Positions 1 to 64,000 of a stretch of 64,000 nucleotides of DNA are shown one piece after another. A program made the translations under genes and the position numbers. Location: NCBI GenBank assembly GCA_002317215.1, contig DCJD01000012.1, forward strand, positions 6,579-70,578. Direction: 5' to 3'. Origin of the DNA: Bacillales bacterium UBA1709 (GTDB taxonomy: Bacteria > Bacillota_I > Bacilli_A > RFN20 > UBA1709). Numbering within the stretch: the first letter of the stretch is position 1; the number at the start of each line of letters is the position of its first letter. The notes beneath the pieces are model-generated. The model was given only the letters and a program-made list of their open reading frames with translations. It did not search any database and had not been told where the DNA came from.

Positions 1-560
1 TCTCTTTTATAACAATTTATCTTAAATTTATATTTATTTTCTTGATGATTTTTAACGTATTCAAAACCTAAAATATCATTTGGATTTTCTAGATAAAAAT
101 CAGTAATAGTTTGGATTGCTTTTGCTTTAGAATATGGATAAGAATATCCTTTATCCATAAGGTCTTCTATAATCTCATCAACCCTAGGATTATTAAATTC
201 TTTATTCTTAAATTTATTTAAGAATAAATCAGTATCACCAGATTCAGTTCCAAACACTATTTCATCAACCATCATTTCATTTAAAATATCTAAAGAATAT
301 TTAGCATAAATATCAGCAGATTGGACTGCAAAAATAGTTGGTATTTCAACTACAATATCTACACCATTTTTTAAAGCATCTTTTACTCTTTTATATTTAG
401 GATAAATAGCAACTTCTCCCCTTTGAACAAAGTTAGGAGATAAGGCCATTATAAAAGTAGCATACTTATCTAAATTAAATGCATTTTTTAAATATGTTTT
501 ATGTCCCAAGTGAAACGGATTTAACTCCGCAATAAGACCAATACTTTTACTATTTTTCAT
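1..560 (-). CDS. tmcAL: tRNA(Met) cytidine acetate ligase TmcAL (YlbM family), N-terminal part; the gene runs past the window start
   Basis: Minus-strand ATG at 560-558. Hand translation gives MKNSKSIGLIAELNPFHLGHKTYL...ALSPNFVQRGEVAIYPKYKRVKDALKNGVDIVVEIPTIFAVQSADIYAKYSLDILNE, with the NPFHxGH nucleotidyltransferase motif and the YlbM/TmcAL core. It is absent from the ORF track because it is truncated by the window edge. In B. subtilis the neighbours are ylbM-ylbN-rpmF. Confidence 0.6.
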   Translation of the reverse strand, partial: MKNSKSIGLIAELNPFHLGHKTYLKNAFNLDKYATFIMALSPNFVQRGEVAIYPKYKRVKDALKNGVDIVVEIPTIFAVQSADIYAKYSLDILNEMMVDEIVFGTESGDTDLFLNKFKNKEFNNPRVDEIIEDLMDKGYSYPYSKAKAIQTITDFYLENPNDILGFEYVKNHQENKYKFKINCYKR

Positions 561-618
561 TTGACTATAAATACGTGTTTATTATATAATAATAAAGCGT
601 TAAAAAGAAGGTAAAATC

Positions 619-1080
619 ATGAAGTGGACTAAAAGAGAACTAGAGAATAAAAATCCAAACTCATTTAGCTATGAAGAAGATATCGACTTTTCAAACGAAA
701 CATTTCCAAAAGAATTAAATGTTAATTCTATTAAAAATGTCCACGTTAGATCTAGTGCTAAATATGACTCATATCTTGAATCGCTAAGCTTAGAGGTTAA
801 CATCACTGGAACAATGGTTATACCATGTGCCAGAACATTAGAGCCAATTGATTATCACTTCGAAACCAATGAGAATGTAATATATTCATTCCAAGATTGT
901 GATTTTGATGCTATAATAATTAACGGCAACATTATTGACACATTCGAATTTATTCGAGATTGTGTCATAACAAGCGTTCCTCTTGCGGTTTATAAAGAAG
1001 GAACAACATCAATTCAAAAACAAGAATCAAATGATGAAATTGATCCGCGTTTTGCAAAATTAAAAGATTTAATTAAATAG
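619..1080 (+). CDS. yceD: YceD/YlbN (DUF177) protein associated with large-subunit rRNA accumulation
   Basis: 153 aa and acidic, lying immediately upstream of rpmF as in the Firmicutes ylbN-rpmF arrangement. Confidence 0.55.
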   Translation: MKWTKRELENKNPNSFSYEEDIDFSNETFPKELNVNSIKNVHVRSSAKYDSYLESLSLEVNITGTMVIPCARTLEPIDYHFETNENVIYSFQDCDFDAIIINGNIIDTFEFIRDCVITSVPLAVYKEGTTSIQKQESNDEIDPRFAKLKDLIK

Positions 1081-1091
1081 GAGGAGATTTT

Positions 1092-1283
1092 ATGGCAACA
1101 CCACAACATCACACATCAAAACAAAAGAAAAATTCAAGAAGATCTCATGATGCTTTAAAAGCAGCTTCTCTTGTAGTTTGCCCAAACTGTGGAAAAGAAA
1201 TTCTTCCACATAGAGTATGTCCAAACTGTGGCTACTATGATGGCAAAAAAGAAGTTGAAATTAAAGTAAAGGACGCTGAATAG
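1092..1283 (+). CDS. rpmF: 50S ribosomal protein L32
   Basis: 63 aa with a basic N-terminus and a CPNCG...CPNCG zinc ribbon. An RBS (ggagg) lies upstream. Confidence 0.9.
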   Translation: MATPQHHTSKQKKNSRRSHDALKAASLVVCPNCGKEILPHRVCPNCGYYDGKKEVEIKVKDAE

Positions 1284-1287
1284 TAAT

Positions 1288-1318
1288 AAAAAAATACTGA
1301 TAATTCAGTATTTTTTTA
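1288..1318. terminator. Bidirectional rho-independent terminator between rpmF and trkH
   Basis: The hairpin aaaaatactga-taat-tcagtattttttt is flanked by A-runs and T-runs, so it can terminate on either strand. Confidence 0.6.
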
Positions 1319-1321
1319 TGC

Positions 1322-2773
1322 TTAATATCTTTGCCAAGTACGAGGGAAAAATAATACTAGTATTGGATATAATTCTAATCTTCCAATTAACATTTCAATT
1401 GATAAGAAGAATTTTGAAATATATGAATAAGATACATAAGTACTACATGGTCCGACGTTTCCAAAACCAGGTCCAACATTACTAATGCTACTTAATGATG
1501 CTGTGAAATTAGTTATTAAATCATTTGTTCCATCTAAACTTATTAGTAATGTAAAGATAAATAATATAAGTATATATGTTGAGAAGAATGATTTTGTCTC
1601 GTGAATAATATCTGAATCAAGAGATTGATGATTTATTTGAATTGATTTAATACGATCGTTATTAAGTTTAGTATCTATTCTTCTAAAATTAGATTTATTA
1701 ATAATAATCATTCTACTAACCTTAACTCCTCCGCTAGTGCTACCAGCGCAACTACCAATAAACATAAGAATAATAATTATTAATTGAGATAAACTAGGCC
1801 AATAAGCAAAATCTACCGTTGCAAATCCAGTTGTTGTAATAATTGAGGCTACTTGGAATAAACTAGTTCTAAAAGCTTCTTCAAAATTAGAACATCTATT
1901 ATAAATATTGATACTTATGCCAATAACGGCAAGTAATACAATTCCTAAATAAACTCTTAGTTCTTCGTCTTTAAAGAAAACCTTAATTGATTTAATAAAT
2001 AAGTAGTAATATAAAGAAAAATTAATTCCCGCAAGTAACATGAATATAGAAATAATATATTGAGAATAAACTGATATGTTTGCTAGTCCAGCATTATATA
2101 TTGAAAATCCTCCAGTAGCAGTAGTAGATAAACTAATACAAATGCTGTCAAATAACGGATTTTTACCAATTATTAATAATATGATTTCAAGACTAGTTAA
2201 ACCAATATATAAGTAATATAAAGTTCTAGTTGTAAATTTCATTTTACTTGATAGTTTACCAACACTTGGGCCAGTTGATTCAGCTCTTAATAAATGAATT
2301 GAAGTATCTTCGTTTTGTCCGATATCAAATGCAAGCATAAAGACTAAAACTCCCATCCCACCAATCCATTGAGTTAATGAACGATAGAACAAGATTGAAT
2401 GGTCTAATCCTTCAACGTTTTTAACAACACTACTTCCGGTAGTGGAATATCCAGAACAAGTCTCAAAAAATGCATCAATATAATTTGGAATAGATGAACT
2501 AATTACATATGGTAATGCTCCAATTAAACAAATAATTAGCCAACATAATCCTACAATAACTAGACCATCTTTTGGTCCTATTTTAATACTTGAATTAGTT
2601 TTAATTTTTAAAAGAAAAGACAGACCAATACAGAAACTTGATGTTGCTACAAATGCAATATAATTAATAAAATTTTCTTTGTAAATAATGCATACTATTA
2701 AAGGGAGCAATAACATAATTGCTTGCATAAGTAATATACGACTAATTGTTCTTCTAATTGAATTATAGTTCAT
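1322..2773 (-). CDS. trkH: Trk/Ktr-family potassium uptake membrane subunit (TrkH/KtrB)
   Basis: 483 aa polytopic membrane protein with repeated GGF/TTTGF selectivity-filter-like motifs. It lies adjacent to trkA. Confidence 0.75.
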   Translation of the reverse strand: MNYNSIRRTISRILLMQAIMLLLPLIVCIIYKENFINYIAFVATSSFCIGLSFLLKIKTNSSIKIGPKDGLVIVGLCWLIICLIGALPYVISSSIPNYIDAFFETCSGYSTTGSSVVKNVEGLDHSILFYRSLTQWIGGMGVLVFMLAFDIGQNEDTSIHLLRAESTGPSVGKLSSKMKFTTRTLYYLYIGLTSLEIILLIIGKNPLFDSICISLSTTATGGFSIYNAGLANISVYSQYIISIFMLLAGINFSLYYYLFIKSIKVFFKDEELRVYLGIVLLAVIGISINIYNRCSNFEEAFRTSLFQVASIITTTGFATVDFAYWPSLSQLIIIILMFIGSCAGSTSGGVKVSRMIIINKSNFRRIDTKLNNDRIKSIQINHQSLDSDIIHETKSFFSTYILILFIFTLLISLDGTNDLITNFTASLSSISNVGPGFGNVGPCSTYVSYSYISKFFLSIEMLIGRLELYPILVLFFPRTWQRY

Positions 2774-2775
2774 AT

Positions 2776-4122
2776 CTATTTAAGTATATCATTAACATCA
2801 CTTAAGCTAGTTTTAGATACTACGATAACATTATCATCTAGCTTAATCTTATTTCTACCTGTTGGAATGACTGCTTCACCATTTTTAATGATGGTTGCAA
2901 TAATACAGTCTTCTTTTATTTTTAAATCTTTGATCTCTTTGTCAATAAACTCACAATCTTTATTAATATGGAATTCAATTGCTTCTAATTGTTCATCAAC
3001 TATTTTATGCATTTTAATAACATTAGATCCATGCGGATTTCCTAATTGTCTTGCATAAGATACGATTTTATCAGCAATAATTTGCTTTGGTGTAACAACA
3101 CTAGCAAACTTAGTTTGCTCAATCATTTCACTAATATTAGTTCTATTTTGTCTTAGTATAACTTTATTAACATTTCTACTTGAAGCAAAAACAGCACTAA
3201 TCAAATTTTCTTCATCTAATGGAGCAAGAGCAATAACAGCATCACAATTATCGATTCCTTGATTAATTAATGTATCAATATTAGTTCCGTCCCCATTAAT
3301 AATTTGACATTTATCAAATGTTTCAGAAAGCTTTTCACATACTTCCTTATCAATTTCGATAACTTTAGTATTATATCTAGGTTTATTAAGTTTACTTAAT
3401 AAATAAATTGAAGTATTACCTCCACCAATAATCAAGAAATTTTTCAAAGCTTTTCTTTTAGAATTTATATAATACATAAACTCAACCATATCTTCTTTAG
3501 TGGCTATAACAGAAACTTTATCATTTTCTTCAATTTCATCTTCTCCACGAGGAATAAATATATTGTTATTTCTATTAATTGATACAAACAAAATATTCGA
3601 ATCAAATTCTCTTCTTATATCTTTTAATTGACGACCAATTAGATTGTTATTTTCTGCAACAGCAAATTCAAAAATATTAATGTCATTATCAAAACTATCA
3701 ATTTGCATAGCACTTGGAATTGAAATCATCTTAAAAATCTCTTCTGCAGTCTCTTTTTCTGGATTAATAAGCATGTTGATTCCTAAGTCTTCGAGGATTG
3801 ATGTTTCGGAATTATAATGAGGCATTCTAACTCTAGCAATTGTATTCTTAGCACCTAATCTTTTTGCGATGAGACAACTTACTATATTTTGCTCATCACT
3901 AGATGTTGTAGAAATAAATAGATCACAAGAGTTAACATTAGCCTCTTTTAAAATAGCCTTATCAGTTCCATCACCAACAAGACCTCTAATGTCAAAACTA
4001 TTAATAATTTGAGTAATCTTAGCAGGATTTGAATCAATAACTATAATGTCATGTTCTTCTTTAACTAAGTTAAAAACTATTGATTTTCCAATTGTACCTG
4101 CCCCAACTAAAATAATTTTCAT
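2776..4122 (-). CDS. trkA: Potassium uptake protein TrkA (two NAD-binding RCK modules)
   Basis: MKIILVGAGTIGKS Rossmann motif, and a second GGGNTS motif at about residue 225. 448 aa. Confidence 0.8.
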   Translation of the reverse strand: MKIILVGAGTIGKSIVFNLVKEEHDIIVIDSNPAKITQIINSFDIRGLVGDGTDKAILKEANVNSCDLFISTTSSDEQNIVSCLIAKRLGAKNTIARVRMPHYNSETSILEDLGINMLINPEKETAEEIFKMISIPSAMQIDSFDNDINIFEFAVAENNNLIGRQLKDIRREFDSNILFVSINRNNNIFIPRGEDEIEENDKVSVIATKEDMVEFMYYINSKRKALKNFLIIGGGNTSIYLLSKLNKPRYNTKVIEIDKEVCEKLSETFDKCQIINGDGTNIDTLINQGIDNCDAVIALAPLDEENLISAVFASSRNVNKVILRQNRTNISEMIEQTKFASVVTPKQIIADKIVSYARQLGNPHGSNVIKMHKIVDEQLEAIEFHINKDCEFIDKEIKDLKIKEDCIIATIIKNGEAVIPTGRNKIKLDDNVIVVSKTSLSDVNDILK

Positions 4123-4295
4123 AAATAAAATTATCCTCCTTTGTTGGCCATTTAATTATAACACTATATAAAGAAATTGTATATTTTTGACTGTTAGACT
4201 ATCTGCCCATTCTTTGAATGGGCATTAAAGTACTCATAACAAAAATTAATAAAATAGTGAAAAAATACTAATTTTCTTTACAAAATCTATTATTA

Positions 4296-4345
4296 TATAT
4301 ATAATAATGGTACAAAGTGGGACAAAGTGGTTTCCCGTGAAACAA
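4296..4345 (+). promoter_or_regulatory. mraZ promoter (-10 tatataat) with tandem MraZ operator repeats
   Basis: Direct repeats acaaagtgg at 4312-4320 and 4322-4330 (10-bp period), plus a degenerate third repeat cccgtga. This matches the AAAGTG[G/T] repeat operator described for MraZ in Mollicutes and Firmicutes. Confidence 0.55.
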
Positions 4346-4357
4346 TGAGGTGATGAT

Positions 4358-4780
4358 ATGTTTATTGGACAATACTTTCAAAAAGTAGATGAAAAAAACA
4401 GAATTATTATTCCAAGTAAGTTCAGAAATGAACTCTCTTTTGGCGCTATTATCACCTTAGGTTATGACAAGTGTTTATCAATCTACACACAAGAAGAATG
4501 GGTAAAACTACAAAACAAGTTATTAGAATTAAGCGAAAATAAATCTGACTATAGAAGACATGTAAGAGCTATTGCTAGTAGTGCAACTGAATGTAGTGTT
4601 GATAGTCATGGAAGAGTATTAATTCCTTCAACATTATTAAATACTATTGGTATTAGCAAAGATGTTGTTATGGTTGGAAATCTAGATCATGTTGAGATAT
4701 GGTCAAAAGAAGCTTGGATTGAATATTATTCCAAGTCAGTAGAAAGCTTTGATGAATTAAGTGAAAGGTTTGAAAAGTAA
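4358..4780 (+). CDS. mraZ: Transcriptional regulator MraZ
   Basis: 140 aa with duplicated SpoVT/AbrB-like halves. The N-terminus MFIGQYFQKVDEKNRIIIP is typical of MraZ. Confidence 0.9.
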   Translation: MFIGQYFQKVDEKNRIIIPSKFRNELSFGAIITLGYDKCLSIYTQEEWVKLQNKLLELSENKSDYRRHVRAIASSATECSVDSHGRVLIPSTLLNTIGISKDVVMVGNLDHVEIWSKEAWIEYYSKSVESFDELSERFEK

Positions 4781-5718
4781 TGATTGAATTTAAACATCAA
4801 CCTGTAATGCTTAAAGAATGCATTGAAAACTTAAATATTAAAAAAGATGGTGTCTATGTTGATGCTACAGTTGGTGGAGCAGGACATAGTTATCATATAT
4901 TAGAAGTTTTAGACGAAAGCGGATATCTTTATTGCTTTGATCAAGATATTAACGCTATAGAGGCAGCTAGAAAACATCTGCAAACTCTCTCAAAACAAAA
5001 TTATTCTTTAATTAATGTTAATTTCTCCAATATGAAAGAAGCACTTAATTATAAGAATACTCCTATTGCAGACGGGATCTTATTTGATCTAGGTGTCTCT
5101 TCCTTTCAACTGGATGAGCCAAGTAGAGGCTTTTCATATAGATATGATGCTAAATTAGATATGCGAATGAATCAAAACAATTCTTTAAGTGCATATGATG
5201 TAGTAAATAGATATAAGGAAGAAGATTTAACTAGAATATTATTTGAATATGGTGAAGAAAAATATGCTAGAAGAATTGCTAGTAATATTGTTACTCATCG
5301 TAAAAATAAACCTATTGAAACTACTCTTGAACTAGTTGAAATTATTAAAAATAGTGTTCCAAGTAGTTATATTAGAGAAACTCATCCTGCTAAAAAGAGT
5401 TTCCAAGCAATAAGAATAGAAGTAAACAATGAATTAGGAATATTAAAACAAAGTTTAGAAGATGCTTTGGCTTTATTAAAACCTTATGGAAGGCTAGTGG
5501 TTATTACTTTCCATTCATTAGAAGATCGCATTGTTAAACAACTATTTAAAGAAAAAAGTAGTGAAGAAAGTTGGCATAGAGGAATGCCAGTAAATATTAG
5601 TACTAAACCATGTGAGTTTAAATTAATCACAAATAAGCCTTTAACTGCCTCAAATGAAGAACTAGAAATTAATAATCGTTCTCATTCAGCTAAAGTTAGA
5701 GTTATTGAAAGAATTTAG
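4780..5718 (+). CDS. rsmH: 16S rRNA (cytosine1402-N4)-methyltransferase RsmH (MraW)
   Basis: DATVGGAGHS SAM-binding motif. Its position after mraZ fits the expected gene order. Confidence 0.9.
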   Translation: MIEFKHQPVMLKECIENLNIKKDGVYVDATVGGAGHSYHILEVLDESGYLYCFDQDINAIEAARKHLQTLSKQNYSLINVNFSNMKEALNYKNTPIADGILFDLGVSSFQLDEPSRGFSYRYDAKLDMRMNQNNSLSAYDVVNRYKEEDLTRILFEYGEEKYARRIASNIVTHRKNKPIETTLELVEIIKNSVPSSYIRETHPAKKSFQAIRIEVNNELGILKQSLEDALALLKPYGRLVVITFHSLEDRIVKQLFKEKSSEESWHRGMPVNISTKPCEFKLITNKPLTASNEELEINNRSHSAKVRVIERI

Positions 5719-5732
5719 AAAGGAGTTATAAA

Positions 5733-6830
5733 ATGGAACAATTTGTTACAGCAGTAGATTTTGGTGAAACATATTTCAAACTAGTTAAAGCAAGTATCAC
5801 AAATGACACATTGCACATTTGTTCTACTTATAAAGTCTTAACTAGAGGATTAAGAGATGGAGAAATCTATTCTAAATCTGAATTTCAAGAATGCTTAGCA
5901 AGCTTAATTAATAAAGCAAGCACTTCTAAAGAACCTATTCATAAAATATTTGTAATTTTACCTTCTAATAAGTTAAATGTTACAAGAAAGAAATTAGAAC
6001 TTATAAATGAAAAATATCCTGAAGGTTTAACAACTAAAGAGGATATTATCAACTTGAAGAAACAAATGACTACATCTGGTTTAAAAGAAAATGAAATGAG
6101 CGTTGGATTATATCCAATTAGTTATTATTCAGATGGTAGAGATTTAGATAAGATAGAACCATATGGTGAAAGATGTCATACATATGGATTAGAAGCTTTT
6201 GTTGCAAGTTTACCGATTTCTTCTAGTAGAGGATTTATTGATAGTATCGAAGAAATGGGAATTGGAGTACTAGGAGCAATTGTTGCCCCAATTGCAAATA
6301 GTTCATTATGTTTAAAACAAAACGAAATAAATACTGGAGCTATCTTACTTGATTTAGGCGGAGATGGAGTTAGTATTAGTGCTTTCTATAATGGCTATAT
6401 ACTAGCCAATTATAGATGTAAAAAGGGTATAACTAATGTTATTAACATCTTATCTAATTCATTAGCAATAGATTTTACTACAGCAACAGAATACCTATAC
6501 AAATATGGAGTAGGAAGTAGTAAAGATGGTGGAAGTTATAAGATTATTGAAAAAGATATTAAAGAAAATGAAATAACTGAAGTTATAGAAAATGGATTAA
6601 ATGAAGTATTTGATGAAATAAAAAAGGTTATTAATGGATTTATAAATGAGTCAGCTGACTTGCCAATTATATTAACTGGTGGAGGAGCTAATATATATCA
6701 TATAGATAATTCTATTAGTGATATATTGAATAGAACTACTTATACTAGGGGTTATAGTAAAGTAGGTGGAAAAGATTATTCATACAATTGTTGTATTGGT
6801 GGAATAATTTATTATTTAACACATAAGTAG
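5733..6830 (+). CDS. ftsA: Divergent FtsA-like actin-fold cell division protein
   Basis: 365 aa, placed between rsmH and ftsZ as with MG_224 in Mollicutes. The sequence is divergent, so the call rests mostly on synteny. Confidence 0.45.
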   Translation: MEQFVTAVDFGETYFKLVKASITNDTLHICSTYKVLTRGLRDGEIYSKSEFQECLASLINKASTSKEPIHKIFVILPSNKLNVTRKKLELINEKYPEGLTTKEDIINLKKQMTTSGLKENEMSVGLYPISYYSDGRDLDKIEPYGERCHTYGLEAFVASLPISSSRGFIDSIEEMGIGVLGAIVAPIANSSLCLKQNEINTGAILLDLGGDGVSISAFYNGYILANYRCKKGITNVINILSNSLAIDFTTATEYLYKYGVGSSKDGGSYKIIEKDIKENEITEVIENGLNEVFDEIKKVINGFINESADLPIILTGGGANIYHIDNSISDILNRTTYTRGYSKVGGKDYSYNCCIGGIIYYLTHK

Positions 6831-6841
6831 GAGGTAAAATT

Positions 6842-8005
6842 ATGGAAAATGAAAGATTAGATATAACTGATAACGTTGCTGTTATTAAAGTTATTGGTGT
6901 TGGTGGTGGAGGAAATAACGCTGTTAATAGAATGTGTAATGAACATATTGATGGCGTTGAATTTATTGCTGCTAATACTGATCAACAAGTATTGGATACT
7001 AACTTAGCTCCTACTCACTTATTATTAGGATATGGAGTAACGCATGGTCTTGGTGCTGGAGGAGATCCTGAAGTTGGAACTGCTGCAGCAGAAGAATCAT
7101 TAAATGATATTAAAAACTTAGTTAGAAATGCTAACATGGTTTTTATTGCCGCTGGAATGGGAGGAGGAACTGGAACTGGTGCTGCCCCTATTATTGCAAA
7201 AACTTGTAAAGAATTAGGAATATTAACAATTGGTATTGTTACTCGTCCATTTACATTTGAAGGAAAAAGAAGAAACGGAAATGCTGTAGAAGGATTGGCA
7301 AAATTAAAACCATATTGTGATTCTTTAATCGTTATTTCTAATGATCAATTGCTACAACTTTGTGGAACTGAATCATTTCAAAATGCATTCAAACAATGTG
7401 ATGACGTATTATGCCATAGCGTAAAAATTATTACTGATTTAATATTAAAACCAGCATTAATTAACTTAGACTTTAATGATGTTAGAGCAGTTATGAAAAA
7501 TAAAGGAACTGCTTTAATTGGTATGGGAAGAGGAAAAGGCGAAAATAAAGCAAGAATTGCCGCCGAAGAAGCTATTAAATCTCCATTACTAGAGATTGCA
7601 ATAAAAGGTGCTAAAAATGCTATTGTATTCATTCAAGGTGGATCAAATATGACACCACTTGATTTCCATGAAGCAACTCAAATTGTAAAAGAAGCAACTC
7701 AAAATCCAGATATTAACTTAATATTTGGTGTTAGAAGTGATGAATCATTTGGTGATGATATGCAAGTTACAGTAATCGCAACAGAATTTGAAAACTCTGA
7801 TATTCATTTTGTTGATAAAGATGATGATTATGAATTAAATTTAGATACATTAGATATTACTAAATTAGAACAAGTAGAACCTAATAAAGAAGAAAGTACT
7901 GAAGAGATTACAAAAGAAGAAGAAACCGAAGAAGTTTGTGAAACCATAGAGGTTAACGAAAAGAAATCTCATCGTCCTTTATTCTTAAGGAGACGTAAAA
8001 GATAA
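6842..8005 (+). CDS. ftsZ: Cell division GTPase FtsZ
   Basis: GVGGGGNNAVNRM tubulin signature. The C-terminus is acidic then basic. Confidence 0.95.
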   Translation: MENERLDITDNVAVIKVIGVGGGGNNAVNRMCNEHIDGVEFIAANTDQQVLDTNLAPTHLLLGYGVTHGLGAGGDPEVGTAAAEESLNDIKNLVRNANMVFIAAGMGGGTGTGAAPIIAKTCKELGILTIGIVTRPFTFEGKRRNGNAVEGLAKLKPYCDSLIVISNDQLLQLCGTESFQNAFKQCDDVLCHSVKIITDLILKPALINLDFNDVRAVMKNKGTALIGMGRGKGENKARIAAEEAIKSPLLEIAIKGAKNAIVFIQGGSNMTPLDFHEATQIVKEATQNPDINLIFGVRSDESFGDDMQVTVIATEFENSDIHFVDKDDDYELNLDTLDITKLEQVEPNKEESTEEITKEEETEEVCETIEVNEKKSHRPLFLRRRKR

Positions 8006-8328
8006 TGAAAGATTTTGGACCTTTTAACAAATATTATTTCCCAACCGAAGAAGAATCAAAAGAAGGATTATTAAATACTTTTGAAAATAAAAATAAAGAT
8101 ACCAAACCAACATTTTTTAATCCAACTAGTTATAGCGAAGCAAATGCAATTGCTGATTGTATGATTAGTGGTAAATCAGTTATTGTAAATCTTGAATTAT
8201 TATTCAATGATGAAAATAAGAAGAATGAAGGTATTAGAATTGTAGATTATTTATGTGGAGTTAGTTATTGTGTTAAGATGAATGTCGTTAAAATCAATGG
8301 CTCTACTTTCTACTTCTCTAAAGAATAA
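8005..8328 (+). CDS. sepF: Cell division protein SepF
   Basis: 107 aa. The C-terminal core SGKSVIVNL...GIRIVDYLCGVSYCV...NVVKINGSTF matches the conserved SepF domain, and the gene follows ftsZ. Confidence 0.7.
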   Translation: MKDFGPFNKYYFPTEEESKEGLLNTFENKNKDTKPTFFNPTSYSEANAIADCMISGKSVIVNLELLFNDENKKNEGIRIVDYLCGVSYCVKMNVVKINGSTFYFSKE

Positions 8329-8364
8329 AATTGCAATAATTTAAAAGTTATATATAATATAACT

Positions 8365-8572
8365 TGTTAAAGACAAGACAAAGAATCGATACTAAAAAGC
8401 GAGTTATGATTGGTGAAAGATAACTAGTTTAAATCCTTTGTTATCACTTTATTATTTATAAGGTAGTTCCTATATAACTATAATTAAGGTGCATAATAAC
8501 TGTGTTATTATGAAGAAGGATGGTACCGCGAATTTTCGTTCCTATATATTTATATATAGGAATTTTTTATTA
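8365..8572 (+). promoter_or_regulatory. T-box riboswitch leader of ileS
   Basis: Conserved T-box sequence aaggatggtaccgcg at 8516-8530. It is followed by a terminator hairpin (ttcctatatat...atatataggaa plus a T-run) at 8539-8570. The candidate Ile specifier is aAUCc. Confidence 0.85.
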
Positions 8573-8585
8573 TAAGGAGATTAAT

Positions 8586-11339
8586 ATGGAAATTAAAAAT
8601 TCATTAACAATGCCAAAAACAAGTTTTGAAATGAGAGGCAATTTAACAGTTAAAGAACCTAATGTTTTAAAATACTGGAAAGAAATAGATTTATATAATC
8701 TAATGTTAGAAAACACAAAAGGAAAGGAAACTTTCTTACTTCATGATGGTCCTCCATATGCTAACGGAGATATTCATGTTGGACATGCTTTAAATAAAAT
8801 ATTAAAAGATTTTATTATTCGTTATAAGAATATGTCAGGTTTTTATACACCATATATTCCAGGATGGGATACTCATGGTTTACCTATTGAAAGCGTATTA
8901 GCTAAAAAAGGGATAAAGAGAAAAGAAATTCCATTACCAGAATATCGTAATATGTGTCGTGACTATGCTTTTACGCAAGTTGCTAGACAAAAAGAAGGAT
9001 TTGTAAGACTTGGATCTTTAGGTGATTATGAACATCCATATTTAACATTACGTAAGGAATTTGAAGCTTATCAATTTGAAGTATTCGCTAAAATGGCTTT
9101 AGATGGATTAATTTACAAAGGTGCAAAACCAGTTTATTGGTCACCATCTAGTGAATCTTGTTTAGCTGAAGCTGAAATTGAATATTATGATGTAACAAGT
9201 ACTTCAATATTTGTTAAATTTGATGTTTTGGATGGTAAAGGTAAATTTAATAGCGATGAAAGCTTTGTTATTTGGACTACAACCCCTTGGACAATGCCTG
9301 CTAACTTAGCGATTTGTTTAAATGAGAAATTAGAATATGGAGTTTATGAAACAAACAAAGGCAATCTAATCTTTTTAACTTGCCTTGCTGATTCTTTAAC
9401 TAAAGAACTTGGTTTAGAAGATGTTAAATTAAGAAGAACATTTATTGGCAAAGAAGCCGAATATGTTACTTGCAAACATCCTTTATACGATAGAGAATCT
9501 TTAGTTATTTTAGGCGACCATGTTACTGTTGATGCTGGAACTGGATGTGTTCATACAGCTCCAGGTCATGGTGCAGATGACTTTATTGTTGGTAAAAAAT
9601 ATGGTTTAGATATTTTATGTCCTGTTGATGAAAAAGGATATATGATGAAAGAATGTGGATCTGAATTAGAAGGGATGTTTTATGAACAAGCTAATACTAA
9701 AGTATTAGAGATGTTAGATAATGCTAAGGCATTATTAAAAGCAACACCTATAACTCATAGTTATCCTCATGATTGGAGAACTAAAAAACCTATTATCTTT
9801 AGAGCAACTGCTCAATGGTTTGTCTCAATTGATCCTATTAAGAATAAGATATTAGATAATATTAAAAATGTTAATTGGTATCCTTCTTGGGGTGAAGTTA
9901 GATTATCTAATATGATTAAAGATAGACAAGATTGGTGTATCAGTAGACAAAGAGCATGGGGAGTTCCAATTCCAATGATTTATTGTGAAGATAATACGCC
10001 AATTGTTGAAAAGGAAGTTTTTGATCACTACATCAAATTAGTTAGAGAATACGGTAGCAATGTTTGGTTTGAGAAAACTGAACAAGAATTATTACCAAGT
10101 GGCTATACTAATATTCACTCTCCTAATAATAAGTTTAGAAAAGAAACTGATATTATGGATGTTTGGTTTGATAGTGGATCAAGTAGTATTGGAGTTTTAA
10201 GCGAGAATAAATTAGATTATCCTGCTGATTTATATTTAGAAGGTAGTGACCAATATAGAGGTTGGTTTAACTCATCTTTAATCATTGGTACAGCATTTAA
10301 AGGAGTTTCTCCATATAAAACTGTAGTAAGCCATGGGTTTGTACTTGATGAAAAAGGCAATAAGATGTCTAAATCTTTAGGCAATACTATTGATCCTATT
10401 AAAGTATGTAATACTTATGGAGCGGATATATTAAGATTATGGGTTGCAAGTCAAGAATATCAATCTGACTTAAGAATTGGTGATAATTTATTAAAACAAG
10501 TATCTGAAACTTATCGTAAGATTAGAAACACTTTAAGATTCTTACATGGTAACTTAAGCAATGGAGAATATGGATTATTTGATCCAAGTAAAGATATACA
10601 AGAAAGTTTAGAAGTAGTTGATACTTATGTATTAAATAAGCTATATAGTGTCACTAATAAATACTTAGATTATTTTGATAAATATGAATTTAATAATGCT
10701 ATTAACGAAATTACAAACTTTATGGCAATTGATTTATCAGGATTCTATTTAGATATTACAAAAGATATCTTATATTGTGATGACTATGAATCAAAAAGAA
10801 GATTACAAGTTCAAACTGTTTTATATTCTTGTTTAGATACACTAGTTCGTTTGTTGACTCCAATCTTACCATTTACAATGGAAGAGATTTATCAATTAAC
10901 ACCAAATCATAAGAAATCTGTTCAATTAATCTCAATGGCAAAACGTCATGAAGTTAGTGAAGAAAATATTAAAGAATATGAACAAATTCTAAATATTAGA
11001 ACAAGCGTATTAAAAGCGTTAGAAGAAGCTAGAAGTTCACAATTAATTGGTTCTGCTCAAGAAGCAAGTGTTCAAATTTGCTTTAATAATCAAGATGATT
11101 TTGCTTTATTTAATAAATTAAATAAGGTTGAGCAAGAAAGATTCTTTATTGTTTCTAAAGTAGAAGTAGTAGAAAATCTAGATGCTAAAGAATATGATGG
11201 TATTAAAGTAAAAGTTGAAAAGCATAATGGATGTAAATGTGTAAGATGTTGGAACAGATTTGACAAAGTTGATGAAAATGAACTTTGTGAAAGATGTGCC
11301 AAAGTATATAAGAAATATCAAGGTAAAGAAAATGCATAA
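8586..11339 (+). CDS. ileS: Isoleucyl-tRNA synthetase
   Basis: HVGHAL (HIGH) and KMSKS motifs, plus a C-terminal zinc ribbon CKCVRCW...CERC. The true start is ATG 8586 after RBS aaggag. The ORF-track start at 8520 would overlap the T-box terminator. Confidence 0.95.
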   Translation: MEIKNSLTMPKTSFEMRGNLTVKEPNVLKYWKEIDLYNLMLENTKGKETFLLHDGPPYANGDIHVGHALNKILKDFIIRYKNMSGFYTPYIPGWDTHGLPIESVLAKKGIKRKEIPLPEYRNMCRDYAFTQVARQKEGFVRLGSLGDYEHPYLTLRKEFEAYQFEVFAKMALDGLIYKGAKPVYWSPSSESCLAEAEIEYYDVTSTSIFVKFDVLDGKGKFNSDESFVIWTTTPWTMPANLAICLNEKLEYGVYETNKGNLIFLTCLADSLTKELGLEDVKLRRTFIGKEAEYVTCKHPLYDRESLVILGDHVTVDAGTGCVHTAPGHGADDFIVGKKYGLDILCPVDEKGYMMKECGSELEGMFYEQANTKVLEMLDNAKALLKATPITHSYPHDWRTKKPIIFRATAQWFVSIDPIKNKILDNIKNVNWYPSWGEVRLSNMIKDRQDWCISRQRAWGVPIPMIYCEDNTPIVEKEVFDHYIKLVREYGSNVWFEKTEQELLPSGYTNIHSPNNKFRKETDIMDVWFDSGSSSIGVLSENKLDYPADLYLEGSDQYRGWFNSSLIIGTAFKGVSPYKTVVSHGFVLDEKGNKMSKSLGNTIDPIKVCNTYGADILRLWVASQEYQSDLRIGDNLLKQVSETYRKIRNTLRFLHGNLSNGEYGLFDPSKDIQESLEVVDTYVLNKLYSVTNKYLDYFDKYEFNNAINEITNFMAIDLSGFYLDITKDILYCDDYESKRRLQVQTVLYSCLDTLVRLLTPILPFTMEEIYQLTPNHKKSVQLISMAKRHEVSEENIKEYEQILNIRTSVLKALEEARSSQLIGSAQEASVQICFNNQDDFALFNKLNKVEQERFFIVSKVEVVENLDAKEYDGIKVKVEKHNGCKCVRCWNRFDKVDENELCERCAKVYKKYQGKENA

Positions 11340-11820
11340 GTTTTTTAAAGAAAATAAGATACTTTGTATTATGTTTCCTCTTGCTGTGTTAGTTGATCAA
11401 CTAACAAAACTTTGGGCTATAAAATATGTTAAGTACCACACTATTGAAATAATCAAAAATTTCTTTGGTTTCATCTTTGTATATAATGAAGGTGCGGCTT
11501 GGGGAATGGCGGAAGGAAATAGAATATTATTATGTGGAGTTAGTTTATTAGCATGTGTTTTTATTCTTATATATTATTTTAAAAATAAGAATCTAAAAAC
11601 CATCACTAAAACAAGTTTAGTCATGATTTTTAGTGGAGCATTTGGAAATATGATAGATCGAATTGCTACTGGTAAAGTAATTGATTTTATTGAAGTTAAT
11701 ATCTTTATTATATTTAATGATGTATTTCCAATATTTAATGTAGCAGATTTATTTATAACTTTTGGAGCAATATTGTTTGCAATTTCAATAATGTTTTTTG
11801 AAGAAGAAGATGGAAAATAA
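11332..11820 (+). CDS. lspA: Lipoprotein signal peptidase II
   Basis: Four-TM protein with NVAD and FNDVF motifs. ATG 11332 overlaps the ileS stop by 8 nt. Confidence 0.8.
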   Translation: MHKFFKENKILCIMFPLAVLVDQLTKLWAIKYVKYHTIEIIKNFFGFIFVYNEGAAWGMAEGNRILLCGVSLLACVFILIYYFKNKNLKTITKTSLVMIFSGAFGNMIDRIATGKVIDFIEVNIFIIFNDVFPIFNVADLFITFGAILFAISIMFFEEEDGK

Positions 11821-12739
11821 GGTTTTATTAGTAAGTGAAGAATTAAAAGGAGTTAGACTTGATAAGGCTATCTCTCTTTTAGATGCTTCAATTACTAGAA
11901 CTAAAGCGGAAAATCTTATAGATGAAGGATTAGTCTTTGTTAATAAGAAAAAAGAGAAATGTAGTTATAAAGTTGAAGTCAATGATGAGATTCTAATTAT
12001 TAATGTTATTGATGAATCAAATGAAATTAAAAAAGAGAATATTCCTTTAGATATTGTTTATGAAGATAATGATGTAATCATTATCAATAAACCAGAAGGC
12101 ATGGTAGTTCATCCAGCTAATGGCCATTATAGTGGAACACTAGTAAATGCTTTGCTATATCATTTTGAGAATAACTTATCTAAAATAGGAGGAGAGAGTA
12201 GACCTGGTATCGTCCATCGTTTAGATAAAGATACAAGTGGACTTATTATGGTAGCTAAAAATGATAATGCTCATTTAAAATTATCTGCTCAATTAAAAGA
12301 TAAATCTGCCTATCGAAGATACTTAGCCTTAGTAACTGGAGAACTTCCTTATGATTCAGGATCTATTGTTGCTCCAATTGGTAGAAATAATAGCGATAGA
12401 AAAAAGATGATGGTTGTAAGAGAAGGAAAAGATGCGACAACACATTTTAAAGTTTTAGAAAGATTTAATGGTTACACTTTGATTGAATGTGTATTAGAAA
12501 CAGGACGTACTCATCAAATTCGTGTTCATTTCCATACTGTAAAGTTCCCTCTTGTTGGTGATACTATATATGGACCAAAAAAAGTTGCCTATCCTCATCT
12601 TATGTTACATGCTGAAACTTTATCTTTTATCCATCCATCAACTAATTTAAGAATTACAAAAAGCGTTGAACCACCAGAATATTTTAAAGAATGCTTAAAT
12701 AATTTGAGAACTACTGGTAAACTAAATAAGGAGAATTAA
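11810..12739 (+). CDS. rluD: RluA-family 23S rRNA pseudouridine synthase (RluD-like)
   Basis: S4 domain, then the HRLDKDTSGL catalytic motif. ATG 11810 overlaps the lspA end. The ORF-track start at 11798 is a TTG. Confidence 0.85.
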   Translation: MENKVLLVSEELKGVRLDKAISLLDASITRTKAENLIDEGLVFVNKKKEKCSYKVEVNDEILIINVIDESNEIKKENIPLDIVYEDNDVIIINKPEGMVVHPANGHYSGTLVNALLYHFENNLSKIGGESRPGIVHRLDKDTSGLIMVAKNDNAHLKLSAQLKDKSAYRRYLALVTGELPYDSGSIVAPIGRNNSDRKKMMVVREGKDATTHFKVLERFNGYTLIECVLETGRTHQIRVHFHTVKFPLVGDTIYGPKKVAYPHLMLHAETLSFIHPSTNLRITKSVEPPEYFKECLNNLRTTGKLNKEN

Positions 12740-12740
12740 T

Positions 12741-13205
12741 ATGAAAGCAAAATTAAATTGGGATCAATATTTTATGGGAGTTGCCAAACTTTCTTCCTTA
12801 AGATCAAAAGATCCAAACACTAAAGTTGGAGCTTGTATTGTTAATCAAAGAAATAGAATTGTTGGAGTTGGATATAATGGATTCCCTTATGGATGTGAAG
12901 ATGATATCTTCCCATGGAATAATAACAAAGAAGACTATTACAATTCTAAATATCCTTTTGTTGTCCATGCTGAAATGAATGCAATATTAAATTCAACTGT
13001 TAGTTTAGAAGGATGCGTCTTATATGTTTCTTTATTCCCTTGCCATGAATGTTGCAAATCTATTATTCAAGCCGGTATAAAAGAAATTGTTTATTGTGAA
13101 GATAAATATAATGGAACTGATAGTGATCTTGCTGGTAAAAAAATGCTTGATGCAGCTAAAATTAAGTATCGCAAAATAGAAGATTTTGAAATTATAATAA
13201 AATAG
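12741..13205 (+). CDS. dCMP / cytidine-deoxycytidylate deaminase family protein
   Basis: Zinc-binding motifs HAEMNAI and PCHECC. Confidence 0.75.
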   Translation: MKAKLNWDQYFMGVAKLSSLRSKDPNTKVGACIVNQRNRIVGVGYNGFPYGCEDDIFPWNNNKEDYYNSKYPFVVHAEMNAILNSTVSLEGCVLYVSLFPCHECCKSIIQAGIKEIVYCEDKYNGTDSDLAGKKMLDAAKIKYRKIEDFEIIIK

Positions 13206-13217
13206 AGGGAATTCCCT

Positions 13218-14072
13218 CTATTTTATTATGTTTTTGTAATTTAGTTTAGCAAAATTACTTGCTACACTGATGCCTTTTTCTTTTATTAGTTGATTCAAAT
13301 AGTCGAGAGCTTCTTTTGAAGATCCTAATTTGATATTAATGTTATATTTCTTATTTAGTTCATCGATTTTTACTAAGAATGTATAACGAGCTATCATAGA
13401 TGCTAAGGCAACTGAGATGGATTTAGATTCACCTTTAGTAACAAAATCAATATCTTTAATTATATGTTTTTCTTGGTTTATATATTTAAAATAATTATCA
13501 ATAGAGCAGAATTGATCTACAACAAACTTATTACACTTTGTTTTGATTGATAGATTATATAAACAGGTATTGTGCAATATAGCTTTAAATTCGTTTAAAT
13601 TATATTCACTATTTAATTCGTTATATTGCAAATTATCTAGCATCATAATGACATGAGGAAACTTCTTTAATAATAATGGAACTGTTTTTAATATATAAGC
13701 ATCATTTAGTTTCTTGCTATCTTTAATACCTAAGTCAATTAAATACTGATAATCTTTTTTATCAACATAACAGCTAGCAACAATTATTGGGCCAAAATAA
13801 TCTCCTGTTCCAACTTCATCACTACCAATATGGGAATAATCAAAAAGATAGCTTTGATTTTCTTCGACATATCCAAATAATTTTGCATCATCTAAAAAAT
13901 CAGTTCCTTGGAAAACTACTTTATTACTTGTATATAAAATAACGCTATATGTATCTAATTTAGCTGCAAAACGAACATAGTTAGATGGATTAGAAACTTG
14001 GCTCAACTTATAAGAGTTGATAAGTTTTAAAGCGTTTTCTTCATTGATTTCAAAAGAAATAGTCATATTCAT
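13218..14072 (-). CDS. rnhC: Ribonuclease HIII
   Basis: N-terminal TBP-like domain, followed by the GSDEVGTGDYFGP active-site motif. Confidence 0.8.
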   Translation of the reverse strand: MNMTISFEINEENALKLINSYKLSQVSNPSNYVRFAAKLDTYSVILYTSNKVVFQGTDFLDDAKLFGYVEENQSYLFDYSHIGSDEVGTGDYFGPIIVASCYVDKKDYQYLIDLGIKDSKKLNDAYILKTVPLLLKKFPHVIMMLDNLQYNELNSEYNLNEFKAILHNTCLYNLSIKTKCNKFVVDQFCSIDNYFKYINQEKHIIKDIDFVTKGESKSISVALASMIARYTFLVKIDELNKKYNINIKLGSSKEALDYLNQLIKEKGISVASNFAKLNYKNIIK

Positions 14073-14128
14073 GCAATTATTTTAACATATTTTAGACTAA
14101 TATATTATATTTTGTTAAAATATAAAAT

Positions 14129-16438
14129 ATGGAAAAAGCAATTGAAGTATTAGAACTAAATAAGATATTAGAGCAGCTTAGCGATTATTCTAGATTAAGT
14201 TTTAGAAGAGATTATTTTATGTCTTTAAAACCTTTATATGATATTGAACAAATTAGAAACATATTAGAAGGTGTTGAAGAAGGAATTAAAGTTATTAATA
14301 AGTTTGGTCAAGTTAGTTTTGATTATATTCATAATATATTTGATTCCACAACTAAAGCTATTAAAGGCGGTATTTTAAATGAAGAGCAATTATATCATAT
14401 TGCTACACAATACGATGGGATAATAAACATTAAATCATATTATCAATCTGTTAAGTTTGATGATTTTCCTAAAGTATCATTTTTGCTTGATTCATTAATT
14501 CCATCTAAAGAATTATCTAATAATATATATCATGTCATTAGTAACGATTTAACTATTTATGATAATGCAAGTCCAACATTAAATCATATTCGTAAAGAAA
14601 TAATAAGTAAGAATGCTGAACTTAGAAGAAGAGTAGATAGTTTAGTTAGAAATAGAGTGGATTATTTAAGTGATCAAATCGTAACAATTAGAAATGATCG
14701 TTATGTAATACCTGTTAAATCAGCTTATAAAAATATGGTTAGAGGAATCATTCATGATGAATCAAGTTCTGCTAATACTGTTTTTATTGAGCCAGAAGAG
14801 ATTGTTGTGGTTAATAATGAGATTGCTACTTTAAAAGGTAAAGAAAGAGAAGAAATCGAAAGACTATTAAAATATTTAAGCAATGAAGTTGCTAAAGTTG
14901 CTCCTAATTTAAATAAGAATTTAAATTTATTAATTGAATTAGATGAACTATTAACTAGATCAGCATTTGGAATTAGTTATGATGGTATTACGGCTAATTT
15001 ATCAAATTCAGAAGAAATAAAGATGATTGGGGCAAGGCACCCTTTAATTGATAAAACTAAAATAGTTGCTAATGATTTTGATTTATATAAGCCAACCAAT
15101 CAAGAATATTTAATTACAGGTCCTAATACTGGTGGTAAAACCGTTTCATTAAAAACAGTTGGTTTACTTGTATTAATGAATCAAATTGGTTTAGCCATTC
15201 CAACAAATCAAAAAGCCACTTTAGGTATTTTTAATGATATATTTGTCGATATTGGAGATAATCAAAATATTGCCGAATCATTATCAACATTCTCTTCACA
15301 TTTAGCAAAATTAATTGAGATGGTTAATAAATGTGATTCTAAATCATTGCTTTTAGTAGATGAAATAGGAGGCGGAACTGATCCTTTAGAAGGAGAAGCT
15401 TTAGCAATGTCTTTATTAGAAGAATTTAAAAATAGAGATAGCTTAGTTTTAGCTACCACTCACTATCATAATTTAAAAACTTTTGCTATTGAATCGGATT
15501 ATATTGTTAATTGTTCAATGACTTTTGATGATACTAGCTTACGTCCAACATATCGATTAATCACAGGAGTTGCTGGAAAATCATATGCATTTGAGATTGG
15601 GAGAAGTTTAAGTTTACCAGAATATATTATTGAAAGAGCAAGAAATTATAAAAATAAATTTAGTGATGATAATTCTAAATTAGTTGAGAAATTAGAAGCT
15701 AGTGCAATTGAAAATGAGAATTTAAGAAATGAATTAAAAGATAAGATTGCTAAACAAGATGAATTATTAAGAGATGCTAAGATATTAAAATCCAATCTAG
15801 AAAAACAAAAAGAAGATTTAAAGATTAATGCTGATAAAGAAGTTGAGAAAATGGTTAATAAATATAAAGAAGAATTAGATGAACTAATGAATGATTTGAA
15901 GTCTAATTCATCTTTGAAATTACATAATGTTATTGATGCTAAAACTAAACTTAAAGATATGTTTGTTAAAGAAGAAAACGAAGATGACATTATAGTAGAT
16001 GAAATAAAGGTTAATGATAAAGTAAAGATTAAAGATATTGATCGAAGTGGAAAAGTTATCTCAATAACAAAAGATTTTGCATTAGTTGATGTTAATGGAA
16101 TTACTATAAAATCAAAAGTTTCTGCACTAGAAAAATTTGAAGGAATCGATAAACCAGTTATTAAAAAAGTTCGTCAAGATATTCAATTAACTAAATTAAA
16201 TACTGAAGTAAATCTAATTGGTCTTACTGTTGAAGAAGGTATTGATGTTTTAGATCGCTTTATCAACTCGGCTATTAAAGGGCGTTTAAAAATGATTCGA
16301 GTTATCCATGGATTTGGTACTGGAAGACTTAGAAATGGTGTTTGGGATTATTTAAAGAAATCTAAATTTGTTAGTAAGTATTATAGTGCTGGTCAATTTA
16401 ATGGTGGCGGAGGAGCTACTATAGTTGAGCTAAAATAA
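14129..16438 (+). CDS. mutS2: Endonuclease MutS2 (Smr domain)
   Basis: Walker A GPNTGGKT, a coiled-coil region, and a C-terminal Smr domain. Confidence 0.9.
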   Translation: MEKAIEVLELNKILEQLSDYSRLSFRRDYFMSLKPLYDIEQIRNILEGVEEGIKVINKFGQVSFDYIHNIFDSTTKAIKGGILNEEQLYHIATQYDGIINIKSYYQSVKFDDFPKVSFLLDSLIPSKELSNNIYHVISNDLTIYDNASPTLNHIRKEIISKNAELRRRVDSLVRNRVDYLSDQIVTIRNDRYVIPVKSAYKNMVRGIIHDESSSANTVFIEPEEIVVVNNEIATLKGKEREEIERLLKYLSNEVAKVAPNLNKNLNLLIELDELLTRSAFGISYDGITANLSNSEEIKMIGARHPLIDKTKIVANDFDLYKPTNQEYLITGPNTGGKTVSLKTVGLLVLMNQIGLAIPTNQKATLGIFNDIFVDIGDNQNIAESLSTFSSHLAKLIEMVNKCDSKSLLLVDEIGGGTDPLEGEALAMSLLEEFKNRDSLVLATTHYHNLKTFAIESDYIVNCSMTFDDTSLRPTYRLITGVAGKSYAFEIGRSLSLPEYIIERARNYKNKFSDDNSKLVEKLEASAIENENLRNELKDKIAKQDELLRDAKILKSNLEKQKEDLKINADKEVEKMVNKYKEELDELMNDLKSNSSLKLHNVIDAKTKLKDMFVKEENEDDIIVDEIKVNDKVKIKDIDRSGKVISITKDFALVDVNGITIKSKVSALEKFEGIDKPVIKKVRQDIQLTKLNTEVNLIGLTVEEGIDVLDRFINSAIKGRLKMIRVIHGFGTGRLRNGVWDYLKKSKFVSKYYSAGQFNGGGGATIVELK

Positions 16439-16439
16439 G

Positions 16440-18215
16440 ATGAATCAAAATATTAAAGAAAAATTATCTAATTTAAAAGAACTTCCTGGATGTTATCTAA
16501 TGAAGAATGAACATGGGGAAGTTATTTATGTTGGGAAAGCAAAAAAATTAGTTAATCGTGTATCAAGTTATTTTTTGGGAACTCATAGTGGTAAAACCGC
16601 TAAATTAGTTAGCGAAATTGAAGATTTTGATACTATAATAACTAATTCAGATAAAGAAGCGTTTTTATTAGAAATCAATTTAATTCATCAATATAATCCA
16701 ATTTATAATATTCTATTAAAAGATGGTAAAAGTTATCCTTATATTGAATTGCATTTAGATAAATATCCTTATCTTACAATCGCAAGAAATATTAAAAATA
16801 AAAATTCTAAATATTATGGACCATATACTGATTCAAGTAGTGCATATGAAACATTAAATCTATTAAATAGATTATATCCATTAAGAAAATGCATTCATAT
16901 TCCAACTAAACCTTGTCTTTATTACCATATATCGGAGTGTTTAGGACCTTGTATTAATAAGATTGATTCTAATGTATATAAAGAATATGTTGATAAAATT
17001 AATTCTTTTTTGAATGGGAATACAAGTGGAGTTTATAAAGAATATAAAGAAAAGATGAAAAAAGCTAGCGAAGAATTAAATTTTGAAAGTGCTAATGAAT
17101 ATAAAAAGATATTAGAAGCAATTGATCATATTTCTTTAAAACAATATATAATGTTAGATTCAAAACTTAATTGCGATGTTTTTGCTTTTCATATCCAAGA
17201 TGATTATATTTCCATATCAACTCTTGTATATCGTAATGGAATATTAAAAATAAAAAACAATCAAATAAGTCAAGTAGTTGGCGATACTTATGATTATATA
17301 TCGAGTTATATTTTAGAATATTATGAGCATAATATTTTACCTAATGAAATCATAATGCCTTATTCTAATGATAAAGAAATCATTGAAGAAATATTAAATG
17401 TTAAGGTTAATTGTCCAACAAAAGGAACTAAATATAACTTATTAACCACTTCAGCTATTAATGCAAAAGAACAAATGCAAGAAAAATATATGCTTTCTAA
17501 ATCAAAAGATGAAGAAAGAAATAAAGCGATTAAAGATTTAGAAGATATTATTGGAATTTCTAATATTCACACTATCGAATTAATTGATAATGCTCATTTT
17601 AATGGGGATAATAGTGTTAGTGGAGTCGTTGTATTTACTGATGGTAAACCAAATAAAAAATTATATCGTAAATATAATATCAATACTCTCAATACAAAAG
17701 ATGATTTACTTAGTATGAAGGATATTATTTATCGTAGATATTATCGTAAGATTGTTGAACATGATACTTTCTCAGATTTATTAATTGTAGATGGAGGAAT
17801 AAATCAAATTAATGCTGTTAAGGATGTGTTAGATAGTTTATGTGTGAATATACCTTTAATTGGTTTAGCTAAAAATGATAAACATAATACTGATAGTATT
17901 GTTTTGATTGATGGGAGCAAAGTTAATATTAAAGATAATAAAAATTTATTCTTTTTACTATCTAAGATGCAAGATGAAGTGCATCGATTTACCATTTCTT
18001 TCCATAAGTCAAAAAGATCAACTAAGATGGTTAAATCTATTTTAGATGATATCCAAGGGCTTGGGATTAAAAGAAGAGAAAAGATATTAGATGTATATAA
18101 AGATATTGAAACATTAAGCAAATGTGGAGTAGAAGAATTAACTACATATGTTCCAAAAGATGTTGCAATTAGAATAGTAGATAGATTAAATAAGGAGGAT
18201 AGTTATGGCAAGTAA
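16440..18215 (+). CDS. uvrC: Excinuclease ABC subunit C
   Basis: N-terminal GIY-YIG domain (CYLMKNEHGEVIYVGKAKKLVNRV) and a UvrC-length protein of 591 aa. Confidence 0.9.
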   Translation: MNQNIKEKLSNLKELPGCYLMKNEHGEVIYVGKAKKLVNRVSSYFLGTHSGKTAKLVSEIEDFDTIITNSDKEAFLLEINLIHQYNPIYNILLKDGKSYPYIELHLDKYPYLTIARNIKNKNSKYYGPYTDSSSAYETLNLLNRLYPLRKCIHIPTKPCLYYHISECLGPCINKIDSNVYKEYVDKINSFLNGNTSGVYKEYKEKMKKASEELNFESANEYKKILEAIDHISLKQYIMLDSKLNCDVFAFHIQDDYISISTLVYRNGILKIKNNQISQVVGDTYDYISSYILEYYEHNILPNEIIMPYSNDKEIIEEILNVKVNCPTKGTKYNLLTTSAINAKEQMQEKYMLSKSKDEERNKAIKDLEDIIGISNIHTIELIDNAHFNGDNSVSGVVVFTDGKPNKKLYRKYNINTLNTKDDLLSMKDIIYRRYYRKIVEHDTFSDLLIVDGGINQINAVKDVLDSLCVNIPLIGLAKNDKHNTDSIVLIDGSKVNIKDNKNLFFLLSKMQDEVHRFTISFHKSKRSTKMVKSILDDIQGLGIKRREKILDVYKDIETLSKCGVEELTTYVPKDVAIRIVDRLNKEDSYGK

Positions 18216-20631
18216 GAAATTTGAAAATATATTAGAAAATAGTGATACTAATGAGTCTAATTCTAGAATAAATATTGAAAAAGGTTTATCTGATTCACAA
18301 GTTTTAGAAAGAAAAGAAAAAGGATTAGTTAATATAACTAAAAATAATAATATTAAAACCAATAAAGAAATAATTAGTGAGAATATTTTTACAATCTTTA
18401 ACTTACTTAATGTTTTGATCGCAATTGCCTTAATCATTGCTGGTTCATTTAAAAATCTTTTATTTATGCCAATCATAATTGCCAATACTATTATTGGGAT
18501 TATCCAAGAATTAAAAGCTAAGAAAACAATCGAAGAGTTATCACTAGTTGAAGCACCATTAGTTAGTGTTTTAAGAAATGGGAAAATAGTTAAAATACCT
18601 AGTGAAGAAGTTGTATTAGATGATATTTGCTATTATCAAGCTGGTGAACAAATAGTTGCGGATGCTATTGTTAAAAAAGGACAAATTGAAGCAAATGAAT
18701 CATTATTAACTGGTGAATCAGATAATATAGTTAAAAAACAAAACGCTTTGCTATATAGTGGATCTGCTGTTGTTAGTGGAGAATGTTTTTGCAAAGTTGA
18801 AAGGGTAGGAAAAGATAATTATATTAATCAATTAGCAAGTTCGGTTAAGAAATTATCAAAACCAAAATCAGAAATATTAAATGCTTTAAATCTATTAATT
18901 ACACTATTAACTATAACGGTTGTTGTTTTAGGTTCGGCTTTATTTATTAATAACTATTTAGTTGCAACTAATAAAGACTGGCGACTATCAATAATTTATA
19001 CTGCTGGATCTATGATTGGAATGATTCCAAGTGGTTTATATCTAATGACTAGTGTTTCTTTAGCAGCTGGTGTATTAAGAATTGCAAAACATAGAACATT
19101 ATGCCAAGAATTATACTGTATTGAAATGTTAGCTCGTGTAGATACTTTATGTTTGGATAAAACCGGTACATTAACTGATGGAACTATGAAAGTTAAGGAA
19201 GTTATTGAACTTGATAAAAGTATTGATATTAAAGATGTTATTTCTAATATACTTGGTAATGTTAATGGGAATAATGCAACTTTTGTTGCTCTTGATAAAA
19301 GATTTGGACATAGTAAAACTTATGATGCTAAATTAATAATTCCTTTCTCTTCTACTAGGAAATATATGGCGTATTATAATGATTCAACTAACGAATCATT
19401 TATTATCGGTGCTCCTGAATTTGTTATGAAAAAAGGATATAGTGGTAGCAATATCGAAAAGATGGTTGATAAATATGCCAAACTTGGTTTTAGAGTATTA
19501 CTTGTTGCATCTAGTAAAGAAAAACCTGTTGGAGAGACATATTTCTTCAATACCATTAAATCTATTGGTCTTGTTGTTATTGAAGATGTTATTAGAAGAA
19601 GTGCTACTGAGACAATTAAATATTTTAAAGATAGTAATGTTGATATAAAAATAATAAGCGGTGATAATCCTTTAACTGTATCTAAAATTGCTGAAAGAGT
19701 TGGAGTAAATAACGCTAATAAATATGTCTCATTATCTGGACTTAGTGATGAAGAAGTAATTGAAGCAGTTAAGAAATATACCGTATTTGGTAGAGTTAAT
19801 CCAAAACAAAAACAACTAATTATTAAAACATTAAAAGAAAAAGGAAAAACAGTTGCAATGACTGGAGATGGTGTTAATGATATTCTTGCTTTAAAGGAAG
19901 CAGATTGTTCTATCGCAATGGCTAATGGATCAAGTGCTGCTAGAAACATAAGTCAATTAGTATTATTAGATTCTAATTTTGCATCTATGCCTAGTGTCGT
20001 ATTAGAAGGAAGAAGAGTTATTAATAACATAAAAAGAGTTGCTACAATGTATCTAACTAAAACTTTATTCTCAATTATGTTAACTATTGTTTGTTTACTA
20101 TCAAAAGAAGTATATCCAATTCAAACAGTCCAATTAACTTTAATGGATTGGTTTATTGTAACTATTCCTTCTTTATATTTAGCATTAGAACCAAATAATA
20201 CTCAAATAAAAGGAAAATTCTTAAAAGATATCTTACTTGATGCATTGCCTGGAGCTTTATTAATCGTATTTAACTATTTATTTATTATATGTATGACTAA
20301 TTTCTATATTAAAGGGTTAAGTCATGAAGTAATTAGTAGTATTACTGTTTTATCGATTAATGCTGTTGGTTTTATGGTTTTACAAAGAGCATGTAAACCA
20401 TTTAACAACATGCGTTTTGTAGTATATTGTGTAATGCTATTACTATGGATTATTAGTTACATAGTAGTAGGCAATGTCTTTGAACTATATTCCTTTAATA
20501 AGCTTGGTATTACTGCAACTTTATTATTAATTGTTATAGTTTTATATTCTATTGAGTTATATAAAGGAATATTCAAATTTAAAAACTTTTTAAAAGAAGT
20601 AAAGTGGCCAAAGATATTTAAACAATCTTAA
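18205..20631 (+). CDS. Cation-transporting P-type ATPase (P2-type, Ca/Mg-like)
   Basis: DKTGTLT phosphorylation motif, GDGVND hinge, and 808 aa with 8-10 TM helices. Confidence 0.8.
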   Translation: MASKKFENILENSDTNESNSRINIEKGLSDSQVLERKEKGLVNITKNNNIKTNKEIISENIFTIFNLLNVLIAIALIIAGSFKNLLFMPIIIANTIIGIIQELKAKKTIEELSLVEAPLVSVLRNGKIVKIPSEEVVLDDICYYQAGEQIVADAIVKKGQIEANESLLTGESDNIVKKQNALLYSGSAVVSGECFCKVERVGKDNYINQLASSVKKLSKPKSEILNALNLLITLLTITVVVLGSALFINNYLVATNKDWRLSIIYTAGSMIGMIPSGLYLMTSVSLAAGVLRIAKHRTLCQELYCIEMLARVDTLCLDKTGTLTDGTMKVKEVIELDKSIDIKDVISNILGNVNGNNATFVALDKRFGHSKTYDAKLIIPFSSTRKYMAYYNDSTNESFIIGAPEFVMKKGYSGSNIEKMVDKYAKLGFRVLLVASSKEKPVGETYFFNTIKSIGLVVIEDVIRRSATETIKYFKDSNVDIKIISGDNPLTVSKIAERVGVNNANKYVSLSGLSDEEVIEAVKKYTVFGRVNPKQKQLIIKTLKEKGKTVAMTGDGVNDILALKEADCSIAMANGSSAARNISQLVLLDSNFASMPSVVLEGRRVINNIKRVATMYLTKTLFSIMLTIVCLLSKEVYPIQTVQLTLMDWFIVTIPSLYLALEPNNTQIKGKFLKDILLDALPGALLIVFNYLFIICMTNFYIKGLSHEVISSITVLSINAVGFMVLQRACKPFNNMRFVVYCVMLLLWIISYIVVGNVFELYSFNKLGITATLLLIVIVLYSIELYKGIFKFKNFLKEVKWPKIFKQS

Positions 20632-20676
20632 TTATTTAATTGAAATTTAGGCGCGTTTGGTATATATTATTTATAC

Positions 20677-20753
20677 GCGCCTATAGCTCAGCTGGATAGA
20701 GCAACTGCCTTCTAAGCCGTAGGTCGGGGGTTCGAATCCCTCTGGGCGCGCCA
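20677..20753 (+). tRNA. tRNA-Arg (anticodon UCU)
   Basis: Hand-folded cloverleaf. The acceptor stem is gcgccta/tgggcgc with CCA encoded. The D-arm is gctc/gagc and the T-loop is ttcgaat. The anticodon loop is cttctaa. The anticodon stem actgc/gccgt shows one T-C mismatch in my reading. Confidence 0.8.
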
Positions 20754-20763
20754 AATGTATACG

Positions 20764-20797
20764 ACAGGTTTGATACAGTATCAGACCTGTTTTTTTG
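20764..20797 (+). terminator. Rho-independent terminator after the tRNA
   Basis: Hairpin acaggtttgata-cag-tatcagacctgt, followed by T7. Confidence 0.7.
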
Positions 20798-20821
20798 TTT
20801 TTTGTAATAAATAAAGGATTT

Positions 20822-20938
20822 TTAGGCGTTTTTTGAATATCTGACCCTAGTGAAGGAAGCGACAGGATTACCGGTTCTGGTTTTTCTGAGTTCTGTGTCT
20901 CTTGTGAGACGACCGATGATAACAACTCGGTTAATCAT
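20822..20938 (-). pseudogene. ssb: Truncated single-stranded DNA-binding protein gene (ssb N-terminal 38 codons)
   Basis: Minus-strand translation gives MINRVVIIGRLTRDTELRKTRTGNPVASFTRVRYSKNA*. This is the canonical SSB OB-fold N-terminus (compare [20 protein letters not shown]...), cut off after 38 aa. ATG is at 20938-20936 and the stop at 20824-20822. Confidence 0.65.
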
Positions 20939-21081
20939 CTAATTGTCCTGCTTTATTAGTCAAGTACGACGATCAAATGTAATTATCCTTTTTTATTACC
21001 AATCATATCCGCAAGAATTTCTCCAATACAAAAATTATAGTCATTCATCCACTTATATATTTATATCTAAGAACAATTATT

Positions 21082-21531
21082 TTATTTTATACTATTTAAG
21101 CCATCGTAAAGTTCATTAAAACTTTTCATTGCTTTGCATCTACCAAATGCTAAATCTTTATCATTCCCAAATTCAAGCAAGAAGCACTTTGCAAGTTCTT
21201 CAACTGTAATCTCTAGATTCTCAAAGAACTGATTATAAACTAGATTCCAGCCATTACTACCTTCTTCAAAATTAGAATTAATCAATGATTCACAAACCTG
21301 ATCTAAAGGATACATTTTTATATGCATTAGTTCATGAACTAATACCTCCTCTAGATTATCAGTTGAACCTGCAGTGTTAATAATTATTATTGCTTTTTTA
21401 TCTGTAGGATCAATTTTAAAATCTCCTGTTTTATTAAGTTCTGAATCATTTACTATCTCAAGCTTTATATCCCAAAATGGTACAATCCTTAATTTTTTAA
21501 CCCAATAGACAAATCTCTCTTCAATATCCAT
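21082..21531 (-). CDS. Small HExxH protein (putative zinc metallopeptidase)
   Basis: VLVHELMHIKMY motif. The likely ATG is at 21531 with a ggggtg SD upstream. The ORF-track start at 21540 is a GTG. No further family assignment is possible from the sequence. Confidence 0.4.
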   Translation of the reverse strand: MDIEERFVYWVKKLRIVPFWDIKLEIVNDSELNKTGDFKIDPTDKKAIIIINTAGSTDNLEEVLVHELMHIKMYPLDQVCESLINSNFEEGSNGWNLVYNQFFENLEITVEELAKCFLLEFGNDKDLAFGRCKAMKSFNELYDGLNSIK

Positions 21532-21731
21532 AAATAACACCCCAAATAATCATTATTACACTATACCACATAAAAAGACCACATCTGATGTTAGGTATAA
21601 TTTTATTTGTTATTTATTCTCTTGCCTATTTGATAACTAATTATTTTATAGCTGCTGACTGTGATAATTTTATAAAGTCAGAGAGGGTGCTAAATTGTAT
21701 CAATATTGACCGATGTTGCCGAGATAAAATA

Positions 21732-21762
21732 ACAGGTCTGATTTAATGTCAGACCTGTTTTT
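21732..21762. terminator. Bidirectional terminator hairpin
   Basis: acaggtctga-tttaatg-tcagacctgt followed by a T-run. The stem arms are identical to those of the terminator at 20764-20797. Confidence 0.55.
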
Positions 21763-21767
21763 ATTAT

Positions 21768-22199
21768 CTAATCTATTTTAGTGTATATATTTGTGGCCAA
21801 ATCTGCACATTTAATAAAACCACATTTCTCATATAATCGCTGGGCTTTTAAATTTATTAGATAGGTATATAGATTAATTCTTGAAAAATTATTTTTATTG
21901 GAATATCTGAAAATAGCATCTTTTAATAACATTGTTCCATAACCTTGATTTTGATATTTTGGATTAATTGCAAAATATTCAAGTAAAGAATTTTCAAAGA
22001 ATGCATACCCTACTAATTGGTTATTTTTCCAGTATGAGTAGAATTCTTTATTAGTCATATCTTTAAATATATTTGATAAAAATCTAACCATTGAATCAGT
22101 TGATGTTACTTTTTCGTTAGCTCTTATGTCTTGTTCTTTAAAGGCTGAATTTTGAATTTCTGCAATTGTAGTAAGCATTGTTTCACCATAGTTTTTCAC
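21768..22199 (-). CDS. GNAT-family N-acetyltransferase; possibly the C-terminal domain of a longer protein (see findings)
   Basis: Acetyl-CoA motif QNQGYGTMLL. The ORF-track start is GTG 22199, and an ATG at 22181 is preceded by a ggtga SD. The same frame stays open upstream to 22628 with no ATG, GTG or TTG. Confidence 0.7.
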   Translation of the reverse strand: MKNYGETMLTTIAEIQNSAFKEQDIRANEKVTSTDSMVRFLSNIFKDMTNKEFYSYWKNNQLVGYAFFENSLLEYFAINPKYQNQGYGTMLLKDAIFRYSNKNNFSRINLYTYLINLKAQRLYEKCGFIKCADLATNIYTKID

Positions 22200-22746
22200 T
22201 GAAATATCTAAATCTATATCAGATCTTTCTGGTGACTTTAAGATCTCGTATTCCAGTCCATAATGTGGTTTCTTAAAATTATTTTTAAATAAAAACTGAT
22301 TTAAATATATTTGTTTTTGATCATGGTTAACACAAAGCCTTTGATCTTTTTCTAATAATTTAATAGATTCTTTAATTCTATTTTCTAGATATATTGCAAT
22401 TTCATAGTCCCTAATAATATCATCAAAAGAAAAGACTATAGATAAACCCTTATCGTCTTTCTCTAATATATAGATGCCATTATCAAAGATTTTATATTCA
22501 ATAACATTATCTTCCTTTAAACATTGGTCAAGAAAATCAATCTCAGATGAATTAACTCTTTTGAGATTATCTTTTAATGTTTTTAAATCTTGTTCATTAA
22601 TTGTTTGTATATTTTTTCCTTCTACATATTAATAAATATACCTTTGTTTTTCAATATACTAAATACAATAAAGAATAACAGAATAAATAATAGAAATAAG
22701 CTTAACAAAATCTTTAAAAGCTTATTTAATTGCACTAAAACCAATT

Positions 22747-24048
22747 TTATATTAAATATAAAACAAATAATGCAATAGATATAGAAGGGATGCCAATTAT
22801 TAATCCATATTTAGTAAAATCTTTAAATGATATTTTTATATCATATTTACTAGTTAGATTAATAAACATCAATCCGGCAAGAGCGCCTAATGGAGTAATA
22901 TATGCTGCTATATTACTAGCGATAATAGAAGCATATATAAACTTAATATTAGACATATCTAATATATAACTATATAATACTGCCATTGGAATATTATTAA
23001 TTAAATTAGCAACTATTAAACCACTATATCCATATATAAATATATTACTATTAGATAGATAGCTTCTAATTAAACTAGTAAATCCAATATTATTTAAACA
23101 TATAACAATAACAAACATTGATAGTATAAATGGGATTAGATTATAGGGTAATCTTTTAATTGTATTTAATGTTATTGAGTTCTTTTTTATAAATGAATAA
23201 ATAGAAATTATTAATAATTCTATTAATGATCCAAGTAAGGCGATTAGATACATTTCAATATCAAATATATAATTTGATATAGAGAGAATAAGAGTCGTTG
23301 ATAATAGAATAGATAAGCCAATAATTAGCAAGAACTTATTAGGTTTATCGATTTTTTCGATATCAATGTTAAGAGGTTTGGATAAATCCTTTTTAAATAA
23401 TGCATACATAATCAATATACTAATTAAACTAGATGAGATGGTTGGTAAAATCATTACTAGTAAATAATTAATAAATGTTATATTAAAACTGCTAGCTAAA
23501 TATATGTTGGTTGGGTTGCCAATTATTAATGCCATTGACATAGTATTTGCACTTATAAATTCCATTATTAGATAAGGAATAGGATTAATTTTAGATTCTT
23601 TAGTTAGATAACATATAAAAGGTGTAAAAGTAAGGATTATTATGTCGTTACTTGTAAATAATGTTAATAAGGATATTAAAGCATATAAACCAAAAAATAA
23701 TTTATATTGATTCGATTTTAATTTAATAGATATTCTATATACTACATATTTAAAAAAGCCAATCTCATCTAAAAAGATGGATAAAAATGTCATTGAAAAA
23801 AATAATATTAATACTTTTAAAGGATTAATAGAATTAGATGAAGTTAGATTATTATATATATTACTAATAGATATATTACCTAATATTATTAATAATAATG
23901 CTCCAATAAAAGGAATTAACCAGAATGAACTAATTTGTAGTTTAGGAGTCAATCTAATTAATGGTTTAAATATATTAAAAATAACTAATAGCAATAATGT
24001 TATTAGAATTATTGATAAAGAAGATACAGTAATAAAATTTATTTCCAT
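22747..24048 (-). CDS. Polytopic permease, ArsB/NhaD (ion transporter superfamily)-like
   Basis: 433 aa with about 12 TM helices and a GNPTNI motif. The family call is tentative. Confidence 0.45.
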   Translation of the reverse strand: MEINFITVSSLSIILITLLLLVIFNIFKPLIRLTPKLQISSFWLIPFIGALLLIILGNISISNIYNNLTSSNSINPLKVLILFFSMTFLSIFLDEIGFFKYVVYRISIKLKSNQYKLFFGLYALISLLTLFTSNDIIILTFTPFICYLTKESKINPIPYLIMEFISANTMSMALIIGNPTNIYLASSFNITFINYLLVMILPTISSSLISILIMYALFKKDLSKPLNIDIEKIDKPNKFLLIIGLSILLSTTLILSISNYIFDIEMYLIALLGSLIELLIISIYSFIKKNSITLNTIKRLPYNLIPFILSMFVIVICLNNIGFTSLIRSYLSNSNIFIYGYSGLIVANLINNIPMAVLYSYILDMSNIKFIYASIIASNIAAYITPLGALAGLMFINLTSKYDIKISFKDFTKYGLIIGIPSISIALFVLYLI

Positions 24049-24139
24049 AAAACCTTATTTATTTTAGTAAAGTTAAGAATAAAAGTAAATCAATAGATTT
24101 ATAGATATTTTCTATTATAATAAATAAGGGTGAATAAAT

Positions 24140-24991
24140 ATGAGTATGAATAAAAAATTACACTTTACAATGTATTTCTATTTATTAAGTACAGCTATTA
24201 GAGATACTATTGAATATTGTCTAACTGATAAGGATAAATTTGATGTTGATTCATATAACGTTAGAAAAACAGTTATTAATAATGCTTTAGTTGAGAATTC
24301 TCAATTCTTTAATTTCTGCAAAAATAATGGCGAAGTTGGCGAAAAGATAATGAAACAAATTAGCGATTTAAAGGATTTAGTTTATGGAAATGAACCTAAA
24401 TTTATCCGTATTAATAAGGATAATTTAGAAATTGATCATTCTTTAAACAATAAAGTATTAGATTTGATTTGTCCTTTACACTTTTCTTGCCGCAATATGA
24501 CTATTGCACATTATAAAGGTTTAGATGATGAAGATAAGAGTTTAGAATATGAACAATTAATCATGTTAGAATCAAAATACTTTGTTTTGATTTCAGAACT
24601 TGTTTTAGGAAAACTAATCTTTATTGATCGTTTTAATGCATTTAATGAATCAATGAAGAATAATAAAGGTCAAGAAAACGTTGAATCAAACTTCATTGTT
24701 AGTGAAATGACTAAACTTGCTGGAATCCATAACTGGATTAGAGATAATGAAGCAAAAGAAGTTAAAGAATATGAAGCTACTGAAGTATTCTTTACGCATG
24801 GATTTAAAGTTAGCAGTGGAGAAATGAAACCAGCTGAAGGAAAAACAATCTTTACAGAATTATTAGATGATGTAAGACAAATTGGTATGACTTTATCTCC
24901 AATCGAAGTTGAATATCATAATCTTCATAATAAACTTTGGAAAGAATTAACTGATTACGAAGAAGAATTAAAGAAAGCTAAACATAATTAA
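24140..24991 (+). CDS. Hypothetical cytoplasmic protein (283 aa), upstream gene of a coupled pair
   Basis: No motif recognised. Its stop overlaps the next start (TAATG). Confidence 0.5.
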   Translation: MSMNKKLHFTMYFYLLSTAIRDTIEYCLTDKDKFDVDSYNVRKTVINNALVENSQFFNFCKNNGEVGEKIMKQISDLKDLVYGNEPKFIRINKDNLEIDHSLNNKVLDLICPLHFSCRNMTIAHYKGLDDEDKSLEYEQLIMLESKYFVLISELVLGKLIFIDRFNAFNESMKNNKGQENVESNFIVSEMTKLAGIHNWIRDNEAKEVKEYEATEVFFTHGFKVSSGEMKPAEGKTIFTELLDDVRQIGMTLSPIEVEYHNLHNKLWKELTDYEEELKKAKHN

Positions 24992-25431
24992 TGAAACAAA
25001 TTAAAACTAGCATTAATAAGAAAACTAAAACAAGATTATCAATATTAGAATTTATCTTATTTTTAATATTTATATTTTTTATAACTTTGGGAGCTATTAA
25101 TTTTACTCCATTATATACTTTAATAGGTTTTATATTTGGTTTAATATTTATGCTACAAGTTCCACTATTTTTTGATTTCAACAAAACTATTATTCTAAAT
25201 AGTGATGGGATATTTATATATTCTAATCTAAAACTAAAGAAAGATTATAAATATAGCAAGATTAAAAAAGGATATACCACTAGATATCTAAAAGAAGAGT
25301 TTCTTATTTTAGATAATTCTAAGAACGGTATTTTAATTCCTTTATCTAATTTATCTAAAGAAGATAAACATTATTTAAGAGATTTACTTAATAAAATAGA
25401 AATCAAAGATCGTAAAAACTTTCTTCATTAA
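24991..25431 (+). CDS. Small membrane protein (146 aa; two adjacent TM helices and a basic cytoplasmic tail)
   Basis: Hydrophobic segment LSILEFILFLIFIFFITLGAINFTPLYTLIGFIFGLIFML. It is translationally coupled to the upstream gene. Confidence 0.5.
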   Translation: MKQIKTSINKKTKTRLSILEFILFLIFIFFITLGAINFTPLYTLIGFIFGLIFMLQVPLFFDFNKTIILNSDGIFIYSNLKLKKDYKYSKIKKGYTTRYLKEEFLILDNSKNGILIPLSNLSKEDKHYLRDLLNKIEIKDRKNFLH

Positions 25432-25454
25432 TCCTAAAATTTGGACATTTAAAA

Positions 25455-25481
25455 TAGCAGCAAATAATGCTGCTATTTTTA
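25455..25481 (+). terminator. Terminator after the two-gene cassette
   Basis: agcagcaaataatgctgct hairpin followed by a T-run. A -10 element tataat lies directly downstream. Confidence 0.55.
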
Positions 25482-25497
25482 TGTTATAATTTTGAAG

Positions 25498-26766
25498 ATG
25501 GAAAAAGTTTATCTTTGTATTGATTTAAAGTCTTTTTATGCTTCTGTAGAATGTGTTGATAGAGGATTAGATTCAATGACAACTAATCTAGTTGTTGCAG
25601 ATCCTAGTAGAGGTAAAGGAACTATTTGCTTAGCGGTTTCTCCTGCATTAAAAGCATTAGGTGTAAGAAATAGATGTAGAGTATATGAGATACCTACATC
25701 TTTAAAATACATTATGGCTCCTCCTAGAATGAGTCGTTATATGGAGATGAGTTGCCTTATCTATAACATCTACTTAAAGTATATTAGTCAAGATGATATA
25801 CATGTTTATAGTATTGATGAATGTTTCCTAGATATAACAAATTATACTGATATGTATCAAAAAACTCCCATGGAACTAGCTAAAATGATTATAGATGATG
25901 TTTTTAATACAACAGGTATTGTGGCTACATGTGGTATTGGAACTAATCTATTCTTAGCTAAGATTGCTTTAGATATAACCGCGAAACATAGTCCAACTAG
26001 AATTGGGTATCTTGATGAAGAAAAGTTTAAAAAAGAACTTTGGGATCATAAACCAATCACGGATTTTTGGAATATTGCTAGTGGTATATCAACTAGATTG
26101 CTTAAATATAATGTTGATACATTAAGAGGGATTACTAAGTTAGATGAAGATTTATTGTATAAAGAATTTGGAATTAATGCTGAGTTATTAATTGATCATG
26201 CTTATGGCAAAGAAACCACAACTATTTATGATATTAAGCACTATACATCTAAATCAAATTCTTTATCTAAAGGACAAGTTTTATTTGAAGATTACAACTT
26301 TGAAAACGCCAAAATAATCCTAAAAGAAATGATTGATTCAATATGTTTAGATTTAGTTGAAAAACATTTAGTTGCAGGTTCAATAGGCCTTAGTATTGTT
26401 TATTCAAAAAGAGACAATTCTTCTATGTATGGATTAAGAAGTGGTGGTAGTAAAATACTTGGAGAAAGAACAAGAAGTAAGCCTAAATTAAAACAATATT
26501 TTCTTGATTTATATGAAAAATATATTGATAAAAATCAGTTAATTAGAGGTATAAATATTGGCCTTGGAGTATGCGATGAAGCATATAAAACAGTTGATTT
26601 ATTTGAGTCAAATAATGAATTAGAAAAAGAAGATACATTATCAAAAACTATCCTAAAAATCAAAGAAAAACATGGCAAGAATAGTATCTTAAAGGCATTA
26701 GATTTTAAGGATAAAGCAACTCAAAAAGATCGCAATAAATTTATTGGAGGACATAAGGGTGGATAG
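25498..26766 (+). CDS. Y-family (UmuC/UvrX/YqjW-like) translesion DNA polymerase
   Basis: The N-terminus LCIDLKSFYASVECV...LAVSPALKALGV matches the DinB/UmuC palm domain. The ATG lies only about 7 nt after the -10 box, so the transcript is probably leaderless or short-leader. The ORF-track start is a TTG. Confidence 0.8.
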   Translation: MEKVYLCIDLKSFYASVECVDRGLDSMTTNLVVADPSRGKGTICLAVSPALKALGVRNRCRVYEIPTSLKYIMAPPRMSRYMEMSCLIYNIYLKYISQDDIHVYSIDECFLDITNYTDMYQKTPMELAKMIIDDVFNTTGIVATCGIGTNLFLAKIALDITAKHSPTRIGYLDEEKFKKELWDHKPITDFWNIASGISTRLLKYNVDTLRGITKLDEDLLYKEFGINAELLIDHAYGKETTTIYDIKHYTSKSNSLSKGQVLFEDYNFENAKIILKEMIDSICLDLVEKHLVAGSIGLSIVYSKRDNSSMYGLRSGGSKILGERTRSKPKLKQYFLDLYEKYIDKNQLIRGINIGLGVCDEAYKTVDLFESNNELEKEDTLSKTILKIKEKHGKNSILKALDFKDKATQKDRNKFIGGHKGG

Positions 26767-26773
26767 AAATAAA

Positions 26774-27085
26774 ATGACCAATCAAGAAAGAGCAAAACAG
26801 TTTCTTCCTTTTGATGCTTTGGAAGGATATTTTGATATGGTTAATTTATCTACTTATGAGAAATGTGTTAGAAAATCTTTAGATGTTGATGAACAAGAAA
26901 GATTAGCAAAAATTCTATCCTCATTTCATAAAGCTGATATGGTTAGAATTACTTATTATGATATTGATCATTACAAAACAATAACTGGATTAATATCTAG
27001 AATAGATTATGACCATAACACCTTATCTATTGTTAAAACAAAAATATATGTTGAAGATATTATTAGTGCATACAAAGTAGAATAA
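26774..27085 (+). CDS. YolD-like protein (UmuD functional analogue partner of Y-family polymerases)
   Basis: About 104 aa. The N-terminal ERAKQFLPFDAL region resembles YolD-family proteins. SD aagggtgga lies upstream of ATG 26774. It sits immediately after the polymerase gene. Confidence 0.5.
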   Translation: MTNQERAKQFLPFDALEGYFDMVNLSTYEKCVRKSLDVDEQERLAKILSSFHKADMVRITYYDIDHYKTITGLISRIDYDHNTLSIVKTKIYVEDIISAYKVE

Positions 27086-27143
27086 TTTGACTTTTAATAT
27101 TATTAATTTACAATAATAAAAGACTAATAAGGAGGTTTTTAAA

Positions 27144-27743
27144 ATGAAATTAGCAAAAAGAGCATTTACTCTTGTTGAATTATTAGTTGTTATTGCCATA
27201 CTAGGAATTTTGGCTACTGTAGGAGTAGTTAGCTATACATCTTTAACTAAAAAAGGTTATATTTCTAACACTACTGATGAATTAACTCAAGTTAAAAAAG
27301 CTATTACAGCAGTATCATTAGATGCAAACGCACAAGTATATGTTAACGCTGATAATGATGGCTTATCATTCACAGGAAAGAGTCCATATTTCTGTGTTGC
27401 AACTGTTGCTTCACCAACTCCATCAACAATCACAACAGGTGATTATTACACATTGAAGACTGGCGCTACTAAGTTAGGCGAATTCGCTTCATTTGAAATT
27501 GATAATAATGAATTTTATGATCATGCTACTTACTATACATTAGTTGCTAACAACTATGGTTGGGCAGATGTTTATTATGAAGTTTGTGAAATTATTGATA
27601 ATCAAGAAATTGCTGCTAAAATTCAAACACCTACACCAAATGCTCAAGGAAAGATTACTTCAATTAGATATATCTATAATGAAGATTTCTACGGAACTTG
27701 GGATGTAGTAAAAGATACAATTAAAGTAACAGAAGTAAAATAA
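27144..27743 (+). CDS. Type IV pilin / ComGC-like major (pseudo)pilin
   Basis: Class III signal MKLAKRA|FTLVELLVVIAILGILA with Glu5. 199 aa. A strong RBS (aggagg) lies upstream and a strong terminator follows. Confidence 0.8.
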   Translation: MKLAKRAFTLVELLVVIAILGILATVGVVSYTSLTKKGYISNTTDELTQVKKAITAVSLDANAQVYVNADNDGLSFTGKSPYFCVATVASPTPSTITTGDYYTLKTGATKLGEFASFEIDNNEFYDHATYYTLVANNYGWADVYYEVCEIIDNQEIAAKIQTPTPNAQGKITSIRYIYNEDFYGTWDVVKDTIKVTEVK

Positions 27744-27750
27744 TGTACTA

Positions 27751-27786
27751 AAAAAGGAACAAATCATAAAAAATGTTCCTTTTTTG
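27751..27786 (+). terminator. Terminator after the major pilin gene
   Basis: aggaacaaatcataaaaaatgttcct hairpin followed by T5. Confidence 0.7.
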
Positions 27787-27871
27787 TTTGTAAAAAAAAA
27801 AAAAAATAGGCAAAAAGTTTGTAGATTTGAAAATATCTTATATAATAAGATAAAGAAAAGAGAGGGTTTAT

Positions 27872-30547
27872 ATGATTAAAGCTATTAAAAAAGCCTTTAC
27901 TTTAGTTGAACTATTAGTCGTCATAGCCATTTTAGCAATTCTTGCTACTGTCGGTATCGTCTCTTATAGTTCATTTAAAGAAAAAGCACAAGTTTCTAAT
28001 GACGTTGGGTTAGTTACTCAACTAAACAGATTTGTTTACACTAAGACAAGTGAATCAATTACTTATCCTACACCATATTCTTTAATGGAAGATTTGGTTA
28101 ATGATAAAACAGGTATTGACTTATCTGAATTAGACACATTCAAAGGTGATTATCACTACGCATTCAATATTAACAAGGATGTTCAAAAATTCTTCTTAGT
28201 TAATAATAATTATGATGTAGTTGAAAACGGTAATGTTGTAACTAACAAATACAATAAAAATGCTAAATTAGATTTCTTTGTATTCGTTAAAGATAGCGAA
28301 GATGCTATTAAGATGGAACAAGCTGGATATAGCGTCTATCTACAAAACGGTACATATACTAACGAAACATTTGCCTCTTGGGAAGCTGGTCTTGATGTTG
28401 GCGATAATAAAATTAGCGCTATTAACTATGTTAATACCACAGGATCAAATAGAAGTGTTACATTTAGAACAATTGAAGGAACTTTAACTATTAATGCTCC
28501 TTTAGATAATGTTTATCACTATGGTTTTGCCAATGAAGTTATCTTAACTTCAACTGCAACCACTTCATATCATGAACTTGGTTCTACTCCAATTGTTTCA
28601 ATTAAAAGAGGAAGACTTGCTCTAGAATCAGGTTGTTCAGTACAAGTTGTTCACTTTGCATCTACTGAGGTTGCTAATGAACCTATGTATGATGATATTA
28701 GAGTAGCTATTGCTGATGGTGTAGATTTACCAATCTTTGCTAGAGATCGCGTTGAAATTCCAGAACATCAAATCAATAAGATGCTAGTCGTTGAATTACA
28801 ACATGGTTTAGATCCAGAATCATGTGATAAAGATAAGATTTATTTATATAAATACGGTATTGTTGAGCAAATGATCGTTGAAGAAGTTAAAACTTCTGTT
28901 GAACGTTATGCTGATGAAGAGGCTGTTAATGATGATTCTCAACAATGTGCAATTGATCTTGCAAACTGTTGGAGATATAACGGTCAAGATTATAAATACG
29001 GCGAATACAAAACTGATAAAACCGCTCAAGATGGTGTAATTAAAGTTTATCTTGATGGTACAGAAGAAGCTGATAAAACTGCTATTGCAGATGCCGAAGT
29101 TACTAATACTGGTATGGATTTCGAAGCAGCTACTAAGGTTGCCGCATTCGCAGGTGGTACTGGAACAGAAAATGACCCATACTTAATCTCAAATCCAACT
29201 CAATGGAATAACATTTATCCAATTCTACATGAAACAACACCTCTTAAGAAAATTACTTATTTCAAATTAGTTTCAGATGTTGATTTCACTGATTATTATA
29301 TTGATAACAGTCCAGTTGAAAATGATTATATTTATATCAATATGGATGGAAACGGACATGAACTTAAAAATGTAAGTAAATTTGCTCCTAATTCATCTGA
29401 ATCATTATTCAATTTATGTTGGAATATTACTTTATCTAACATGACTATTGACTTTGAAATAGTTTCTGATGGACGTAGCGGATATGTTGGTGGTATTAGT
29501 AAAGAACTAGGATGTACTAACCCAGATGATAAATCTGATAAAGCAGTATTTACTAACATTACAACAACAGGATCAATTATTAGAGATATAAGTGGTTTTA
29601 CTGGCGTATATACTTCTGAATTATATTGTAATGCTACATTCAATAATTGTGCTAACCACACATCACTTGTTTCTACAAGTTATGTTGCATCTATTGCTCC
29701 ACACTGTATGGCAGGTGGAAGTCAAATCAGTCTAACATTTAATGGATATTATAACTTTGCTCCAATGTATGGTGCACAAGTTGGTGGTATCTTTGCAATG
29801 TATAGTGGCGACATCAAACCACTTGTTACTGGTGGTGGAGTTGTTAACTATGGAAAGATATATTCAACAACACCATATCATGGTTGTTTCGATGCTAATG
29901 GTAACACATTCTATGATTCTAATAATGCAGTAAAAGATGTTAAAGGCGCAGAAAGTGCAACTACTTTAACTGTTACTCCTACAACTATTACATTAGGAGA
30001 ATTTGGCGATACTATTAAAACTGCCGCAGTTGCAAATGCTACTAGATATGCAATTAATATGTCATTTGCTACAGGACACTATGACTACACTCCTTCTTCT
30101 GGATGGGGCGGTGGATTCTATAGAACTCTTTCTAAAACTTATAGTGCTGAATATATGGCAGCACATAATTATGAATTCACAAACATGATTCACACATATA
30201 TTGGTGAAGTTAAAAATGATAAGCAAGATTTCTGGAGTAATGATCCAGTTGCTTATAACGGATTATATGTTAGTGACGATTTCTCAGTTGAAACTGACGG
30301 TGTAGAAATTATTGATACTTTCACAAATGGATTATATTTAATCTCATATGAAGGCAAGACTTTCTACTACTATAATTTAGATGCTAAGAGAGCTTTATTG
30401 GATAGTTCAATTCAAGAAGCTCGTAGTACAGGTAAATTCTATGTAACTGTTACTGTAACAGCTTATAAAGATAATACTATCATTGGTTATCGTTCTACTT
30501 CTTATTACTATACCCCAGATCAATGGGATGGATTTATTGCAGACTAG
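27872..30547 (+). CDS. Giant modular pilin (891 aa) with a prepilin-type N-terminus
   Basis: MIKAIKKA|FTLVELLVVIAILAILATVG class III signal. The C-terminal region of about 850 aa is rich in N/T/Y/G. Confidence 0.75.
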   Translation: MIKAIKKAFTLVELLVVIAILAILATVGIVSYSSFKEKAQVSNDVGLVTQLNRFVYTKTSESITYPTPYSLMEDLVNDKTGIDLSELDTFKGDYHYAFNINKDVQKFFLVNNNYDVVENGNVVTNKYNKNAKLDFFVFVKDSEDAIKMEQAGYSVYLQNGTYTNETFASWEAGLDVGDNKISAINYVNTTGSNRSVTFRTIEGTLTINAPLDNVYHYGFANEVILTSTATTSYHELGSTPIVSIKRGRLALESGCSVQVVHFASTEVANEPMYDDIRVAIADGVDLPIFARDRVEIPEHQINKMLVVELQHGLDPESCDKDKIYLYKYGIVEQMIVEEVKTSVERYADEEAVNDDSQQCAIDLANCWRYNGQDYKYGEYKTDKTAQDGVIKVYLDGTEEADKTAIADAEVTNTGMDFEAATKVAAFAGGTGTENDPYLISNPTQWNNIYPILHETTPLKKITYFKLVSDVDFTDYYIDNSPVENDYIYINMDGNGHELKNVSKFAPNSSESLFNLCWNITLSNMTIDFEIVSDGRSGYVGGISKELGCTNPDDKSDKAVFTNITTTGSIIRDISGFTGVYTSELYCNATFNNCANHTSLVSTSYVASIAPHCMAGGSQISLTFNGYYNFAPMYGAQVGGIFAMYSGDIKPLVTGGGVVNYGKIYSTTPYHGCFDANGNTFYDSNNAVKDVKGAESATTLTVTPTTITLGEFGDTIKTAAVANATRYAINMSFATGHYDYTPSSGWGGGFYRTLSKTYSAEYMAAHNYEFTNMIHTYIGEVKNDKQDFWSNDPVAYNGLYVSDDFSVETDGVEIIDTFTNGLYLISYEGKTFYYYNLDAKRALLDSSIQEARSTGKFYVTVTVTAYKDNTIIGYRSTSYYYTPDQWDGFIAD

Positions 30548-30558
30548 GAGAGATTATT

Positions 30559-31203
30559 ATGATATTTACAATGATAGATAAAATGTTTGAAATTCAAGGA
30601 TCTAACTTATTATTACTAGCAATTCTTTGTTCGCTAGTATCAGTAATGTTAATCATACTTATGATTCTTGGATTAGTTTCCGACAAAAAGATTAAAACTG
30701 AAAAGAAAGCTTTAACAGATGAAGCTGAGTATTATCAAAAACGTTATGAAAAAAGCGTTGAAGTTAATACATTAGTTGATGGTATTGTTTCTGCACTTGA
30801 AAAAGGCAAACCATTACCTGAAATTGAAGGTTACGTTTATAAACCTAAAAATGCTTCTAAAAAAGATACAAGACAATATGATCAATGTCTTGCAGAACTC
30901 CCAAAAGTTAAAAGACAAATCATTGAAGAATTTACTAAAGCTTGCAATGAACTTGAAGGAATTTCATCTAAAAAAGCTGGAAGAAAATTAACATATAAGT
31001 TAGGAAAATCCACAATTGCCGATATTACAATCAAGTTTGATACTGCTGTTATTAAAATCTATGTTCAAAATAAAGAATTATTAGATCGTGAAATGGTACT
31101 TAAACCATTATCATTCGATGTAACAAAATATCTAAATGTAGATAATTTAATCTTAGCTGTTAAACAAGCACATATTGTATTCGCTCTTGAAGCAAATAAA
31201 TAA
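30559..31203 (+). CDS. Bitopic membrane protein of the pilus operon (possible assembly / alignment component)
   Basis: ATG 30559 after RBS aggagag. One N-terminal TM helix (LLLLAILCSLVSVMLIILMILGLV) followed by a charged soluble domain. Confidence 0.45.
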   Translation: MIFTMIDKMFEIQGSNLLLLAILCSLVSVMLIILMILGLVSDKKIKTEKKALTDEAEYYQKRYEKSVEVNTLVDGIVSALEKGKPLPEIEGYVYKPKNASKKDTRQYDQCLAELPKVKRQIIEEFTKACNELEGISSKKAGRKLTYKLGKSTIADITIKFDTAVIKIYVQNKELLDREMVLKPLSFDVTKYLNVDNLILAVKQAHIVFALEANK

Positions 31204-31214
31204 TAAAATAAAAA

Positions 31215-31246
31215 TTAGGCATTTATATTATAAATGCCTTTTTTAT
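31215..31246 (+). terminator. Intra-operon terminator / attenuator
   Basis: aggcatttatattataaatgcct hairpin followed by T6. Confidence 0.6.
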
Positions 31247-31268
31247 TGAAATAGTGTATAATTTTATT

Positions 31269-31652
31269 ATGAAGAAAAAAACAAAAGGTTTTACACTAGT
31301 AGAAGTATTGGCTGCGATTAGCGTTGCGGCCATCCTTTTTGGACTTATTAGTTATAGTATGCTTTTTATTAATACAACAAGTAGTGAAGCGATTAGTGAA
31401 AGCGGAAGTAGCTATGCTATAAGAAAAATAAAAGATTATATTATAAGTCAACGAATTGATGATGATAAGTTTAATTATAGTGAGAATACTTTGTTTTATG
31501 ATTCATCTGTTATATTTGAAAACCTACCATTTGAAAGTATGAATATTGATATCGAAAATCATCTTGATGATAATTCAACATGGTGTACTATTGCATATTC
31601 AAGTAATAATAGTAGTGATTCAATTAATTTTGTTGTTTATATAGGAGGCTAA
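31269..31652 (+). CDS. Minor pilin / pseudopilin
   Basis: MKKKTKG|FTLVEVLAAISVAAIL prepilin signal. ATG 31269, whereas the ORF-track start is a GTG. Confidence 0.7.
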   Translation: MKKKTKGFTLVEVLAAISVAAILFGLISYSMLFINTTSSEAISESGSSYAIRKIKDYIISQRIDDDKFNYSENTLFYDSSVIFENLPFESMNIDIENHLDDNSTWCTIAYSSNNSSDSINFVVYIGG

Positions 31653-31653
31653 T

Positions 31654-32433
31654 ATGAAGGATTGTTTTACAGTATTAACATTTAATAATGTCGGTAATGC
31701 TTTTATTTCAGTTAAAACTTACAAGCGATTAATTAGTGGTAAAGATGAGTTTATTAATGAAGATTATCTTGCATTAGATGATTTACAATTAAAAAACGGT
31801 TTACCAATTAACGCAAGTTACATTGCTGAATTTATTGAAGGGCTTGATATAAATGATTATGATTTATATCTATGTTTAAATTGCGATGAAATCTTTAAGA
31901 TTACCACTTCTATGCCTCATATTTCATTATCAAAAGCTAAAAAGGTTGTTGGTCTTGATATTAAAACTAACTACCCAGACTTAGTTGAGAATTATGATAA
32001 GAAACAATATATTTATGCTACTTCTCAAGGATACTTATTTTATGATTATTTAATACCAAAAAGAATTATTGATTTCTTTAAAAAGATTTTTAAAGAAAAG
32101 AATATTAAGTATCAAAAATATGTTTTATATCCTGAATTCTTATTAAAGACTAGTGGTATTAAGGATAAAGAATATGTTTATGCTTTTAATGAGCATGGTC
32201 TTGGTACATTAATTTTAAATTATAACGGAGCATATTCTTATTCTACTTTTGCTTATAATTTTAATGCTCTAAACCAAACATATTATCAAATGGTTAGCAA
32301 ACATCAATACGAACTAGAAAAGAAAACTTTAGATAAAGTATACTGCACTTTTGGTGTTATTGGATTTAGTGCAAAAGCAGAATATAAAGAGCCATTTAAA
32401 AAATATAAATTTGAATTAAAAGGATTGAAATAA
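31654..32433 (+). CDS. Hypothetical protein within the pilus operon
   Basis: 259 aa with no TM helix or recognised motif. It is tightly packed between pilin genes. Confidence 0.4.
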   Translation: MKDCFTVLTFNNVGNAFISVKTYKRLISGKDEFINEDYLALDDLQLKNGLPINASYIAEFIEGLDINDYDLYLCLNCDEIFKITTSMPHISLSKAKKVVGLDIKTNYPDLVENYDKKQYIYATSQGYLFYDYLIPKRIIDFFKKIFKEKNIKYQKYVLYPEFLLKTSGIKDKEYVYAFNEHGLGTLILNYNGAYSYSTFAYNFNALNQTYYQMVSKHQYELEKKTLDKVYCTFGVIGFSAKAEYKEPFKKYKFELKGLK

Positions 32434-32825
32434 TGAAAAAAGCGATGACACTTGTTGAAGTACTAGTTGCATTAACAATTTTCTTGTTAATCTTTACTTT
32501 AACATTGTCTATTTATGCTTCAATTAGTATTATTTCCAAAAGGCAAAAACAATATACCTACTTTGAATCAATCTGTTTAGATATCGACAAATATTATGAT
32601 TCATATGATAAACAATGGGATATATATTACTATAATCATAATGCTGAATTTGGAACGGTTATTTATTATTCATCCTCATATCAAGTATCTCAAAATAGCG
32701 ATGCTAGATATGAACTAGAATATAAATATGATATTGATGATCATTTAGTTGTTAGCATTAAAGATATTGTGAACGATAACTATGTTATTAAAGATTTAAA
32801 TTATGGAGTATCAAAAGCGAGATGA
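32433..32825 (+). CDS. Minor pilin / pseudopilin
   Basis: MKKA|MTLVEVLVALTIFLLIF prepilin signal with Glu5. It ends on a TGA stop. Confidence 0.7.
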   Translation: MKKAMTLVEVLVALTIFLLIFTLTLSIYASISIISKRQKQYTYFESICLDIDKYYDSYDKQWDIYYYNHNAEFGTVIYYSSSYQVSQNSDARYELEYKYDIDDHLVVSIKDIVNDNYVIKDLNYGVSKAR

Positions 32826-32995
32826 AAACTAAGAAAGCTAGTGCATTACTTGTTACATTCATTGTCTGTCTTGTTCTATTAATCTTAGTTGTTGGAACAC
32901 TTTCATTAGTTGTTCGTTATAATCTTGATGTTAATAGAAGAAGTGATTTACTTGAAAATAAAGTATACAACGTTATAAAAGGAGAAATATGGTAA
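32822..32995 (+). CDS. Small pilin-like membrane protein (57 aa), ComGG-like, without Glu5
   Basis: MKTKKASALLVTFIVCLVLLILVVGTLSLVV. Absent from the ORF track because it is under 60 aa. Its start overlaps the previous gene (ATGA). Confidence 0.4.
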   Translation: MKTKKASALLVTFIVCLVLLILVVGTLSLVVRYNLDVNRRSDLLENKVYNVIKGEIW

Positions 32996-33762
32996 ACATT
33001 ATTATTGGTTTATTTATATTTGTTATTGGAACTTGCTTCGCAAGCTTCTTTGGCGTTGTTATAAGTAGAGTACCAAACAAAATGTCAATTGTTAAACCTG
33101 ATAGTCATTGCTTCAATTGCGATCATGAACTTAAATGGTATGAGAATATTCCTTTGATTTCTTATATAGTATTAAAAGGAAAATGCAGTAATTGTAATAC
33201 TAAGATTGGTATTTTCTCGTTTATCTATGAATTAGTTGGTGGATTAGTTCCATTATTTATATTTATTAAGTTTGGAATTAATGTTGAATCAATATTAATA
33301 ATGGTTATTAGTTTAATTCTTTTATTAATGGCCGGATACGACTATAAAACAAATACTATATTAGATATTATGTGGATGGTATTTGGAATATTAGTATTAA
33401 TGTTATTTATGTATCGTTCTATATTCTTATTTATTCCATTTAAAAACTACCTAATTAGTTTTGCTATTGGATCAATTATATTTATATTTATTAAGTTATT
33501 TGGTTTATTTATTTTAAAGATGGATATTTTAGGAACTGGCGATGTCATTGTTTTTGGACTATCTTGTTTATTATTTAATCCACTTGGTATTTTAATTAGT
33601 TTAATAATTAGTTGTGTTCCAGGATCAATTATTGAATTAATTAAATTATCAAAATCTAAAGAAGAAAAAGAAATTGCCTTTCTTCCTTATTTAGCATTTG
33701 GAATATATATCGCAATTCTTTTTACTCCATTTATTACTAATTTATTATTTGAGGTGATCTAA
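32989..33762 (+). CDS. pilD: Prepilin peptidase (A24 family, PilD/ComC)
   Basis: N-terminal tetracysteine CFNC...CSNC zinc motif followed by polytopic membrane helices. Confidence 0.8.
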   Translation: MVNIIIGLFIFVIGTCFASFFGVVISRVPNKMSIVKPDSHCFNCDHELKWYENIPLISYIVLKGKCSNCNTKIGIFSFIYELVGGLVPLFIFIKFGINVESILIMVISLILLLMAGYDYKTNTILDIMWMVFGILVLMLFMYRSIFLFIPFKNYLISFAIGSIIFIFIKLFGLFILKMDILGTGDVIVFGLSCLLFNPLGILISLIISCVPGSIIELIKLSKSKEEKEIAFLPYLAFGIYIAILFTPFITNLLFEVI

Positions 33763-33763
33763 T

Positions 33764-34969
33764 ATGCCATTTTATAGATGCAAAGTATATAACCAACTTG
33801 GAAAACAAATCGTTACTTATAAAGAAGCAACTGATGAAACAAGTTTAAAAGCTAATTTAAAAACCGATTGTTTGATTTTGATTAATGCTAGTGTTGTCAA
33901 AGAAAAAGAACCAAATGTATTTTTTAGTGTTTCTAGTAAAATTAAAAGAAGCGAAGTTATTATGTTTTTAAGACAATTCTCCGTTTTAATTAGTAGTAGC
34001 GTTTCTATAGCTGATGCATTAAGTAGTTTAAAATCTCAAAGATATTCTAAACCATTCATGAAAGTATTAATGGAGATATATCGTGATGTAATGAGTGGAA
34101 AACTATTATCAGAAGCTTTTGGAGTTCATCCTAAAGTATTCCCAAGATTTTTCGTTGAAATGGTTGCAATTGGTGAAGTATCAGGATCTCTTGATAATGT
34201 ATTAAAGCAAATGGCAGATTATTATGAGAAAGATAATAAAATCAAAGGGAAAGCTAAAGCTGCTTTAACTTATCCTTCTATATTATTTGTCATGATTAAT
34301 ATTGTTATTATATTTATGAGTTTTGTTATCTTGCCTCAATTTGAAAATATGTTTATTGAATTTGGAGGGACTGTTCCAAAATTTACTACAACAATATTAG
34401 ATATTGCTTACTATATTCGTACAAATCTATTCTATATTATTGTTGGCTTACTTACTTTCTTCTCTTTATTATATTTATATTTTCAAACTAAATCAGGCAA
34501 ATATTCCAAAGATAAGATTGCCTTACATTTACCTTTTGTAGGGAGAATTAATAGAGCAATTATTACATCAAGATTTACTAAAGCATTCGTCATATTATTA
34601 AACAGTGGTATGAATATAAGCGATTGTATGGAAAACTTAAAAAGAGTATTAACTAACCAAGTTTTCTCTAAGAAATTTGATTATGCTATTACGGAAGTTA
34701 AAAGAGGTAAATCGATTGCAAGATCAATTGAGAATACAGATATGTTCCCAAGCATCTTAATTGAAATGATTAAAGTTGGAGAAAAAAGTGGCAACTTAGA
34801 AGAAGTATTAAATTCAACTTCAGGTTTCTATGATGATGAAGTTGAAAGAAGTATATCCAAAGCAACGGCGGCACTTGAACCTATTATGATATTATTCCTA
34901 GGTGCGGTAGTAGTTGTTGTACTATTAAGCGTTTATATACCAATGCTTGACTTAATGAATCAAATTTAG
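33764..34969 (+). CDS. pilC: Type IV pilus / T2SS platform protein (GspF/PilC/ComGB)
   Basis: 401 aa with two T2SSF repeats, each followed by TM segments. Confidence 0.8.
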   Translation: MPFYRCKVYNQLGKQIVTYKEATDETSLKANLKTDCLILINASVVKEKEPNVFFSVSSKIKRSEVIMFLRQFSVLISSSVSIADALSSLKSQRYSKPFMKVLMEIYRDVMSGKLLSEAFGVHPKVFPRFFVEMVAIGEVSGSLDNVLKQMADYYEKDNKIKGKAKAALTYPSILFVMINIVIIFMSFVILPQFENMFIEFGGTVPKFTTTILDIAYYIRTNLFYIIVGLLTFFSLLYLYFQTKSGKYSKDKIALHLPFVGRINRAIITSRFTKAFVILLNSGMNISDCMENLKRVLTNQVFSKKFDYAITEVKRGKSIARSIENTDMFPSILIEMIKVGEKSGNLEEVLNSTSGFYDDEVERSISKATAALEPIMILFLGAVVVVVLLSVYIPMLDLMNQI

Positions 34970-34981
34970 GAGGGTTTAAAT

Positions 34982-36658
34982 ATGATAATCAATGAAAGAT
35001 TTGCAAAATACCTAGAGACAAATAGCTCAATTAGTCCAGAAATGATCAATAAATATCTTGATATTTCAGATAAAAATGAGACGCCAATTTATTTTGAAAT
35101 TATTAAAGAACCTAAAGTTTCTGAAGAAGAAGTATATCGTTTACTTGCTACATTCTTTAAAACCGAATATCGTTATGTTCAATTATCAGAATTAAATTTC
35201 CCATTAATTGATAAATTTCCTCGTGCAAAATTAATCGAATTTAAAACTGTTCCAATTGAAGAAAATGAAGATAGTGTTTCTTTTATTCTTTCAAACCCAT
35301 TAAGATTTGAAGATTTACAAGAATTTAAAGCAATTACTCCAAAACAAATTAGATGCTATGTTTCAACAACTTCTAATATTAATGATTTAGTTTCTTATAT
35401 TGATAACAAAGCACAACAAAGAAGTGTTATGGAAGGTTTGGATAGCGATTCTAATTTTAAAGATAGCGAGAATAATGGTAATAAAACTGTTGAGATTGAT
35501 GCTCCTGTTATTAAACTTTGTGACTCTATTTTAAAAGATGCAATCAGTAGAAAAGCTAGTGATATTCATATTGAGCCTTTCCAAGAAGACTTATTATTAA
35601 GATTTAGAATAGATGGTAAATTAAGCGTTGTTGATCATCTAAACTTGAACATGTATCAAGCAATTTTAGCTCGTTATAAAATTATGGCCGAGATGAATAT
35701 TGCTGAACGTCGTGTTCCCCAAGATGGTAAAATTAATATGAGTATAAGCGGGGTTGAATTTGACTTCCGTGTCTCAACAATACCTACAATCAATGGTGAG
35801 AAAATAGTTATAAGAATATTCAATAACTCCTTATCTACAGCCAATATTAATAGTTTAGGATATAATGAAAATGAACAAAAATTAGTTCTAAACATGATTT
35901 CAAGACCACATGGAATAATATTACTTACTGGTCCAACTGGATCTGGTAAATCAACATCATTATATACATTTTTAAGACACCTAAATAAAGAAGATACTAA
36001 TATTATTACGGTTGAAGATCCAGTTGAAAATGTTATTGATGGTATAAATCAAGTTCAAGTTAATCCAAAAGCAAATATGACTTTTGCTAATGCATTAAGA
36101 TCTATATTAAGACAAGACCCTAATATTATAATGATTGGTGAAATTCGTGATGAAGAAACAGCTGCCATTGCAACTCGTGCTGCTATTACTGGTCACTTAG
36201 TTTTATCTACATTACATACCAATAGTGCAACTGGAGTTGTATCAAGACTTGTTAATATGGGAGTTGCCCCTTATTTAGTTGCTGATAGTTTACTTGGAGC
36301 AATCTCTCAAAGACTTGTTAGAAGATTATGCCCAAAATGTAAAAAGGAACACTTAACTACTAAAGCTGAAATGGAAATATTAGGTTTAGATAAACCTACT
36401 AAAATTTGTTCTCCAGTAGGCTGTCCTGCATGTAACAATACAGGATATAGTGGTAGAACTGGTGTATTTGAGATTATGGTTTGCGATGATAGTGTTCGTA
36501 GTGCAATTATGAACGATCATTTCTCAACTGAATTATTAAATAATGTTGTAGAAGGTAAAATGGTTTCTTTAATTGATAATTGTAAAGAAAAGATTTTACA
36601 AGGAATTACAAGCATTGAAGAATACAATGAATTATCTGAGGTTGTTAAAACAAAATAA
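34982..36658 (+). CDS. pilB: Type IV pilus assembly ATPase (GspE/PilB/ComGA)
   Basis: Walker A LLTGPTGSGKST, Asp box, His box, and a C-terminal tetracysteine CPKC...CPAC. Confidence 0.85.
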   Translation: MIINERFAKYLETNSSISPEMINKYLDISDKNETPIYFEIIKEPKVSEEEVYRLLATFFKTEYRYVQLSELNFPLIDKFPRAKLIEFKTVPIEENEDSVSFILSNPLRFEDLQEFKAITPKQIRCYVSTTSNINDLVSYIDNKAQQRSVMEGLDSDSNFKDSENNGNKTVEIDAPVIKLCDSILKDAISRKASDIHIEPFQEDLLLRFRIDGKLSVVDHLNLNMYQAILARYKIMAEMNIAERRVPQDGKINMSISGVEFDFRVSTIPTINGEKIVIRIFNNSLSTANINSLGYNENEQKLVLNMISRPHGIILLTGPTGSGKSTSLYTFLRHLNKEDTNIITVEDPVENVIDGINQVQVNPKANMTFANALRSILRQDPNIIMIGEIRDEETAAIATRAAITGHLVLSTLHTNSATGVVSRLVNMGVAPYLVADSLLGAISQRLVRRLCPKCKKEHLTTKAEMEILGLDKPTKICSPVGCPACNNTGYSGRTGVFEIMVCDDSVRSAIMNDHFSTELLNNVVEGKMVSLIDNCKEKILQGITSIEEYNELSEVVKTK

Positions 36659-37581
36659 TGCAAGATATTACTAGATTAAGTAAAGAAGAATTAAACAAAA
36701 AACTTATTGAGATAGAGAATTTATCTGACGAAGAAAGTTTATTATTGAAAGCTAAAATATATTATTCTTTGAATAATATAGATAAAGCTTTATTAACAAT
36801 AATTGATTGTTTAAATAAATCTAATAAGTATTATTATGAAGCAATTCTTATTAAGATAGATTGTTTAGAAGCTAAAAAGAAATATATCGAAGCTTTAAAG
36901 GTTTTAGATGAAGAATTATCAATGCCTTATATACCAAATGATTATGAACTTAAATTTAAAGAAAAATATAAATATTTATTAAGCTTTTTTAATCAATCTT
37001 CATCTGAAAATACCCTAGATAATATGGATGATAAAAGTCTAGGGGAATTATTAGTTAAAACTGATAACTTAGAGATTTTAGAAGGTATTATTGAACAATT
37101 ATTTAAAAGAAATGTTCGAAACATTCTTCCATATATTAAAGAATTTTTATTGGATGAAAATAAAAATAATATGATGAAATCATTTATAATAGTTGTTTTA
37201 AATGAACAGAAAATTGATGAGCAGATTCCAGTTGTTAAAAATGATATGAATCTAACCATTGTTCCATCTGATTTAACATCATATCAAAATTTAGATGCCT
37301 ATCCTAAAATATTAAATATTATTGATGAATTAAACACAAATCATAATGTTACTATTGATAATATTGCAAAGATAGGATTAGAAAGTGCTATTCTATATAA
37401 TTATCCTTTAGAAATTGATTTTGATGAATATATTTATTACGGAATTGGATTATATATTAAAGCCAATAAATCATTAAATATAGAAATAGATTCTAATGCA
37501 CTAATAAACAAATATCATCTTAGTAGTAAAACCCTCACATACTACTTACATTTAATTGAAAATATAACCAATCTATGTTAA
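36658..37581 (+). CDS. Hypothetical protein (307 aa), last gene of the pilus operon
   Basis: Helical and repeat-like (possibly TPR-like). It is coupled to the pilB stop (TAATG). Confidence 0.35.
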   Translation: MQDITRLSKEELNKKLIEIENLSDEESLLLKAKIYYSLNNIDKALLTIIDCLNKSNKYYYEAILIKIDCLEAKKKYIEALKVLDEELSMPYIPNDYELKFKEKYKYLLSFFNQSSSENTLDNMDDKSLGELLVKTDNLEILEGIIEQLFKRNVRNILPYIKEFLLDENKNNMMKSFIIVVLNEQKIDEQIPVVKNDMNLTIVPSDLTSYQNLDAYPKILNIIDELNTNHNVTIDNIAKIGLESAILYNYPLEIDFDEYIYYGIGLYIKANKSLNIEIDSNALINKYHLSSKTLTYYLHLIENITNLC

Positions 37582-37619
37582 TATAACATAGTTTTAGAAA
37601 ATTAAGGAGATTTATAAAT

Positions 37620-38930
37620 ATGAAAATTACATTAAAAAACGAAAAATCAGTCGTAACAGCTAATGTTGTTTGTGAAGAAAAAGAATGGGCTGATGCACAA
37701 GAAAAAGCATATGAAAAGCTTGCTAAAAATGTTGAAGTAAAAGGTTTTAGAAAAGGCCAAGCTCCACTTGAAATGGCTAAGAAACATATTCCAGGACAAA
37801 GTATGTTTGATGAAGCTTGTGATGCTTGTTTACAAAATGCTTATATTAAAGTTGTTGAAGAAAATAAACTAGACGTTTTATTAAGACCTGAAGTTAAAAT
37901 TAACAAAATGAGTGATAAAGAATTTGAATTTGATTTAGTTATCACTGTTAGACCAGAAGTTAAGTTAGGTGAATATAAAGGACTAAGTGTTGAAAAAGAA
38001 GAAGTTAAAGTAAGCGATGAAGAAATTAATGCTGAAATTGAAAATATTAGAAAACAAAATAGCGTAATCAGCGTCAAAGAAGATGGAATTATCGCTAAAG
38101 GTGATGTTGTTAAATTTGATTTCGAAGGTTTCGTAGATGGCAAAGCATTTGAAGGCGGTAAAGCAACTGATTTTGAATTAGAAATCGGCTCAAATCAATT
38201 TGTTCCTGGCTTTGAAGATCAAATGGTTGGCTTAAAGAAAGGCGAGAAAAAAGATATCGTAATCACTTTCCCAGAAAATTACACCAAAGAATTAGCTAAT
38301 AAAGAAGCTACATTTAAATTAAATATTAAAGAAGTATCTATTAAAACAATCCCAGATGTTAATGATGATTTAGCATTAGATGCTAATATTGAAGGTGTTG
38401 AAACTCTTGAACAATTAAAAGAGCACATCAAACACGATATTAAACATCATAAAGGCCACGAAGAAGAAAACAAAGCTTTTGATAAATTAGTTGATATGAT
38501 TGTTGAAAAAGCCACAATTGATTTACCAGATAGTTTAGTTGCTGCTGATTTAGTTCATGCTTTTGATGATTATAAAGCTCGTGTTGAGCAAAACGGTATT
38601 CCATTTGATAAATATATGGAATTAACAAATACTACTGAAGATAAGATTAAAGAACACTTAAAACCTGAAGTAGTTAGAAATTTAAAAGTTGTATTAACAA
38701 TTGGTGAAATTGCTAAACAAGAAAAAATTTCTGTTGAAGATAAAGATATTGAAGCAGAATATGAAGCAATTGCAAAACAATACAATATGGAAGTTTCTAA
38801 AGTTAAAGAAGCTTTAAAAGCTCAACAAGAACAATTAAGCAATGAAATCTTCTCAAGAAAAGTAACAGAATTTATTAGAAATAATAATACTATTATTGGC
38901 GAGAAGTGTGAGTGCGAAGATTGCAAGTAA
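37620..38930 (+). CDS. tig: Trigger factor
   Basis: N-terminal ribosome-binding domain with GFRKGQAP, and an FKBP domain. The unusual C-terminal tail is GEKCECEDCK. Confidence 0.9.
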   Translation: MKITLKNEKSVVTANVVCEEKEWADAQEKAYEKLAKNVEVKGFRKGQAPLEMAKKHIPGQSMFDEACDACLQNAYIKVVEENKLDVLLRPEVKINKMSDKEFEFDLVITVRPEVKLGEYKGLSVEKEEVKVSDEEINAEIENIRKQNSVISVKEDGIIAKGDVVKFDFEGFVDGKAFEGGKATDFELEIGSNQFVPGFEDQMVGLKKGEKKDIVITFPENYTKELANKEATFKLNIKEVSIKTIPDVNDDLALDANIEGVETLEQLKEHIKHDIKHHKGHEEENKAFDKLVDMIVEKATIDLPDSLVAADLVHAFDDYKARVEQNGIPFDKYMELTNTTEDKIKEHLKPEVVRNLKVVLTIGEIAKQEKISVEDKDIEAEYEAIAKQYNMEVSKVKEALKAQQEQLSNEIFSRKVTEFIRNNNTIIGEKCECEDCK

Positions 38931-38941
38931 TAGATGAATTA

Positions 38942-38963
38942 AAAGACGCATTGCGTCTTTTTG
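38942..38963 (+). terminator. Terminator after tig
   Basis: aaagacgcattgcgtcttttt hairpin. Confidence 0.6.
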
Positions 38964-38984
38964 CTAAATTAAGGAGGTAATTAT

Positions 38985-41300
38985 ATGGAAGAAAATGAAT
39001 CATTATTTTTGCCAGTTATTGCTACAAGAGGAATAGTTTTATTCCCAAATAATGAAAGCAGTTTGGAAATTGGAAGAAAAAAATCAATGATTGCGGTTGA
39101 AATATCTAACGCAGCCAATGATTCAAATGTTTTAATCGTCTCTCAAAAACATCCTGAAGAAAATGATCCTAAGTTAGATAATTTATATATGGTTGGAAGC
39201 TTATGTAAAATTGAAACCATTAAAAAGAACGCCGATAAATCATATCGCATATTAATTAAAGCTATCGATAGGGTAAAGATTGAGAATTATTATGAGCAAG
39301 ACGGAACTATTTATGGTGAATTTAAAGTATTTAAGAGCGAACATGGGGATTCAAATGAAGAGTTAGCTTTAATTAATACTCTTGTAAAATATTTACAAGA
39401 TTTTATTAATGGTTCTAAAGTAATTACCGCTCCTATGTTAAATAAACTTACTGAATCTCATGATGGGTCAACACTAAGTGATGCTATTGCTCAAATTGTT
39501 CCTCTTTTATTTACTATTAAACAAGAATTATTAGAAGAAAAAGAAATTAACAAAAGACTTGATAAACTTTTAATTTCTTTAAATGATTTAAATACTGTAA
39601 GTAATATTGAACAAGATATTGATAAGAGATTAAAAGAACGTTTAGATAATTCTCAAAAAGAATATTATTTAAGAGAAAAGATTAAAACCATTAAAGAAGA
39701 ACTTGGTGAAGATGAAGAGGATGATCCAGAATCTATTTTAGATAAGATAGAAAAAGAACCATATCCAGAAAATATTAAGAAAAAAATCAAAGATGAATTA
39801 AAGAAACTTGATATGATGCAACCTTCTTCTCCAGAAGCTAGTGTTATTAGAAATTATATTGATTGGTTAATTAATATTCCTTGGTATCAAACAACTTCTG
39901 ATAATGATGATATTAATAATGTCGAAAAAGTATTAAACGATGATCATTATGGCTTAGAAAAACCAAAAGAAAGAATATTAGAATATCTTGCTGTTAAAAA
40001 GTTAACTAGTTCTTTAAAAGCTCCTATTATTTGTTTCTCAGGTCCTCCTGGTACTGGAAAAACAAGTCTTGCCTTATCTATTGCTAAAGCTTTAAATAGA
40101 AAATATGTTAAGGTAAGCTTGGGTGGTGTTAGTGATGAAGCCGAAATAAGAGGACATCGAAGAACTTATATTGGATCTATGCCTGGAAGAATTATTCAAG
40201 GAATGAAAAAGGCAGGGGTAACTAATCCAGTATTTATTCTAGATGAAATAGATAAATTGGGTAAAGACTATAAAGGAGATCCTTCTAACGCTTTACTTGA
40301 TGTATTAGATCCAGAACAAAACAAAGCGTTCTCAGATAATTTTATTGAGGAAACTTATGATTTAAGTAACGTTTTATTTATTGCTACTGCAAACTATTTA
40401 GCAAACATTCCAGCCCCATTACTTGATAGATTAGAAGTTATAGAATTATCTTCATATACTGAACAAGAAAAACTAGAGATTGCTAAACAATATTTGATTA
40501 AAAAGCAAATTGAACAAAATGGTGTTTCAAAACTAGATTTTGAGGATGAATCTTTATTATATTTAATTAGAGGATATACTAGGGAATCAGGAGTAAGACA
40601 ACTAGAAAGACAAATTGGCTCTATTGCTAGAAAAATAGCTGTTAAATCATTGAAAAATTCAAAAACTAGTCATACTATAACCAAAGATAAGATTGTTGAT
40701 TTATTAGGAAAACCATTATTTGATTATGGCAAGAAGGAAAAGAAAGACCAAGTTGGTTTAGTAACTGGTCTTGCTTATACTCAATATGGTGGAGATATAT
40801 TACCTATTGAAGTGGTATATTTTGAAGGTAAAGGTAATTTAATAATTACTGGTAATCTTGGAAATGTAATGAAAGAATCAGCTTCTATTGCCTTAGGACA
40901 TGTAAAGGCTAATGCTAAAAAATATGGAATAGATCCAGAAATATTTGAGAAAATTGATATTCATATCCATTGTCCAGAAGGAGCGATACCAAAAGATGGG
41001 CCAAGCGCTGGATGTGCTTTAACTACTGCTTTAATTTCGGCTTTATCTAGTAAAAAAGTTCGTAGTGATATTGCTATGACTGGAGAAGTTACATTAAGAG
41101 GAAATGCTTTGCCAATTGGTGGTTTAAGAGAAAAATCTATTGCAGCACATAGATCTGGAATTAAAGAAATATTTATTCCAAAAGATAATGAAAAAGATAT
41201 TGAAGATATTCCATTATCTGTAAGAAATGAATTAAAGATAAATCTTGTTAGCCATATTGATGAGATTATCCCAAATGTTTTGATTGATGAATCTAAATAA
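38985..41300 (+). CDS. lon: ATP-dependent Lon protease
   Basis: GPPGTGKTS Walker A and the PKDGPSAGCA serine-protease active site. Confidence 0.95.
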   Translation: MEENESLFLPVIATRGIVLFPNNESSLEIGRKKSMIAVEISNAANDSNVLIVSQKHPEENDPKLDNLYMVGSLCKIETIKKNADKSYRILIKAIDRVKIENYYEQDGTIYGEFKVFKSEHGDSNEELALINTLVKYLQDFINGSKVITAPMLNKLTESHDGSTLSDAIAQIVPLLFTIKQELLEEKEINKRLDKLLISLNDLNTVSNIEQDIDKRLKERLDNSQKEYYLREKIKTIKEELGEDEEDDPESILDKIEKEPYPENIKKKIKDELKKLDMMQPSSPEASVIRNYIDWLINIPWYQTTSDNDDINNVEKVLNDDHYGLEKPKERILEYLAVKKLTSSLKAPIICFSGPPGTGKTSLALSIAKALNRKYVKVSLGGVSDEAEIRGHRRTYIGSMPGRIIQGMKKAGVTNPVFILDEIDKLGKDYKGDPSNALLDVLDPEQNKAFSDNFIEETYDLSNVLFIATANYLANIPAPLLDRLEVIELSSYTEQEKLEIAKQYLIKKQIEQNGVSKLDFEDESLLYLIRGYTRESGVRQLERQIGSIARKIAVKSLKNSKTSHTITKDKIVDLLGKPLFDYGKKEKKDQVGLVTGLAYTQYGGDILPIEVVYFEGKGNLIITGNLGNVMKESASIALGHVKANAKKYGIDPEIFEKIDIHIHCPEGAIPKDGPSAGCALTTALISALSSKKVRSDIAMTGEVTLRGNALPIGGLREKSIAAHRSGIKEIFIPKDNEKDIEDIPLSVRNELKINLVSHIDEIIPNVLIDESK

Positions 41301-41871
41301 TACAAAGTTTATTATCAGTTGTCCAAATTCTACTCAATGGATTAATGATAATAAAAAAGAAATTGTTATTCTTGGTAAATCTAATGTTGGTAAATCAACT
41401 TTTATCAATATGATTACTAATAATAAAAATCTAGCTAAAACCAGTTCAACTCCTGGCCATACTAGATTATTAAATTTCTTTGATGTTGATAACTTATGGC
41501 GAATTGTTGATGCACCAGGATATGGCTATAGTGCTGTCAGCAAAACGATGGATTTTGATTTTTCCAAGATGATGGAAGAATATTTTGATACTAGAAAAAA
41601 TCTTGTTGGAGCAATTTTGTTAATCGATTCTAGAAGAGGGAGTAGTGAAGATGATAAATTAATGCTCGATTTCATTACTAATCATAATATTCCTTTTATT
41701 ATCGTAGCAACTAAATGCGATAAATTAAACCAATCTGAAAGATCTAAATTATCTAATAAAATACTAGATAATCTAAGACTAAATCATGACACTAAAATTA
41801 TTAATAGTTCAAATACTAAAAGAGATTGGATTGATATAGTTGTTCAAAGAATTGAATATATCTTAAAATAA
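41287..41871 (+). CDS. engB: Ribosome biogenesis GTPase EngB/YsxC
   Basis: GKSNVGKSTFIN G1 motif and DAPGYG G3 motif. The lon-ysxC synteny matches Bacillus. ATG 41287, whereas the ORF-track start is a TTG. Confidence 0.85.
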   Translation: MNLNNTKFIISCPNSTQWINDNKKEIVILGKSNVGKSTFINMITNNKNLAKTSSTPGHTRLLNFFDVDNLWRIVDAPGYGYSAVSKTMDFDFSKMMEEYFDTRKNLVGAILLIDSRRGSSEDDKLMLDFITNHNIPFIIVATKCDKLNQSERSKLSNKILDNLRLNHDTKIINSSNTKRDWIDIVVQRIEYILK

Positions 41872-41896
41872 TTGCAGTTATGGCTGCAATTTTTTA
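41872..41896 (+). terminator. Terminator after engB
   Basis: ttgcagttatggctgcaa hairpin followed by T6. Confidence 0.6.
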
Positions 41897-41945
41897 AATA
41901 TTTCTTTATTTTGATATAATAAGAAGTAAAATAGGAGGGATATTT

Positions 41946-42839
41946 ATGAAATATGTTTTTATTTTTTTAGCTATATTATTATTAATCTTACTTGCAATAG
42001 GATTTATTATGTATACTCAGATATCCTATCCTAATCATCAAAAAAGAGATGATCAAAAGAAGTTTAATAAAGAAAATGGATATGATAAAGGAATTGAACA
42101 ATTAGAAAGAATTCCTTTTGAATTAGAATTAAGAGATGGTTACACAATTCATGGCGATTTCTCTAAAAATAATTCAAATAAATATGTTATTTTAATGCAT
42201 GGCCATACATCTACTAGAGAAGGAGTAATTCCAATTGCTTTGCCTTTCTTTGAACTTGGTTATAATGTATTAGTTTTTGATGTAAGAGCATTTGGTGATA
42301 ATAAATATTGTGATTGCACAATGGGAAAGAAAGAATCGAAAGACTTAGTTGAAATAATTGATTATGTTTACAAAAGATTTGGCAAGGATATTTATCTTGG
42401 AATATTTGGGGTAAGTTTAGGAGGAGCAAGTGTATTACTGTCCCTTCGCTATACTCAAAATATCAAATTTGTTGTTTCAGATTGCCCTTATGCTTCAACA
42501 TATAAACTTGGTTTAGATATTCTAAAGAATAGAAAGATACCATTTCCTTTTATCTTTATGCCTTTTATTGAATTTTGGTGTATTATATTGAGCCATTTTA
42601 GTTTTAGAGGAACAAGTTGTATTAATAGTATTCAAAATAATAAAGTGCCTTTATTGTTAATTCATGGTACTAGCGATACATTTATTTATCCATATCATTC
42701 CCAAAATATATATGAAAAGGCGACTTGTTATAAAGAAATAAAATTATTTGATGGAGCAATCCATGCTAGAAGTATCTTAAAAGATCGAAATAAATATAAG
42801 AAAACTTTAAAAGATTTCTTAGACCACTTAGGAGGTTAA
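41946..42839 (+). CDS. Membrane-anchored alpha/beta hydrolase
   Basis: N-terminal TM helix. Nucleophile elbow GVSLGG, plus LMHGH. Confidence 0.6.
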   Translation: MKYVFIFLAILLLILLAIGFIMYTQISYPNHQKRDDQKKFNKENGYDKGIEQLERIPFELELRDGYTIHGDFSKNNSNKYVILMHGHTSTREGVIPIALPFFELGYNVLVFDVRAFGDNKYCDCTMGKKESKDLVEIIDYVYKRFGKDIYLGIFGVSLGGASVLLSLRYTQNIKFVVSDCPYASTYKLGLDILKNRKIPFPFIFMPFIEFWCIILSHFSFRGTSCINSIQNNKVPLLLIHGTSDTFIYPYHSQNIYEKATCYKEIKLFDGAIHARSILKDRNKYKKTLKDFLDHLGG

Positions 42840-42840
42840 T

Positions 42841-44259
42841 ATGAAAAAGAATATATTATTATTATTACCATTATTAATTCTTGGATTATTTTTAAACGGA
42901 TGTAGCAATAATGGGTTAAGTGCTTACGAGATTGCTGTTAAAAATGGATTTAATGGAAGCGAAGTAGAATGGCTTGAATCCTTAAAAGGAAAAGATGGAA
43001 CTAGTTTTAATAACCAATCCATTTTTAATATCACTTCTGAAGAAACTATTAATGGACATAAATATACAATTACTTATAGTGATTCTTCTTCATATTCTTT
43101 TGAGGTTAATGATGGTCAAAACGCTTATGAAATCGCAAAAGATCATGGATTTATTGGCGATGAAGAATCTTGGCTAAATAGTTTAACGGTTGTTAACTAT
43201 AATACTACTATTAATAGTAGCGATGGAGTTATAAATGGAATCAATAAAGCAATCTTATCAACTGTTGCTATTGTCGCAAAAGATGATGCGGATAGCGAAA
43301 CTGGAAGTAGTGGAGCAGGAGTAATAATTGATTTAAATAAAGCAACTAATGAAGCGTATATTATTACTAACTACCATGTTGTTTATGATGACACTAATCA
43401 GAAAATATCCCCATATATTGGCGTATATTTATATGGTCAAGAAAGTAAAAGTAGAGTAATGGAAGCAAGTTATATTGGCGGATCTTTAAATTATGATATT
43501 GCCATAATTAAAGTAACTTCACTTTCTATTTCATCTTCATTTGCAACAGCTGCTACTATCTCAAATGAATTAGAAGTAGGCCAAACTACCATAGCAGTTG
43601 GTAATCCTGAAGGAACTGGTATTAGTGCTAGTGTTGGTATATTAAATCTAGAATCTGAATATATTACATTAACAGGTGGAGATAATATAACTTCAATTGA
43701 ACTTCGTGTTATGCGAACTGATGCTGCTGTTAATCCTGGAAATAGTGGTGGTGGATTATTTAATAAAAATGGAGAATTAATTGGTATTGTTAATGCTAAA
43801 AGTATTAAATCAACTAGTGATAATATTGGATATGCAATTCCAATCTATAATGCTCTTAGCTGCTATAATAATATTTTAGATATTGCAAGCAAAGATATTA
43901 ATAAAGATGGTATATATAAACCATTACTCGGAATTACTATCCAAGCATATGATAAAGAAAGTAGTTATGATCCTTTAACTAATAAATTTACTAAAATAGA
44001 GCATATTAAAGTAATTGAAATAAATGATACTAGTATTTGCAAAAATATAGTTGAAGTTGATGATATATTAAATAGCATCTCTTGTTATGATTCTTCAACT
44101 TTAGTTTTTACTAAACAAATTAATCATATTTATGATATTACTGAAGCTTTAATTAACGTAAGAGAAGGCAACGTATTAGTATTAAATATAACTCGTGCTG
44201 AAGAAACATTTAATGTCAATATAACAATAACTAGTGATTCTATTAATCTATTTATTTAA
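42841..44259 (+). CDS. Lipoprotein with a trypsin-like (S1) serine protease domain and two N-terminal repeats
   Basis: Lipobox LFLNGC. GNSGGG catalytic-serine motif. The tandem repeats are AYEIA.K.GF.G.E.EWL.SL. Confidence 0.65.
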   Translation: MKKNILLLLPLLILGLFLNGCSNNGLSAYEIAVKNGFNGSEVEWLESLKGKDGTSFNNQSIFNITSEETINGHKYTITYSDSSSYSFEVNDGQNAYEIAKDHGFIGDEESWLNSLTVVNYNTTINSSDGVINGINKAILSTVAIVAKDDADSETGSSGAGVIIDLNKATNEAYIITNYHVVYDDTNQKISPYIGVYLYGQESKSRVMEASYIGGSLNYDIAIIKVTSLSISSSFATAATISNELEVGQTTIAVGNPEGTGISASVGILNLESEYITLTGGDNITSIELRVMRTDAAVNPGNSGGGLFNKNGELIGIVNAKSIKSTSDNIGYAIPIYNALSCYNNILDIASKDINKDGIYKPLLGITIQAYDKESSYDPLTNKFTKIEHIKVIEINDTSICKNIVEVDDILNSISCYDSSTLVFTKQINHIYDITEALINVREGNVLVLNITRAEETFNVNITITSDSINLFI

Positions 44260-44294
44260 AATAAATAGTGTTATAATAAAACTGCGTTGAATAG

Positions 44295-44513
44295 AAGGTA
44301 TTAGAATTATTCTTAATAGAGAGCTAATAGTGGGTGGAAAATTAGCAAAGATATAATCTAATATGTCGTCTAGGAGCATAAAGATGAAAATAAGTAGTCT
44401 TTACGGGTTATTCCGTTATAAATAAATTAAGGTGCATAGTTTAAAAACTATGAATAAGGATGGTACCGCGAATTTTCGTTCCTATATATTTTATATATAG
44501 GAACTTTTTTATT
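44295..44513 (+). promoter_or_regulatory. T-box riboswitch leader of valS
   Basis: aaggatggtaccgcg at 44456-44470, plus the terminator ttcctatatat...atatataggaac followed by a T-run. The candidate Val specifier is GUC in atgtcgtc. Confidence 0.85.
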
Positions 44514-44529
44514 TTAAGGAGGATAAAAT

Positions 44530-47160
44530 ATGATATTAGAAAAGAATTATGATCATAAAATTGTTGAAAGCGATAAATATGATAAATGGGTAAAGTCAAA
44601 GGTCTTTGAGCAACATGATGTTGCTAAAACACCTTTTACTATTGTTATACCACCACCAAATGTAACTGGTAAATTACATATTGGTCATGCTTGGGATACA
44701 ACTATTCAAGATATGATTATTAGATATAAGCATCTCAAAGGTTTTGATACTTTATGGGTTCCTGGTAGTGACCATGCTGGTATTGCAACACAAGCTAAAG
44801 TTGAAGCTAAACTTAGAGAAGAAGGTATTTCTAGATATGATTTAGGAAGAGAAAAATTCCTAGATGTATGTTGGAAATGGAAACATGATTATCATGATTT
44901 TATATTCTCTCAATGGGCAATGCTTGGATTAGCTTTAGATTATTCAAAAGAAAGATTTACATTAGATGAAGGATTAAGTAATGCTGTTAAAAAAGTATTC
45001 GTCGATTTATATAATAAAGGATTAATTTATCAAGGACAAAGAATAATAAATTGGGATCCTGTTTTTAAGACGGCTTTAAGTAATGTAGAAGTAATATATG
45101 AAGAAACCGAATCTAAGATGTACTATTTTAAATACTATCTTGAGGATAAATCTGATTATTTAACCGTAGCTACTACTCGTCCAGAGACGATGTTTGGGGA
45201 TGTTTGTGTTGTTGTAAATCCTAATGATTCACGTTTTACTAAATATATTGGTAAAAAAGTTTATAATCCAGCTAACAATGATTTATTACCAATTATAGCT
45301 GATGAATATGTTGATATTGAATTTGGTACTGGAGCTATGAAATGTACTCCAGCCCATGATCCAAATGATTATATATTAGGTAAGAAATATAACTTAGATT
45401 GTATTAATGTTATGAATCCTGATGGTAGCATGAATGAGGTATGTGGTAAATATCAAGGACAAGATAGATTTGAATGTCGTGAAAATCTTGTAAAACAAAT
45501 TGAAAGCGATGGATTATTGGTTAAGATTGAAAAACATATTAATCAAGTAGGATATAGTGAAAGAAGTCATGCGATTGTTGAACCATATTTATCTAAGCAA
45601 TGGTTTGTTAAGATGGCTCCATTAGCAAAACAAGCATTAGATAATCAACAAAGCGATAATAAAGTAAACTTTATTCCAGAAAGATTTGAGAAAATCTTTA
45701 CTAATTGGATGAGTGGAGTTGAAGATTGGTGTATTAGTAGACAACTATGGTGGGGACATCGTATTCCTGCTTGGTATAACAATACTACTAATGAAGTTTA
45801 TGTTGGTGAACAACCACCAAAGGATATTGAAAATTATCATCAAGATGAGGATGTTTTAGATACTTGGTTTAGTAGTGCTTTATGGCCTTTCTCAACTTTG
45901 GGATTCCCAGATACAACTAATCCTTTATATCAAAGATATTTCCCAACAGATATATTAGTTACAGGTTATGATATTATTTTCTTCTGGGTATCTAGAATGA
46001 TTTTCCAAAGCTTAGAGTTCACTAAACAAATACCATTTAAAAATTGTTTAATCCATGGTTTAATTAGAGACCCATTTGGTAAGAAAATGAGTAAATCAGT
46101 TGGTAATGCAGTTGATCCAAAAGATATTATTGATAGATATGGCTGTGATTCACTTAGATTCTTCTTAACTACCAATAGTGCTCCTGGATTAGATTTAAGA
46201 TATAGCGAGGAAAAAATTAGCAGTTCTAGAAACTTTATTAATAAAATTTGGAATGCTTCTAGATTTGTTATGATGAATCTTGGAGAAGACTATAAATTTA
46301 GCGAAATTGATTATGATAATGCTTCTATATTTGATAAAGATATTCTAAAGAAATTAAATAAAACTATTGAACAACTAAATATCTCAATGGATAAATATGA
46401 TTTTGTAATTGCTGGATCTACTTTATATAACTTTATATATGATGATTTCTGTTCCATTTACATCGAAATGGCTAAAATATGTTTAAATAGTAGCGATGAA
46501 GAAAAGAAAAAAGCAACTATGAATACTTTATATTATGTATTAGATTCAATATTAGTCATGATTCATCCATTTATTCCATTTGTTACTGAAGAGATCTATC
46601 AAAACTTACATAATTCAAAGGAAGCTTGCATTTTTAGTGATGCATCTTGGCCAAAAATAATTGATAAATATAATGATTTTAACGAAGAAACTAGTGATTA
46701 TATTAATGAAATAATCAAAACTATTAGAATCATGAAGAGTGAACAAAATATCGCTCCAAATAAACAAATTAAACTAGTAATTGAATCCAGTGATAATAAA
46801 TTAGTTTCATCATTAAAAGATAACGTTCAATATATTTCTCGTTTCGCTTTTGCTGATGAAGTTGATTTTGTTAATAAACTTGATAATAAAGAAAATGGTT
46901 TTAGTTTTGTTTTATCAAAAATTAGCTTGTTTGTACCATCTAAAGATTTAATTAATGTTGAAGAAGAGATTATTAAAGTCAATAAGGAAATTGAAAAATT
47001 TAGAAGCGAGATTGATAGAGGAGAAAAAATGCTATCCAATCCATCATTTACTTCAAAAGCCCCTAAGGAAAAGATTGCTCTTGAAGAAGAAAAACTTGCT
47101 AATAATAAATTATCTTTAGAAAAGTCTCTACAAAAATTAGAAGATTTAAAGAAGATGTAA
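44530..47160 (+). CDS. valS: Valyl-tRNA synthetase
   Basis: HIGHAW and KMSKS motifs, with a C-terminal coiled-coil. Confidence 0.95.
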   Translation: MILEKNYDHKIVESDKYDKWVKSKVFEQHDVAKTPFTIVIPPPNVTGKLHIGHAWDTTIQDMIIRYKHLKGFDTLWVPGSDHAGIATQAKVEAKLREEGISRYDLGREKFLDVCWKWKHDYHDFIFSQWAMLGLALDYSKERFTLDEGLSNAVKKVFVDLYNKGLIYQGQRIINWDPVFKTALSNVEVIYEETESKMYYFKYYLEDKSDYLTVATTRPETMFGDVCVVVNPNDSRFTKYIGKKVYNPANNDLLPIIADEYVDIEFGTGAMKCTPAHDPNDYILGKKYNLDCINVMNPDGSMNEVCGKYQGQDRFECRENLVKQIESDGLLVKIEKHINQVGYSERSHAIVEPYLSKQWFVKMAPLAKQALDNQQSDNKVNFIPERFEKIFTNWMSGVEDWCISRQLWWGHRIPAWYNNTTNEVYVGEQPPKDIENYHQDEDVLDTWFSSALWPFSTLGFPDTTNPLYQRYFPTDILVTGYDIIFFWVSRMIFQSLEFTKQIPFKNCLIHGLIRDPFGKKMSKSVGNAVDPKDIIDRYGCDSLRFFLTTNSAPGLDLRYSEEKISSSRNFINKIWNASRFVMMNLGEDYKFSEIDYDNASIFDKDILKKLNKTIEQLNISMDKYDFVIAGSTLYNFIYDDFCSIYIEMAKICLNSSDEEKKKATMNTLYYVLDSILVMIHPFIPFVTEEIYQNLHNSKEACIFSDASWPKIIDKYNDFNEETSDYINEIIKTIRIMKSEQNIAPNKQIKLVIESSDNKLVSSLKDNVQYISRFAFADEVDFVNKLDNKENGFSFVLSKISLFVPSKDLINVEEEIIKVNKEIEKFRSEIDRGEKMLSNPSFTSKAPKEKIALEEEKLANNKLSLEKSLQKLEDLKKM

Positions 47161-47183
47161 GTAAAAAATAATATTTATGTACT

Positions 47184-47212
47184 AAAAAGCGGCTATAGGT
47201 AGCCGTTTTTTA
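47184..47212 (+). terminator. Terminator after valS
   Basis: gcggctataggtagccg hairpin followed by T6. Confidence 0.7.
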
Positions 47213-47278
47213 TTATTTTTAAAATCATTTAGGAATTTTAATATTTTTAGAATATATATAAGTGAAAGGAGAAAATAT

Positions 47279-47491
47279 ATGAGACAACTTACAATTAAAG
47301 AAGAGAAGGGAATTAAAGGTGGTGAAGCATTAACTATTGCTCTTGTTTGCGCGGTAATGGCAACATCAATTTTTATTATTGTTGGATGGAAAATGTATCA
47401 ATCAACTAAGGGCTCAATTCAAATTCCAGGAGGCTTTAAATTTAGTTGGTCAGCAGTGAAATTAGGAATATCAAATATATTTAGAAAGTAA
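47279..47491 (+). CDS. Small hydrophobic peptide (70 aa) with a Gly-Gly leader-like N-terminus
   Basis: MRQLTIKEEKGIKGG, followed by the TM helix ALTIALVCAVMATSIFIIVGW. An RBS (aggag) lies upstream. Confidence 0.4.
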   Translation: MRQLTIKEEKGIKGGEALTIALVCAVMATSIFIIVGWKMYQSTKGSIQIPGGFKFSWSAVKLGISNIFRK

Positions 47492-48162
47492 TGAAAATTA
47501 GGGATATTTGCGAAAGCGATAAACCAAGAGAAAAAACATTAATAAAAGGCATTGAGAGTTTGTCGGATGCAGAACTTATTTCGTTATTAATAAGAACTGG
47601 TACAAGCTATGAATCGGCCATTGATCTTTCGTATGAAGTATTAAATAGAATTGGAGGTTTACAAGAATTAAAAAATACTACTTATAGTGAAATAGCTAGT
47701 ATTAAAGGAATGGGAGTTTCTAAAACGCTTGCTTTAATTGCGTGTGTAGAAGTAGCTAAAAGAATGGAGATAGAATATAAGCCCTTATCAAAGATTAAAT
47801 CTATCGAACAAATAGTTAACATTTTTGAACCTTTATTAAAAAATGAAAAGCAAGAATATCTTTATGGTTTATATTTGGATTCAAGACAAAATCTGATTAA
47901 ATATGTAATGCTATATAAAGGTGGTTTAAATGAGCATTACATACACCCAAGAGATATATTTAGAGAAGCAATAAAACTTAATGCTGCAGCGGTTATTTTG
48001 CTTCATAATCATCCTAGCGGTGAATGTGAACCGAGTAGCAAAGATGTTGAAACAACTTTAAGAATTCAAGAACTCGGTAAAGAGATAGGCATTCCCTTGA
48101 TTGATCATTTGATAATCGGAACAAAAAGACATTGTTCATTGAAACAATTGGGATTGATTTAA
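47491..48162 (+). CDS. radC: RadC-like JAB-domain protein (UPF0758)
   Basis: HNHPSG JAMM motif, with an HhH N-terminal domain. Confidence 0.85.
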   Translation: MKIRDICESDKPREKTLIKGIESLSDAELISLLIRTGTSYESAIDLSYEVLNRIGGLQELKNTTYSEIASIKGMGVSKTLALIACVEVAKRMEIEYKPLSKIKSIEQIVNIFEPLLKNEKQEYLYGLYLDSRQNLIKYVMLYKGGLNEHYIHPRDIFREAIKLNAAAVILLHNHPSGECEPSSKDVETTLRIQELGKEIGIPLIDHLIIGTKRHCSLKQLGLI

Positions 48163-48182
48163 ATATTATATATTTAACTAAT

Positions 48183-48321
48183 TGACTACAATATTGGCTT
48201 GTGGTAACATTTATTCGTTGTTAGCCTTCTTGGAGGGTTACAACCGCTCTCTATGGGTCTATAAAGCCATTGGCTACCTAATTAGGCGAGTCTTATCCAA
48301 ATTATAGGAGGTGTAATCAAA
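48183..48321 (+). promoter_or_regulatory. Promoter (TTGACT-17-TAACAT) and structured leader of the rplU-prp-rpmA operon (candidate L21 leader)
   Basis: The roughly 100-nt leader is relatively GC-rich, with a gttgttagcc...ggttacaac stem. Its position matches the L21 autoregulatory leader of Firmicutes. Confidence 0.4.
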
Positions 48322-48636
48322 ATGTACGCAATTATTGAAACAGGTGGAAAACAAATCAAAGTCGCAAAAGGAGATTTAGTTTTTGTTGAAAAACTAGATG
48401 CTAAAGTAGGAGAAGAAGTAGTTTTTGATAAAGTTCTTCTAGTATGTGACAAAAAAGCACAAGTTGGAAAACCATATGTTAAAAATGCAGTAGTAAAGGC
48501 TAGTGTCGAGAAACAAGACAAAGCAAAAAAGGTTATCGTCTTCAAATATCGTTCTAAAGCTAATGAAAGAAATAAGAACGGTCATAGACAACCATATACA
48601 AAAGTTAAAATTACTAGCATTGAAATTGGTGAATAA
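48322..48636 (+). CDS. rplU: 50S ribosomal protein L21
   Basis: [12 protein letters not shown]-terminus. Confidence 0.95.
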
Positions 48637-48941
48637 TGATTAATATTAGAATTACTACAAAAAATGATTTAATTGAAGAGATTATTATCGATGGACATAG
48701 TAATTATGATGAGTATGGAAAGGACATTGTATGTTCAGCTGTAAGCGCAATTACAATTGGCACTATTAATGCTCTTATTAAGCTTGTTAATAAAAATACT
48801 GTATATGCTAAAGATGATGGTTATGCATTAATTAAATTTGAAAAAGATAATTCTAGTCAAATTATTGCTCAAACAATGATTATTCAACTAAAGTCGATTG
48901 AAGATTCATACAAAGAATTTTTAAAAATTATTTATTCTTAA
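48636..48941 (+). CDS. prp: Ribosomal-processing cysteine protease Prp
   Basis: The GHS...C...S dyad context and its position between rplU and rpmA both fit Prp. Confidence 0.8.
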   Translation: MINIRITTKNDLIEEIIIDGHSNYDEYGKDIVCSAVSAITIGTINALIKLVNKNTVYAKDDGYALIKFEKDNSSQIIAQTMIIQLKSIEDSYKEFLKIIYS

Positions 48942-48956
48942 TACGGAGGTGTAATT

Positions 48957-49241
48957 ATGTTATTAAAATTATGTTTGCAATTATTCGCATCCAAAAAGGG
49001 TGTTGGTTCTACTAAAAACGGTAGGGACAGCGAATCTAAGAGATTGGGCGCTAAATTAAGTGACGGACAAGTTTGTACTAAAGGCGCAATAATTTATAGA
49101 CAACGTGGAACAAAAATTCATCCAGGAAATAATGTAGGTAAAGGTGGAGATGACACTTTATTTGCATTAATCGATGGTGTTGTAAAATATGAAAGAGTTG
49201 GCAAGTGCCGTACTCGCGTTTCAGTCTATCCAAAAGCTTAG
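48957..49241 (+). CDS. rpmA: 50S ribosomal protein L27 with an N-terminal propeptide
   Basis: [10 protein letters not shown]|[15 protein letters not shown]. The conserved mature N-terminus ASKKG is preceded by a 10-aa extension ending in F, which is the Prp cleavage site. Confidence 0.9.
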
Positions 49242-49247
49242 TTAATA

Positions 49248-49277
49248 AATCCCCAATCGTTTGGGGGTTTGTTTATT
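49248..49277 (+). terminator. Terminator / attenuator between rpmA and obg
   Basis: ccccaatcgtttggggg hairpin followed by a T-run. Confidence 0.6.
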
Positions 49278-49289
49278 AAAGGTGCATTT

Positions 49290-50570
49290 ATGTTATTTGT
49301 AGATAAAGTTAAGTTAGAAATTAAAGCAGGAAATGGTGGCAATGGTGCTATTAGTTTTCATCGTGAGAAATACGTTGATAAAGGTGGACCAGCTGGAGGA
49401 GATGGGGGAAGAGGTGGAAGCATCTATTTCACAAGTGATTCCGGTTTGACAACTTTATTAGATATTAAATATAGAAGAATAATTGAGGCTAAAAGTGGAG
49501 AAAACGGCGGTAAAAATAATATGTATGGTAGATCTGCCGAAGATATTTATGTTAAAGTCCCTGTTGGCACTGTTGTTACTAATTTAGATGATAATCGCAT
49601 TATTGCTGATTTTAAAAAGCCAAATGAAACTAAATTAATTGCTAAAGGTGGACGTGGAGGAAGAGGAAATGCTAAATTTTGTAATAGCGTAAATCAAGTT
49701 CCAAAAGTTGCTGAAAATGGTGAACCAGGAGAAGACTTTAATGCCTCGGTTGAGTTAAAACTTTTAGCCGACGTTGGTTTGGTTGGTTTACCAAGCGTTG
49801 GTAAGAGCAGCATTATTAGCTGTGTAAGCGCTTGTAAGCCAGAAATTGCTAGTTATCATTTCACAACTTTAATTCCAAATCTTGGCGTTGTAAGATCCGG
49901 TGATGATTCTTTTGTTATGGCTGATTTACCTGGGTTAATTGAAGGTGCCAGTCAAGGAAAAGGTTTGGGGCTTCAATTCTTAAGACACATTGAAAGATGT
50001 AAAGTTTTGATTCATGTTGTTGACATGGGTCAAGAGGAAGGTCGAGATGCTTTAGAAGATTTTAGAGTTATTAATAAAGAATTAGAAAAATATAAAACTA
50101 TTCTTTTAAATAAACCAATGATTGTAGCTGCAAATAAAATGGATGTTGATGGTGCTAAAGAGAATTTGGAAAGATTTAAAAAAGAATTTAAAGATTATGA
50201 TATTTTTCCAATATCAAGTTTAACTCATAGCGGTTTAGATGCTTTAATCTTTAAGGCAAATGAGATTGTTAAAAAAGAAAAAGAATCTGCATTGCTTAGT
50301 GAGGAAGATATACAAACAAGTCATGTTTACAAAATCAAAGAGAAAGATAAAGGATATATCATTACTCATCCATCGCTTCATCTTTGGGTTGTAAGTGGAG
50401 AAAGAATTGAAAAATTGTATAGAATGACCAATATCACTGATGATGAAGGATTTATGTATTTGATATCAGTTATGAGAAAGATGGGTATTGATGATGAATT
50501 AACTGAACTTGGCGCAGTTGATGGTGATACTATTAAGCTATGCGATTTAGAAATGGATTATTTTAGTTAA
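49290..50570 (+). CDS. obg: GTPase Obg
   Basis: Starts at MLFVDKVKLEIKAGNGGNG (the Obg fold), and also carries the G domain GLPSVGKSS and the C-terminal OCT domain. Confidence 0.9.
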   Translation: MLFVDKVKLEIKAGNGGNGAISFHREKYVDKGGPAGGDGGRGGSIYFTSDSGLTTLLDIKYRRIIEAKSGENGGKNNMYGRSAEDIYVKVPVGTVVTNLDDNRIIADFKKPNETKLIAKGGRGGRGNAKFCNSVNQVPKVAENGEPGEDFNASVELKLLADVGLVGLPSVGKSSIISCVSACKPEIASYHFTTLIPNLGVVRSGDDSFVMADLPGLIEGASQGKGLGLQFLRHIERCKVLIHVVDMGQEEGRDALEDFRVINKELEKYKTILLNKPMIVAANKMDVDGAKENLERFKKEFKDYDIFPISSLTHSGLDALIFKANEIVKKEKESALLSEEDIQTSHVYKIKEKDKGYIITHPSLHLWVVSGERIEKLYRMTNITDDEGFMYLISVMRKMGIDDELTELGAVDGDTIKLCDLEMDYFS

Positions 50571-50572
50571 TT

Positions 50573-52363
50573 ATGAATGTAGTAAGATTATTGAATAAAT
50601 TTAGCAAAAAGTTTTTATGGATAATCGGGTTGATTGTTGGTGTTACTTTTTTGCTTAACTATATTAGAAGCTTAGTTCCATTATTGATTGGACAAGTATT
50701 TAGCATACTTGAAAATAAAGAATCCAATCTACCTGATTACTTATTATTCTTTTTTAATAACAAAGAAGGAATTAGTGCGATTATAACTGTTGCAGTTTCT
50801 ATTCTTTGCGTTTGCTTAGTAAGAGAAATAGTCAATGTATTTTCTGATTTTATTATCGGTTATGCTGGTGAATCAATTGGATATGTTATTCAAAACGGAT
50901 TTTATGAACATGTTCAAGATTTACCTTATTCATATTTAAACCGTGTTGAAACCGGAGATTTAATACAAAGATCAACTAATGATATAAATAGAGTTAAACA
51001 ATTCTATGGTGAAGTATTACCTGAAATGATTAATAATATTTTAAAAATCATTATTTATTCAACTCAGATATTTATGATTGTAAAAGATGATTTAGCAATC
51101 GGCTTTGCAATCATGGGTTTTATTCCAATTATTATTGTATTAGCCTTAGTATTTTTTAAAGGAATGGTCAAATACTTTGATGCTTTTGAAACTAACGAAG
51201 GAAAAGTATCAACTGTGGTTCAAGAAAATTTAACAGGTATCCGTGTTGTAAAAGCATTCGCTAATGAAGAATTAGAAATTAGAAAAGAAAGATCAATAAT
51301 GAATAGATTTGGTATAGCTTGGAAAAACATGATGAACCGTCTAACGGGATATTGGCCAACTGGAGATTTTCTTGGTTATACTATGCTTCTTGTCGCTTTT
51401 ACAATGGGCGCTTTAAGCATTAAAAATAATATTTTAACGTTATCAACAGTTGTATCATTGATATTCTATGTGGAATATTTAATGTGGCCAACTAGAATGC
51501 TTGGAAGAGAATTGAGTAATTTAGGAAGAACTAATATTGCTGCTAAAAGAATTCTTGAAATATGTGAGATGCCAAGCGAATATGATATTTGTAACGGGGA
51601 TTTAAAAGAACCAATTAAAGGTGGCATTGAATTTAAAAATGTTGGTTTTAAATTTGATGATGCAAACTTTCCATTACTAAAAAATGTCTCATTTAAAATT
51701 GAACCAGGTCAAACTGTATCGATTATTGGCAAAACTGGATGTGGTAAATCCACTTTAGTATCATTGATTAATAGACTTGTTGAACCAACAGAAGGAAAGA
51801 TATTAATTGATGGGATAGAAAGTACTAGATTTGAGAAAAAATATTTAAGAAGCAAAATTGGTTTAGTATTGCAAGAACCATTCTTGTTCACTAAAACTAT
51901 TGCCGATAATATTGGCATAGCACAAGGATCAAAAGATTTAGATGTAATAAAAGATGTTTCCGATATCGCAAGTGTTAGAAATGATATTGAACGTTTTGAA
52001 GAAGGATATGATACATTAGTTGGCGAAAGAGGAGTTACTCTTTCTGGCGGTCAAAAGCAAAGAATTAGTATAGCTAGAGCTATTGTTGATGAAAAACCAA
52101 TTCTAATTTTTGATGATTCATTAAGTGCGGTTGATACCGAAACTGATATTCATATTAGAAATGCTTTAAAATCAAGAAAATTAAAATCAACAACAATACT
52201 GATTACTCATAGAATCTCAACTGCTAAAGATTCTGATTTAATAATCGTTTTAGAAGATGGGAAGATTAGTAATATTGGAAAACATGATCAATTAATTAAA
52301 CAACCAGGATTATATAAAGAAATCTGGGATATCCAATCTAGCATTGAAAGAGAAGGTGAATAA
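50573..52363 (+). CDS. ABC exporter, fused permease/ATPase (heterodimer subunit 1)
   Basis: Six TM helices followed by an NBD carrying GKTGCGKST, LSGGQKQR and ILIFDD. Confidence 0.85.
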   Translation: MNVVRLLNKFSKKFLWIIGLIVGVTFLLNYIRSLVPLLIGQVFSILENKESNLPDYLLFFFNNKEGISAIITVAVSILCVCLVREIVNVFSDFIIGYAGESIGYVIQNGFYEHVQDLPYSYLNRVETGDLIQRSTNDINRVKQFYGEVLPEMINNILKIIIYSTQIFMIVKDDLAIGFAIMGFIPIIIVLALVFFKGMVKYFDAFETNEGKVSTVVQENLTGIRVVKAFANEELEIRKERSIMNRFGIAWKNMMNRLTGYWPTGDFLGYTMLLVAFTMGALSIKNNILTLSTVVSLIFYVEYLMWPTRMLGRELSNLGRTNIAAKRILEICEMPSEYDICNGDLKEPIKGGIEFKNVGFKFDDANFPLLKNVSFKIEPGQTVSIIGKTGCGKSTLVSLINRLVEPTEGKILIDGIESTRFEKKYLRSKIGLVLQEPFLFTKTIADNIGIAQGSKDLDVIKDVSDIASVRNDIERFEEGYDTLVGERGVTLSGGQKQRISIARAIVDEKPILIFDDSLSAVDTETDIHIRNALKSRKLKSTTILITHRISTAKDSDLIIVLEDGKISNIGKHDQLIKQPGLYKEIWDIQSSIEREGE

Positions 52364-52364
52364 T

Positions 52365-54206
52365 ATGAATGAAGAATACGATGATATTGACCTTAAGTCT
52401 AAATTAGATGCTAAGCTTTGGAAAAGAATTTTAAAGTATTTATTGCCATATAAAAAATACTTGTTTTTGGGTATTGCTGGAGTATTGATGCAAGCGTTCC
52501 TAGAAACTAAAATTATTGAATTTATTAGTCAACAAGGTATTGAAAAATATATTGAAAGTGGTTTTAATGGAACAACATTTAGTTTATTTGTTGCTGGATT
52601 ATTTGGCTTAATTGTTTTGGATGCAATAGTTTCAAGATGCTTCTTTTGGGCGTGTTCTAGATTAGAATGGTTTTTGTATAGTGATATGACAAATGAAGTA
52701 TATGATCATTTGCAAGGTTTATCTTATTCATTTTTTGATAAATACTCTGTTGGATGGTTAATGGCTAGAACCACTAGTGATACTAGCAAGGTTGGAGAAT
52801 TAATATCTTGGGGTTTTTCTGATTTAATATGGTGTATTTGTAAATTAATATTTATTTTTATTACGATGCTAAAGTATAGCGTTAAATTATCATTAGTTAT
52901 GGCAATTGCTGTACCTACTTTAGTTATTATTTCTTATTTCTTCAGAAAGATTATTGTTAAATATTTCTGGAGAGTAAGAAAGTTAGGATCTCAAGTTACA
53001 TCATCTTTAAATGAAGGAATTAGTGGTGCTAAAACTAGCAAAGTTTTAGTTATTGAAGATAAGAATTCAAAAGAATTTGATCAATTAACAACCAAATATA
53101 AAAATGTTAGTTTAAGAAGGGTCATTTTCACTACATTATATTATCAATCTATTGCCTTCTTATCAGCTTGTGGCATTGCTGCAATGTGTTATTTTGGTGG
53201 AGTTAGTGTAATAAAAGGAACTATCGAAGTCAGCGTATTATTCTTATTTATTTCATATTCAACAAACTTCTTTGAACCGGTTTTGGGTGTTGCAAGAACA
53301 ACAAACGATATGAAGCATGCTCAAGTTAGCGCTTCGCGTATTTGCAATTTACTCGATGTTAAAACAGAGATTCCTGATTCCAAAGAAGTAATTGAAAAAT
53401 ATGGAACATATGTAAATCCAAAGAAAGAAAATTGGGAAGAGTTAAAAGGAAATGTAAGATTTGAAAATGTTTCTTTTAAATATACCACAGGTTCAGGAAG
53501 ATATATTTTAGAAAACTTCAATCTAAATGTTGAAGAAGGAAAAACAATTGCTATTGTTGGAGAAACCGGAGCTGGTAAGTCTACTATTGTTAATTTATTA
53601 TGCCGTTTTTATGAGCCAACTAGTGGTACCATTTATATCGATGGTAAGGATTATAAAGAAAGAAGTGTTAATTGGCTTCATTCGAATTTGGGCTATGTAA
53701 TGCAAACTCCACATTTATTTAGTGGAACTATCAAAGAAAACATTCGTTATGGCAATATGAATGCTACCGATGAAGAAATTATCGCAGCAGCAAAAGCTGC
53801 TAATGCTGATGATTTTATAAATAAATTAGAGAATGGTTACAATACTGAAGTTGGCGAAGGTGGAAATAGATTATCACAAGGTCAAAAGCAATTGATTAGT
53901 TTTGCTAGAGCTATCGTAGCTAATCCAAGAATTATTGTATTGGATGAAGCAACTAGTAGTATCGATACAAAAACTGAAGCTTTAATTCAAAAAGCTATTT
54001 CAAATATTTTAAAAGGTAGAACCAGTTTTGTTATAGCGCATAGATTGTCTACTATTGTTAATGCTGATACGATTCTTGTTATTCAACAAGGAAAAATAAC
54101 TGAAGAAGGAACTCATAAAGAATTAATGAAATTAAAAGGTTATTATTATAAACTATATACAAATCAATTTATTGATGAAAAAATGTCTGAGATGGGGATT
54201 AAATAA
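52365..54206 (+). CDS. ABC exporter, fused permease/ATPase (heterodimer subunit 2)
   Basis: GETGAGKST, LSQGQKQL, and a degenerate-site partner as in LmrCD/YheIH. ATG 52365 comes after the upstream stop. Confidence 0.85.
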   Translation: MNEEYDDIDLKSKLDAKLWKRILKYLLPYKKYLFLGIAGVLMQAFLETKIIEFISQQGIEKYIESGFNGTTFSLFVAGLFGLIVLDAIVSRCFFWACSRLEWFLYSDMTNEVYDHLQGLSYSFFDKYSVGWLMARTTSDTSKVGELISWGFSDLIWCICKLIFIFITMLKYSVKLSLVMAIAVPTLVIISYFFRKIIVKYFWRVRKLGSQVTSSLNEGISGAKTSKVLVIEDKNSKEFDQLTTKYKNVSLRRVIFTTLYYQSIAFLSACGIAAMCYFGGVSVIKGTIEVSVLFLFISYSTNFFEPVLGVARTTNDMKHAQVSASRICNLLDVKTEIPDSKEVIEKYGTYVNPKKENWEELKGNVRFENVSFKYTTGSGRYILENFNLNVEEGKTIAIVGETGAGKSTIVNLLCRFYEPTSGTIYIDGKDYKERSVNWLHSNLGYVMQTPHLFSGTIKENIRYGNMNATDEEIIAAAKAANADDFINKLENGYNTEVGEGGNRLSQGQKQLISFARAIVANPRIIVLDEATSSIDTKTEALIQKAISNILKGRTSFVIAHRLSTIVNADTILVIQQGKITEEGTHKELMKLKGYYYKLYTNQFIDEKMSEMGIK

Positions 54207-54913
54207 TGAATTTAGTTAAATATAGCGATTACCTAGGAAACTTTTTAAAGAAATATTTAGAGGCCACAAAAGCTAGTGGCTATATTTTAGGTGTTAGCGG
54301 TGGAATTGATAGTGCTGTTGTCGCAGGATTATTAAAAAAATATTTGCCAGAGAAGTGCTATTGTTTAGTTATGCCTATACATTCCTCAAAAGAGGATGGT
54401 GAACTCGTTTGCAAAGAATTAGATTTGCCTTATCAAGTTCTCGATTTAACAAAAGTTTATGATAGTTATGTAGAAAATACCGAGAATGGCAAAGATCTTT
54501 CTTTAATTAATTTAAAAGTTAGATTAAGAATGGTTTCACTATATTATTATGCTCAGACAAGAAATATGCTTGTAATTGGTACAGATAATAAAGATGAATA
54601 CTATACTGGTTATTTTACCAAGTTTGGCGATGGAGCATATGATGTTAATCCATTAAGACATTTAACAAAAGGTGAAGTAAGAGATCTTGCAAAAATACTA
54701 AATATAAATCAGAAAATAATTGATAAAAAACCATCTGCAGATTTGATTGATGGAATTTGCGATGAAGATGAATTAAAGGTTTCTTATGATGATTTAGATA
54801 ACTATTTAAAGCATAAAAGAATACCTAAAGATGCAAAGAAAAGAATCAAATATTTGCACAAAATTAGTCAACATAAAAGAAAAATGCCAGTATTTCCTAA
54901 ACCATATAAATAA
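54206..54913 (+). CDS. nadE: NH3-dependent NAD+ synthetase
   Basis: SGGIDSAV PP-loop motif. Confidence 0.85.
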   Translation: MNLVKYSDYLGNFLKKYLEATKASGYILGVSGGIDSAVVAGLLKKYLPEKCYCLVMPIHSSKEDGELVCKELDLPYQVLDLTKVYDSYVENTENGKDLSLINLKVRLRMVSLYYYAQTRNMLVIGTDNKDEYYTGYFTKFGDGAYDVNPLRHLTKGEVRDLAKILNINQKIIDKKPSADLIDGICDEDELKVSYDDLDNYLKHKRIPKDAKKRIKYLHKISQHKRKMPVFPKPYK

Positions 54914-54926
54914 TAAGGAGGTTTAA

Positions 54927-55490
54927 ATGCTAGACTATATTAAAGGCAGCATTAAGGAAGTAAATAAGCATTATTTAGTAATAGAAGTAAAAGGATTTGG
55001 AATAGGTTTAAAAATATATCATTCAAATCCTTTTTTGTACTCAATTGAACAAGAATATAAAATATTAACTTATCTTCAAATTAAAGATGAAGAACGAAAT
55101 CTATTTGGTTTTATAGATAGTTATCAAAAGGCCTTGTTTTTACATTTAATTGAAGTTAATGGTATAGGTCCAAAAACTGCAATGAATATATTAAGCTCAG
55201 ATTCTACTGACAATATAATACTGGCTATTAATAATAGCGATATTAACTATCTAAAATCAATCGGTGGAATTGGATTAAAAACTGCACAGCAAATAGTTAT
55301 TACATTAAACGGAAAAATGAAAACGATGGATATTAATCAATCGAATATCTATATTCAAACGAAAGAAGCTTTAAGAAATTTAAATTTTAAGAATAGCGAA
55401 ATAAATGAAGTGTTTGCAAAATTAAAAAATAACTACTCAAATGTAAACGAGTGTTTAAAGGACGCTTTAGTATTGCTCAGAGGAAACTAA
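54927..55490 (+). CDS. ruvA: Holliday junction DNA helicase RuvA
   Basis: OB domain with MLDYIKG, and an HhH pair GIGPKTA...GIGLKTA. Confidence 0.85.
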   Translation: MLDYIKGSIKEVNKHYLVIEVKGFGIGLKIYHSNPFLYSIEQEYKILTYLQIKDEERNLFGFIDSYQKALFLHLIEVNGIGPKTAMNILSSDSTDNIILAINNSDINYLKSIGGIGLKTAQQIVITLNGKMKTMDINQSNIYIQTKEALRNLNFKNSEINEVFAKLKNNYSNVNECLKDALVLLRGN

Positions 55491-55491
55491 T

Positions 55492-56412
55492 ATGAATGAT
55501 AATACGAGTATAAGACCACAATATCTAGATGATTTTATTGGTCAAGAAGACATTGTAAAGAATTTAAAAGTTTATATCGAATCATGTAAAAGCAGAAACG
55601 AAGTGTTGGATCATTGTTTATTTTATGGACCACCTGGTCTTGGCAAAACCACAATTGCAAGAATTATCGCTAATGAAACAGGAGGAAACATTAAGGAAAT
55701 TAGTGGTCCAACAATTGAAAAAGCCGGTGACCTAGCAGCGATTTTATCAACTTTAGCTGAAGGCGATGTATTATTTATTGATGAGATACATAGAATAGAT
55801 AAAACGGCTGAAGAATTATTATATTCAGCAATGGAAGATTATTGCATTAATGTAATGGTCGGGAGTGATACATCTGCTAGAAATATAACTATAGATCTTC
55901 CTCCTTTTATACTGGTTGGAGCAACTACAAAGATAGGATTAATTTCTCACCCTCTTAGAGATCGTTTTGGTATAACATTTAAGTTCAGCGAATATAGCGA
56001 AGAATCAATTAGAAGAATTATAGTAAGGACCGCTTCAATATTGGATATAAATTTTGATTTAGAAAGCACAAAATTTATTGCTTCTATTTCGCGAGGAACA
56101 CCCCGTATTTCAAATAAAATAGTCCGAAGAATACGTGATTTTCTCGATTTTGATAATATTTCTAATCCCTCAATCTCTATGATTAAAAAATATACAAAAA
56201 TAATAGGATATGATGCAGATGGTTTAACTAGCGAAGATAGAGAATATATTTCAATCTTAAGAGATAAATTTAACGGTGGTCCAGTTGGCTTAGTATTAAT
56301 ATCGGAATTAATGAATGATGAACCATCGAATATTGAGCAAGTAATTGAACCATATTTATTGAAAAAAGGCATTATACAACGAACTCCTAAAGGTAGAATA
56401 CTATTAAAATAA
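55492..56412 (+). CDS. ruvB: Holliday junction DNA helicase RuvB
   Basis: GPPGLGKTT Walker A on an AAA+ fold. Confidence 0.95.
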   Translation: MNDNTSIRPQYLDDFIGQEDIVKNLKVYIESCKSRNEVLDHCLFYGPPGLGKTTIARIIANETGGNIKEISGPTIEKAGDLAAILSTLAEGDVLFIDEIHRIDKTAEELLYSAMEDYCINVMVGSDTSARNITIDLPPFILVGATTKIGLISHPLRDRFGITFKFSEYSEESIRRIIVRTASILDINFDLESTKFIASISRGTPRISNKIVRRIRDFLDFDNISNPSISMIKKYTKIIGYDADGLTSEDREYISILRDKFNGGPVGLVLISELMNDEPSNIEQVIEPYLLKKGIIQRTPKGRILLK

Positions 56413-56553
56413 TATTATTTTAAATGTGTTAAAAATACGCCATATTTATATTCTATTTTATTGAAAATATAATATTATAATGATAATATTATTAAGACTT
56501 TTATCTTTTTTGTGCTTATTTTATAAAAAGAGAAGTAGTTTGGAGGATATACA

Positions 56554-59124
56554 ATGCGTAGATTATTTGCTTTTATTACATTAGCTTTTTCCTTACTTGT
56601 TGTAGTTATCGTTGGTATCCCATCTATTAAGAATACAATGAATAGTGGTGCCGATTTTGATGGTGGCTATAACATTATGTATCATGTAACTTCTGTTGAT
56701 GAAGTCGATTACAAAGGAAGCGCTAGAGAAAGTGTTATGAGTACAGCTGCTAAAAATACTAACGAGCGCCTTAACACTTTAAACATTACTAACCCAGAAG
56801 TTGCCATTGCAAATGACAACTATTTATCAATCACAATTCAAGATCTTTCTGAATCACAAATTGATGTAGTAAGATTTGCGTTAGCTAACAATGCTGAAGT
56901 ATCAGTCAGAGATACTAGCGACAACTTATTATGTTTAGGAAAAGATGTTTTTGAAAAATTAACATTAACTAGTTATGGTGATTCGGTTGGCCTAAACGTT
57001 AAAGTAAAAGATAAAGATAAATTAGAAGAGGCAACTGAAATTGCTGCCGCTAATTATTCTACTGACGATAATGGTCAAGGAGAAATTAATTTAGTAATCT
57101 GGATTGGTTTCCAAGAAAATTATTTAGGTGATTTAAAAGATAGAACTGGTTTTGAAGGAGATCATTATCAAGATGCTTATAGTGGAGATAACCCATACGC
57201 AACATTCAAAATTCTTACAGCTTTATCAATACAAACTGCTTTAAATGATGATTTCTCTTGTACAGCAAATGTTTACGATGAAAACGTTGCTCTAATGAAT
57301 AAATTATTAGATCAAGATAGCGTTATGTTTGTAATGACAGAAGAATCTACTAATAAGATTGGCAGTTTCTATAAAGCAAATGTTCCAACATTATCAATTG
57401 TTCTTGGAATTATTAGTTTAGCGATTATTTGTGCATTGTTTATTATAGTTTATAGATTATCCGGAGTTGCAAGTGCAATTTCAATCATCACATATGGTGT
57501 TGTCACTTTACTTTTATACAACACATTTAAAGGATTGTTCGGATTAGAAACAATCATTGCATTAGCTGTTGGAGCAATCCTATCTGTTTATGCGAATATT
57601 GTATTCTTAGAAAGAATTAAAGATGAATTAAGAAAAGGAAAAGAAATCTCGAGAGCTTTTGATGAAGGTTCTAAAAAATCTGTTTCAAGTGTCCTTGATG
57701 CAAATATATTAGTTTTAATCGCTTCATTTGTTCTATATTTATTTGGAACACAAGTTATTAAGAGCTTTGCGGCTGTTCTAATTATTAGCGAAGTTGTTAT
57801 TATTCTTCTAGTTGTATTAGTAACAAGATATATGGTCGGTTTATTAAGCCATGCATCATTCGAGAAAAATCCATTGATGTTATTTGGCGTTAAAGATGAA
57901 GAAATTGGTGATATTAACGATTTCAATTCAACAACATTTGTTAAAGAAACAAAATTTAAGAAAGTTAACTTCACTTCAAAACCTGTTAGAAAGTTCCAAA
58001 TTGCTGGAATCGTAGCTCTTGCAGGATTAGTTTTAGGAATGATTATGCAACTTGCAAAAGGAGCATTCTTCAATTACCCTGATAACTTAAGAAATGGTTC
58101 AAGATTCTATTTCTCAACATTTGATAAACAATTTGCTACTGAAGAATCTGTTGAAGAATGGTTCTTAGATCATACTGATGAAAAATATTCTCCATCAAAG
58201 GTTATTATTAAATCAGAAACTAAAACTTATTCAATGAATGACGCTTTAGAAATTTACACATTAGCTAATGATATTAAAATAGACTCATCAATCGATACTG
58301 GATTTGATATTGGTATGAATGATGGAATTGCTAAAGATATTGAAGTATATACAGTTGCTGTTTATTTTGATAAGGTAATCAGTAGTAGCTATTTAGATAA
58401 TATTAATTCTATTTTTGAAGCAGAAGCAGATAAGTTCTTCTCATTGGATGATGAAAATCCAGTTTATTATTTAGATATGAATTATTGTGGTGGAAATTAT
58501 ACTGCTTATTCAGGATTAAAGGCCGTTTCTAGAGCTTTATTAGTTCTTGCTGTTGTATGCTTATTCATGTTTGTTTATTTGATTATTAGATTTAATATTT
58601 CTTACTCAATTACTGCAATAGCAAACTTATTTATTTCTGAAGTTATCTTATTTGCTCTAATTGCTTTCTTTAGAATTCCAGTTGGAATTGAAGCTGTTGC
58701 TTTTGCTCTTGGTATGGCAATATTGATGATCAATACTAACTGCATTACTTTTGATAGATTAAGAGAATCTATTAATGAAACTAGCCATGTTGCTTGGAAT
58801 AAAGAAAATAGATTAGAATTTGTTAACAAGGCAATTCAAGATACTGCTTATGGTCATGCCTTTGCAACCGTTAGTGCTTGTATTTTAGGATTATTATTAA
58901 CAGGCGTTGCATTCTCTGGAGTATTTACAGGTATTGCAATTATTTTCGCTATTGCTGTTACGATGTTTGTTTCATTGTTCTTAATGCCTCATATTTGGAC
59001 TTTCTTAGATGGCAAATTTAGTGTAATTAAAGATGCTAGAAAACAAAGAAAAGCTTTAAAGAAAAAAGAAATCAAAGATACAGACGAAGTACAAGAATAT
59101 ATATTCTTTGGAATTAACGACTAA
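56554..59124 (+). CDS. secDF: Protein translocase subunit SecDF (fused)
   Basis: 856 aa, with two 6-TM bundles and periplasmic loops, giving the fused SecD-SecF architecture of Firmicutes. Confidence 0.85.
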   Translation: MRRLFAFITLAFSLLVVVIVGIPSIKNTMNSGADFDGGYNIMYHVTSVDEVDYKGSARESVMSTAAKNTNERLNTLNITNPEVAIANDNYLSITIQDLSESQIDVVRFALANNAEVSVRDTSDNLLCLGKDVFEKLTLTSYGDSVGLNVKVKDKDKLEEATEIAAANYSTDDNGQGEINLVIWIGFQENYLGDLKDRTGFEGDHYQDAYSGDNPYATFKILTALSIQTALNDDFSCTANVYDENVALMNKLLDQDSVMFVMTEESTNKIGSFYKANVPTLSIVLGIISLAIICALFIIVYRLSGVASAISIITYGVVTLLLYNTFKGLFGLETIIALAVGAILSVYANIVFLERIKDELRKGKEISRAFDEGSKKSVSSVLDANILVLIASFVLYLFGTQVIKSFAAVLIISEVVIILLVVLVTRYMVGLLSHASFEKNPLMLFGVKDEEIGDINDFNSTTFVKETKFKKVNFTSKPVRKFQIAGIVALAGLVLGMIMQLAKGAFFNYPDNLRNGSRFYFSTFDKQFATEESVEEWFLDHTDEKYSPSKVIIKSETKTYSMNDALEIYTLANDIKIDSSIDTGFDIGMNDGIAKDIEVYTVAVYFDKVISSSYLDNINSIFEAEADKFFSLDDENPVYYLDMNYCGGNYTAYSGLKAVSRALLVLAVVCLFMFVYLIIRFNISYSITAIANLFISEVILFALIAFFRIPVGIEAVAFALGMAILMINTNCITFDRLRESINETSHVAWNKENRLEFVNKAIQDTAYGHAFATVSACILGLLLTGVAFSGVFTGIAIIFAIAVTMFVSLFLMPHIWTFLDGKFSVIKDARKQRKALKKKEIKDTDEVQEYIFFGIND

Positions 59125-59127
59125 TTA

Positions 59128-59153
59128 ATATGCTCCATTAAGGAGCATATTTT
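59128..59153 (+). terminator. Terminator after secDF
   Basis: atatgctccattaaggagcatat hairpin. The T-run is weak. Confidence 0.45.
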
Positions 59154-59166
59154 ACAATTTTAGATT

Positions 59167-61371
59167 ATGAAAAACTTAAATATTGCTTTTGAAGACGTAG
59201 TTATAGAAATGAAAAAATATCTTTCTAAGAAAGAGAGTTTTGATATTGTCAAAAAAGCATATGATTTTGCAAGTGAACATCATAAAGATCAAAAAAGAAA
59301 AAGCGGAGAACCATATATTATTCATTTGAATAATGTTGCTTTCACTTGTGCTACTTTAGAAGCCGGTCCTCATACCATTGCTGCCGCTTATCTTCATGAT
59401 ACGATGGAAGATTGTGATGTTAGCTTTGAAACGATTGCTAATGAGTTTAATGAGGAGATTGCTTTTTTAGTTGAATCGGTAACTAAATTAAAAAAGATTA
59501 CTGATAACGCTAGTAATAGTGAAGACTTTTTAGCTGAAAATCACCGTAAAATCTTTATAGCAATGGCGAAAGATATTCGTGTCATTATCATAAAGCTTGC
59601 TGATAGATTACATAATATGCGTACTTTAAGTTTCCATAACGATGAAGAAACCGAAAAACGTATTGCAAAAGAAACACTTGAAATTTATGCTCCTATTGCT
59701 CATCGACTTGGTATTAATACCGTAAAAAGTGAATTAGAAGATTTATCTTTAAAATATCTCGAACCTGAAAAATATCAACATATAAAAATGCTTTTAGCTA
59801 CCAAAGAAGAAAAACGTAAAGCAACATTAAAGATAATGGAAGATAATATAGATAATTTACTTAATAAATATAATATTAAACATACAATAAGTGGTAGAGT
59901 AAAATCTATTTATTCTATTTATAAAAAGATGTATGTAAATCAAAAAACATTTGATGAATTATACGATTTACAAGCTTTGAGAGTCATTACTGATACAATA
60001 CCAGAATGCTATGAAATACTTGGCTATATACACGCAGAATATCGCCCTATTCCAGGCAGATTTAAAGATTATATCGCAATGCCAAAACCTAATTTATATC
60101 AATCTTTGCATACAACTATAGTTGCTGAAGATGGGCAAATTTTTGAAGTTCAAATTAGAACTAAAGAAATGGACGAGATAGCCGAAACTGGTGTTGCAGC
60201 TCATTGGAGATATAAAGAAAATACTGTTTATTCTGCTAAATCAGAACAAAAGGAAATAGAAGAGCAATTACATTGGTTTAGAGATTTAATCGCAATTAGT
60301 GATGACACTAATGCTAAAGAATATATGCAAATACTTCAAAAGGATGTTTTCGGAGCTAATGTTTATTGCTTAACTCCAAAGGGCAGAGTAATTGATTTAC
60401 CTGCTGGATCTACTCCTGTAGATTTTGCTTATAAGATTCATACTCATGTTGGACAATCTACTGTTGGAGCAACGGTTAATGGTATTTTAGTTCCATTATC
60501 TACAGAACTTAATACTGGAGATGTAGTTGATATTAGAACAACAAAAAATCCTAATGCCTTGCCTAATAAAGATTGGCTTAAATTTGTTAAAACAACAAAT
60601 GCTAAAAATGCTATTAAAAAAACTCTATCAAAGTATGATAATGAATTAAGAAGAGATGAGATTATTGATGAAGGAAGAGAATTATTAGAAAACGCCATTA
60701 GACAAGATAAAGATCTTGATAAACAAAAAGTATTGAAGATGATTGAAGATAAGAAATTCTTATCTAATCTAGGCGTAGAAAATGTAGTTTCATTATATGT
60801 CGCTTTATCTAACCACACAATCAATATAAATTCACTTGTAAATTCAATCAAGCAAGAAGAAGAGAAAACTAAGACTGTTACAGCGTTTACTCGTAAGAAA
60901 AATAATGTAAGTATTGATGGAATTATTGTACCTGGTGTTGATAACATTGCTATTTCATTTTCTCAATGTTGCTCACCAGTTCCAGGGGATGAGATAATAG
61001 GGTATATTTCACAAGGAAAAGATATAAAAATTCATCGTAAAGATTGTCCTAATATTCTAAATCAAAAAGAAAGAATCATTGATGTTGAATGGGATTATGA
61101 TTATTTTAAAGAAAATAAAATCCCACATTATGCAGATATTGAAATTACTGCAAGTACAAGAGATACATTATTGCAAGATGTAATTAATCATTTATCCCTA
61201 TTAAAGATAACCTGCGTTTCTTGCCACATCTCAAATAACAATACTACGCTAAATTCTATTGTTAAAATATGTGTACAAGTTAATGATATAAACCATTTAA
61301 ATGAAGTAATAAATTCTTTATCTAGTAGTTTAACTGGGGTATATGATGTTCATAGATATTTCAAGAATTAA
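59167..61371 (+). CDS. relA: Bifunctional (p)ppGpp synthetase/hydrolase RelA/SpoT (Rel)
   Basis: HD domain (HLNNVAF...HD), the synthetase motif RVKSIYSIYKKM, and TGS and ACT domains. Confidence 0.9.
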   Translation: MKNLNIAFEDVVIEMKKYLSKKESFDIVKKAYDFASEHHKDQKRKSGEPYIIHLNNVAFTCATLEAGPHTIAAAYLHDTMEDCDVSFETIANEFNEEIAFLVESVTKLKKITDNASNSEDFLAENHRKIFIAMAKDIRVIIIKLADRLHNMRTLSFHNDEETEKRIAKETLEIYAPIAHRLGINTVKSELEDLSLKYLEPEKYQHIKMLLATKEEKRKATLKIMEDNIDNLLNKYNIKHTISGRVKSIYSIYKKMYVNQKTFDELYDLQALRVITDTIPECYEILGYIHAEYRPIPGRFKDYIAMPKPNLYQSLHTTIVAEDGQIFEVQIRTKEMDEIAETGVAAHWRYKENTVYSAKSEQKEIEEQLHWFRDLIAISDDTNAKEYMQILQKDVFGANVYCLTPKGRVIDLPAGSTPVDFAYKIHTHVGQSTVGATVNGILVPLSTELNTGDVVDIRTTKNPNALPNKDWLKFVKTTNAKNAIKKTLSKYDNELRRDEIIDEGRELLENAIRQDKDLDKQKVLKMIEDKKFLSNLGVENVVSLYVALSNHTININSLVNSIKQEEEKTKTVTAFTRKKNNVSIDGIIVPGVDNIAISFSQCCSPVPGDEIIGYISQGKDIKIHRKDCPNILNQKERIIDVEWDYDYFKENKIPHYADIEITASTRDTLLQDVINHLSLLKITCVSCHISNNNTTLNSIVKICVQVNDINHLNEVINSLSSSLTGVYDVHRYFKN

Positions 61372-61419
61372 TATAATTCTTGATATATAGAAGAGATTTT
61401 ATTATAATTTTAAGGTATA

Positions 61420-61588
61420 AATTGTTTGTTTAGAGAGAACTTATTTGGTGAAAGAGTTCCAAACATATAGTGACTTATTAATCGTTTGTTACGTTATAAC
61501 TATAAGCAAGTGCATAAGTTGATCTTATGAATTAGGATGGCACCGCGAAAACTCGTTCCTAAATTATTTTAGGAACTTTTTTATTGGA
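61420..61588 (+). promoter_or_regulatory. T-box riboswitch leader of hisS-aspS
   Basis: attaggatggcaccgcg at 61532-61548, with the terminator gttcctaaattattttaggaac followed by a T-run. The candidate His specifier is CAU in aaacatat. Confidence 0.8.
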
Positions 61589-61597
61589 GGAATAAAT

Positions 61598-63040
61598 ATG
61601 ATTTCAAACAAACCAAAAGGAACAAGAGATTTCTTACCAAAAGATACTTTAATTAATCAAATTGTAGAACAATTATTAAGACAAACTGCTGAAACATTTA
61701 GTTTTAGAGAGATAAGAACTCCTATTTTTGAACACACAGAAGTATTTGAAAGAAGCAGTGGAGAGTCTAGTGATATTGTTAACAAGGAAATGTATACCTT
61801 TTTAGACAAGGGTGGTAGATCTATTAGCTTAAGACCAGAAGGAACTGCTGGAGTAGTAAGAAGTTTTGTAGAAAATAAAATGTATGTAGAAACTGATTTT
61901 CCTGTTCGCTTATATTATTGTGGACCTAATTTTAGATATGAAAGACCTCAAGCTGGTCGATATAGACAATTCTCTCAGTTCGGTTTAGAGAATATTGGTA
62001 TTAGATCCCCGTTTATTGATGCTGAAAATATCTTCTTAGCAGTTGATATGCTAGCAAGTGTTGGAATTACCGATATTAAATTAAAAATAAACAGCATTGG
62101 AGATAAAGAATCCAGGAATAATTATAAAGAAGCATTAAAAGAATACTTTAAACCATATCTTAATGAATTATGTGAAGATTGCAAAGTTAGATATGAGAAA
62201 AATCCATTAAGAATACTTGATTGCAAAGTTGACGCTAATCATGAATGTATGAAAGGCTATCCAGCAATTAAAGATTATTTAAGTAAAGATAGTAAAGACT
62301 ATTTTGCTAAAGTATTAGATCAACTTGACTTATTAAATATTGAATATGAAATTGATGATAAATTAGTTAGAGGTTTAGACTATTACAATGATGTAGTATT
62401 TGAAATTGAAGCTATTGCACCAAGCGGAACTAATTATGGAGCTATTTTAGGTGGTGGAAGATATGATGAACTTGTTGAACAATTCGGAGGTCCTAGTTTA
62501 CCAGCATTTGGATTTGGTATCGGATTAGATAGGGTTGTTGAAGTTGTCAAAGAACTACATGTCATGGATGAATATAAAGATTATCTAACTTGTTATGTAA
62601 TGCCAAGAGAAGAAACAAGTATTGAATATGGATTCTTCGTTACTAACTTTTTAAGAAGCAATGGTGTAGACTGCGATATGGATTATCAAGCTAGATCAAT
62701 TAAATCTCAATTTAAAACTGTTGATAGAAAGAATGCCTTGTATTCAATTATAGTTGGGGAAGATGAAGCTAAAACTCAACAAGTATCTGTTAGAAAGAAT
62801 GCTACAAAAGAGCAAGTTACAATACCTCTAAATGCATTAATGACTTATTTGAGAGAAGATATTAACAGTTCTAAATGTGAATGTGGATGTCATCACGATG
62901 ATGAAGAACATGAATGTTGTTGTGGTCATCATCATGAAGGCGAAGAACATGAATGTTGCTGTGAACGTGAGCATGATTCAAAAGAACATAAATGCGATTG
63001 TAATGAAGAAGGCTGCTGTTGCAACCATAAGGAGAATTAA
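61598..63040 (+). CDS. hisS: Histidyl-tRNA synthetase with a Cys/His/Glu-rich C-terminal extension
   Basis: Class II motifs and the HisA/HisB region GGRYD. 480 aa, against the usual length of about 420. The tail is CECGCHHDDEEHECCCGHHHEGEEHECCCEREHDSKEHKCDCNEEGCCCNHKEN. Confidence 0.9.
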   Translation: MISNKPKGTRDFLPKDTLINQIVEQLLRQTAETFSFREIRTPIFEHTEVFERSSGESSDIVNKEMYTFLDKGGRSISLRPEGTAGVVRSFVENKMYVETDFPVRLYYCGPNFRYERPQAGRYRQFSQFGLENIGIRSPFIDAENIFLAVDMLASVGITDIKLKINSIGDKESRNNYKEALKEYFKPYLNELCEDCKVRYEKNPLRILDCKVDANHECMKGYPAIKDYLSKDSKDYFAKVLDQLDLLNIEYEIDDKLVRGLDYYNDVVFEIEAIAPSGTNYGAILGGGRYDELVEQFGGPSLPAFGFGIGLDRVVEVVKELHVMDEYKDYLTCYVMPREETSIEYGFFVTNFLRSNGVDCDMDYQARSIKSQFKTVDRKNALYSIIVGEDEAKTQQVSVRKNATKEQVTIPLNALMTYLREDINSSKCECGCHHDDEEHECCCGHHHEGEEHECCCEREHDSKEHKCDCNEEGCCCNHKEN

Positions 63041-63042
63041 AT

Positions 63043-64000
63043 ATGAAAAGAACACATAATAATGGCCAATTAAGAATTAATAATGTTGGCGAAGAAGTTA
63101 CATTAATCGGTTGGGTAGCTAAAAAGAGAAATTTTGGTAGTTTAGTTTTTATCGACTTAAGAGATAGATATGGCATAACTCAAATAGTTGCCGATGAGAA
63201 ATTTGATAGTATTACTAGTCAAATTCATAATGAATACGTTTTACAAGTAAGTGGCAAGGTTGTTGAAAGACAATCAAAGAATCCTGATTTACCTACAGGT
63301 GATATCGAAATTTCTGCAACTAATATTGTTATTGTAAATGTTGCTAATACTACACCGATGATTATTGCCGATAAAACAGATGCACTTGAAGAAACTAGAT
63401 TAAAATACCGTTATTTAGATTTAAGAAGACCATGCATGCAAGCAAAGTTAATTAAAAGACATAGAATAGTTCAATCTTTTAGAAAATATCTTGACAATCT
63501 AGATTTTATTGAAGTTGAAACACCAGTTTTAACATCTACCACTCCAGAAGGTGCAAGAGACTATTTAGTACCAAGTAGAGTTCAACCAGGTAAGTTTTAT
63601 GCATTACCTCAATCACCACAATTATTCAAACAATTATTAATGATTGCTGGAATGGAAAGATACTATCAAGTAGCTCGTTGTTTTAGAGATGAGGACTTAA
63701 GAGCTGATAGACAACCAGATTTTACTCAATTAGATATTGAAATGAGCTTTTTAGATGAAGAAGAAGTAATGAATGTAATTGAAGATATGTTTGTTACAAT
63801 GTTCAAAGAAGTTGAAAACTATGAAATTAAAAGTCCAATAAGAAGATTCGGATATAAAGAAGTAATGGAAACTTTTGGAAGCGATAAACCAGATACTAGA
63901 TTTGGCTTTAATCTAAAAGATATTACAAAAGTATTCGAAAATACCGAGATTGAATTATTAAAAGGCAAAATTATCAAAGCAGTAGTTGGCAAAAATGTTT
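63043..64000 (+). CDS. aspS: Aspartyl-tRNA synthetase (N-terminal part; continues past the window end)
   Basis: N-terminal OB anticodon-binding domain, class II motif 1 (PGKFYALPQSPQ), and the FRDEDLRADRQPDFTQLD motif. Confidence 0.9.
   Translation, partial: MKRTHNNGQLRINNVGEEVTLIGWVAKKRNFGSLVFIDLRDRYGITQIVADEKFDSITSQIHNEYVLQVSGKVVERQSKNPDLPTGDIEISATNIVIVNVANTTPMIIADKTDALEETRLKYRYLDLRRPCMQAKLIKRHRIVQSFRKYLDNLDFIEVETPVLTSTTPEGARDYLVPSRVQPGKFYALPQSPQLFKQLLMIAGMERYYQVARCFRDEDLRADRQPDFTQLDIEMSFLDEEEVMNVIEDMFVTMFKEVENYEIKSPIRRFGYKEVMETFGSDKPDTRFGFNLKDITKVFENTEIELLKGKIIKAVVGKNV

Follow-up and report, generated by a model that had tools for sequence, protein, structure and literature searches.

A truncated ssb remnant beside a conserved tRNA-Arg(UCU) gene in an AT-rich Bacillales genome

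RESULTS

The tRNA-Arg(UCU) gene and its terminator

The 64-kb stretch of DNA analyzed here (the window; GC content, ~28%) carries a single tRNA gene, which was identified by ARAGORN as a tRNA-Arg with the anticodon TCT at positions 20677-20753 of the plus strand and was confirmed by Rfam (RF00005; 63.8 bits against a threshold of 29). A tRNA-Arg(TCT) gene occupies the equivalent place in the same-species metagenome contig L001 and in two relatives, L016 and L017, in both of which it follows a P-type ATPase gene. Its cloverleaf with anticodon, its score above the family threshold, and its conserved position identify it as a tRNA gene of the chromosomal backbone. A promoter-like site (TTGAAA, 17 nt, TATATT; 20640-20668, plus strand; 10 of 12 consensus matches in a consensus scan) ends 9 nt upstream of the tRNA and may serve as its promoter. 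The tRNA gene itself is intact and is followed by its own intrinsic terminator, T1 (20763-20803, plus strand), in which the terminator scan found a hairpin at 20763-20791 with a 13-bp stem, then a T run; its folding energy was -16.2 kcal/mol (RNAfold). A search of both strands around the adjoining ssb fragment against Rfam found no RNA element other than the tRNA.

A 38-codon ORF derived from the start of an SSB gene

Nineteen bases beyond T1 ends a 38-codon open reading frame (ORF) on the minus strand (20822-20938; ATG at 20938, stop codon at 20822-20824), designated ssb', whose translation is MINRVVIIGRLTRDTELRKTRTGNPVASFTRVRYSKNA*. The ORF matched the Pfam SSB family PF00436 with 31.5 bits (cutoff, 26; E 1.9e-7), with residues 2-30 aligned to profile positions 1-29 of 104, as well as NCBIfam TIGR00621 (E 3.6e-9) and PHROG 44 (phrog_44; E 9.5e-10). 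In a tblastn search of the whole window with Bacillus subtilis SsbA as the query, ssb' was the single site found (63% identity over residues 1-30; E 1.9e-7), and no second SSB-like sequence was present in the 64 kb. The original prediction had named a tRNA-Arg(UCU) gene, its terminator, and a 38-codon minus-strand ORF, all of which were recovered by ARAGORN, Rfam, the terminator scan, and our reading of the ORF. It had also called the ORF the truncated start of an SSB gene, had proposed a similarity search as a check, and had accepted that it would be wrong if significant SSB similarity were lacking; the similarity proved significant with all three family models, with the SSB part confined to residues 1-30.

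In tblastn searches of 50,697 phage and 72,556 plasmid records, ssb' drew more than 1,000 SSB matches in each collection, the best of them 65-73% identical. Nearly all of these alignments stopped at residue 29-30, and the few plasmid alignments that reached residue 38 did so at only 50% identity. An exhaustive HMMER scan of 1.84 billion protein representatives returned 162 matches at E ≤ 0.001, nearly all spanning residues 1-30 or 1-31 and none exceeding 77% identity, and a look-up of the exact 38-aa ORF returned no record. The last eight codons (RVRYSKNA) are not recognizably SSB. Because the match ends at residue 30-31, the true SSB remnant comprises ~90 nt (20849-20938), that is, codons 1-30 of the ORF. 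The possibility that ssb continues past residue 30 in a shifted frame was considered and rejected, since neither of the two other reading frames showed such a continuation.

The similarity to SSB begins at the start codon and is significant, which identifies ssb' as an SSB-derived pseudogene stub. It keeps that start codon and the first 30 residues, and an AGGA motif, which on visual inspection could be a ribosome-binding site, lies 7 nt before the ATG within a 116-nt spacer (20939-21054, minus strand) that had no match in phages, plasmids, or L005, a contig described below. The complete OB fold of ~100 residues that characterizes an intact SSB is reduced to 29 of the 104 profile positions, and codon 39 is a stop codon. 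The ORF ends in RVRYSKNA* at residue 38 and has no acidic C-terminal tip, the part of SSB that binds partner proteins. Because both the remainder of the OB fold and the acidic tail are missing, ssb' cannot bind DNA or partner proteins or act as a working SSB.

Composition of the stub and search for a donor

The 90 nt of SSB-derived sequence have a GC content of 44%, compared with 20-29% in the neighboring genes. Of its 30 codons, 12 end in G or C (GC3 of 0.40) against a host mean of 4.5 of 30; in a reference of 17,181 thirty-codon windows drawn from 44 host genes, 12 was the maximum and was reached by 0.08% of the windows. The codon CTC, which accounts for 1.1% of host Leu codons, occurs twice in the stub, and CGA, TCC, GTC, and ACC, which also occur there, are likewise rare in the host. 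Since the conserved host genes tig and lon are not enriched in stub-type codons, the codon bias does not reflect expression level. By its codon composition, then, the stub is foreign. Relatives with a GC content of 36-37% have GC3 values of 0.30-0.42, and a donor of such composition would fit. The stub has not drifted to the 28% GC of its host, which suggests that its entry was recent, as judged from one genome of the species.

At the DNA level, blastn of 20754-21081 found no match in phages or plasmids, and exact 20- to 29-mers of the stub had no match in IMG/VR, where a degenerate pattern of its first 14 residues retrieved one unrelated high-GC phage SSB. At the protein level, no donor above 80% identity was found. 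A word-indexed search with the stub returned eight short partial SSBs, and the best protein match (80% over 30 residues) was P0242, annotated as a partial SSB in an Erysipelotrichaceae metagenome-assembled genome (MAG). Its contig encodes, in order, an endonuclease, a RecT-like annealing protein (phrog_2185, E 1.4e-74), a metallo-hydrolase/MBL protein (phrog_392), and the SSB, a neighborhood that reads as a phage-type recombination module; in DNA sequence, the contig does not resemble the window. From these matches, an origin of the stub in a phage or element is plausible but unproven, because phage and chromosomal SSBs cannot be told apart over 30 residues.

A 528-bp HExxH cassette shared with another genome

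Upstream of the spacer lies a 528-bp patch (21055-21582, minus strand) that comprises a 149-aa zincin-like gene with an HExxH motif (21082-21531), the region upstream of this gene, and the 3' arm of a foreign terminator. This cassette is 93% identical in DNA to positions 321-856 of L005, a 1,542-bp contig from another sample, in which it sits between rpsR and a gene for a PLP-dependent decarboxylase; the flanks of the cassette in L005 do not align with the window. The left edge of the cassette falls inside the 3' arm of the L005 rpsR terminator, and since that arm alone is left in the window, the window copy would seem to have been cut out of an L005-like context.

The HExxH protein has more than 2,300 homologues, with ~63-72% identity across Roseburia, other Lachnospiraceae, and Clostridia. 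The two homologue contexts that we read were both ordinary chromosomal ones, the first amid acetyltransferases and metabolic genes and the second adjoining an ABC ATPase and LrgAB. The family was absent from the 50,697 phage records and was represented once among the 72,556 plasmids, by a non-mobilizable one, and a search for related loci in IMG/VR based on the HExxH protein found none. Exact look-ups of the protein in three forms returned no record, although the cluster table lists the exact protein of the window from NCBI and from a Logan assembly. It belongs to no Pfam family; its predicted fold (AF2, pLDDT 84.6) consists of a small sheet and two long helices carrying the HExxH motif and weakly matches minimal zincins such as jannalysin, SprT/Spartan, and ImmA-like domains. 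We considered identification of this protein as an ICE-type ImmA and rejected it given the lack of a Pfam match, the weak phrog_87 match (E 4e-4), the weak fold matches, and the chromosomal setting of the homologues. Taken together, the gene reads as a separately mobile 528-bp patch of a chromosomal family.

Two copies of one terminator bracket the stub and the cassette

Beyond the cassette, a bidirectional terminator (T2; 21731-21759), detected by the scan on both strands, follows a GNAT gene and has the same stem as T1. The two sites (T1, 20763-20794; T2, 21731-21762) are identical at 26 of 31 positions, lie in direct orientation 968 bp apart, and share the stem AACAGGTCTGA, which occurs nowhere else in the window. 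Among ~20 terminator-like hairpins, T1 and T2 are the sole pair with an identical 10-nt arm; the next-best pair, which matches at 8 of 10 positions, consists of two T-box terminators. The ~970 bp between T1 and T2 contain the stub, the spacer, the HExxH patch, and a doubtful 52-codon gene (21588-21746, plus strand), a mechanical ORF that was not called in L002 and has a marginal PHROG match alone (phrog_24178, E 0.0089) and no other family. At least three joints, at ~21582, ~21055, and ~20848, fall within 800 bp and separate pieces with different histories. The bracketing of this ~1-kb segment by one duplicated terminator is a new observation that the original prediction had missed.

The arrangement suggests an insertion scenario. 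The ancestral order would have been tRNA, single terminator, and GNAT; the ~970-bp segment that carries ssb' along with the HExxH cassette may have entered by recombination at the terminator between tRNA and GNAT, which would have been duplicated on entry to leave one copy on each side (T1 and T2). The scenario draws on a 31-nt repeat of hairpins that are short and partly constrained in sequence.

Other repeated sequences and leaders were noted elsewhere in the window. A family of 43-nt repeats lies at 8509-8551, 44278-44491, and 61526-61568, each copy just upstream of a long ORF, and the ORF after the first copy is the window counterpart of the isoleucyl-tRNA synthetase gene of L001. Since the middle copy lies within an Rfam T-box leader (109.5 bits), these repeats probably represent T-box terminator/antiterminator segments. 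At 48232-48303, there is an L21 leader. Three tandem 39-nt units (62874-62990; 67-74% identity to the first) lie inside an ORF on the plus strand (61598-63040); by eye, the unit translates to a His/Cys/Glu-rich peptide, and the other strand carries an overlapping 101-aa ORF.

A variable interval between the tRNA and DUF3196

The locus was compared with L016 (GCA_964367815.1) and L017 (ERZ28633764), two long contigs from relatives at the family level (ATPase, 57-61% identical). The tRNA-adjoining ATPase had one 100% match and then matches at 65%, 61%, and 57%, no closer relative being present in the collections searched; the named matches came from Erysipelotrichaceae, Acholeplasmatales, and "Tenericutes" MAGs. 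A P-type ATPase scan of genome and metagenome contigs returned unrelated Actinomycetota matches alone, at 24% identity. The backbone of L017 runs from SepF through IleRS, LspA, RluD, dCMP deaminase, RNase HII, MutS2, UvrC, and the ATPase to tRNA-Arg(TCT), and that of L016 is the same from IleRS on with three extra genes, of which one precedes RNase HII and two separate UvrC from the ATPase. When all window proteins were compared with the two contigs by tblastn, UvrC, the ATPase, DUF3196, Tig, and Lon matched and nothing else did. DUF3196 resumes the backbone in both relatives, and L017 continues to Tig and Lon.

The interval between the tRNA and DUF3196 spans 15.9 kb in the window (20754-36657), 3.5 kb in L016, and 4.6 kb in L017, with no content common to the three. 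In L016 (12675-16157), it opens with a KilA-N regulator (phrog_2657, E 1e-33); in L017 (12620-17200), it encodes a member of the DUF4417 nuclease family, an HNH endonuclease, and a protein with a weak repressor-like match; in the window, the phage-family genes are UvrX and YolD (phrog_1268, E 2.8e-73; phrog_3352). Neither relative has ssb at this locus, an integrase in the interval according to precomputed Pfam gene tables, or a repeat of the tRNA 3' end. As in a genomic island, the block has been replaced while its flanks were conserved, a statement that holds at the family level only. Because the flanks are kept, the content is unshared, and phage-family genes occur in all three genomes, the tRNA marks a long-lived gene-flux hotspot.

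Two further gene groups of the window interval deserve description. A type IV pilus or competence-pseudopilus cluster (27144-36658) that is absent at this locus in L016 and L017 encodes several proteins with prepilin motifs (one of 891 aa), a PilD-like peptidase, a PilC-like T2SSF protein, and a PilB-like T2SSE protein. Just upstream of UvrX/YolD lies an overlapping gene pair (24140-24991, 283 aa; 24991-25431, 146 aa) with no Pfam or PADLOC match and marginal PHROG matches (E 0.005-0.007), the second gene having a weak match to the NCBIfam STM3941 family. PADLOC applied to the HExxH, GNAT, and YolD proteins and to this pair found nothing.

Search for the hallmarks of one integrated element

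The original prediction had read ssb', the HExxH gene, the GNAT gene, a permease gene, the unknown gene pair, and UvrX/YolD (20.8-27.1 kb) as one decayed element integrated at the tRNA gene, while conceding that no integrase or att repeat was visible. That concession was sound. Pfam scans of nearly all ORFs of at least 100 aa and of small ORFs near the tRNA detected no integrase at either end or elsewhere in 20.7-36.7 kb, a coverage that leaves out a 130-aa ORF (32433-32825) and most ORFs below 100 aa. The direct repeat of the tRNA 3' end for which the prediction had advised a search was missing: with a 17-mer and a 26-mer and up to three mismatches allowed, the tRNA itself was the sole hit in the 64 kb, 43 kb of which lie downstream. 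The block does not deviate in composition as a unit; the HExxH, GNAT, permease, unknown-pair, and UvrX/YolD genes have backbone-like GC3 values of 0.12-0.20, and 20849-20938 alone departs from the host. The comparison with related genomes that had also been advised gave a divided answer, in that the interval is replaced in L016 and L017 with its flanks kept, as foreseen, but is not bounded at 27.1 kb and runs to 36657. The pieces are, on this evidence of composition and gene content, better described as a mosaic of small patches, each with its own history, than as one eroded element.

DISCUSSION

We consider it likely that ssb' is the nonfunctional 5' stub of a horizontally acquired Bacillota-type ssb gene, most probably phage- or element-borne, lying in the recombination-prone interval that follows the conserved tRNA-Arg(UCU). 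Foreign DNA carrying ssb would have entered the locus recently, and nearly all of it would have been deleted afterwards. What survives of the earlier proposal of a decayed tRNA-linked element is the foreign ssb debris and the lineage-variable locus; its unity and its extent do not survive.

The proposal in its full form, in which a single prophage or ICE integrated in the 3' end of tRNA-Arg(UCU), left 20.8-27.1 kb as its eroded body, and lost its integrase and attR, seems unlikely to us. It would account for a position adjoining a tRNA in an interval that varies between relatives and for the strong phage-family matches of UvrX and YolD, and a soft point in its favor is that a same-species metagenome contig stops exactly at the tRNA 3' end, as if alternative sequences followed. 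However, no integrase domain occurs in any scanned ORF of the interval, no 17- or 26-nt repeat of the tRNA 3' end lies downstream, the block genes have the GC3 of the host whereas the stub stands at 0.40, the HExxH family is chromosomal and absent from phage records with its gene on a separate 528-bp patch, and the non-conserved interval extends beyond 27.1 kb. These observations favor a stub with a history of its own over one integration event spanning the region. The contig ends just mentioned also bear on the assembly. L001 ends at window position 20753, and L002 and L003 end at 21411-21414 inside the HExxH gene; between these ends lie 660 bp, the stub among them, for which the window sequence is the sole support, the assemblies read stopping on either side. 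These ends are hints of alternative sequences after both points in the community. With breaks in same-species contigs (JGI 3300001598 and Logan SRR1221442) on either side of the stub, and with a window that apparently comes from a metagenome-assembled contig, one could suppose that the stub comes from a different organism, one richer in GC, and that metagenome assembly falsely joined it to the window sequence at the tRNA or at a repeat. Such a chimera is most improbable, because the foreign patch is ~90-150 nt long with AT-rich sequence on both sides and two false joins within one read length would be needed. A chimera would normally bring the remainder of ssb with it; moreover, the exact HExxH protein is also recorded in a Logan assembly, and the breaks are explained by a tRNA and an HExxH cassette that are common to other genomes.

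A more local origin of the stub, as a duplicate of the chromosomal ssb of the host (rpsF-ssb-rpsR) or as a resident gene that decayed in place, is comparably hard to sustain. The peptide is a generic Bacillota SSB start, and the HExxH cassette of L005 is immediately preceded by rpsR, the downstream neighbor of ssb in the canonical operon order rpsF-ssb-rpsR. The codon usage of the stub is nevertheless far from that of the host, tig and lon included, and its codons are also unlike those of the L005 rpsR gene (GC3 of 0.26); the 116 nt that precede it have no recognizable coding content and are not rpsF, and the relatives lack ssb at this locus. We also tried to connect the stub with an rpsF-ssb-rpsR operon through L005 and abandoned the connection, as it needs a circular permutation, rpsF is absent upstream, and the codon usage differs. 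Least credible of all is a function for the 38-codon ORF or its transcript, for example as a small peptide or as an antisense transcript into the tRNA terminator. An intact ATG, the AGGA motif, and a weak promoter-like site would allow for expression, but an OB fold cannot be built from 30 residues, the -10-like hexamer shares bases with the start codon, and the region has no Rfam match beyond the tRNA. No homologue has the same truncation and tail, the short matches being partial, truncated, or miscalled SSB ORFs with other tails. We therefore return to the acquired and truncated ssb gene as the preferred reading.

Several known systems help to place the stub. The SSBs of Bacillota temperate phages, ICEs, and plasmids (PF00436) resemble ssb' in its N-terminal 30 residues at 65-80%, the best match being the one in the RecT-MBL-SSB module; unlike them, ssb' keeps 29 of 104 OB positions, has no acidic tip, and has no neighboring recombination or replication genes. 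Elements with tyrosine integrases target tRNA 3' ends, giving rise to tRNA-linked islands and prophage sites. Here, too, a conserved tRNA opens an interval of differing content with phage-family genes, but there is no integrase, no 3'-end repeat, and no compositional block, and the tRNA is intact. There is also a likeness to cryptic prophage or element remnants and to gene-fragment scars in bacterial chromosomes, since ssb' is short, foreign, truncated, and devoid of partner genes in a mosaic region; it differs in being far smaller than typical cryptic prophages, with ~90 nt recognizable, so that the parent element cannot be named. As a pseudogene scar left by past gene exchange, ssb' is ordinary. 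For the segment around it, the two direct terminator copies (26 of 31 nt) that bracket ~970 bp recall a Campbell-type single-crossover insertion, from which the present case differs in its very short repeat and the lack of a recombinase.

A bolder and very unlikely interpretation is that the T1-T2 segment records a hairpin-directed movement of very small gene cassettes. It takes its cue from the duplicated terminator that brackets the segment here and from L005, where the upstream edge of the 93% identical cassette also lies within a terminator hairpin, that of rpsR. Terminators would then act as landing sites for mini-cassettes that need no integrase, perhaps by way of natural transformation, an idea prompted by the type IV pilus/pseudopilus cluster next door, and the ssb stub would be hitchhiking debris. 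If true, terminator-landing mini-cassettes would constitute an undescribed route of gene exchange. The duplicated terminator and the 0.5-kb HExxH cassette common to two genomes are the sole parts of the locus that might repay more work.

For annotation, 20822-20938 is a pseudogene fragment and not a small protein. The start of a gene beside a tRNA does not by itself set the extent of an element, and the neighbors of ssb' differ in history. With its likely acquired and now nonfunctional ssb stub, the locus serves as an example of how a tRNA-flanked site gathers and erodes foreign DNA in an uncultured, AT-rich gut lineage related to Acholeplasmatales and Erysipelotrichaceae.

Follow-up and report, generated by a model that had tools for sequence, protein, structure and literature searches.

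Pilin genes and expression signals

We analyzed a 64-kb stretch of DNA, here called the window. At 27144-36658 it contains a compact, intact type IV pilus gene set of an uncultured Acholeplasma-like host that is known from metagenomes alone. It codes for PilD, PilC, a full-length PilB, four prepilins with class III signals, and a non-canonical pilin-like peptide of 57 aa; the genes share one strand, and every catalytic motif is intact. A first-pass annotation had described a complete type IV filament locus of eleven same-strand ORFs, with the pilins first and the ATPase last. Coordinates, + strand, and order agreed for 11 of 11 ORFs, and the four prepilins and PilD, PilC, and PilB, with intact motifs, bear out the claim of completeness. 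All features given below lie on the + strand.

The prepilin motif (Pfam N_methyl / TIGR02532) was found in the 199-, 891-, 132-, and 130-aa proteins. As had been claimed, all four N-termini carry F/M-T-L-V-E, with FTLVE in three leaders and MTLVE in the 130-aa protein. The -1 residue is Ala in three of them as opposed to the canonical Gly. Scanning all six frames of the 64-kb window by regex gave just these four prepilin N-termini on the + strand, with no credible fifth.

The first gene in the locus codes for the 199-aa putative major pilin (27144..27743; leader MKLAKRA ahead of FTLVE), which scores 30.8 bits with N_methyl and 31.1 bits with TIGR02532 and has an alpha-1 helix matching PpdD/GspG. 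The gene has its own promoter-like site (TTGACT-16-TACAAT, 27087..27114) followed by a strong RBS, AAGGAGG. The site is intergenic with 10/12 consensus matches, in a scan that overall was not enriched relative to shuffles. After the gene is an intrinsic-terminator-like hairpin with a 13-bp stem and U-run (27749..27786; -12.4 kcal/mol, z = -4.1; none of 200 shuffles folds as well). Because of its gene position and the terminator, the 199-aa protein is presumably the major pilin.

The next gene encodes a giant modular pilin of 891 aa (27872..30547; leader MIKAIKKA ahead of FTLVE). A pilin module, modelled with confidence, and a conserved beta-rich region span about residues 10-270. They are followed by a disordered linker (284-417), a right-handed beta-helix at about 420-680 that constitutes a 'sticky' module, and a C-terminal beta domain of lower confidence. 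No Pfam domain was called past the leader. The HExxH zinc-protease motif is absent from the entire 891 aa, and therefore no protease activity is implied.

A bitopic protein with one TM segment, predicted N-out/C-in, is encoded downstream (30559..31203). It is 214 aa long, or 226 aa if started at 30523; JGI gene calls make 30559 the more likely start. Profile searches gave no family match and the related pilus loci have no homologue of it; it is lineage-specific and probably not a core part of the machine. A second terminator-like hairpin (10-bp stem and U-run, 31207..31247; -14.0 kcal/mol, z = -4.2; 0/200 shuffles fold as well) lies between the pilin/adhesin genes and the assembly genes, which are tightly packed or overlapping.

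A conserved assembly cassette

Seven genes follow the second hairpin in a fixed order: minor pilin, 259-aa protein, minor pilin, mini-peptide, PilD, PilC, PilB. Eight loci from Acholeplasmatales/Bacilli MAGs share this order (the window, L002-L005, and L075-L077), pointing to purifying selection on the set as a whole. The PilB of L002, L003, and L004 is 59-60% identical to that of the window, and the L005 PilB 48%. The gene order had been called inverted, correctly, but it is the one conserved in the clade and not a local rearrangement.

The cassette opens with a minor pilin of 127 aa from an ATG (31269..31652) or 132 aa from a GTG at 31254, the former start being more likely according to JGI gene calls. 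Its leader is MKKKTKG ahead of FTLVE, and it has an N_methyl score of 29 bits and weak ComGF/GspJ-type matches. Homologues occupy the same position in L002, L004, and L075-L077. The second minor pilin (130 aa, 32433..32825; leader MKKA ahead of MTLVE) falls under the Pfam cut-off for N_methyl (20.2 vs 21.2 bits) and passes that of TIGR02532 (19.9 vs 16.3 bits). Its best NCBIfam matches, both sub-threshold, are ComGF and ComGE, and its same-position homologues in L002-L004 are 35-38% identical. The 57-aa peptide (32822..32995) had been called pilin-like, which its basic N-terminus, hydrophobic helix, and conserved position support but its lack of an N_methyl match in profile searches and of Glu5 does not. 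ORFs of 58-85 aa with the same features are found at this position in L002, L003, L004, L075, L076, and L077. By analogy, the peptide may be ComGG/GspK-like.

The 259-aa protein (31654..32433) had been listed as an unknown. It is not incidental but the signature component of the cassette, its gene always lying between the two minor pilins and upstream of PilD-C-B. The protein belongs to a new small family with 47 clusters among 1.84 billion representatives. We found no Pfam, NCBIfam, PHROG, or PDB sequence match, and neither a TM segment nor a signal peptide was predicted, consistent with a cytoplasmic protein. In L003 and L004 the family domain follows an N-terminal TM anchor in one fusion protein, and the charges flanking the anchor predict that the domain is cytoplasmic. 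The protein may be a PilM-like scaffold that replaces PilM; the fold hints are weak (AF2 model pLDDT 39; hhalign probabilities of 8% against E. coli HofM and 0.3% against the window's own FtsA-like protein).

PilD, the prepilin peptidase/N-methyltransferase (257 aa, 32989..33762), matches A24_N_bact (101.7 bits) and Peptidase_A24 (26.8 bits) and has CFNC/CSNC, D118, and GTGD185. The platform protein PilC/GspF (401 aa, 33764..34969) has two T2SSF domains (204.7 bits) and matches GspF over its full length with 309 bits, PilC with 277 bits, and ComGB with 160 bits. The PilB/GspE-type assembly ATPase (558 aa, 34982..36658) combines T2SSE (455 bits) with an N-terminal MshEN domain; its scores are 547 bits for GspE, 543 for PilB, and 284 for ComGA. 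Walker A (GPTGSGKS), the Asp box (EDPVE), Walker B (IIMIGEIRD), the His box (TGHL), and the tetracysteine motif (CPKC/CPAC) are all intact. These model scores place motor and platform with the long PilB/GspE and PilC/GspF types and not with ComGA/ComGB.

PilT and canonical PilMNO had been noted as absent, and this was confirmed: PilT, PilM, PilN, PilO, and a secretin were not detectable within the 64-kb window. The window is the portion of the genome that was read, and PilT, PilMNO, or competence genes may be encoded outside it. In the relatives, none of PilT, PilM, PilN, and PilO was detectable within 10 kb of PilB.

Possible roles of the filament

The locus is real, and it represents a conserved variant of a machine that is well known. 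We consider it probable that it encodes a functional, chromosomal type IV pilus system whose subtype is compact and lineage-specific, and for which adhesion is the most likely function. Five pilin-like proteins would be inserted into the single cell membrane. PilD would cut the short basic leader of the four canonical prepilins after Ala/Gly(-1) and methylate Phe/Met(+1). A hexameric PilB would then drive the PilC platform to polymerize the major pilin of 199 aa. Assembly may be primed by the two small minor pilins, the Glu5-less peptide of 57 aa, and the modular pilin of 891 aa, all of which would finish at the filament tip, where the beta-helix of the giant pilin could bind, or possibly cleave, a glycan or protein ligand. 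The 259-aa protein would be a dedicated motor/platform accessory, probably replacing the missing PilM(-N-O) sub-complex. We infer the tip location, the ligand binding, and the role of the 259-aa protein. Retraction, if any, would be PilT-independent, as the locus has no PilT. The lack of a secretin or other wall-crossing parts fits a one-membrane cell that probably has no cell wall. Pilins that serve adhesion by means of a grafted binding module are documented (PMC8179133, PMC9934059). Enzymes too can contain beta-helix modules, and therefore the tip module could be a depolymerase instead of an adhesin.

The filament could instead be a short competence pseudopilus that captures DNA for a ComEA/ComEC importer encoded elsewhere, a reading we regard as unlikely. 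Like the Com (ComG) pilus of Bacillus and Streptococcus, the system is a simple monoderm machine without PilT or canonical PilMNO (PMC6916266). The best sub-threshold NCBIfam matches of the 130- and 132-aa minor pilins are ComGF and ComGE, and the Glu5-less peptide, the last subunit, recalls ComGG. The ComG-like label applied earlier fits only these minor pilins and the missing PilT and PilMNO. ComGA (284 vs 300), ComGB (160 vs 240), and ComGC (14-17 vs 75 bits) all score under their cut-offs, while the ATPase has a long N-terminal region outside the 267-position ComGA model and scores far higher with PilB/GspE. The major pilin is large at 199 aa, PilD lies within the locus, and the gene order is the reverse of comGA through comGG. 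The comG operon is not known to have a counterpart of the 891-aa beta-helix pilin. No ComEA, ComEC, or DprA was found within the window, and ComEC-type proteins are reported to be lost in Acholeplasmataceae (PMC6299819), which also counts against competence. The ComM clade of Denise et al. is monophyletic (PMC6668835).

We think it improbable that the genes are a horizontally acquired passenger cassette, possibly silent or decaying, that sits by a degraded integrated element and has no current role. The locus does adjoin an ssb remnant and a Y-family polymerase, as the first-pass annotation had stated. The upstream flank (20.75-27.1 kb) holds a tRNA-Arg, a 38-aa ssb fragment, a weak metalloprotease match, and a Y-family polymerase with YolD, and looks like a decayed integrated element. 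The locus had been placed in an accessory region; the flank may be one, but the pilus genes show no clear compositional break, their GC content (0.25-0.33) and GC skew matching those of the surrounding leading-strand genes. Related cassettes lie in differing genomic contexts; a serine recombinase and a tyrosine integrase flank that of L076, and an IS transposase lies inside the L004 locus. Against a passenger, all ORFs, catalytic motifs, and gene overlaps are preserved, the seven-gene order is kept down to 48% PilB identity, and the stop of pilB overlaps the start of the next gene, a housekeeping one. This eleventh ORF (307 aa, 36658-37581), a borderline match to the Mollicutes family DUF3196, had been counted with the pilus genes. 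It adjoins tig and lon and is absent from every related pilus locus; it is therefore a housekeeping neighbor and not a pilus part.

Least probable is a type II secretion-like pseudopilus (GspE, GspF, GspG-K, GspO) that pushes proteins off the cell surface without forming a long adhesive pilus: T2SS models give the top NCBIfam scores for ATPase, platform, and major pilin alpha-1 (GspE 547, GspF 309, GspG 34 bits) and the four-member minor (pseudo)pilin set has weak GspI/GspJ-type matches and a Glu5-less member, cf. GspK, but these scores are under the equivalog cut-offs (630, 424, and 89 bits), PilB scores essentially as GspE does, no secretin, GspC, GspL, or GspM was found, and a single-membrane cell has neither an outer membrane nor a periplasm to secrete from.

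Comparison with monoderm pili and modular pilins

Among the closest known systems are the monoderm type IVa pili of the Streptococcus sanguinis pil locus, Clostridium perfringens, and C. difficile. Like them, the present system is encoded in one locus without a secretin and has a long PilB-type ATPase, PilC, a bifunctional-type PilD, pilins with a T4a-like alpha-1 N-terminus, and modular minor pilins as adhesins, putative ones here (PMC6916266, PMC8179133). However, PilM, PilN, PilO, and the retraction ATPase PilT are the defining components of monoderm type IVa pili (PMC6916266), and none of them was detected in the window or within 10 kb of PilB in the relatives. The system also differs in its reversed order, pilins then D-C-B, and in the new 259-aa family fixed between two minor pilins.

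The beta-helix of the giant pilin resembles BACOVA_03286 (PDB 3n6z, 'putative IgA1 protease') and the N-terminal beta-helix domain of streptococcal M26 IgA1 proteases (7uvk, 7jgj, 6xja), though here it is attached to a pilin and comes without HExxH. The closest known pilins are the modular ones, S. sanguinis PilB with its vWA module and PilC with its lectin module, and ETEC CofB. Like the giant pilin, they combine a class III signal peptide and a pilin module with grafted functional modules, which in both cases are presumably exposed at the tip (PMC8179133, PMC9934059). Unlike these proteins, the giant pilin carries a GLUG-type right-handed beta-helix as its grafted module, and ahead of it lie a conserved N-terminal region of ~270 residues and a disordered linker of ~130 residues. 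With its 891 aa, the giant pilin exceeds the largest modular pilin in an InterPro survey, which has 860 aa (PMC8179133).

Gene content and order of the pilus cassette

All eleven ORFs listed in the first-pass annotation are present as described and lie on the plus strand. Pfam and NCBIfam models identified a prepilin cleavage/methylation motif in the 199-, 891-, 132-, and 130-aa proteins, and a pattern scan across all six frames of the window upheld these four prepilin N-termini with no credible fifth. Their leaders are 4-12 residues long and followed by F/M-T-L-V-E, and the α1 helix of the pilins matches the PpdD, GspG, and PilA models and T4a pilins in the PDB. The T4a-type α1 N-terminus and short leader are those of a monoderm type IVa pilus. 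Three of the four leaders have Ala at position -1 (27144-27170, 27872-27898, and 32433-32447) instead of the canonical Gly; Ala and Gly also alternate at this position among related pilins of L003 and L004, loci from two related genomes. The 57-aa peptide preceding PilD matched no prepilin motif in Pfam or NCBIfam and lacks Glu5.

The 257-aa PilD has A24_N_bact and Peptidase_A24 domains, with two Cys pairs and both catalytic Asp contexts intact. Two T2SSF domains (205 bits) are found in the 401-aa PilC, and the 558-aa PilB combines a T2SSE domain (455 bits) with an N-terminal MshEN domain and retains its Walker A, Asp box, Walker B, His box, and CPKC/CPAC tetracysteine motifs. One locus thus encodes all that marks the type IV filament superfamily in general: a PilB/GspE ATPase, a GspF/PilC platform, a pilin with a class III signal, and an A24 peptidase.

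To compare gene order, we used tblastn and ORF maps on the six closest genome loci. In all six, pilins are followed by PilD, PilC, and PilB. The nearest relatives by PilB carry the label Acholeplasmatales, Acholeplasmataceae, or Bacilli, and identity to the window in L002-L004 is 59-60% for PilB, 55-60% for PilC, and 43-46% for PilD. In these three loci and in L005, a homologue of the 259-aa protein is flanked by two minor pilins, and PilD is preceded by a peptide of 58-64 aa (131 aa in L005). An HMM of the 259-aa family matched all four of these homologues; tblastn found only those of L003 and L004. Three of the 47 clusters of this family were looked up with enough genomic context (L075-L077), and each shows the whole cassette in the same order: minor pilin, 259-aa protein, minor pilin, an ORF of 58-85 aa, PilD, PilC, and lastly PilB with MshEN and T2SSE. 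A metagenome scan with PilC recovered one partial locus. The order had been called inverted. Pilins do come first and the ATPase last, but this is no local oddity, as the related loci share it while two clostridial comparison loci (L008 and L009) have PilB-PilT-PilC instead. What was taken for an inversion is thus how this distinct cassette is consistently arranged.

The genomic surroundings of the cassette vary between loci; in L004 they include ispDF and rpsB-tsf. In L004 an IS-type transposase (4804-5573) separates the giant pilin from the assembly cassette, and the cassette of L076 has a serine recombinase and a tyrosine integrase on its flanks (1-1498 and 18075-19010), hints that the cassette may be mobile. 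Directly after PilB, L002 (10344-12267) and L076 (16082-17978) encode a response regulator of the LytTR family together with an AgrC-like histidine kinase (HATPase_c_5), a pair not found in the window. Its presence suggests that quorum or peptide signals control the cassette in some lineages.

The 11th ORF (36658-37581), which had been counted as part of the locus, does not belong with it. It scored 28.0 bits against DUF3196 (PF11428; cut-off 28.2, E 2.1e-6, 222 of 264 model positions), a match labelled weak in the JGI precomputed annotation. DUF3196 is, we presume, the Mycoplasma MG237/MPN330 family, also found ahead of tig and lon in M. genitalium; a literature search on MPN330 found nothing. 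In the window tig, lon, and engB follow the 11th ORF (span 36658-41871), and none of the related loci has its homologue beside PilB. Although it starts on the final base of the stop codon of pilB, the borderline DUF3196 match, the tig-lon-engB context, and its absence beside PilB in the relatives indicate a housekeeping neighbor, and we rejected it as a pilus component. The bitopic protein (30559-31203) is also without a homologue in the relatives' loci and is probably not a core part. As a PilN/PilO equivalent this protein, 226 aa when read from 30523, was rejected, since the related loci lack it and carry unrelated N-terminally anchored proteins instead.

Predicted transcription units and chromosomal setting

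Upstream of the 199-aa pilin gene are a promoter-like site (27087-27114) and an AAGGAGG RBS. A hairpin with a U-run follows this gene (27749-27786, z = -4.1) and another follows the bitopic gene (31207-31247, z = -4.2), while the genes from 31269 to 36658 abut or overlap. This suggests three transcription units, one for the putative major pilin, one for the giant pilin and bitopic protein, and one for the assembly cassette, with boundaries drawn from consensus and energy predictions. Between pilB and tig no site resembling a terminator was found, and transcription of the assembly genes may therefore read through into the housekeeping genes. The stretch that separates the terminator of the major pilin gene from the giant pilin gene includes 15 consecutive A residues (27792-27806), with a possible promoter, TTGTAG-16-TATAAT, downstream of them. 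Homopolymer tracts can bring about phase variation in Mollicutes.

Elsewhere the window is ordinary chromosome, coding for ileS, lspA, mutS2, uvrC, tig, lon, engB, valS, obg, ruvAB, secDF, relA, and hisS. Rfam matches at gathering level place a T-box leader before valS (44278-44486) and an L21 leader before the rplU operon (48232-48303). The division cluster (4358-8328) codes for mraZ, rsmH, an ftsA-like gene with faint MreB/FtsA matches only, ftsZ, and sepF; as first noted from the sequence, it is free of peptidoglycan genes, and the arrangement is of the Mollicutes type. The GC content of the window is 28%. Contigs of JGI metagenome 3300001598 and two Logan assemblies match the window, and its Lon and FtsZ are both singletons at 90% identity. 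The data fit an Acholeplasma-like host that may be wall-less; some GTDB Acholeplasmatales retain peptidoglycan genes (PMC12786226). Just past the left end of the window, sequence L071 (1-2511) encodes a Wadjet-type defence system (JetA, JetB, and an SMC-like JetC) adjoining rpmF and yceD.

Upstream of the locus, 20677-27085 looks like a decayed integrated element at a tRNA gene. About 70 bp downstream of a tRNA-Arg (20677-20753) is a 38-aa N-terminal fragment of SSB (20822-20938, minus strand; phrog_44, E 9.5e-10), followed by a 152-aa HELMH protein with a weak phage metalloprotease match, a GNAT acetyltransferase, a CitMHS/ArsB-type transporter, and two unknown ORFs. The flank ends with a Y-family polymerase (phrog_1268, E 2.8e-73) and YolD, and its GC falls to 0.22-0.25. 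The pilus genes had been placed in an accessory stretch. With the SSB fragment and the Y-family polymerase/YolD pair, such a stretch is real upstream of the locus, but the pilus genes themselves have no sharp GC or skew break.

The 259-aa protein and the giant pilin

The 259-aa protein has neither a TM segment nor a signal peptide. When 1.84 billion representatives were searched exhaustively with HMMER, only 47 clusters were returned, and these family members had zero matches in Pfam and among PDB sequences, with only noise from profile searches. By single-sequence word-indexed search the protein retrieved itself alone. A profile of seven positional homologues retrieved just six near-identical, distant proteins of the type found in L007 (PilB 42% identical). 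As all six are fused in frame to a prepilin motif, the input alignment for AF2 was poor, and the resulting model had a pLDDT of 39. The ORF of L007 at the position of the 259-aa gene (5317-6687) runs in frame into the motif FKRGFSIIEVVVSL; proteins of this type, about 450 aa long, are kept in at least six clusters (P0002-P0007), none of which the family HMM matches. The L007-type ORF could be a real fusion or contain an internal start.

In L003 and L004 the 259-aa domain is preceded by a TM helix at the N-terminus and then by a charged linker. Judged by the flanking charges, this version would be a membrane-tethered cytoplasmic domain with an N-out/C-in topology. With E. coli HofM, also 259 aa and used as a stand-in for PilM, hhalign gave a co-linear but weak alignment (8% probability); with the FtsA-like protein of the window the probability was 0.3%. 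HofM had no match to PilM in the PDB, and with tblastn against plasmids it found only enterobacterial HofM. No PilM was found in any fetched locus. That the 259-aa protein is a PilM-like scaffold, as a speculative analogue, is a reasonable hypothesis, and the family supplies a specific candidate for a novel assembly factor.

The first ~270 residues of the 891-aa pilin are common to more than 272 proteins of 500-860 aa from gut metagenomes, nearly all of which bear the N_methyl prepilin motif. The C-termini of these relatives differ, some having GLUG, Peptidase_M26_N, Beta_helix, or Pectate_lyase_5 domains. With 117 sequences, AF2 modeled residues 10-270 confidently, comprising the α1 helix, a globular pilin module, and a β-rich region, and residues ~420-680 mostly confidently (block pLDDT about 70-97), joined by a disordered linker (residues 284-417). 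Foldseek matched the giant pilin to 3n6z (E 1.8e-8), identifying a right-handed parallel β-helix module. The giant pilin was also considered as a protease, a role we rejected as it has no HExxH motif.

Predicted function and relation to known type IV filaments

None of the locus proteins reached the NCBIfam equivalog cut-off for any named system. The ATPase scored 547 bits against GspE (cut-off 630, residues 87-548), 543 bits against PilB (cut-off 676, residues 7-550), and 284.3 bits against ComGA (NF041000, cut-off 300, residues 182-447 only). The platform scored 309 bits against GspF (cut-off 424, full length) and 160.3 bits against ComGB (cut-off 240, residues 66-399). Both proteins thus score far higher with the PilB/GspE and PilC/GspF models than with the competence models, indicating a type IV filament system with a T4aP/T2SS-type motor. 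The major pilin model ComGC gave 14-17 bits (cut-off 75) and GspG 34 bits (cut-off 89).

The function is probably adhesion, with the pilus displaying the β-helix module at its tip. DNA uptake is an unlikely role. The earlier description of the locus as ComG-like holds only for the small minor pilins, whose best, sub-threshold matches are ComGF and ComGE; ComGA, ComGB, and ComGC all fell under their cut-offs. Neither ComEA nor ComEC is encoded within the 64-kb window, and ComEC-type proteins are reported lost in the Acholeplasmataceae (PMC6299819). From its sequence, the locus is predicted to be a genuine, intact, and conserved form of a machine already known, in an unusual group of hosts, and it is quite improbable that the cassette is a silent passenger. 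A secretion pseudopilus is more improbable still; the equivalogs GspE, GspF, and GspG of the T2SS were not reached, and the secretin GspD and GspC/L/M had no family match in the locus.

Beyond adhesion, the cassette may, rather tentatively, represent an undescribed type IV filament subtype of Acholeplasmatales-like and related Bacilli. One cytoplasmic protein of a new family, sometimes membrane-tethered, would replace PilM-N-O and PilT would be lost, giving a natural minimal pilus in a wall-less, single-membrane cell, whose giant β-helix pilin at the tip would serve to bind host glycans or partner microbes or to digest their surface. To our knowledge, Mollicutes-type bacteria are usually thought to be without pili, and our literature searches turned up no paper on type IV pili in Acholeplasmatales. 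In its core the machine is ordinary, and the value of the locus is moderate, all of it being prediction.

In agreement with what was first reported for the locus, Pfam and NCBIfam found no PilT, PilM, PilN, or PilO in the locus or the other scanned ORFs of the window, nor a secretin, and PilM, PilN, and PilO are also absent from the Pfam annotations of L075-L077. The window has one T2SSE ATPase alone. With PilB, tblastn found one match per locus in L002-L007 and two (PilB and PilT) in the clostridial L008 and L009. The monoderm T4aP is defined by PilMNO and PilT (PMC6916266), and the present locus has neither. Which components pilin polymerization needs is an open question for monoderm systems (PMC6916266), and a machine that lacks PilM/N/O, PilT, a secretin, and wall-crossing parts would offer a natural test. 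The giant pilin is a modular type IV pilin as Raynaud et al. use the term and, at 891 aa, exceeds the largest in their InterPro survey, 860 aa (PMC8179133). This family of giant β-helix pilins widens the catalogue of modular pilins past what domain databases detect.

Follow-up and report, generated by a model that had tools for sequence, protein, structure and literature searches.

What does a prepilin of 891 residues do in the pil operon of a bacterium that probably lacks a cell wall? We addressed this question in the window, meaning the whole 64,000-nucleotide stretch of DNA that was analyzed. In our preferred reading, which we hold at a probability of roughly 0.6, the giant pilin is a minor type IV pilin built of several modules and displayed at the pilus tip, where it presents a binding module.

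The giant pilin gene and its operon

The gene lies in a complete pilus operon, which holds four prepilins, the giant pilin among them, and PilD, PilC and PilB, the latter three encoded 2.4-4.4 kb downstream of the giant-pilin gene on the same strand. The features of the cluster are as follows:

27087..27114, + strand: candidate sigma-70-like promoter TTGACT-16-TACAAT ahead of the 199-aa pilin gene (consensus scan 10/12; a consensus match only)
27144..27743, + strand: 199-aa prepilin, presumed major pilin, leader MKLAKRA followed by FTLVELL... (PF07963 30.8 bits; TIGR02532)
27749..27786, + strand: terminator-like hairpin and U-tract between the major- and giant-pilin genes (RNA fold)
27872..30547, + strand: giant pilin gene, 891 aa plus stop, ATG start
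30559..31203, + strand: 214-aa single-TM protein, abutting the giant-pilin gene (longest ORF starts at 30523)
31207..31247, + strand: terminator-like hairpin after the 214-aa gene (dG -14.0 kcal/mol, z -4.2; also found by consensus scan)
31254..31652, + strand: minor prepilin, 132-aa ORF, ...KKKTKG followed by FTLVEVL (PF07963 29.0 bits; TIGR02532; PilFind motif)
31654..32433, + strand: 259-aa protein between the two minor pilins
32433..32825, + strand: minor prepilin, 130 aa, MKKA followed by MTLVEVL, weakly ComGF/ComGE-like (TIGR02532 19.9 bits, cut-off 16.3; motif found)
32989..33762, + strand: prepilin peptidase PilD (A24) with Cys-rich N-terminal domain (PF06750 E 2.3e-29; PF01478 26.8 bits, cut-off 26.5)
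33764..34969, + strand: platform protein PilC/GspF (PF00482 E 4.8e-61)
34982..36658, + strand: assembly ATPase PilB/GspE with MshEN N-domain (PF00437 E 1.7e-136; PF05157)

The 199-aa pilin gene is the first of the cluster, has the ribosome-binding site AAGGAGG and is followed by the first hairpin (dG -12.4 kcal/mol, z -4.3, with none of 200 shuffles equally stable); its product would be the major pilin. The giant-pilin ATG is preceded by the ribosome-binding site GAGAGGG at a distance of 5 nt. JGI sample 3300001598, Logan SRR1221442 and a 160-kb NCBI contig each contain an identical protein. The 214-aa protein has no relative in Pfam, NCBIfam or PDB, and no homologues of it were found beside other members of the giant-pilin family. 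The 259-aa protein also has no match in these three collections, and a homologue of it occupies the same position in another locus, L028. The PilD translation carries YDYKT...D and GTGDV motifs and, from its sequence, is of the bifunctional type.

By every available sequence test, the giant protein is a prepilin. Its N-terminus consists of the leader MIKAIKKA followed by FTLVELLVVIAILAILATVG, with Glu at mature position 5, and it scores above the cut-offs of both PF07963 (27.6 bits, cut-off 21.2) and TIGR02532 (27.8, cut-off 16.3). The sequence-only reading had proposed a prepilin leader with Glu5 and suggested a PilFind check; we ran the published rule (PMC3244431: [GAS]-x4-[DE] within 35 aa, then at least 14 uncharged residues and one TM segment), and the giant pilin passes it. 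Across the whole window, the only PilFind-positive ORFs are the four pilins of the cluster and two short shadow ORFs. The residue at -1 is Ala rather than the classical Gly, which the PilFind motif permits, and Ala also occupies this position in 98 of the 120 closest relatives. The likeness to the N-terminus of the adjacent 199-aa pilin was confirmed as well (57% identity over residues 2-55), as was the placement of PilD about 2.4 kb downstream, as it starts at 32989, 2.44 kb past the giant-pilin stop codon. Residues 1-36 form the single hydrophobic segment, in line with the earlier claim that no second one exists, and for the body, described as rich in Asn, Thr, Tyr and Gly, the computed order is Thr, followed by Val, then by Ala, Gly, Tyr and Asp in equal amounts, then by Asn and Ser. 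Taken together, these observations of the sequence-only reading are far beyond chance.

The supposition that the lineage is wall-less found support inside the window because the dcw and mreB regions have collapsed: the dcw cluster is cut down to mraZ-rsmH-ftsA-ftsZ-sepF, and radC continues directly into rplU, without mreBCD or minCD. The host is a gut bacterium and, from this gene content, probably wall-less. Pilin predictors once took Mollicutes as their negative set, free of pili, and our literature search found no description of type IV pili in RF39, Acholeplasma or similar wall-less lineages.

Predicted fold and cargo

The giant pilin divides into the following parts, given with residue ranges:

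27872..27895, + strand: leader peptide, residues 1-8 (MIKAIKKA), from the motif position, with PilD cleavage predicted after Ala8
27896..28048, + strand: mature N-terminus and alpha1 helix, residues 9-59 (Phe1, Glu5, hydrophobic alpha1N), from the AF2 model and the identity to the neighboring pilin
28049..28741, + strand: N-terminal module that defines the family, residues 60-290, an alpha/beta head and then a short right-handed beta-helix
28742..29143, + strand: middle region, residues 291-424 (pLDDT below 50 over residues 311-413)
29144..29881, + strand: right-handed parallel beta-helix cargo, residues 425-670, M26-N/GLUG-like, opening with GGTGTENDPYLI (428-439)
30014..30544, + strand: C-terminal beta-rich domain, residues 715-891, with conserved W-G-G-F and Y-N-G motifs

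The AF2 model predicts that the long body is folded rather than low-complexity, as the sequence-only reading had proposed. In it, alpha1 is a 49-residue helix (residues 11-59, pLDDT 83-96), the N-terminal module is modeled at pLDDT above 90 and the beta-helix cargo at 73-97, and the C-terminal beta-rich domain reaches only 53-84. By DSSP of the model, residues 60-170 contain one helix and four to five short strands at high pLDDT. Residues 671-714, like 291-424, have no resolved fold in the model, and the latter region is partly conserved in P0121 and P0140. No pilin structure was among the listed fold matches of the giant pilin, and a PDB profile search with the N-terminal module returned only noise.

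The segment singled out earlier as the opening rung of a beta-helix, GGTGTENDPYLISNPTQWNNI (residues 428-448), matches the beginning of the beta-helix in PDB 3n6z (phmmer E 1.5e-6), and the beta-helix of residues 425-670 is homologous to that structure. Neither Pfam nor NCBIfam matches the cargo of the giant pilin; a word-indexed homology search with residues 290-891 retrieved the giant pilin itself only, and one with the cargo profile gave almost no matches. Homologues of the cargo surfaced only by exhaustive HMMER search; in about 10 clusters, the beta-helix and the C-terminal beta domain are conserved together. This unit sits on a carrier of the giant-pilin type in P0124, P0127 and P0128 and behind a SipW-dependent signal in P0126 and P0129 (TIGR04088 above cut-off), suggesting that the cargo is an autonomous surface-display module, as it is fused to either kind of N-terminus. 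A pilin with the same cargo is also encoded 1.1 kb downstream of pilD-pilC-pilB in a second organism (locus L040).

A family of large prepilins and its known counterparts

At least 270 prepilins (about 500-860 aa) in MAGs of gut Firmicutes have the N-terminal module in common, and walled Clostridia and Oscillospiraceae are among the MAGs in which the family occurs. Pilins this large had been called rare at the outset, a view that is overstated: this family aside, a census counts over 1,200 modular pilins, which fall into 264 architectures and reach 860 aa, among them pilins with GLUG/M26 (IPR011493) (PMC8179133). A census based on signatures would miss the giant pilin as modular because Pfam finds only N_methyl in it, and our literature search joining GLUG with pilin found no paper. 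By its predicted make-up, the giant pilin is a modular pilin in the defined sense, a pilin module joined to a folded module that is not pilus-specific, and it is thus an uncharacterized member of a described class and not a new kind of system. A locus from the same metagenome, L037, encodes two more giant pilins; in tetranucleotide usage it correlates with the window at 0.97, compared with 0.992-0.996 within the window, and loci of other low-GC Bacilli MAGs score alike.

The closest counterparts are the modular pilins PilB (vWA) and PilC (lectin) of Streptococcus sanguinis, which likewise have a class III signal with Glu5 (PMC8179133; PMC9934059), consist of a pilin module followed by one or more grafted folded modules (PMC8179133) and belong to a monoderm pil operon with PilD, PilC and PilB (Raynaud et al. 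2021). The bulky PilB acts at the pilus tip (PMC8179133), and a tip position and binding are expected for both systems. The giant pilin differs in that its cargo is a beta-helix and a beta domain instead of vWA or lectin, in being about twice the size of PilB and in having a conserved carrier, about 280 aa long, with a short beta-helix at its end; neither PilB nor PilC showed sequence homology to the giant pilin.

The cargo itself is closest to BACOVA_03286 (PDB 3n6z) and to the N-domains of M26 IgA1 proteases (7uvk, 7jgj, 6xja), whose beta-helices are carried on Sec or LPXTG proteins, whereas that of the giant pilin is attached to a pilin. CofB of ETEC (type IVb) is also a minor pilin with extra beta domains on its pilin module, located at the tip as an adapter or initiator, but it is trimeric and carries a beta-repeat and a beta-sandwich instead of a beta-helix (PMC8179133). 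Tapirins of Caldicellulosiruptor are beta-helix binding proteins of Firmicutes whose genes are associated with a type IV pilus locus, but they are not pilins and have no class III signal (bioRxiv 10.1101/359786); the Foldseek match of the giant pilin to tapirin 6n2b was not significant (E 5.3). A paper on a "conserved pilin" of TANB77 was set aside, as that pilin is Tad-type and unrelated.

Proposed tip display and competing explanations

We propose that the PilD of the operon would remove the 8-residue leader after Ala8 and methylate Phe1, and that the giant pilin, with an alpha1N that hardly differs from the one in the 199-aa pilin, would enter the same filament, assembled by PilB and PilC. 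About 830 residues of folded cargo cannot pack in the filament body, and early incorporation and a tip position are therefore expected; the giant pilin would go in before the other subunits, probably together with the small pair of minor pilins, and end at the distal tip. Precedents for bulky modular pilins at this position are PilB of S. sanguinis (PMC8179133) and ComZ (PMC6561018). There, the N-terminal module would act as a carrier or stalk, and the M26-N/GLUG-type beta-helix with the C-terminal beta domain would form a ligand-binding, adhesive module, whose likeliest ligands may be glycans or proteins of the gut environment.

Several observations count against tip display. The window encodes no PilT, and the listed fold matches include no pilin. 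Most relatives are encoded away from pilBCD, as tandem arrays, and on a wall-less cell a membrane-anchored pilin would be surface-exposed even without polymerization. The last two points fit a pilin-anchored surface protein that uses the class III signal only for PilD processing and anchoring, a monomeric adhesin or receptor that never polymerizes, comparable to the sugar-binding proteins of the archaeal bindosome: with the wall probably missing, its ectodomain of 830 aa on one TM helix would already be exposed, and class III signals are documented on non-filament proteins (PMC3047682). However, co-assembly requires the near-identity of alpha1N that links the giant pilin to the co-encoded pilin, the gene sits between the major- and minor-pilin genes of a pil operon, and the family is not confined to wall-less hosts, so we consider mere anchoring unlikely.

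The beta-helix could instead be catalytic, making the giant pilin a pilus-borne polysaccharide lyase, hydrolase or depolymerase, as in phage tailspikes. The right-handed parallel beta-helix characteristic of the pectate-lyase fold is present, and this fold is equally typical of polysaccharide-degrading enzymes, which counts against an adhesive role. Nonetheless, identity to enzymes is only 5-14%, neither 3n6z nor the IgA1-protease N-domain is known as catalytic, and PF20585 is described as a putative adhesive domain. In the small cargo alignment (10-11 sequences), the beta-helix has no invariant Asp, Glu, Lys or Arg; its invariant residues are Gly, Asn, Tyr, Phe, Leu and Ile, and among acidic and basic residues only His612 is conserved at 90% or more. 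An enzymatic function is improbable.

A third explanation places the giant pilin at the tip of a DNA-uptake pilus as a receptor like ComZ of Thermus thermophilus, also a large pilin that combines a pilin fold with a big beta-solenoid, which binds DNA; steric considerations have been taken to place ComZ at the pilus tip, alongside a small partner pilin (PMC6561018). The small pilins of the operon do score weakly on ComGE/ComGF models, but every ComG model score is far under cut-off (for ComGC, 17 against 75), and the 199-aa pilin is double the size of ComGC (about 100 aa). The ATPase is of the full-length PilB/GspE type with an MshEN domain and not of the ComGA type (284 on the ComGA model, cut-off 300, and about 545 on the PilB and GspE models), and neither comEA nor comEC is encoded within the window. 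Moreover, no homology to ComZ was detected, and the solenoid of ComZ, triangular in cross-section, interrupts its pilin fold (PMC6561018). ComZ also lacks a canonical signal and carries Gly as residue 5 (PMC6561018), in contrast to the canonical signal and Glu5 of the giant pilin. Taken together, these differences make a DNA receptor very unlikely.

Finally, a pilus-displayed IgA1-type metalloprotease, suggested by the annotation of the best structural relatives and by the listing of the pilin+M26 architecture as a predicted peptidase (PMC8179133), can be dismissed because the giant pilin has no HExxH in any of its 891 aa, and the match is limited to the N-terminal beta-helix (Peptidase_M26_N / GLUG), with no Pfam match to the catalytic Peptidase_M26_C.

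Our preferred reading, a tip-displayed minor pilin with a binding module, can be extended to a joint one, which we regard as doubtful. The beta-helix tip pilins of gut Firmicutes would form a large, undescribed family that shares a dedicated carrier (pilin and beta-helix stalk) of about 280 aa, and the wall-less, Mollicutes-like Bacilli of this lineage would adhere mainly through a type IV pilus with the giant pilin as its cap. The cargo of about 470 aa would be exchanged between type IV pilins and SipW/TasA-type fiber proteins, and site-specific recombination in relatives would move silent, 5'-truncated cargo cassettes that lie next to tyrosine recombinases onto the pilin, in a shufflon-like manner. 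In the window, no silent cassettes, repeats or recombinase are tied to the giant-pilin gene.

The giant pilin alters no general principle. If our reading is true, it would be a well-defined example of how type IV pili gain functions via modules grafted onto pilins, in a family that is abundant in gut and rumen Firmicutes and invisible to domain-signature censuses, and its conserved carrier could help to detect and sort such pilins by the hundreds. A reduced, probably wall-less lineage of Bacilli would have retained a complete type IV pilus, in which a surface protein of about 97 kDa stands out as the most conspicuous subunit and is a candidate for the attachment of these uncultured gut organisms to hosts, food particles or other cells.

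The giant pilin and its pilus locus

The giant pilin (ORF 27872..30547, + strand, 891 aa) starts at an ATG that lies 5 nt after a GAGAGGG ribosome-binding site, and its leader MIKAIKKA is followed by FTLVELLVVIAILAILATVG at the start of the mature protein. The sequence-only reading had called this a class III prepilin leader, and PF07963 (27.6 bits, curated cut-off 21.2) and TIGR02532 (27.8, curated cut-off 16.3) bear it out. That reading also suggested a PilFind check. We applied the published rule (Imam et al. 2011, PMC3244431), which requires [GAS]-x4-[DE] in roughly the first 35 residues, then at least 14 uncharged residues and a single TM segment, and the giant pilin passes. All four of the cluster's pilins do, as do two short shadow ORFs, but nothing else in the 64-kb window. 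The residue at -1 is Ala in place of the textbook Gly, which the rule allows and which is the family norm (98 of the 120 closest relatives). As predicted, residues 1-36 form the sole hydrophobic segment, and the likeness noted to the adjacent 199-aa pilin amounts to 57% identity over residues 2-55.

Genes of the pilus locus
27144-27743, +, 199-aa prepilin
27872-30547, +, giant pilin
30559-31203, +, 214-aa single-TM protein
31254-31652, +, small prepilin
31654-32433, +, 259-aa protein without assigned function
32433-32825, +, small prepilin
32989-33762, +, PilD (A24_N_bact, E 2.3e-29; Peptidase_A24)
33764-34969, +, PilC (T2SSF, E 4.8e-61)
34982-36658, +, PilB (T2SSE, E 1.7e-136; MshEN domain)

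PilD starts 2.44 kb downstream of the giant pilin gene, matching the earlier estimate of about 2.4 kb. All ComG equivalog models scored the locus under their cut-offs, and the PilB and GspE models (~545 bits) were likewise under their own; the system resembles a generic monoderm type IV pilus, not a Com pilus. No pilT is present in the 64-kb window. Terminator-like hairpins lie between the 199-aa and giant pilin genes (27749-27786, dG -12.4, z -4.3) and 3' of the 214-aa gene (31207-31247, dG -14.0, z -4.2). Given these stable hairpins, the 199-aa gene would have the arrangement typical of a major pilin expressed at a high level; the giant pilin and 214-aa genes may form a sub-unit of transcription.

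Directly upstream of the operon (25492-27085) are genes for a Y-family DNA polymerase (IMS) and a YolD-like protein. A DUF3196-like, TPR-like gene (36658-37581; 28.0 bits, cut-off 28.2) has a start codon that overlaps the stop codon of pilB, which points to translational coupling; in L028 and L040, two loci of relatives, pilB is not followed by a counterpart.

A probably wall-less host

The window is housekeeping chromosome with ~28% GC and the standard code. The division/cell-wall cluster (4358-11339) reads mraZ-rsmH-ftsA-like-ftsZ-sepF-ileS-lspA-rluD and contains no ftsL, pbp, murE, mraY, murD, ftsW, murG or divIVA. At 47491-50570, the L21 leader, rplU, prp, rpmA and obg come immediately after radC, with no mreBCD or minCD between radC and rplU. 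Both regions are otherwise syntenic with Bacillus, where the mreBCD-minCD block sits after radC. Such a reduced dcw layout is that of Mollicutes. The closest pil operon found is from an 'uncultured Bacilli' reindeer MAG (PilB 58% identical), and independent peptidoglycan loss has been reported in such Bacilli lineages (PMC12786226). The missing wall genes in both regions, the Mollicutes-like layout and this report make a wall-less host, which the sequence-only reading had supposed, likely, although 64 kb is not proof. In 2011, type IV pilus genes were considered absent from Mollicutes, which formed the PilFind negative set (PMC3244431), and we found no description of pili in such lineages in the literature searched. 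An ordinary T-box leader (44278-44486, 109.5 bits) precedes the valyl-tRNA synthetase gene.

Fold and predicted role of the long body

An AlphaFold2 model of the full-length protein, built on an alignment with 115 relatives (mean pLDDT 69), has a helix at residues 11-59 and is very confident to about residue 290 (pLDDT mostly >90), with an alpha/beta part followed by evenly spaced strands; the stretch 311-413 is poorly modelled, and residues 425-670 are beta-rich. In a second model, of residues 400-891 with ten cargo homologues, a beta-helix (425-670, pLDDT 73-97) is joined by a low-confidence connector to a C-terminal beta domain (715-891, pLDDT 53-84). Foldseek gave a single significant match in the PDB, 3n6z (BACOVA_03286, E 2e-7), and a sequence-only search agrees, matching the same entry (E 1.5e-6) from residue 424, which places GGTGTENDPYLI at the opening of the beta-helix, where it had been proposed to be. 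The two models and the 3n6z matches therefore argue against a disordered or low-complexity tail for most of the protein, which is modelled as folded except at 291-424 and 671-714, and the earlier structural calls were right.

We propose, with a probability of roughly 0.6 for the mechanism as a whole, that a PilD-processed, co-assembled, tip-placed pilin presents a beta-helix binding module. Given its motif and the co-encoded peptidase, the giant pilin would be processed by PilD, and its near-identical alpha1N suggests co-assembly with the 199-aa pilin. Steric constraints would place the giant pilin at the tip, together with the two small pilins, an argument already made for PilB of Streptococcus sanguinis (PMC8179133) and ComZ of Thermus thermophilus (PMC6561018), with the carrier module probably holding the binding module outward.

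A non-polymerised surface protein anchored by its pilin part is an unlikely alternative, and a pilus-borne polysaccharide-degrading enzyme is slightly less probable still. In an alignment of the cargo and its ten homologues, which share 27-35% identity, the beta-helix positions that never vary are Gly, Asn, Tyr, Phe, Leu and Ile, with Asn recurring about every 30 positions, in what looks like a structural Asn ladder, and one His at least 90% conserved. Because the beta-helix has no invariant Asp, Glu, Lys or Arg, this pattern speaks for binding or structure rather than for a lyase or hydrolase; the enzyme is retained as a rival since the alignment is small. A DNA receptor of the ComZ kind seems very improbable, and an IgA protease can practically be dismissed, as the label of the structural relatives is not transferable to a protein that has no HExxH anywhere and no M26 catalytic domain in a Pfam search.

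The protein joins a known class, that of the modular pilins. Large modular pilins had been called rare, which the census of Raynaud et al. 2021 (PMC8179133) contradicts, with >1,200 modular pilins in 264 architectures and lengths up to 860 aa. The same study named pilin+IPR011493 (M26) as a predicted peptidase architecture and predicted many more modular pilins whose modules have no database signatures, and the giant pilin is exactly such a protein. It differs from those known in its size (891 aa), a conserved carrier ending in a beta-helix, an additional C-terminal domain and a probably wall-less host. The concept is already established, and the giant pilin adds another member.

Relatives and the shared cargo

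A full-length search found 272 proteins at E <=1e-3; N_methyl motifs are present in all 119 relatives listed, whose lengths span 496-864 aa (median ~625), making the window protein the longest of the set. Common to the relatives are query residues 1 to ~265, the N-module, which matches neither a Pfam family nor, by sequence, any PDB entry; D175 and G177 never vary in it, and T200, H216, G237 and G247 are nearly invariant. Within residues 175-235 (window 28394-28576), polar residues lie 16-25 apart, and T200, H216, S232 and E235 are each at least 90% conserved. Together with D175, they would be stacked along one face of the short beta-helix, and the row could be a candidate metal, ligand or subunit-contact site. 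The C-terminal parts are very diverged, yet most are related, BLAST single-linkage clustering placing 95 of 116 in one component; a few are recognised as GLUG, M26_N, Beta_helix or Pectate_lyase_5. The N-module comes from gut and rumen MAGs labelled uncultured Bacilli, Clostridia, Oscillospiraceae, Ruminococcus and Subdoligranulum, with single matches in Treponema and Salinivirgaceae. In most loci the genes form tandem arrays with pilBCD not nearby; in L040, from a second low-GC organism, a pilin with the same cargo lies 1.1 kb after pilD-pilC-pilB.

Several arrangements were seen in other loci. In L028 (6921-13075) and L038 (7138-12400), 5'-truncated members of the pilin family start at or just upstream of a conserved VVIRTN motif and adjoin tyrosine-recombinase genes (one and two, respectively) and a small prepilin gene. 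L028 has a 29-nt inverted repeat (7990-8018 / 12493-12521, 86%) spanning the motif, and a second of 73 nt (97%). The closest homologue of the window's cargo, P0121, is itself a truncated copy, and P0123 and P0125 begin at the same place. These copies could reflect shufflon-like cassette switching or an assembly artefact; near position 8000 of L028, GC rises abruptly from 0.28 to 0.39. The window has nothing similar. In two other genomes, giant pilin genes come directly after genes for small membrane proteins (147-159 aa; L035 385-864 and 8399-8878, L040 8727-9170 and 13460-13909) that apparently have three TM segments and are weakly alike (E 0.007); these proteins have no counterpart in the window, where the different 214-aa gene comes after the giant pilin. 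L035 also has a group II intron-type reverse transcriptase (6724-7770, RVT_1 and GIIM) inside an array of three large pilin genes. L037 (330-7726), a 27.6% GC contig from JGI 3300001598, a sample also containing the window's sequence, encodes two more giant pilins in tandem (864 and 795 aa) and a third, interrupted copy upstream, with leaders nearly identical to the window's (M-R-I-I/F-K-K-A followed by FTLVELLVVIAIL); its tetranucleotide correlation with the window is 0.97, as for other low-GC Bacilli MAG loci.

Queried with residues 290-891, an exhaustive HMMER search recovered the entire cargo, beta-helix plus C-terminal domain, in about ten clusters. P0124, P0127 and P0128 (783-848 aa) share the overall architecture of the window protein. 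In P0126 and P0129, a cargo of ~470 aa follows not a prepilin signal but a SipW-dependent-type signal (TIGR04088 20.8 and 20.2, cut-off 19), the kind by which TasA/camelysin-type proteins are exported. The cargo thus behaves as an autonomous surface-display module, one that is common to two different export/fibre systems.
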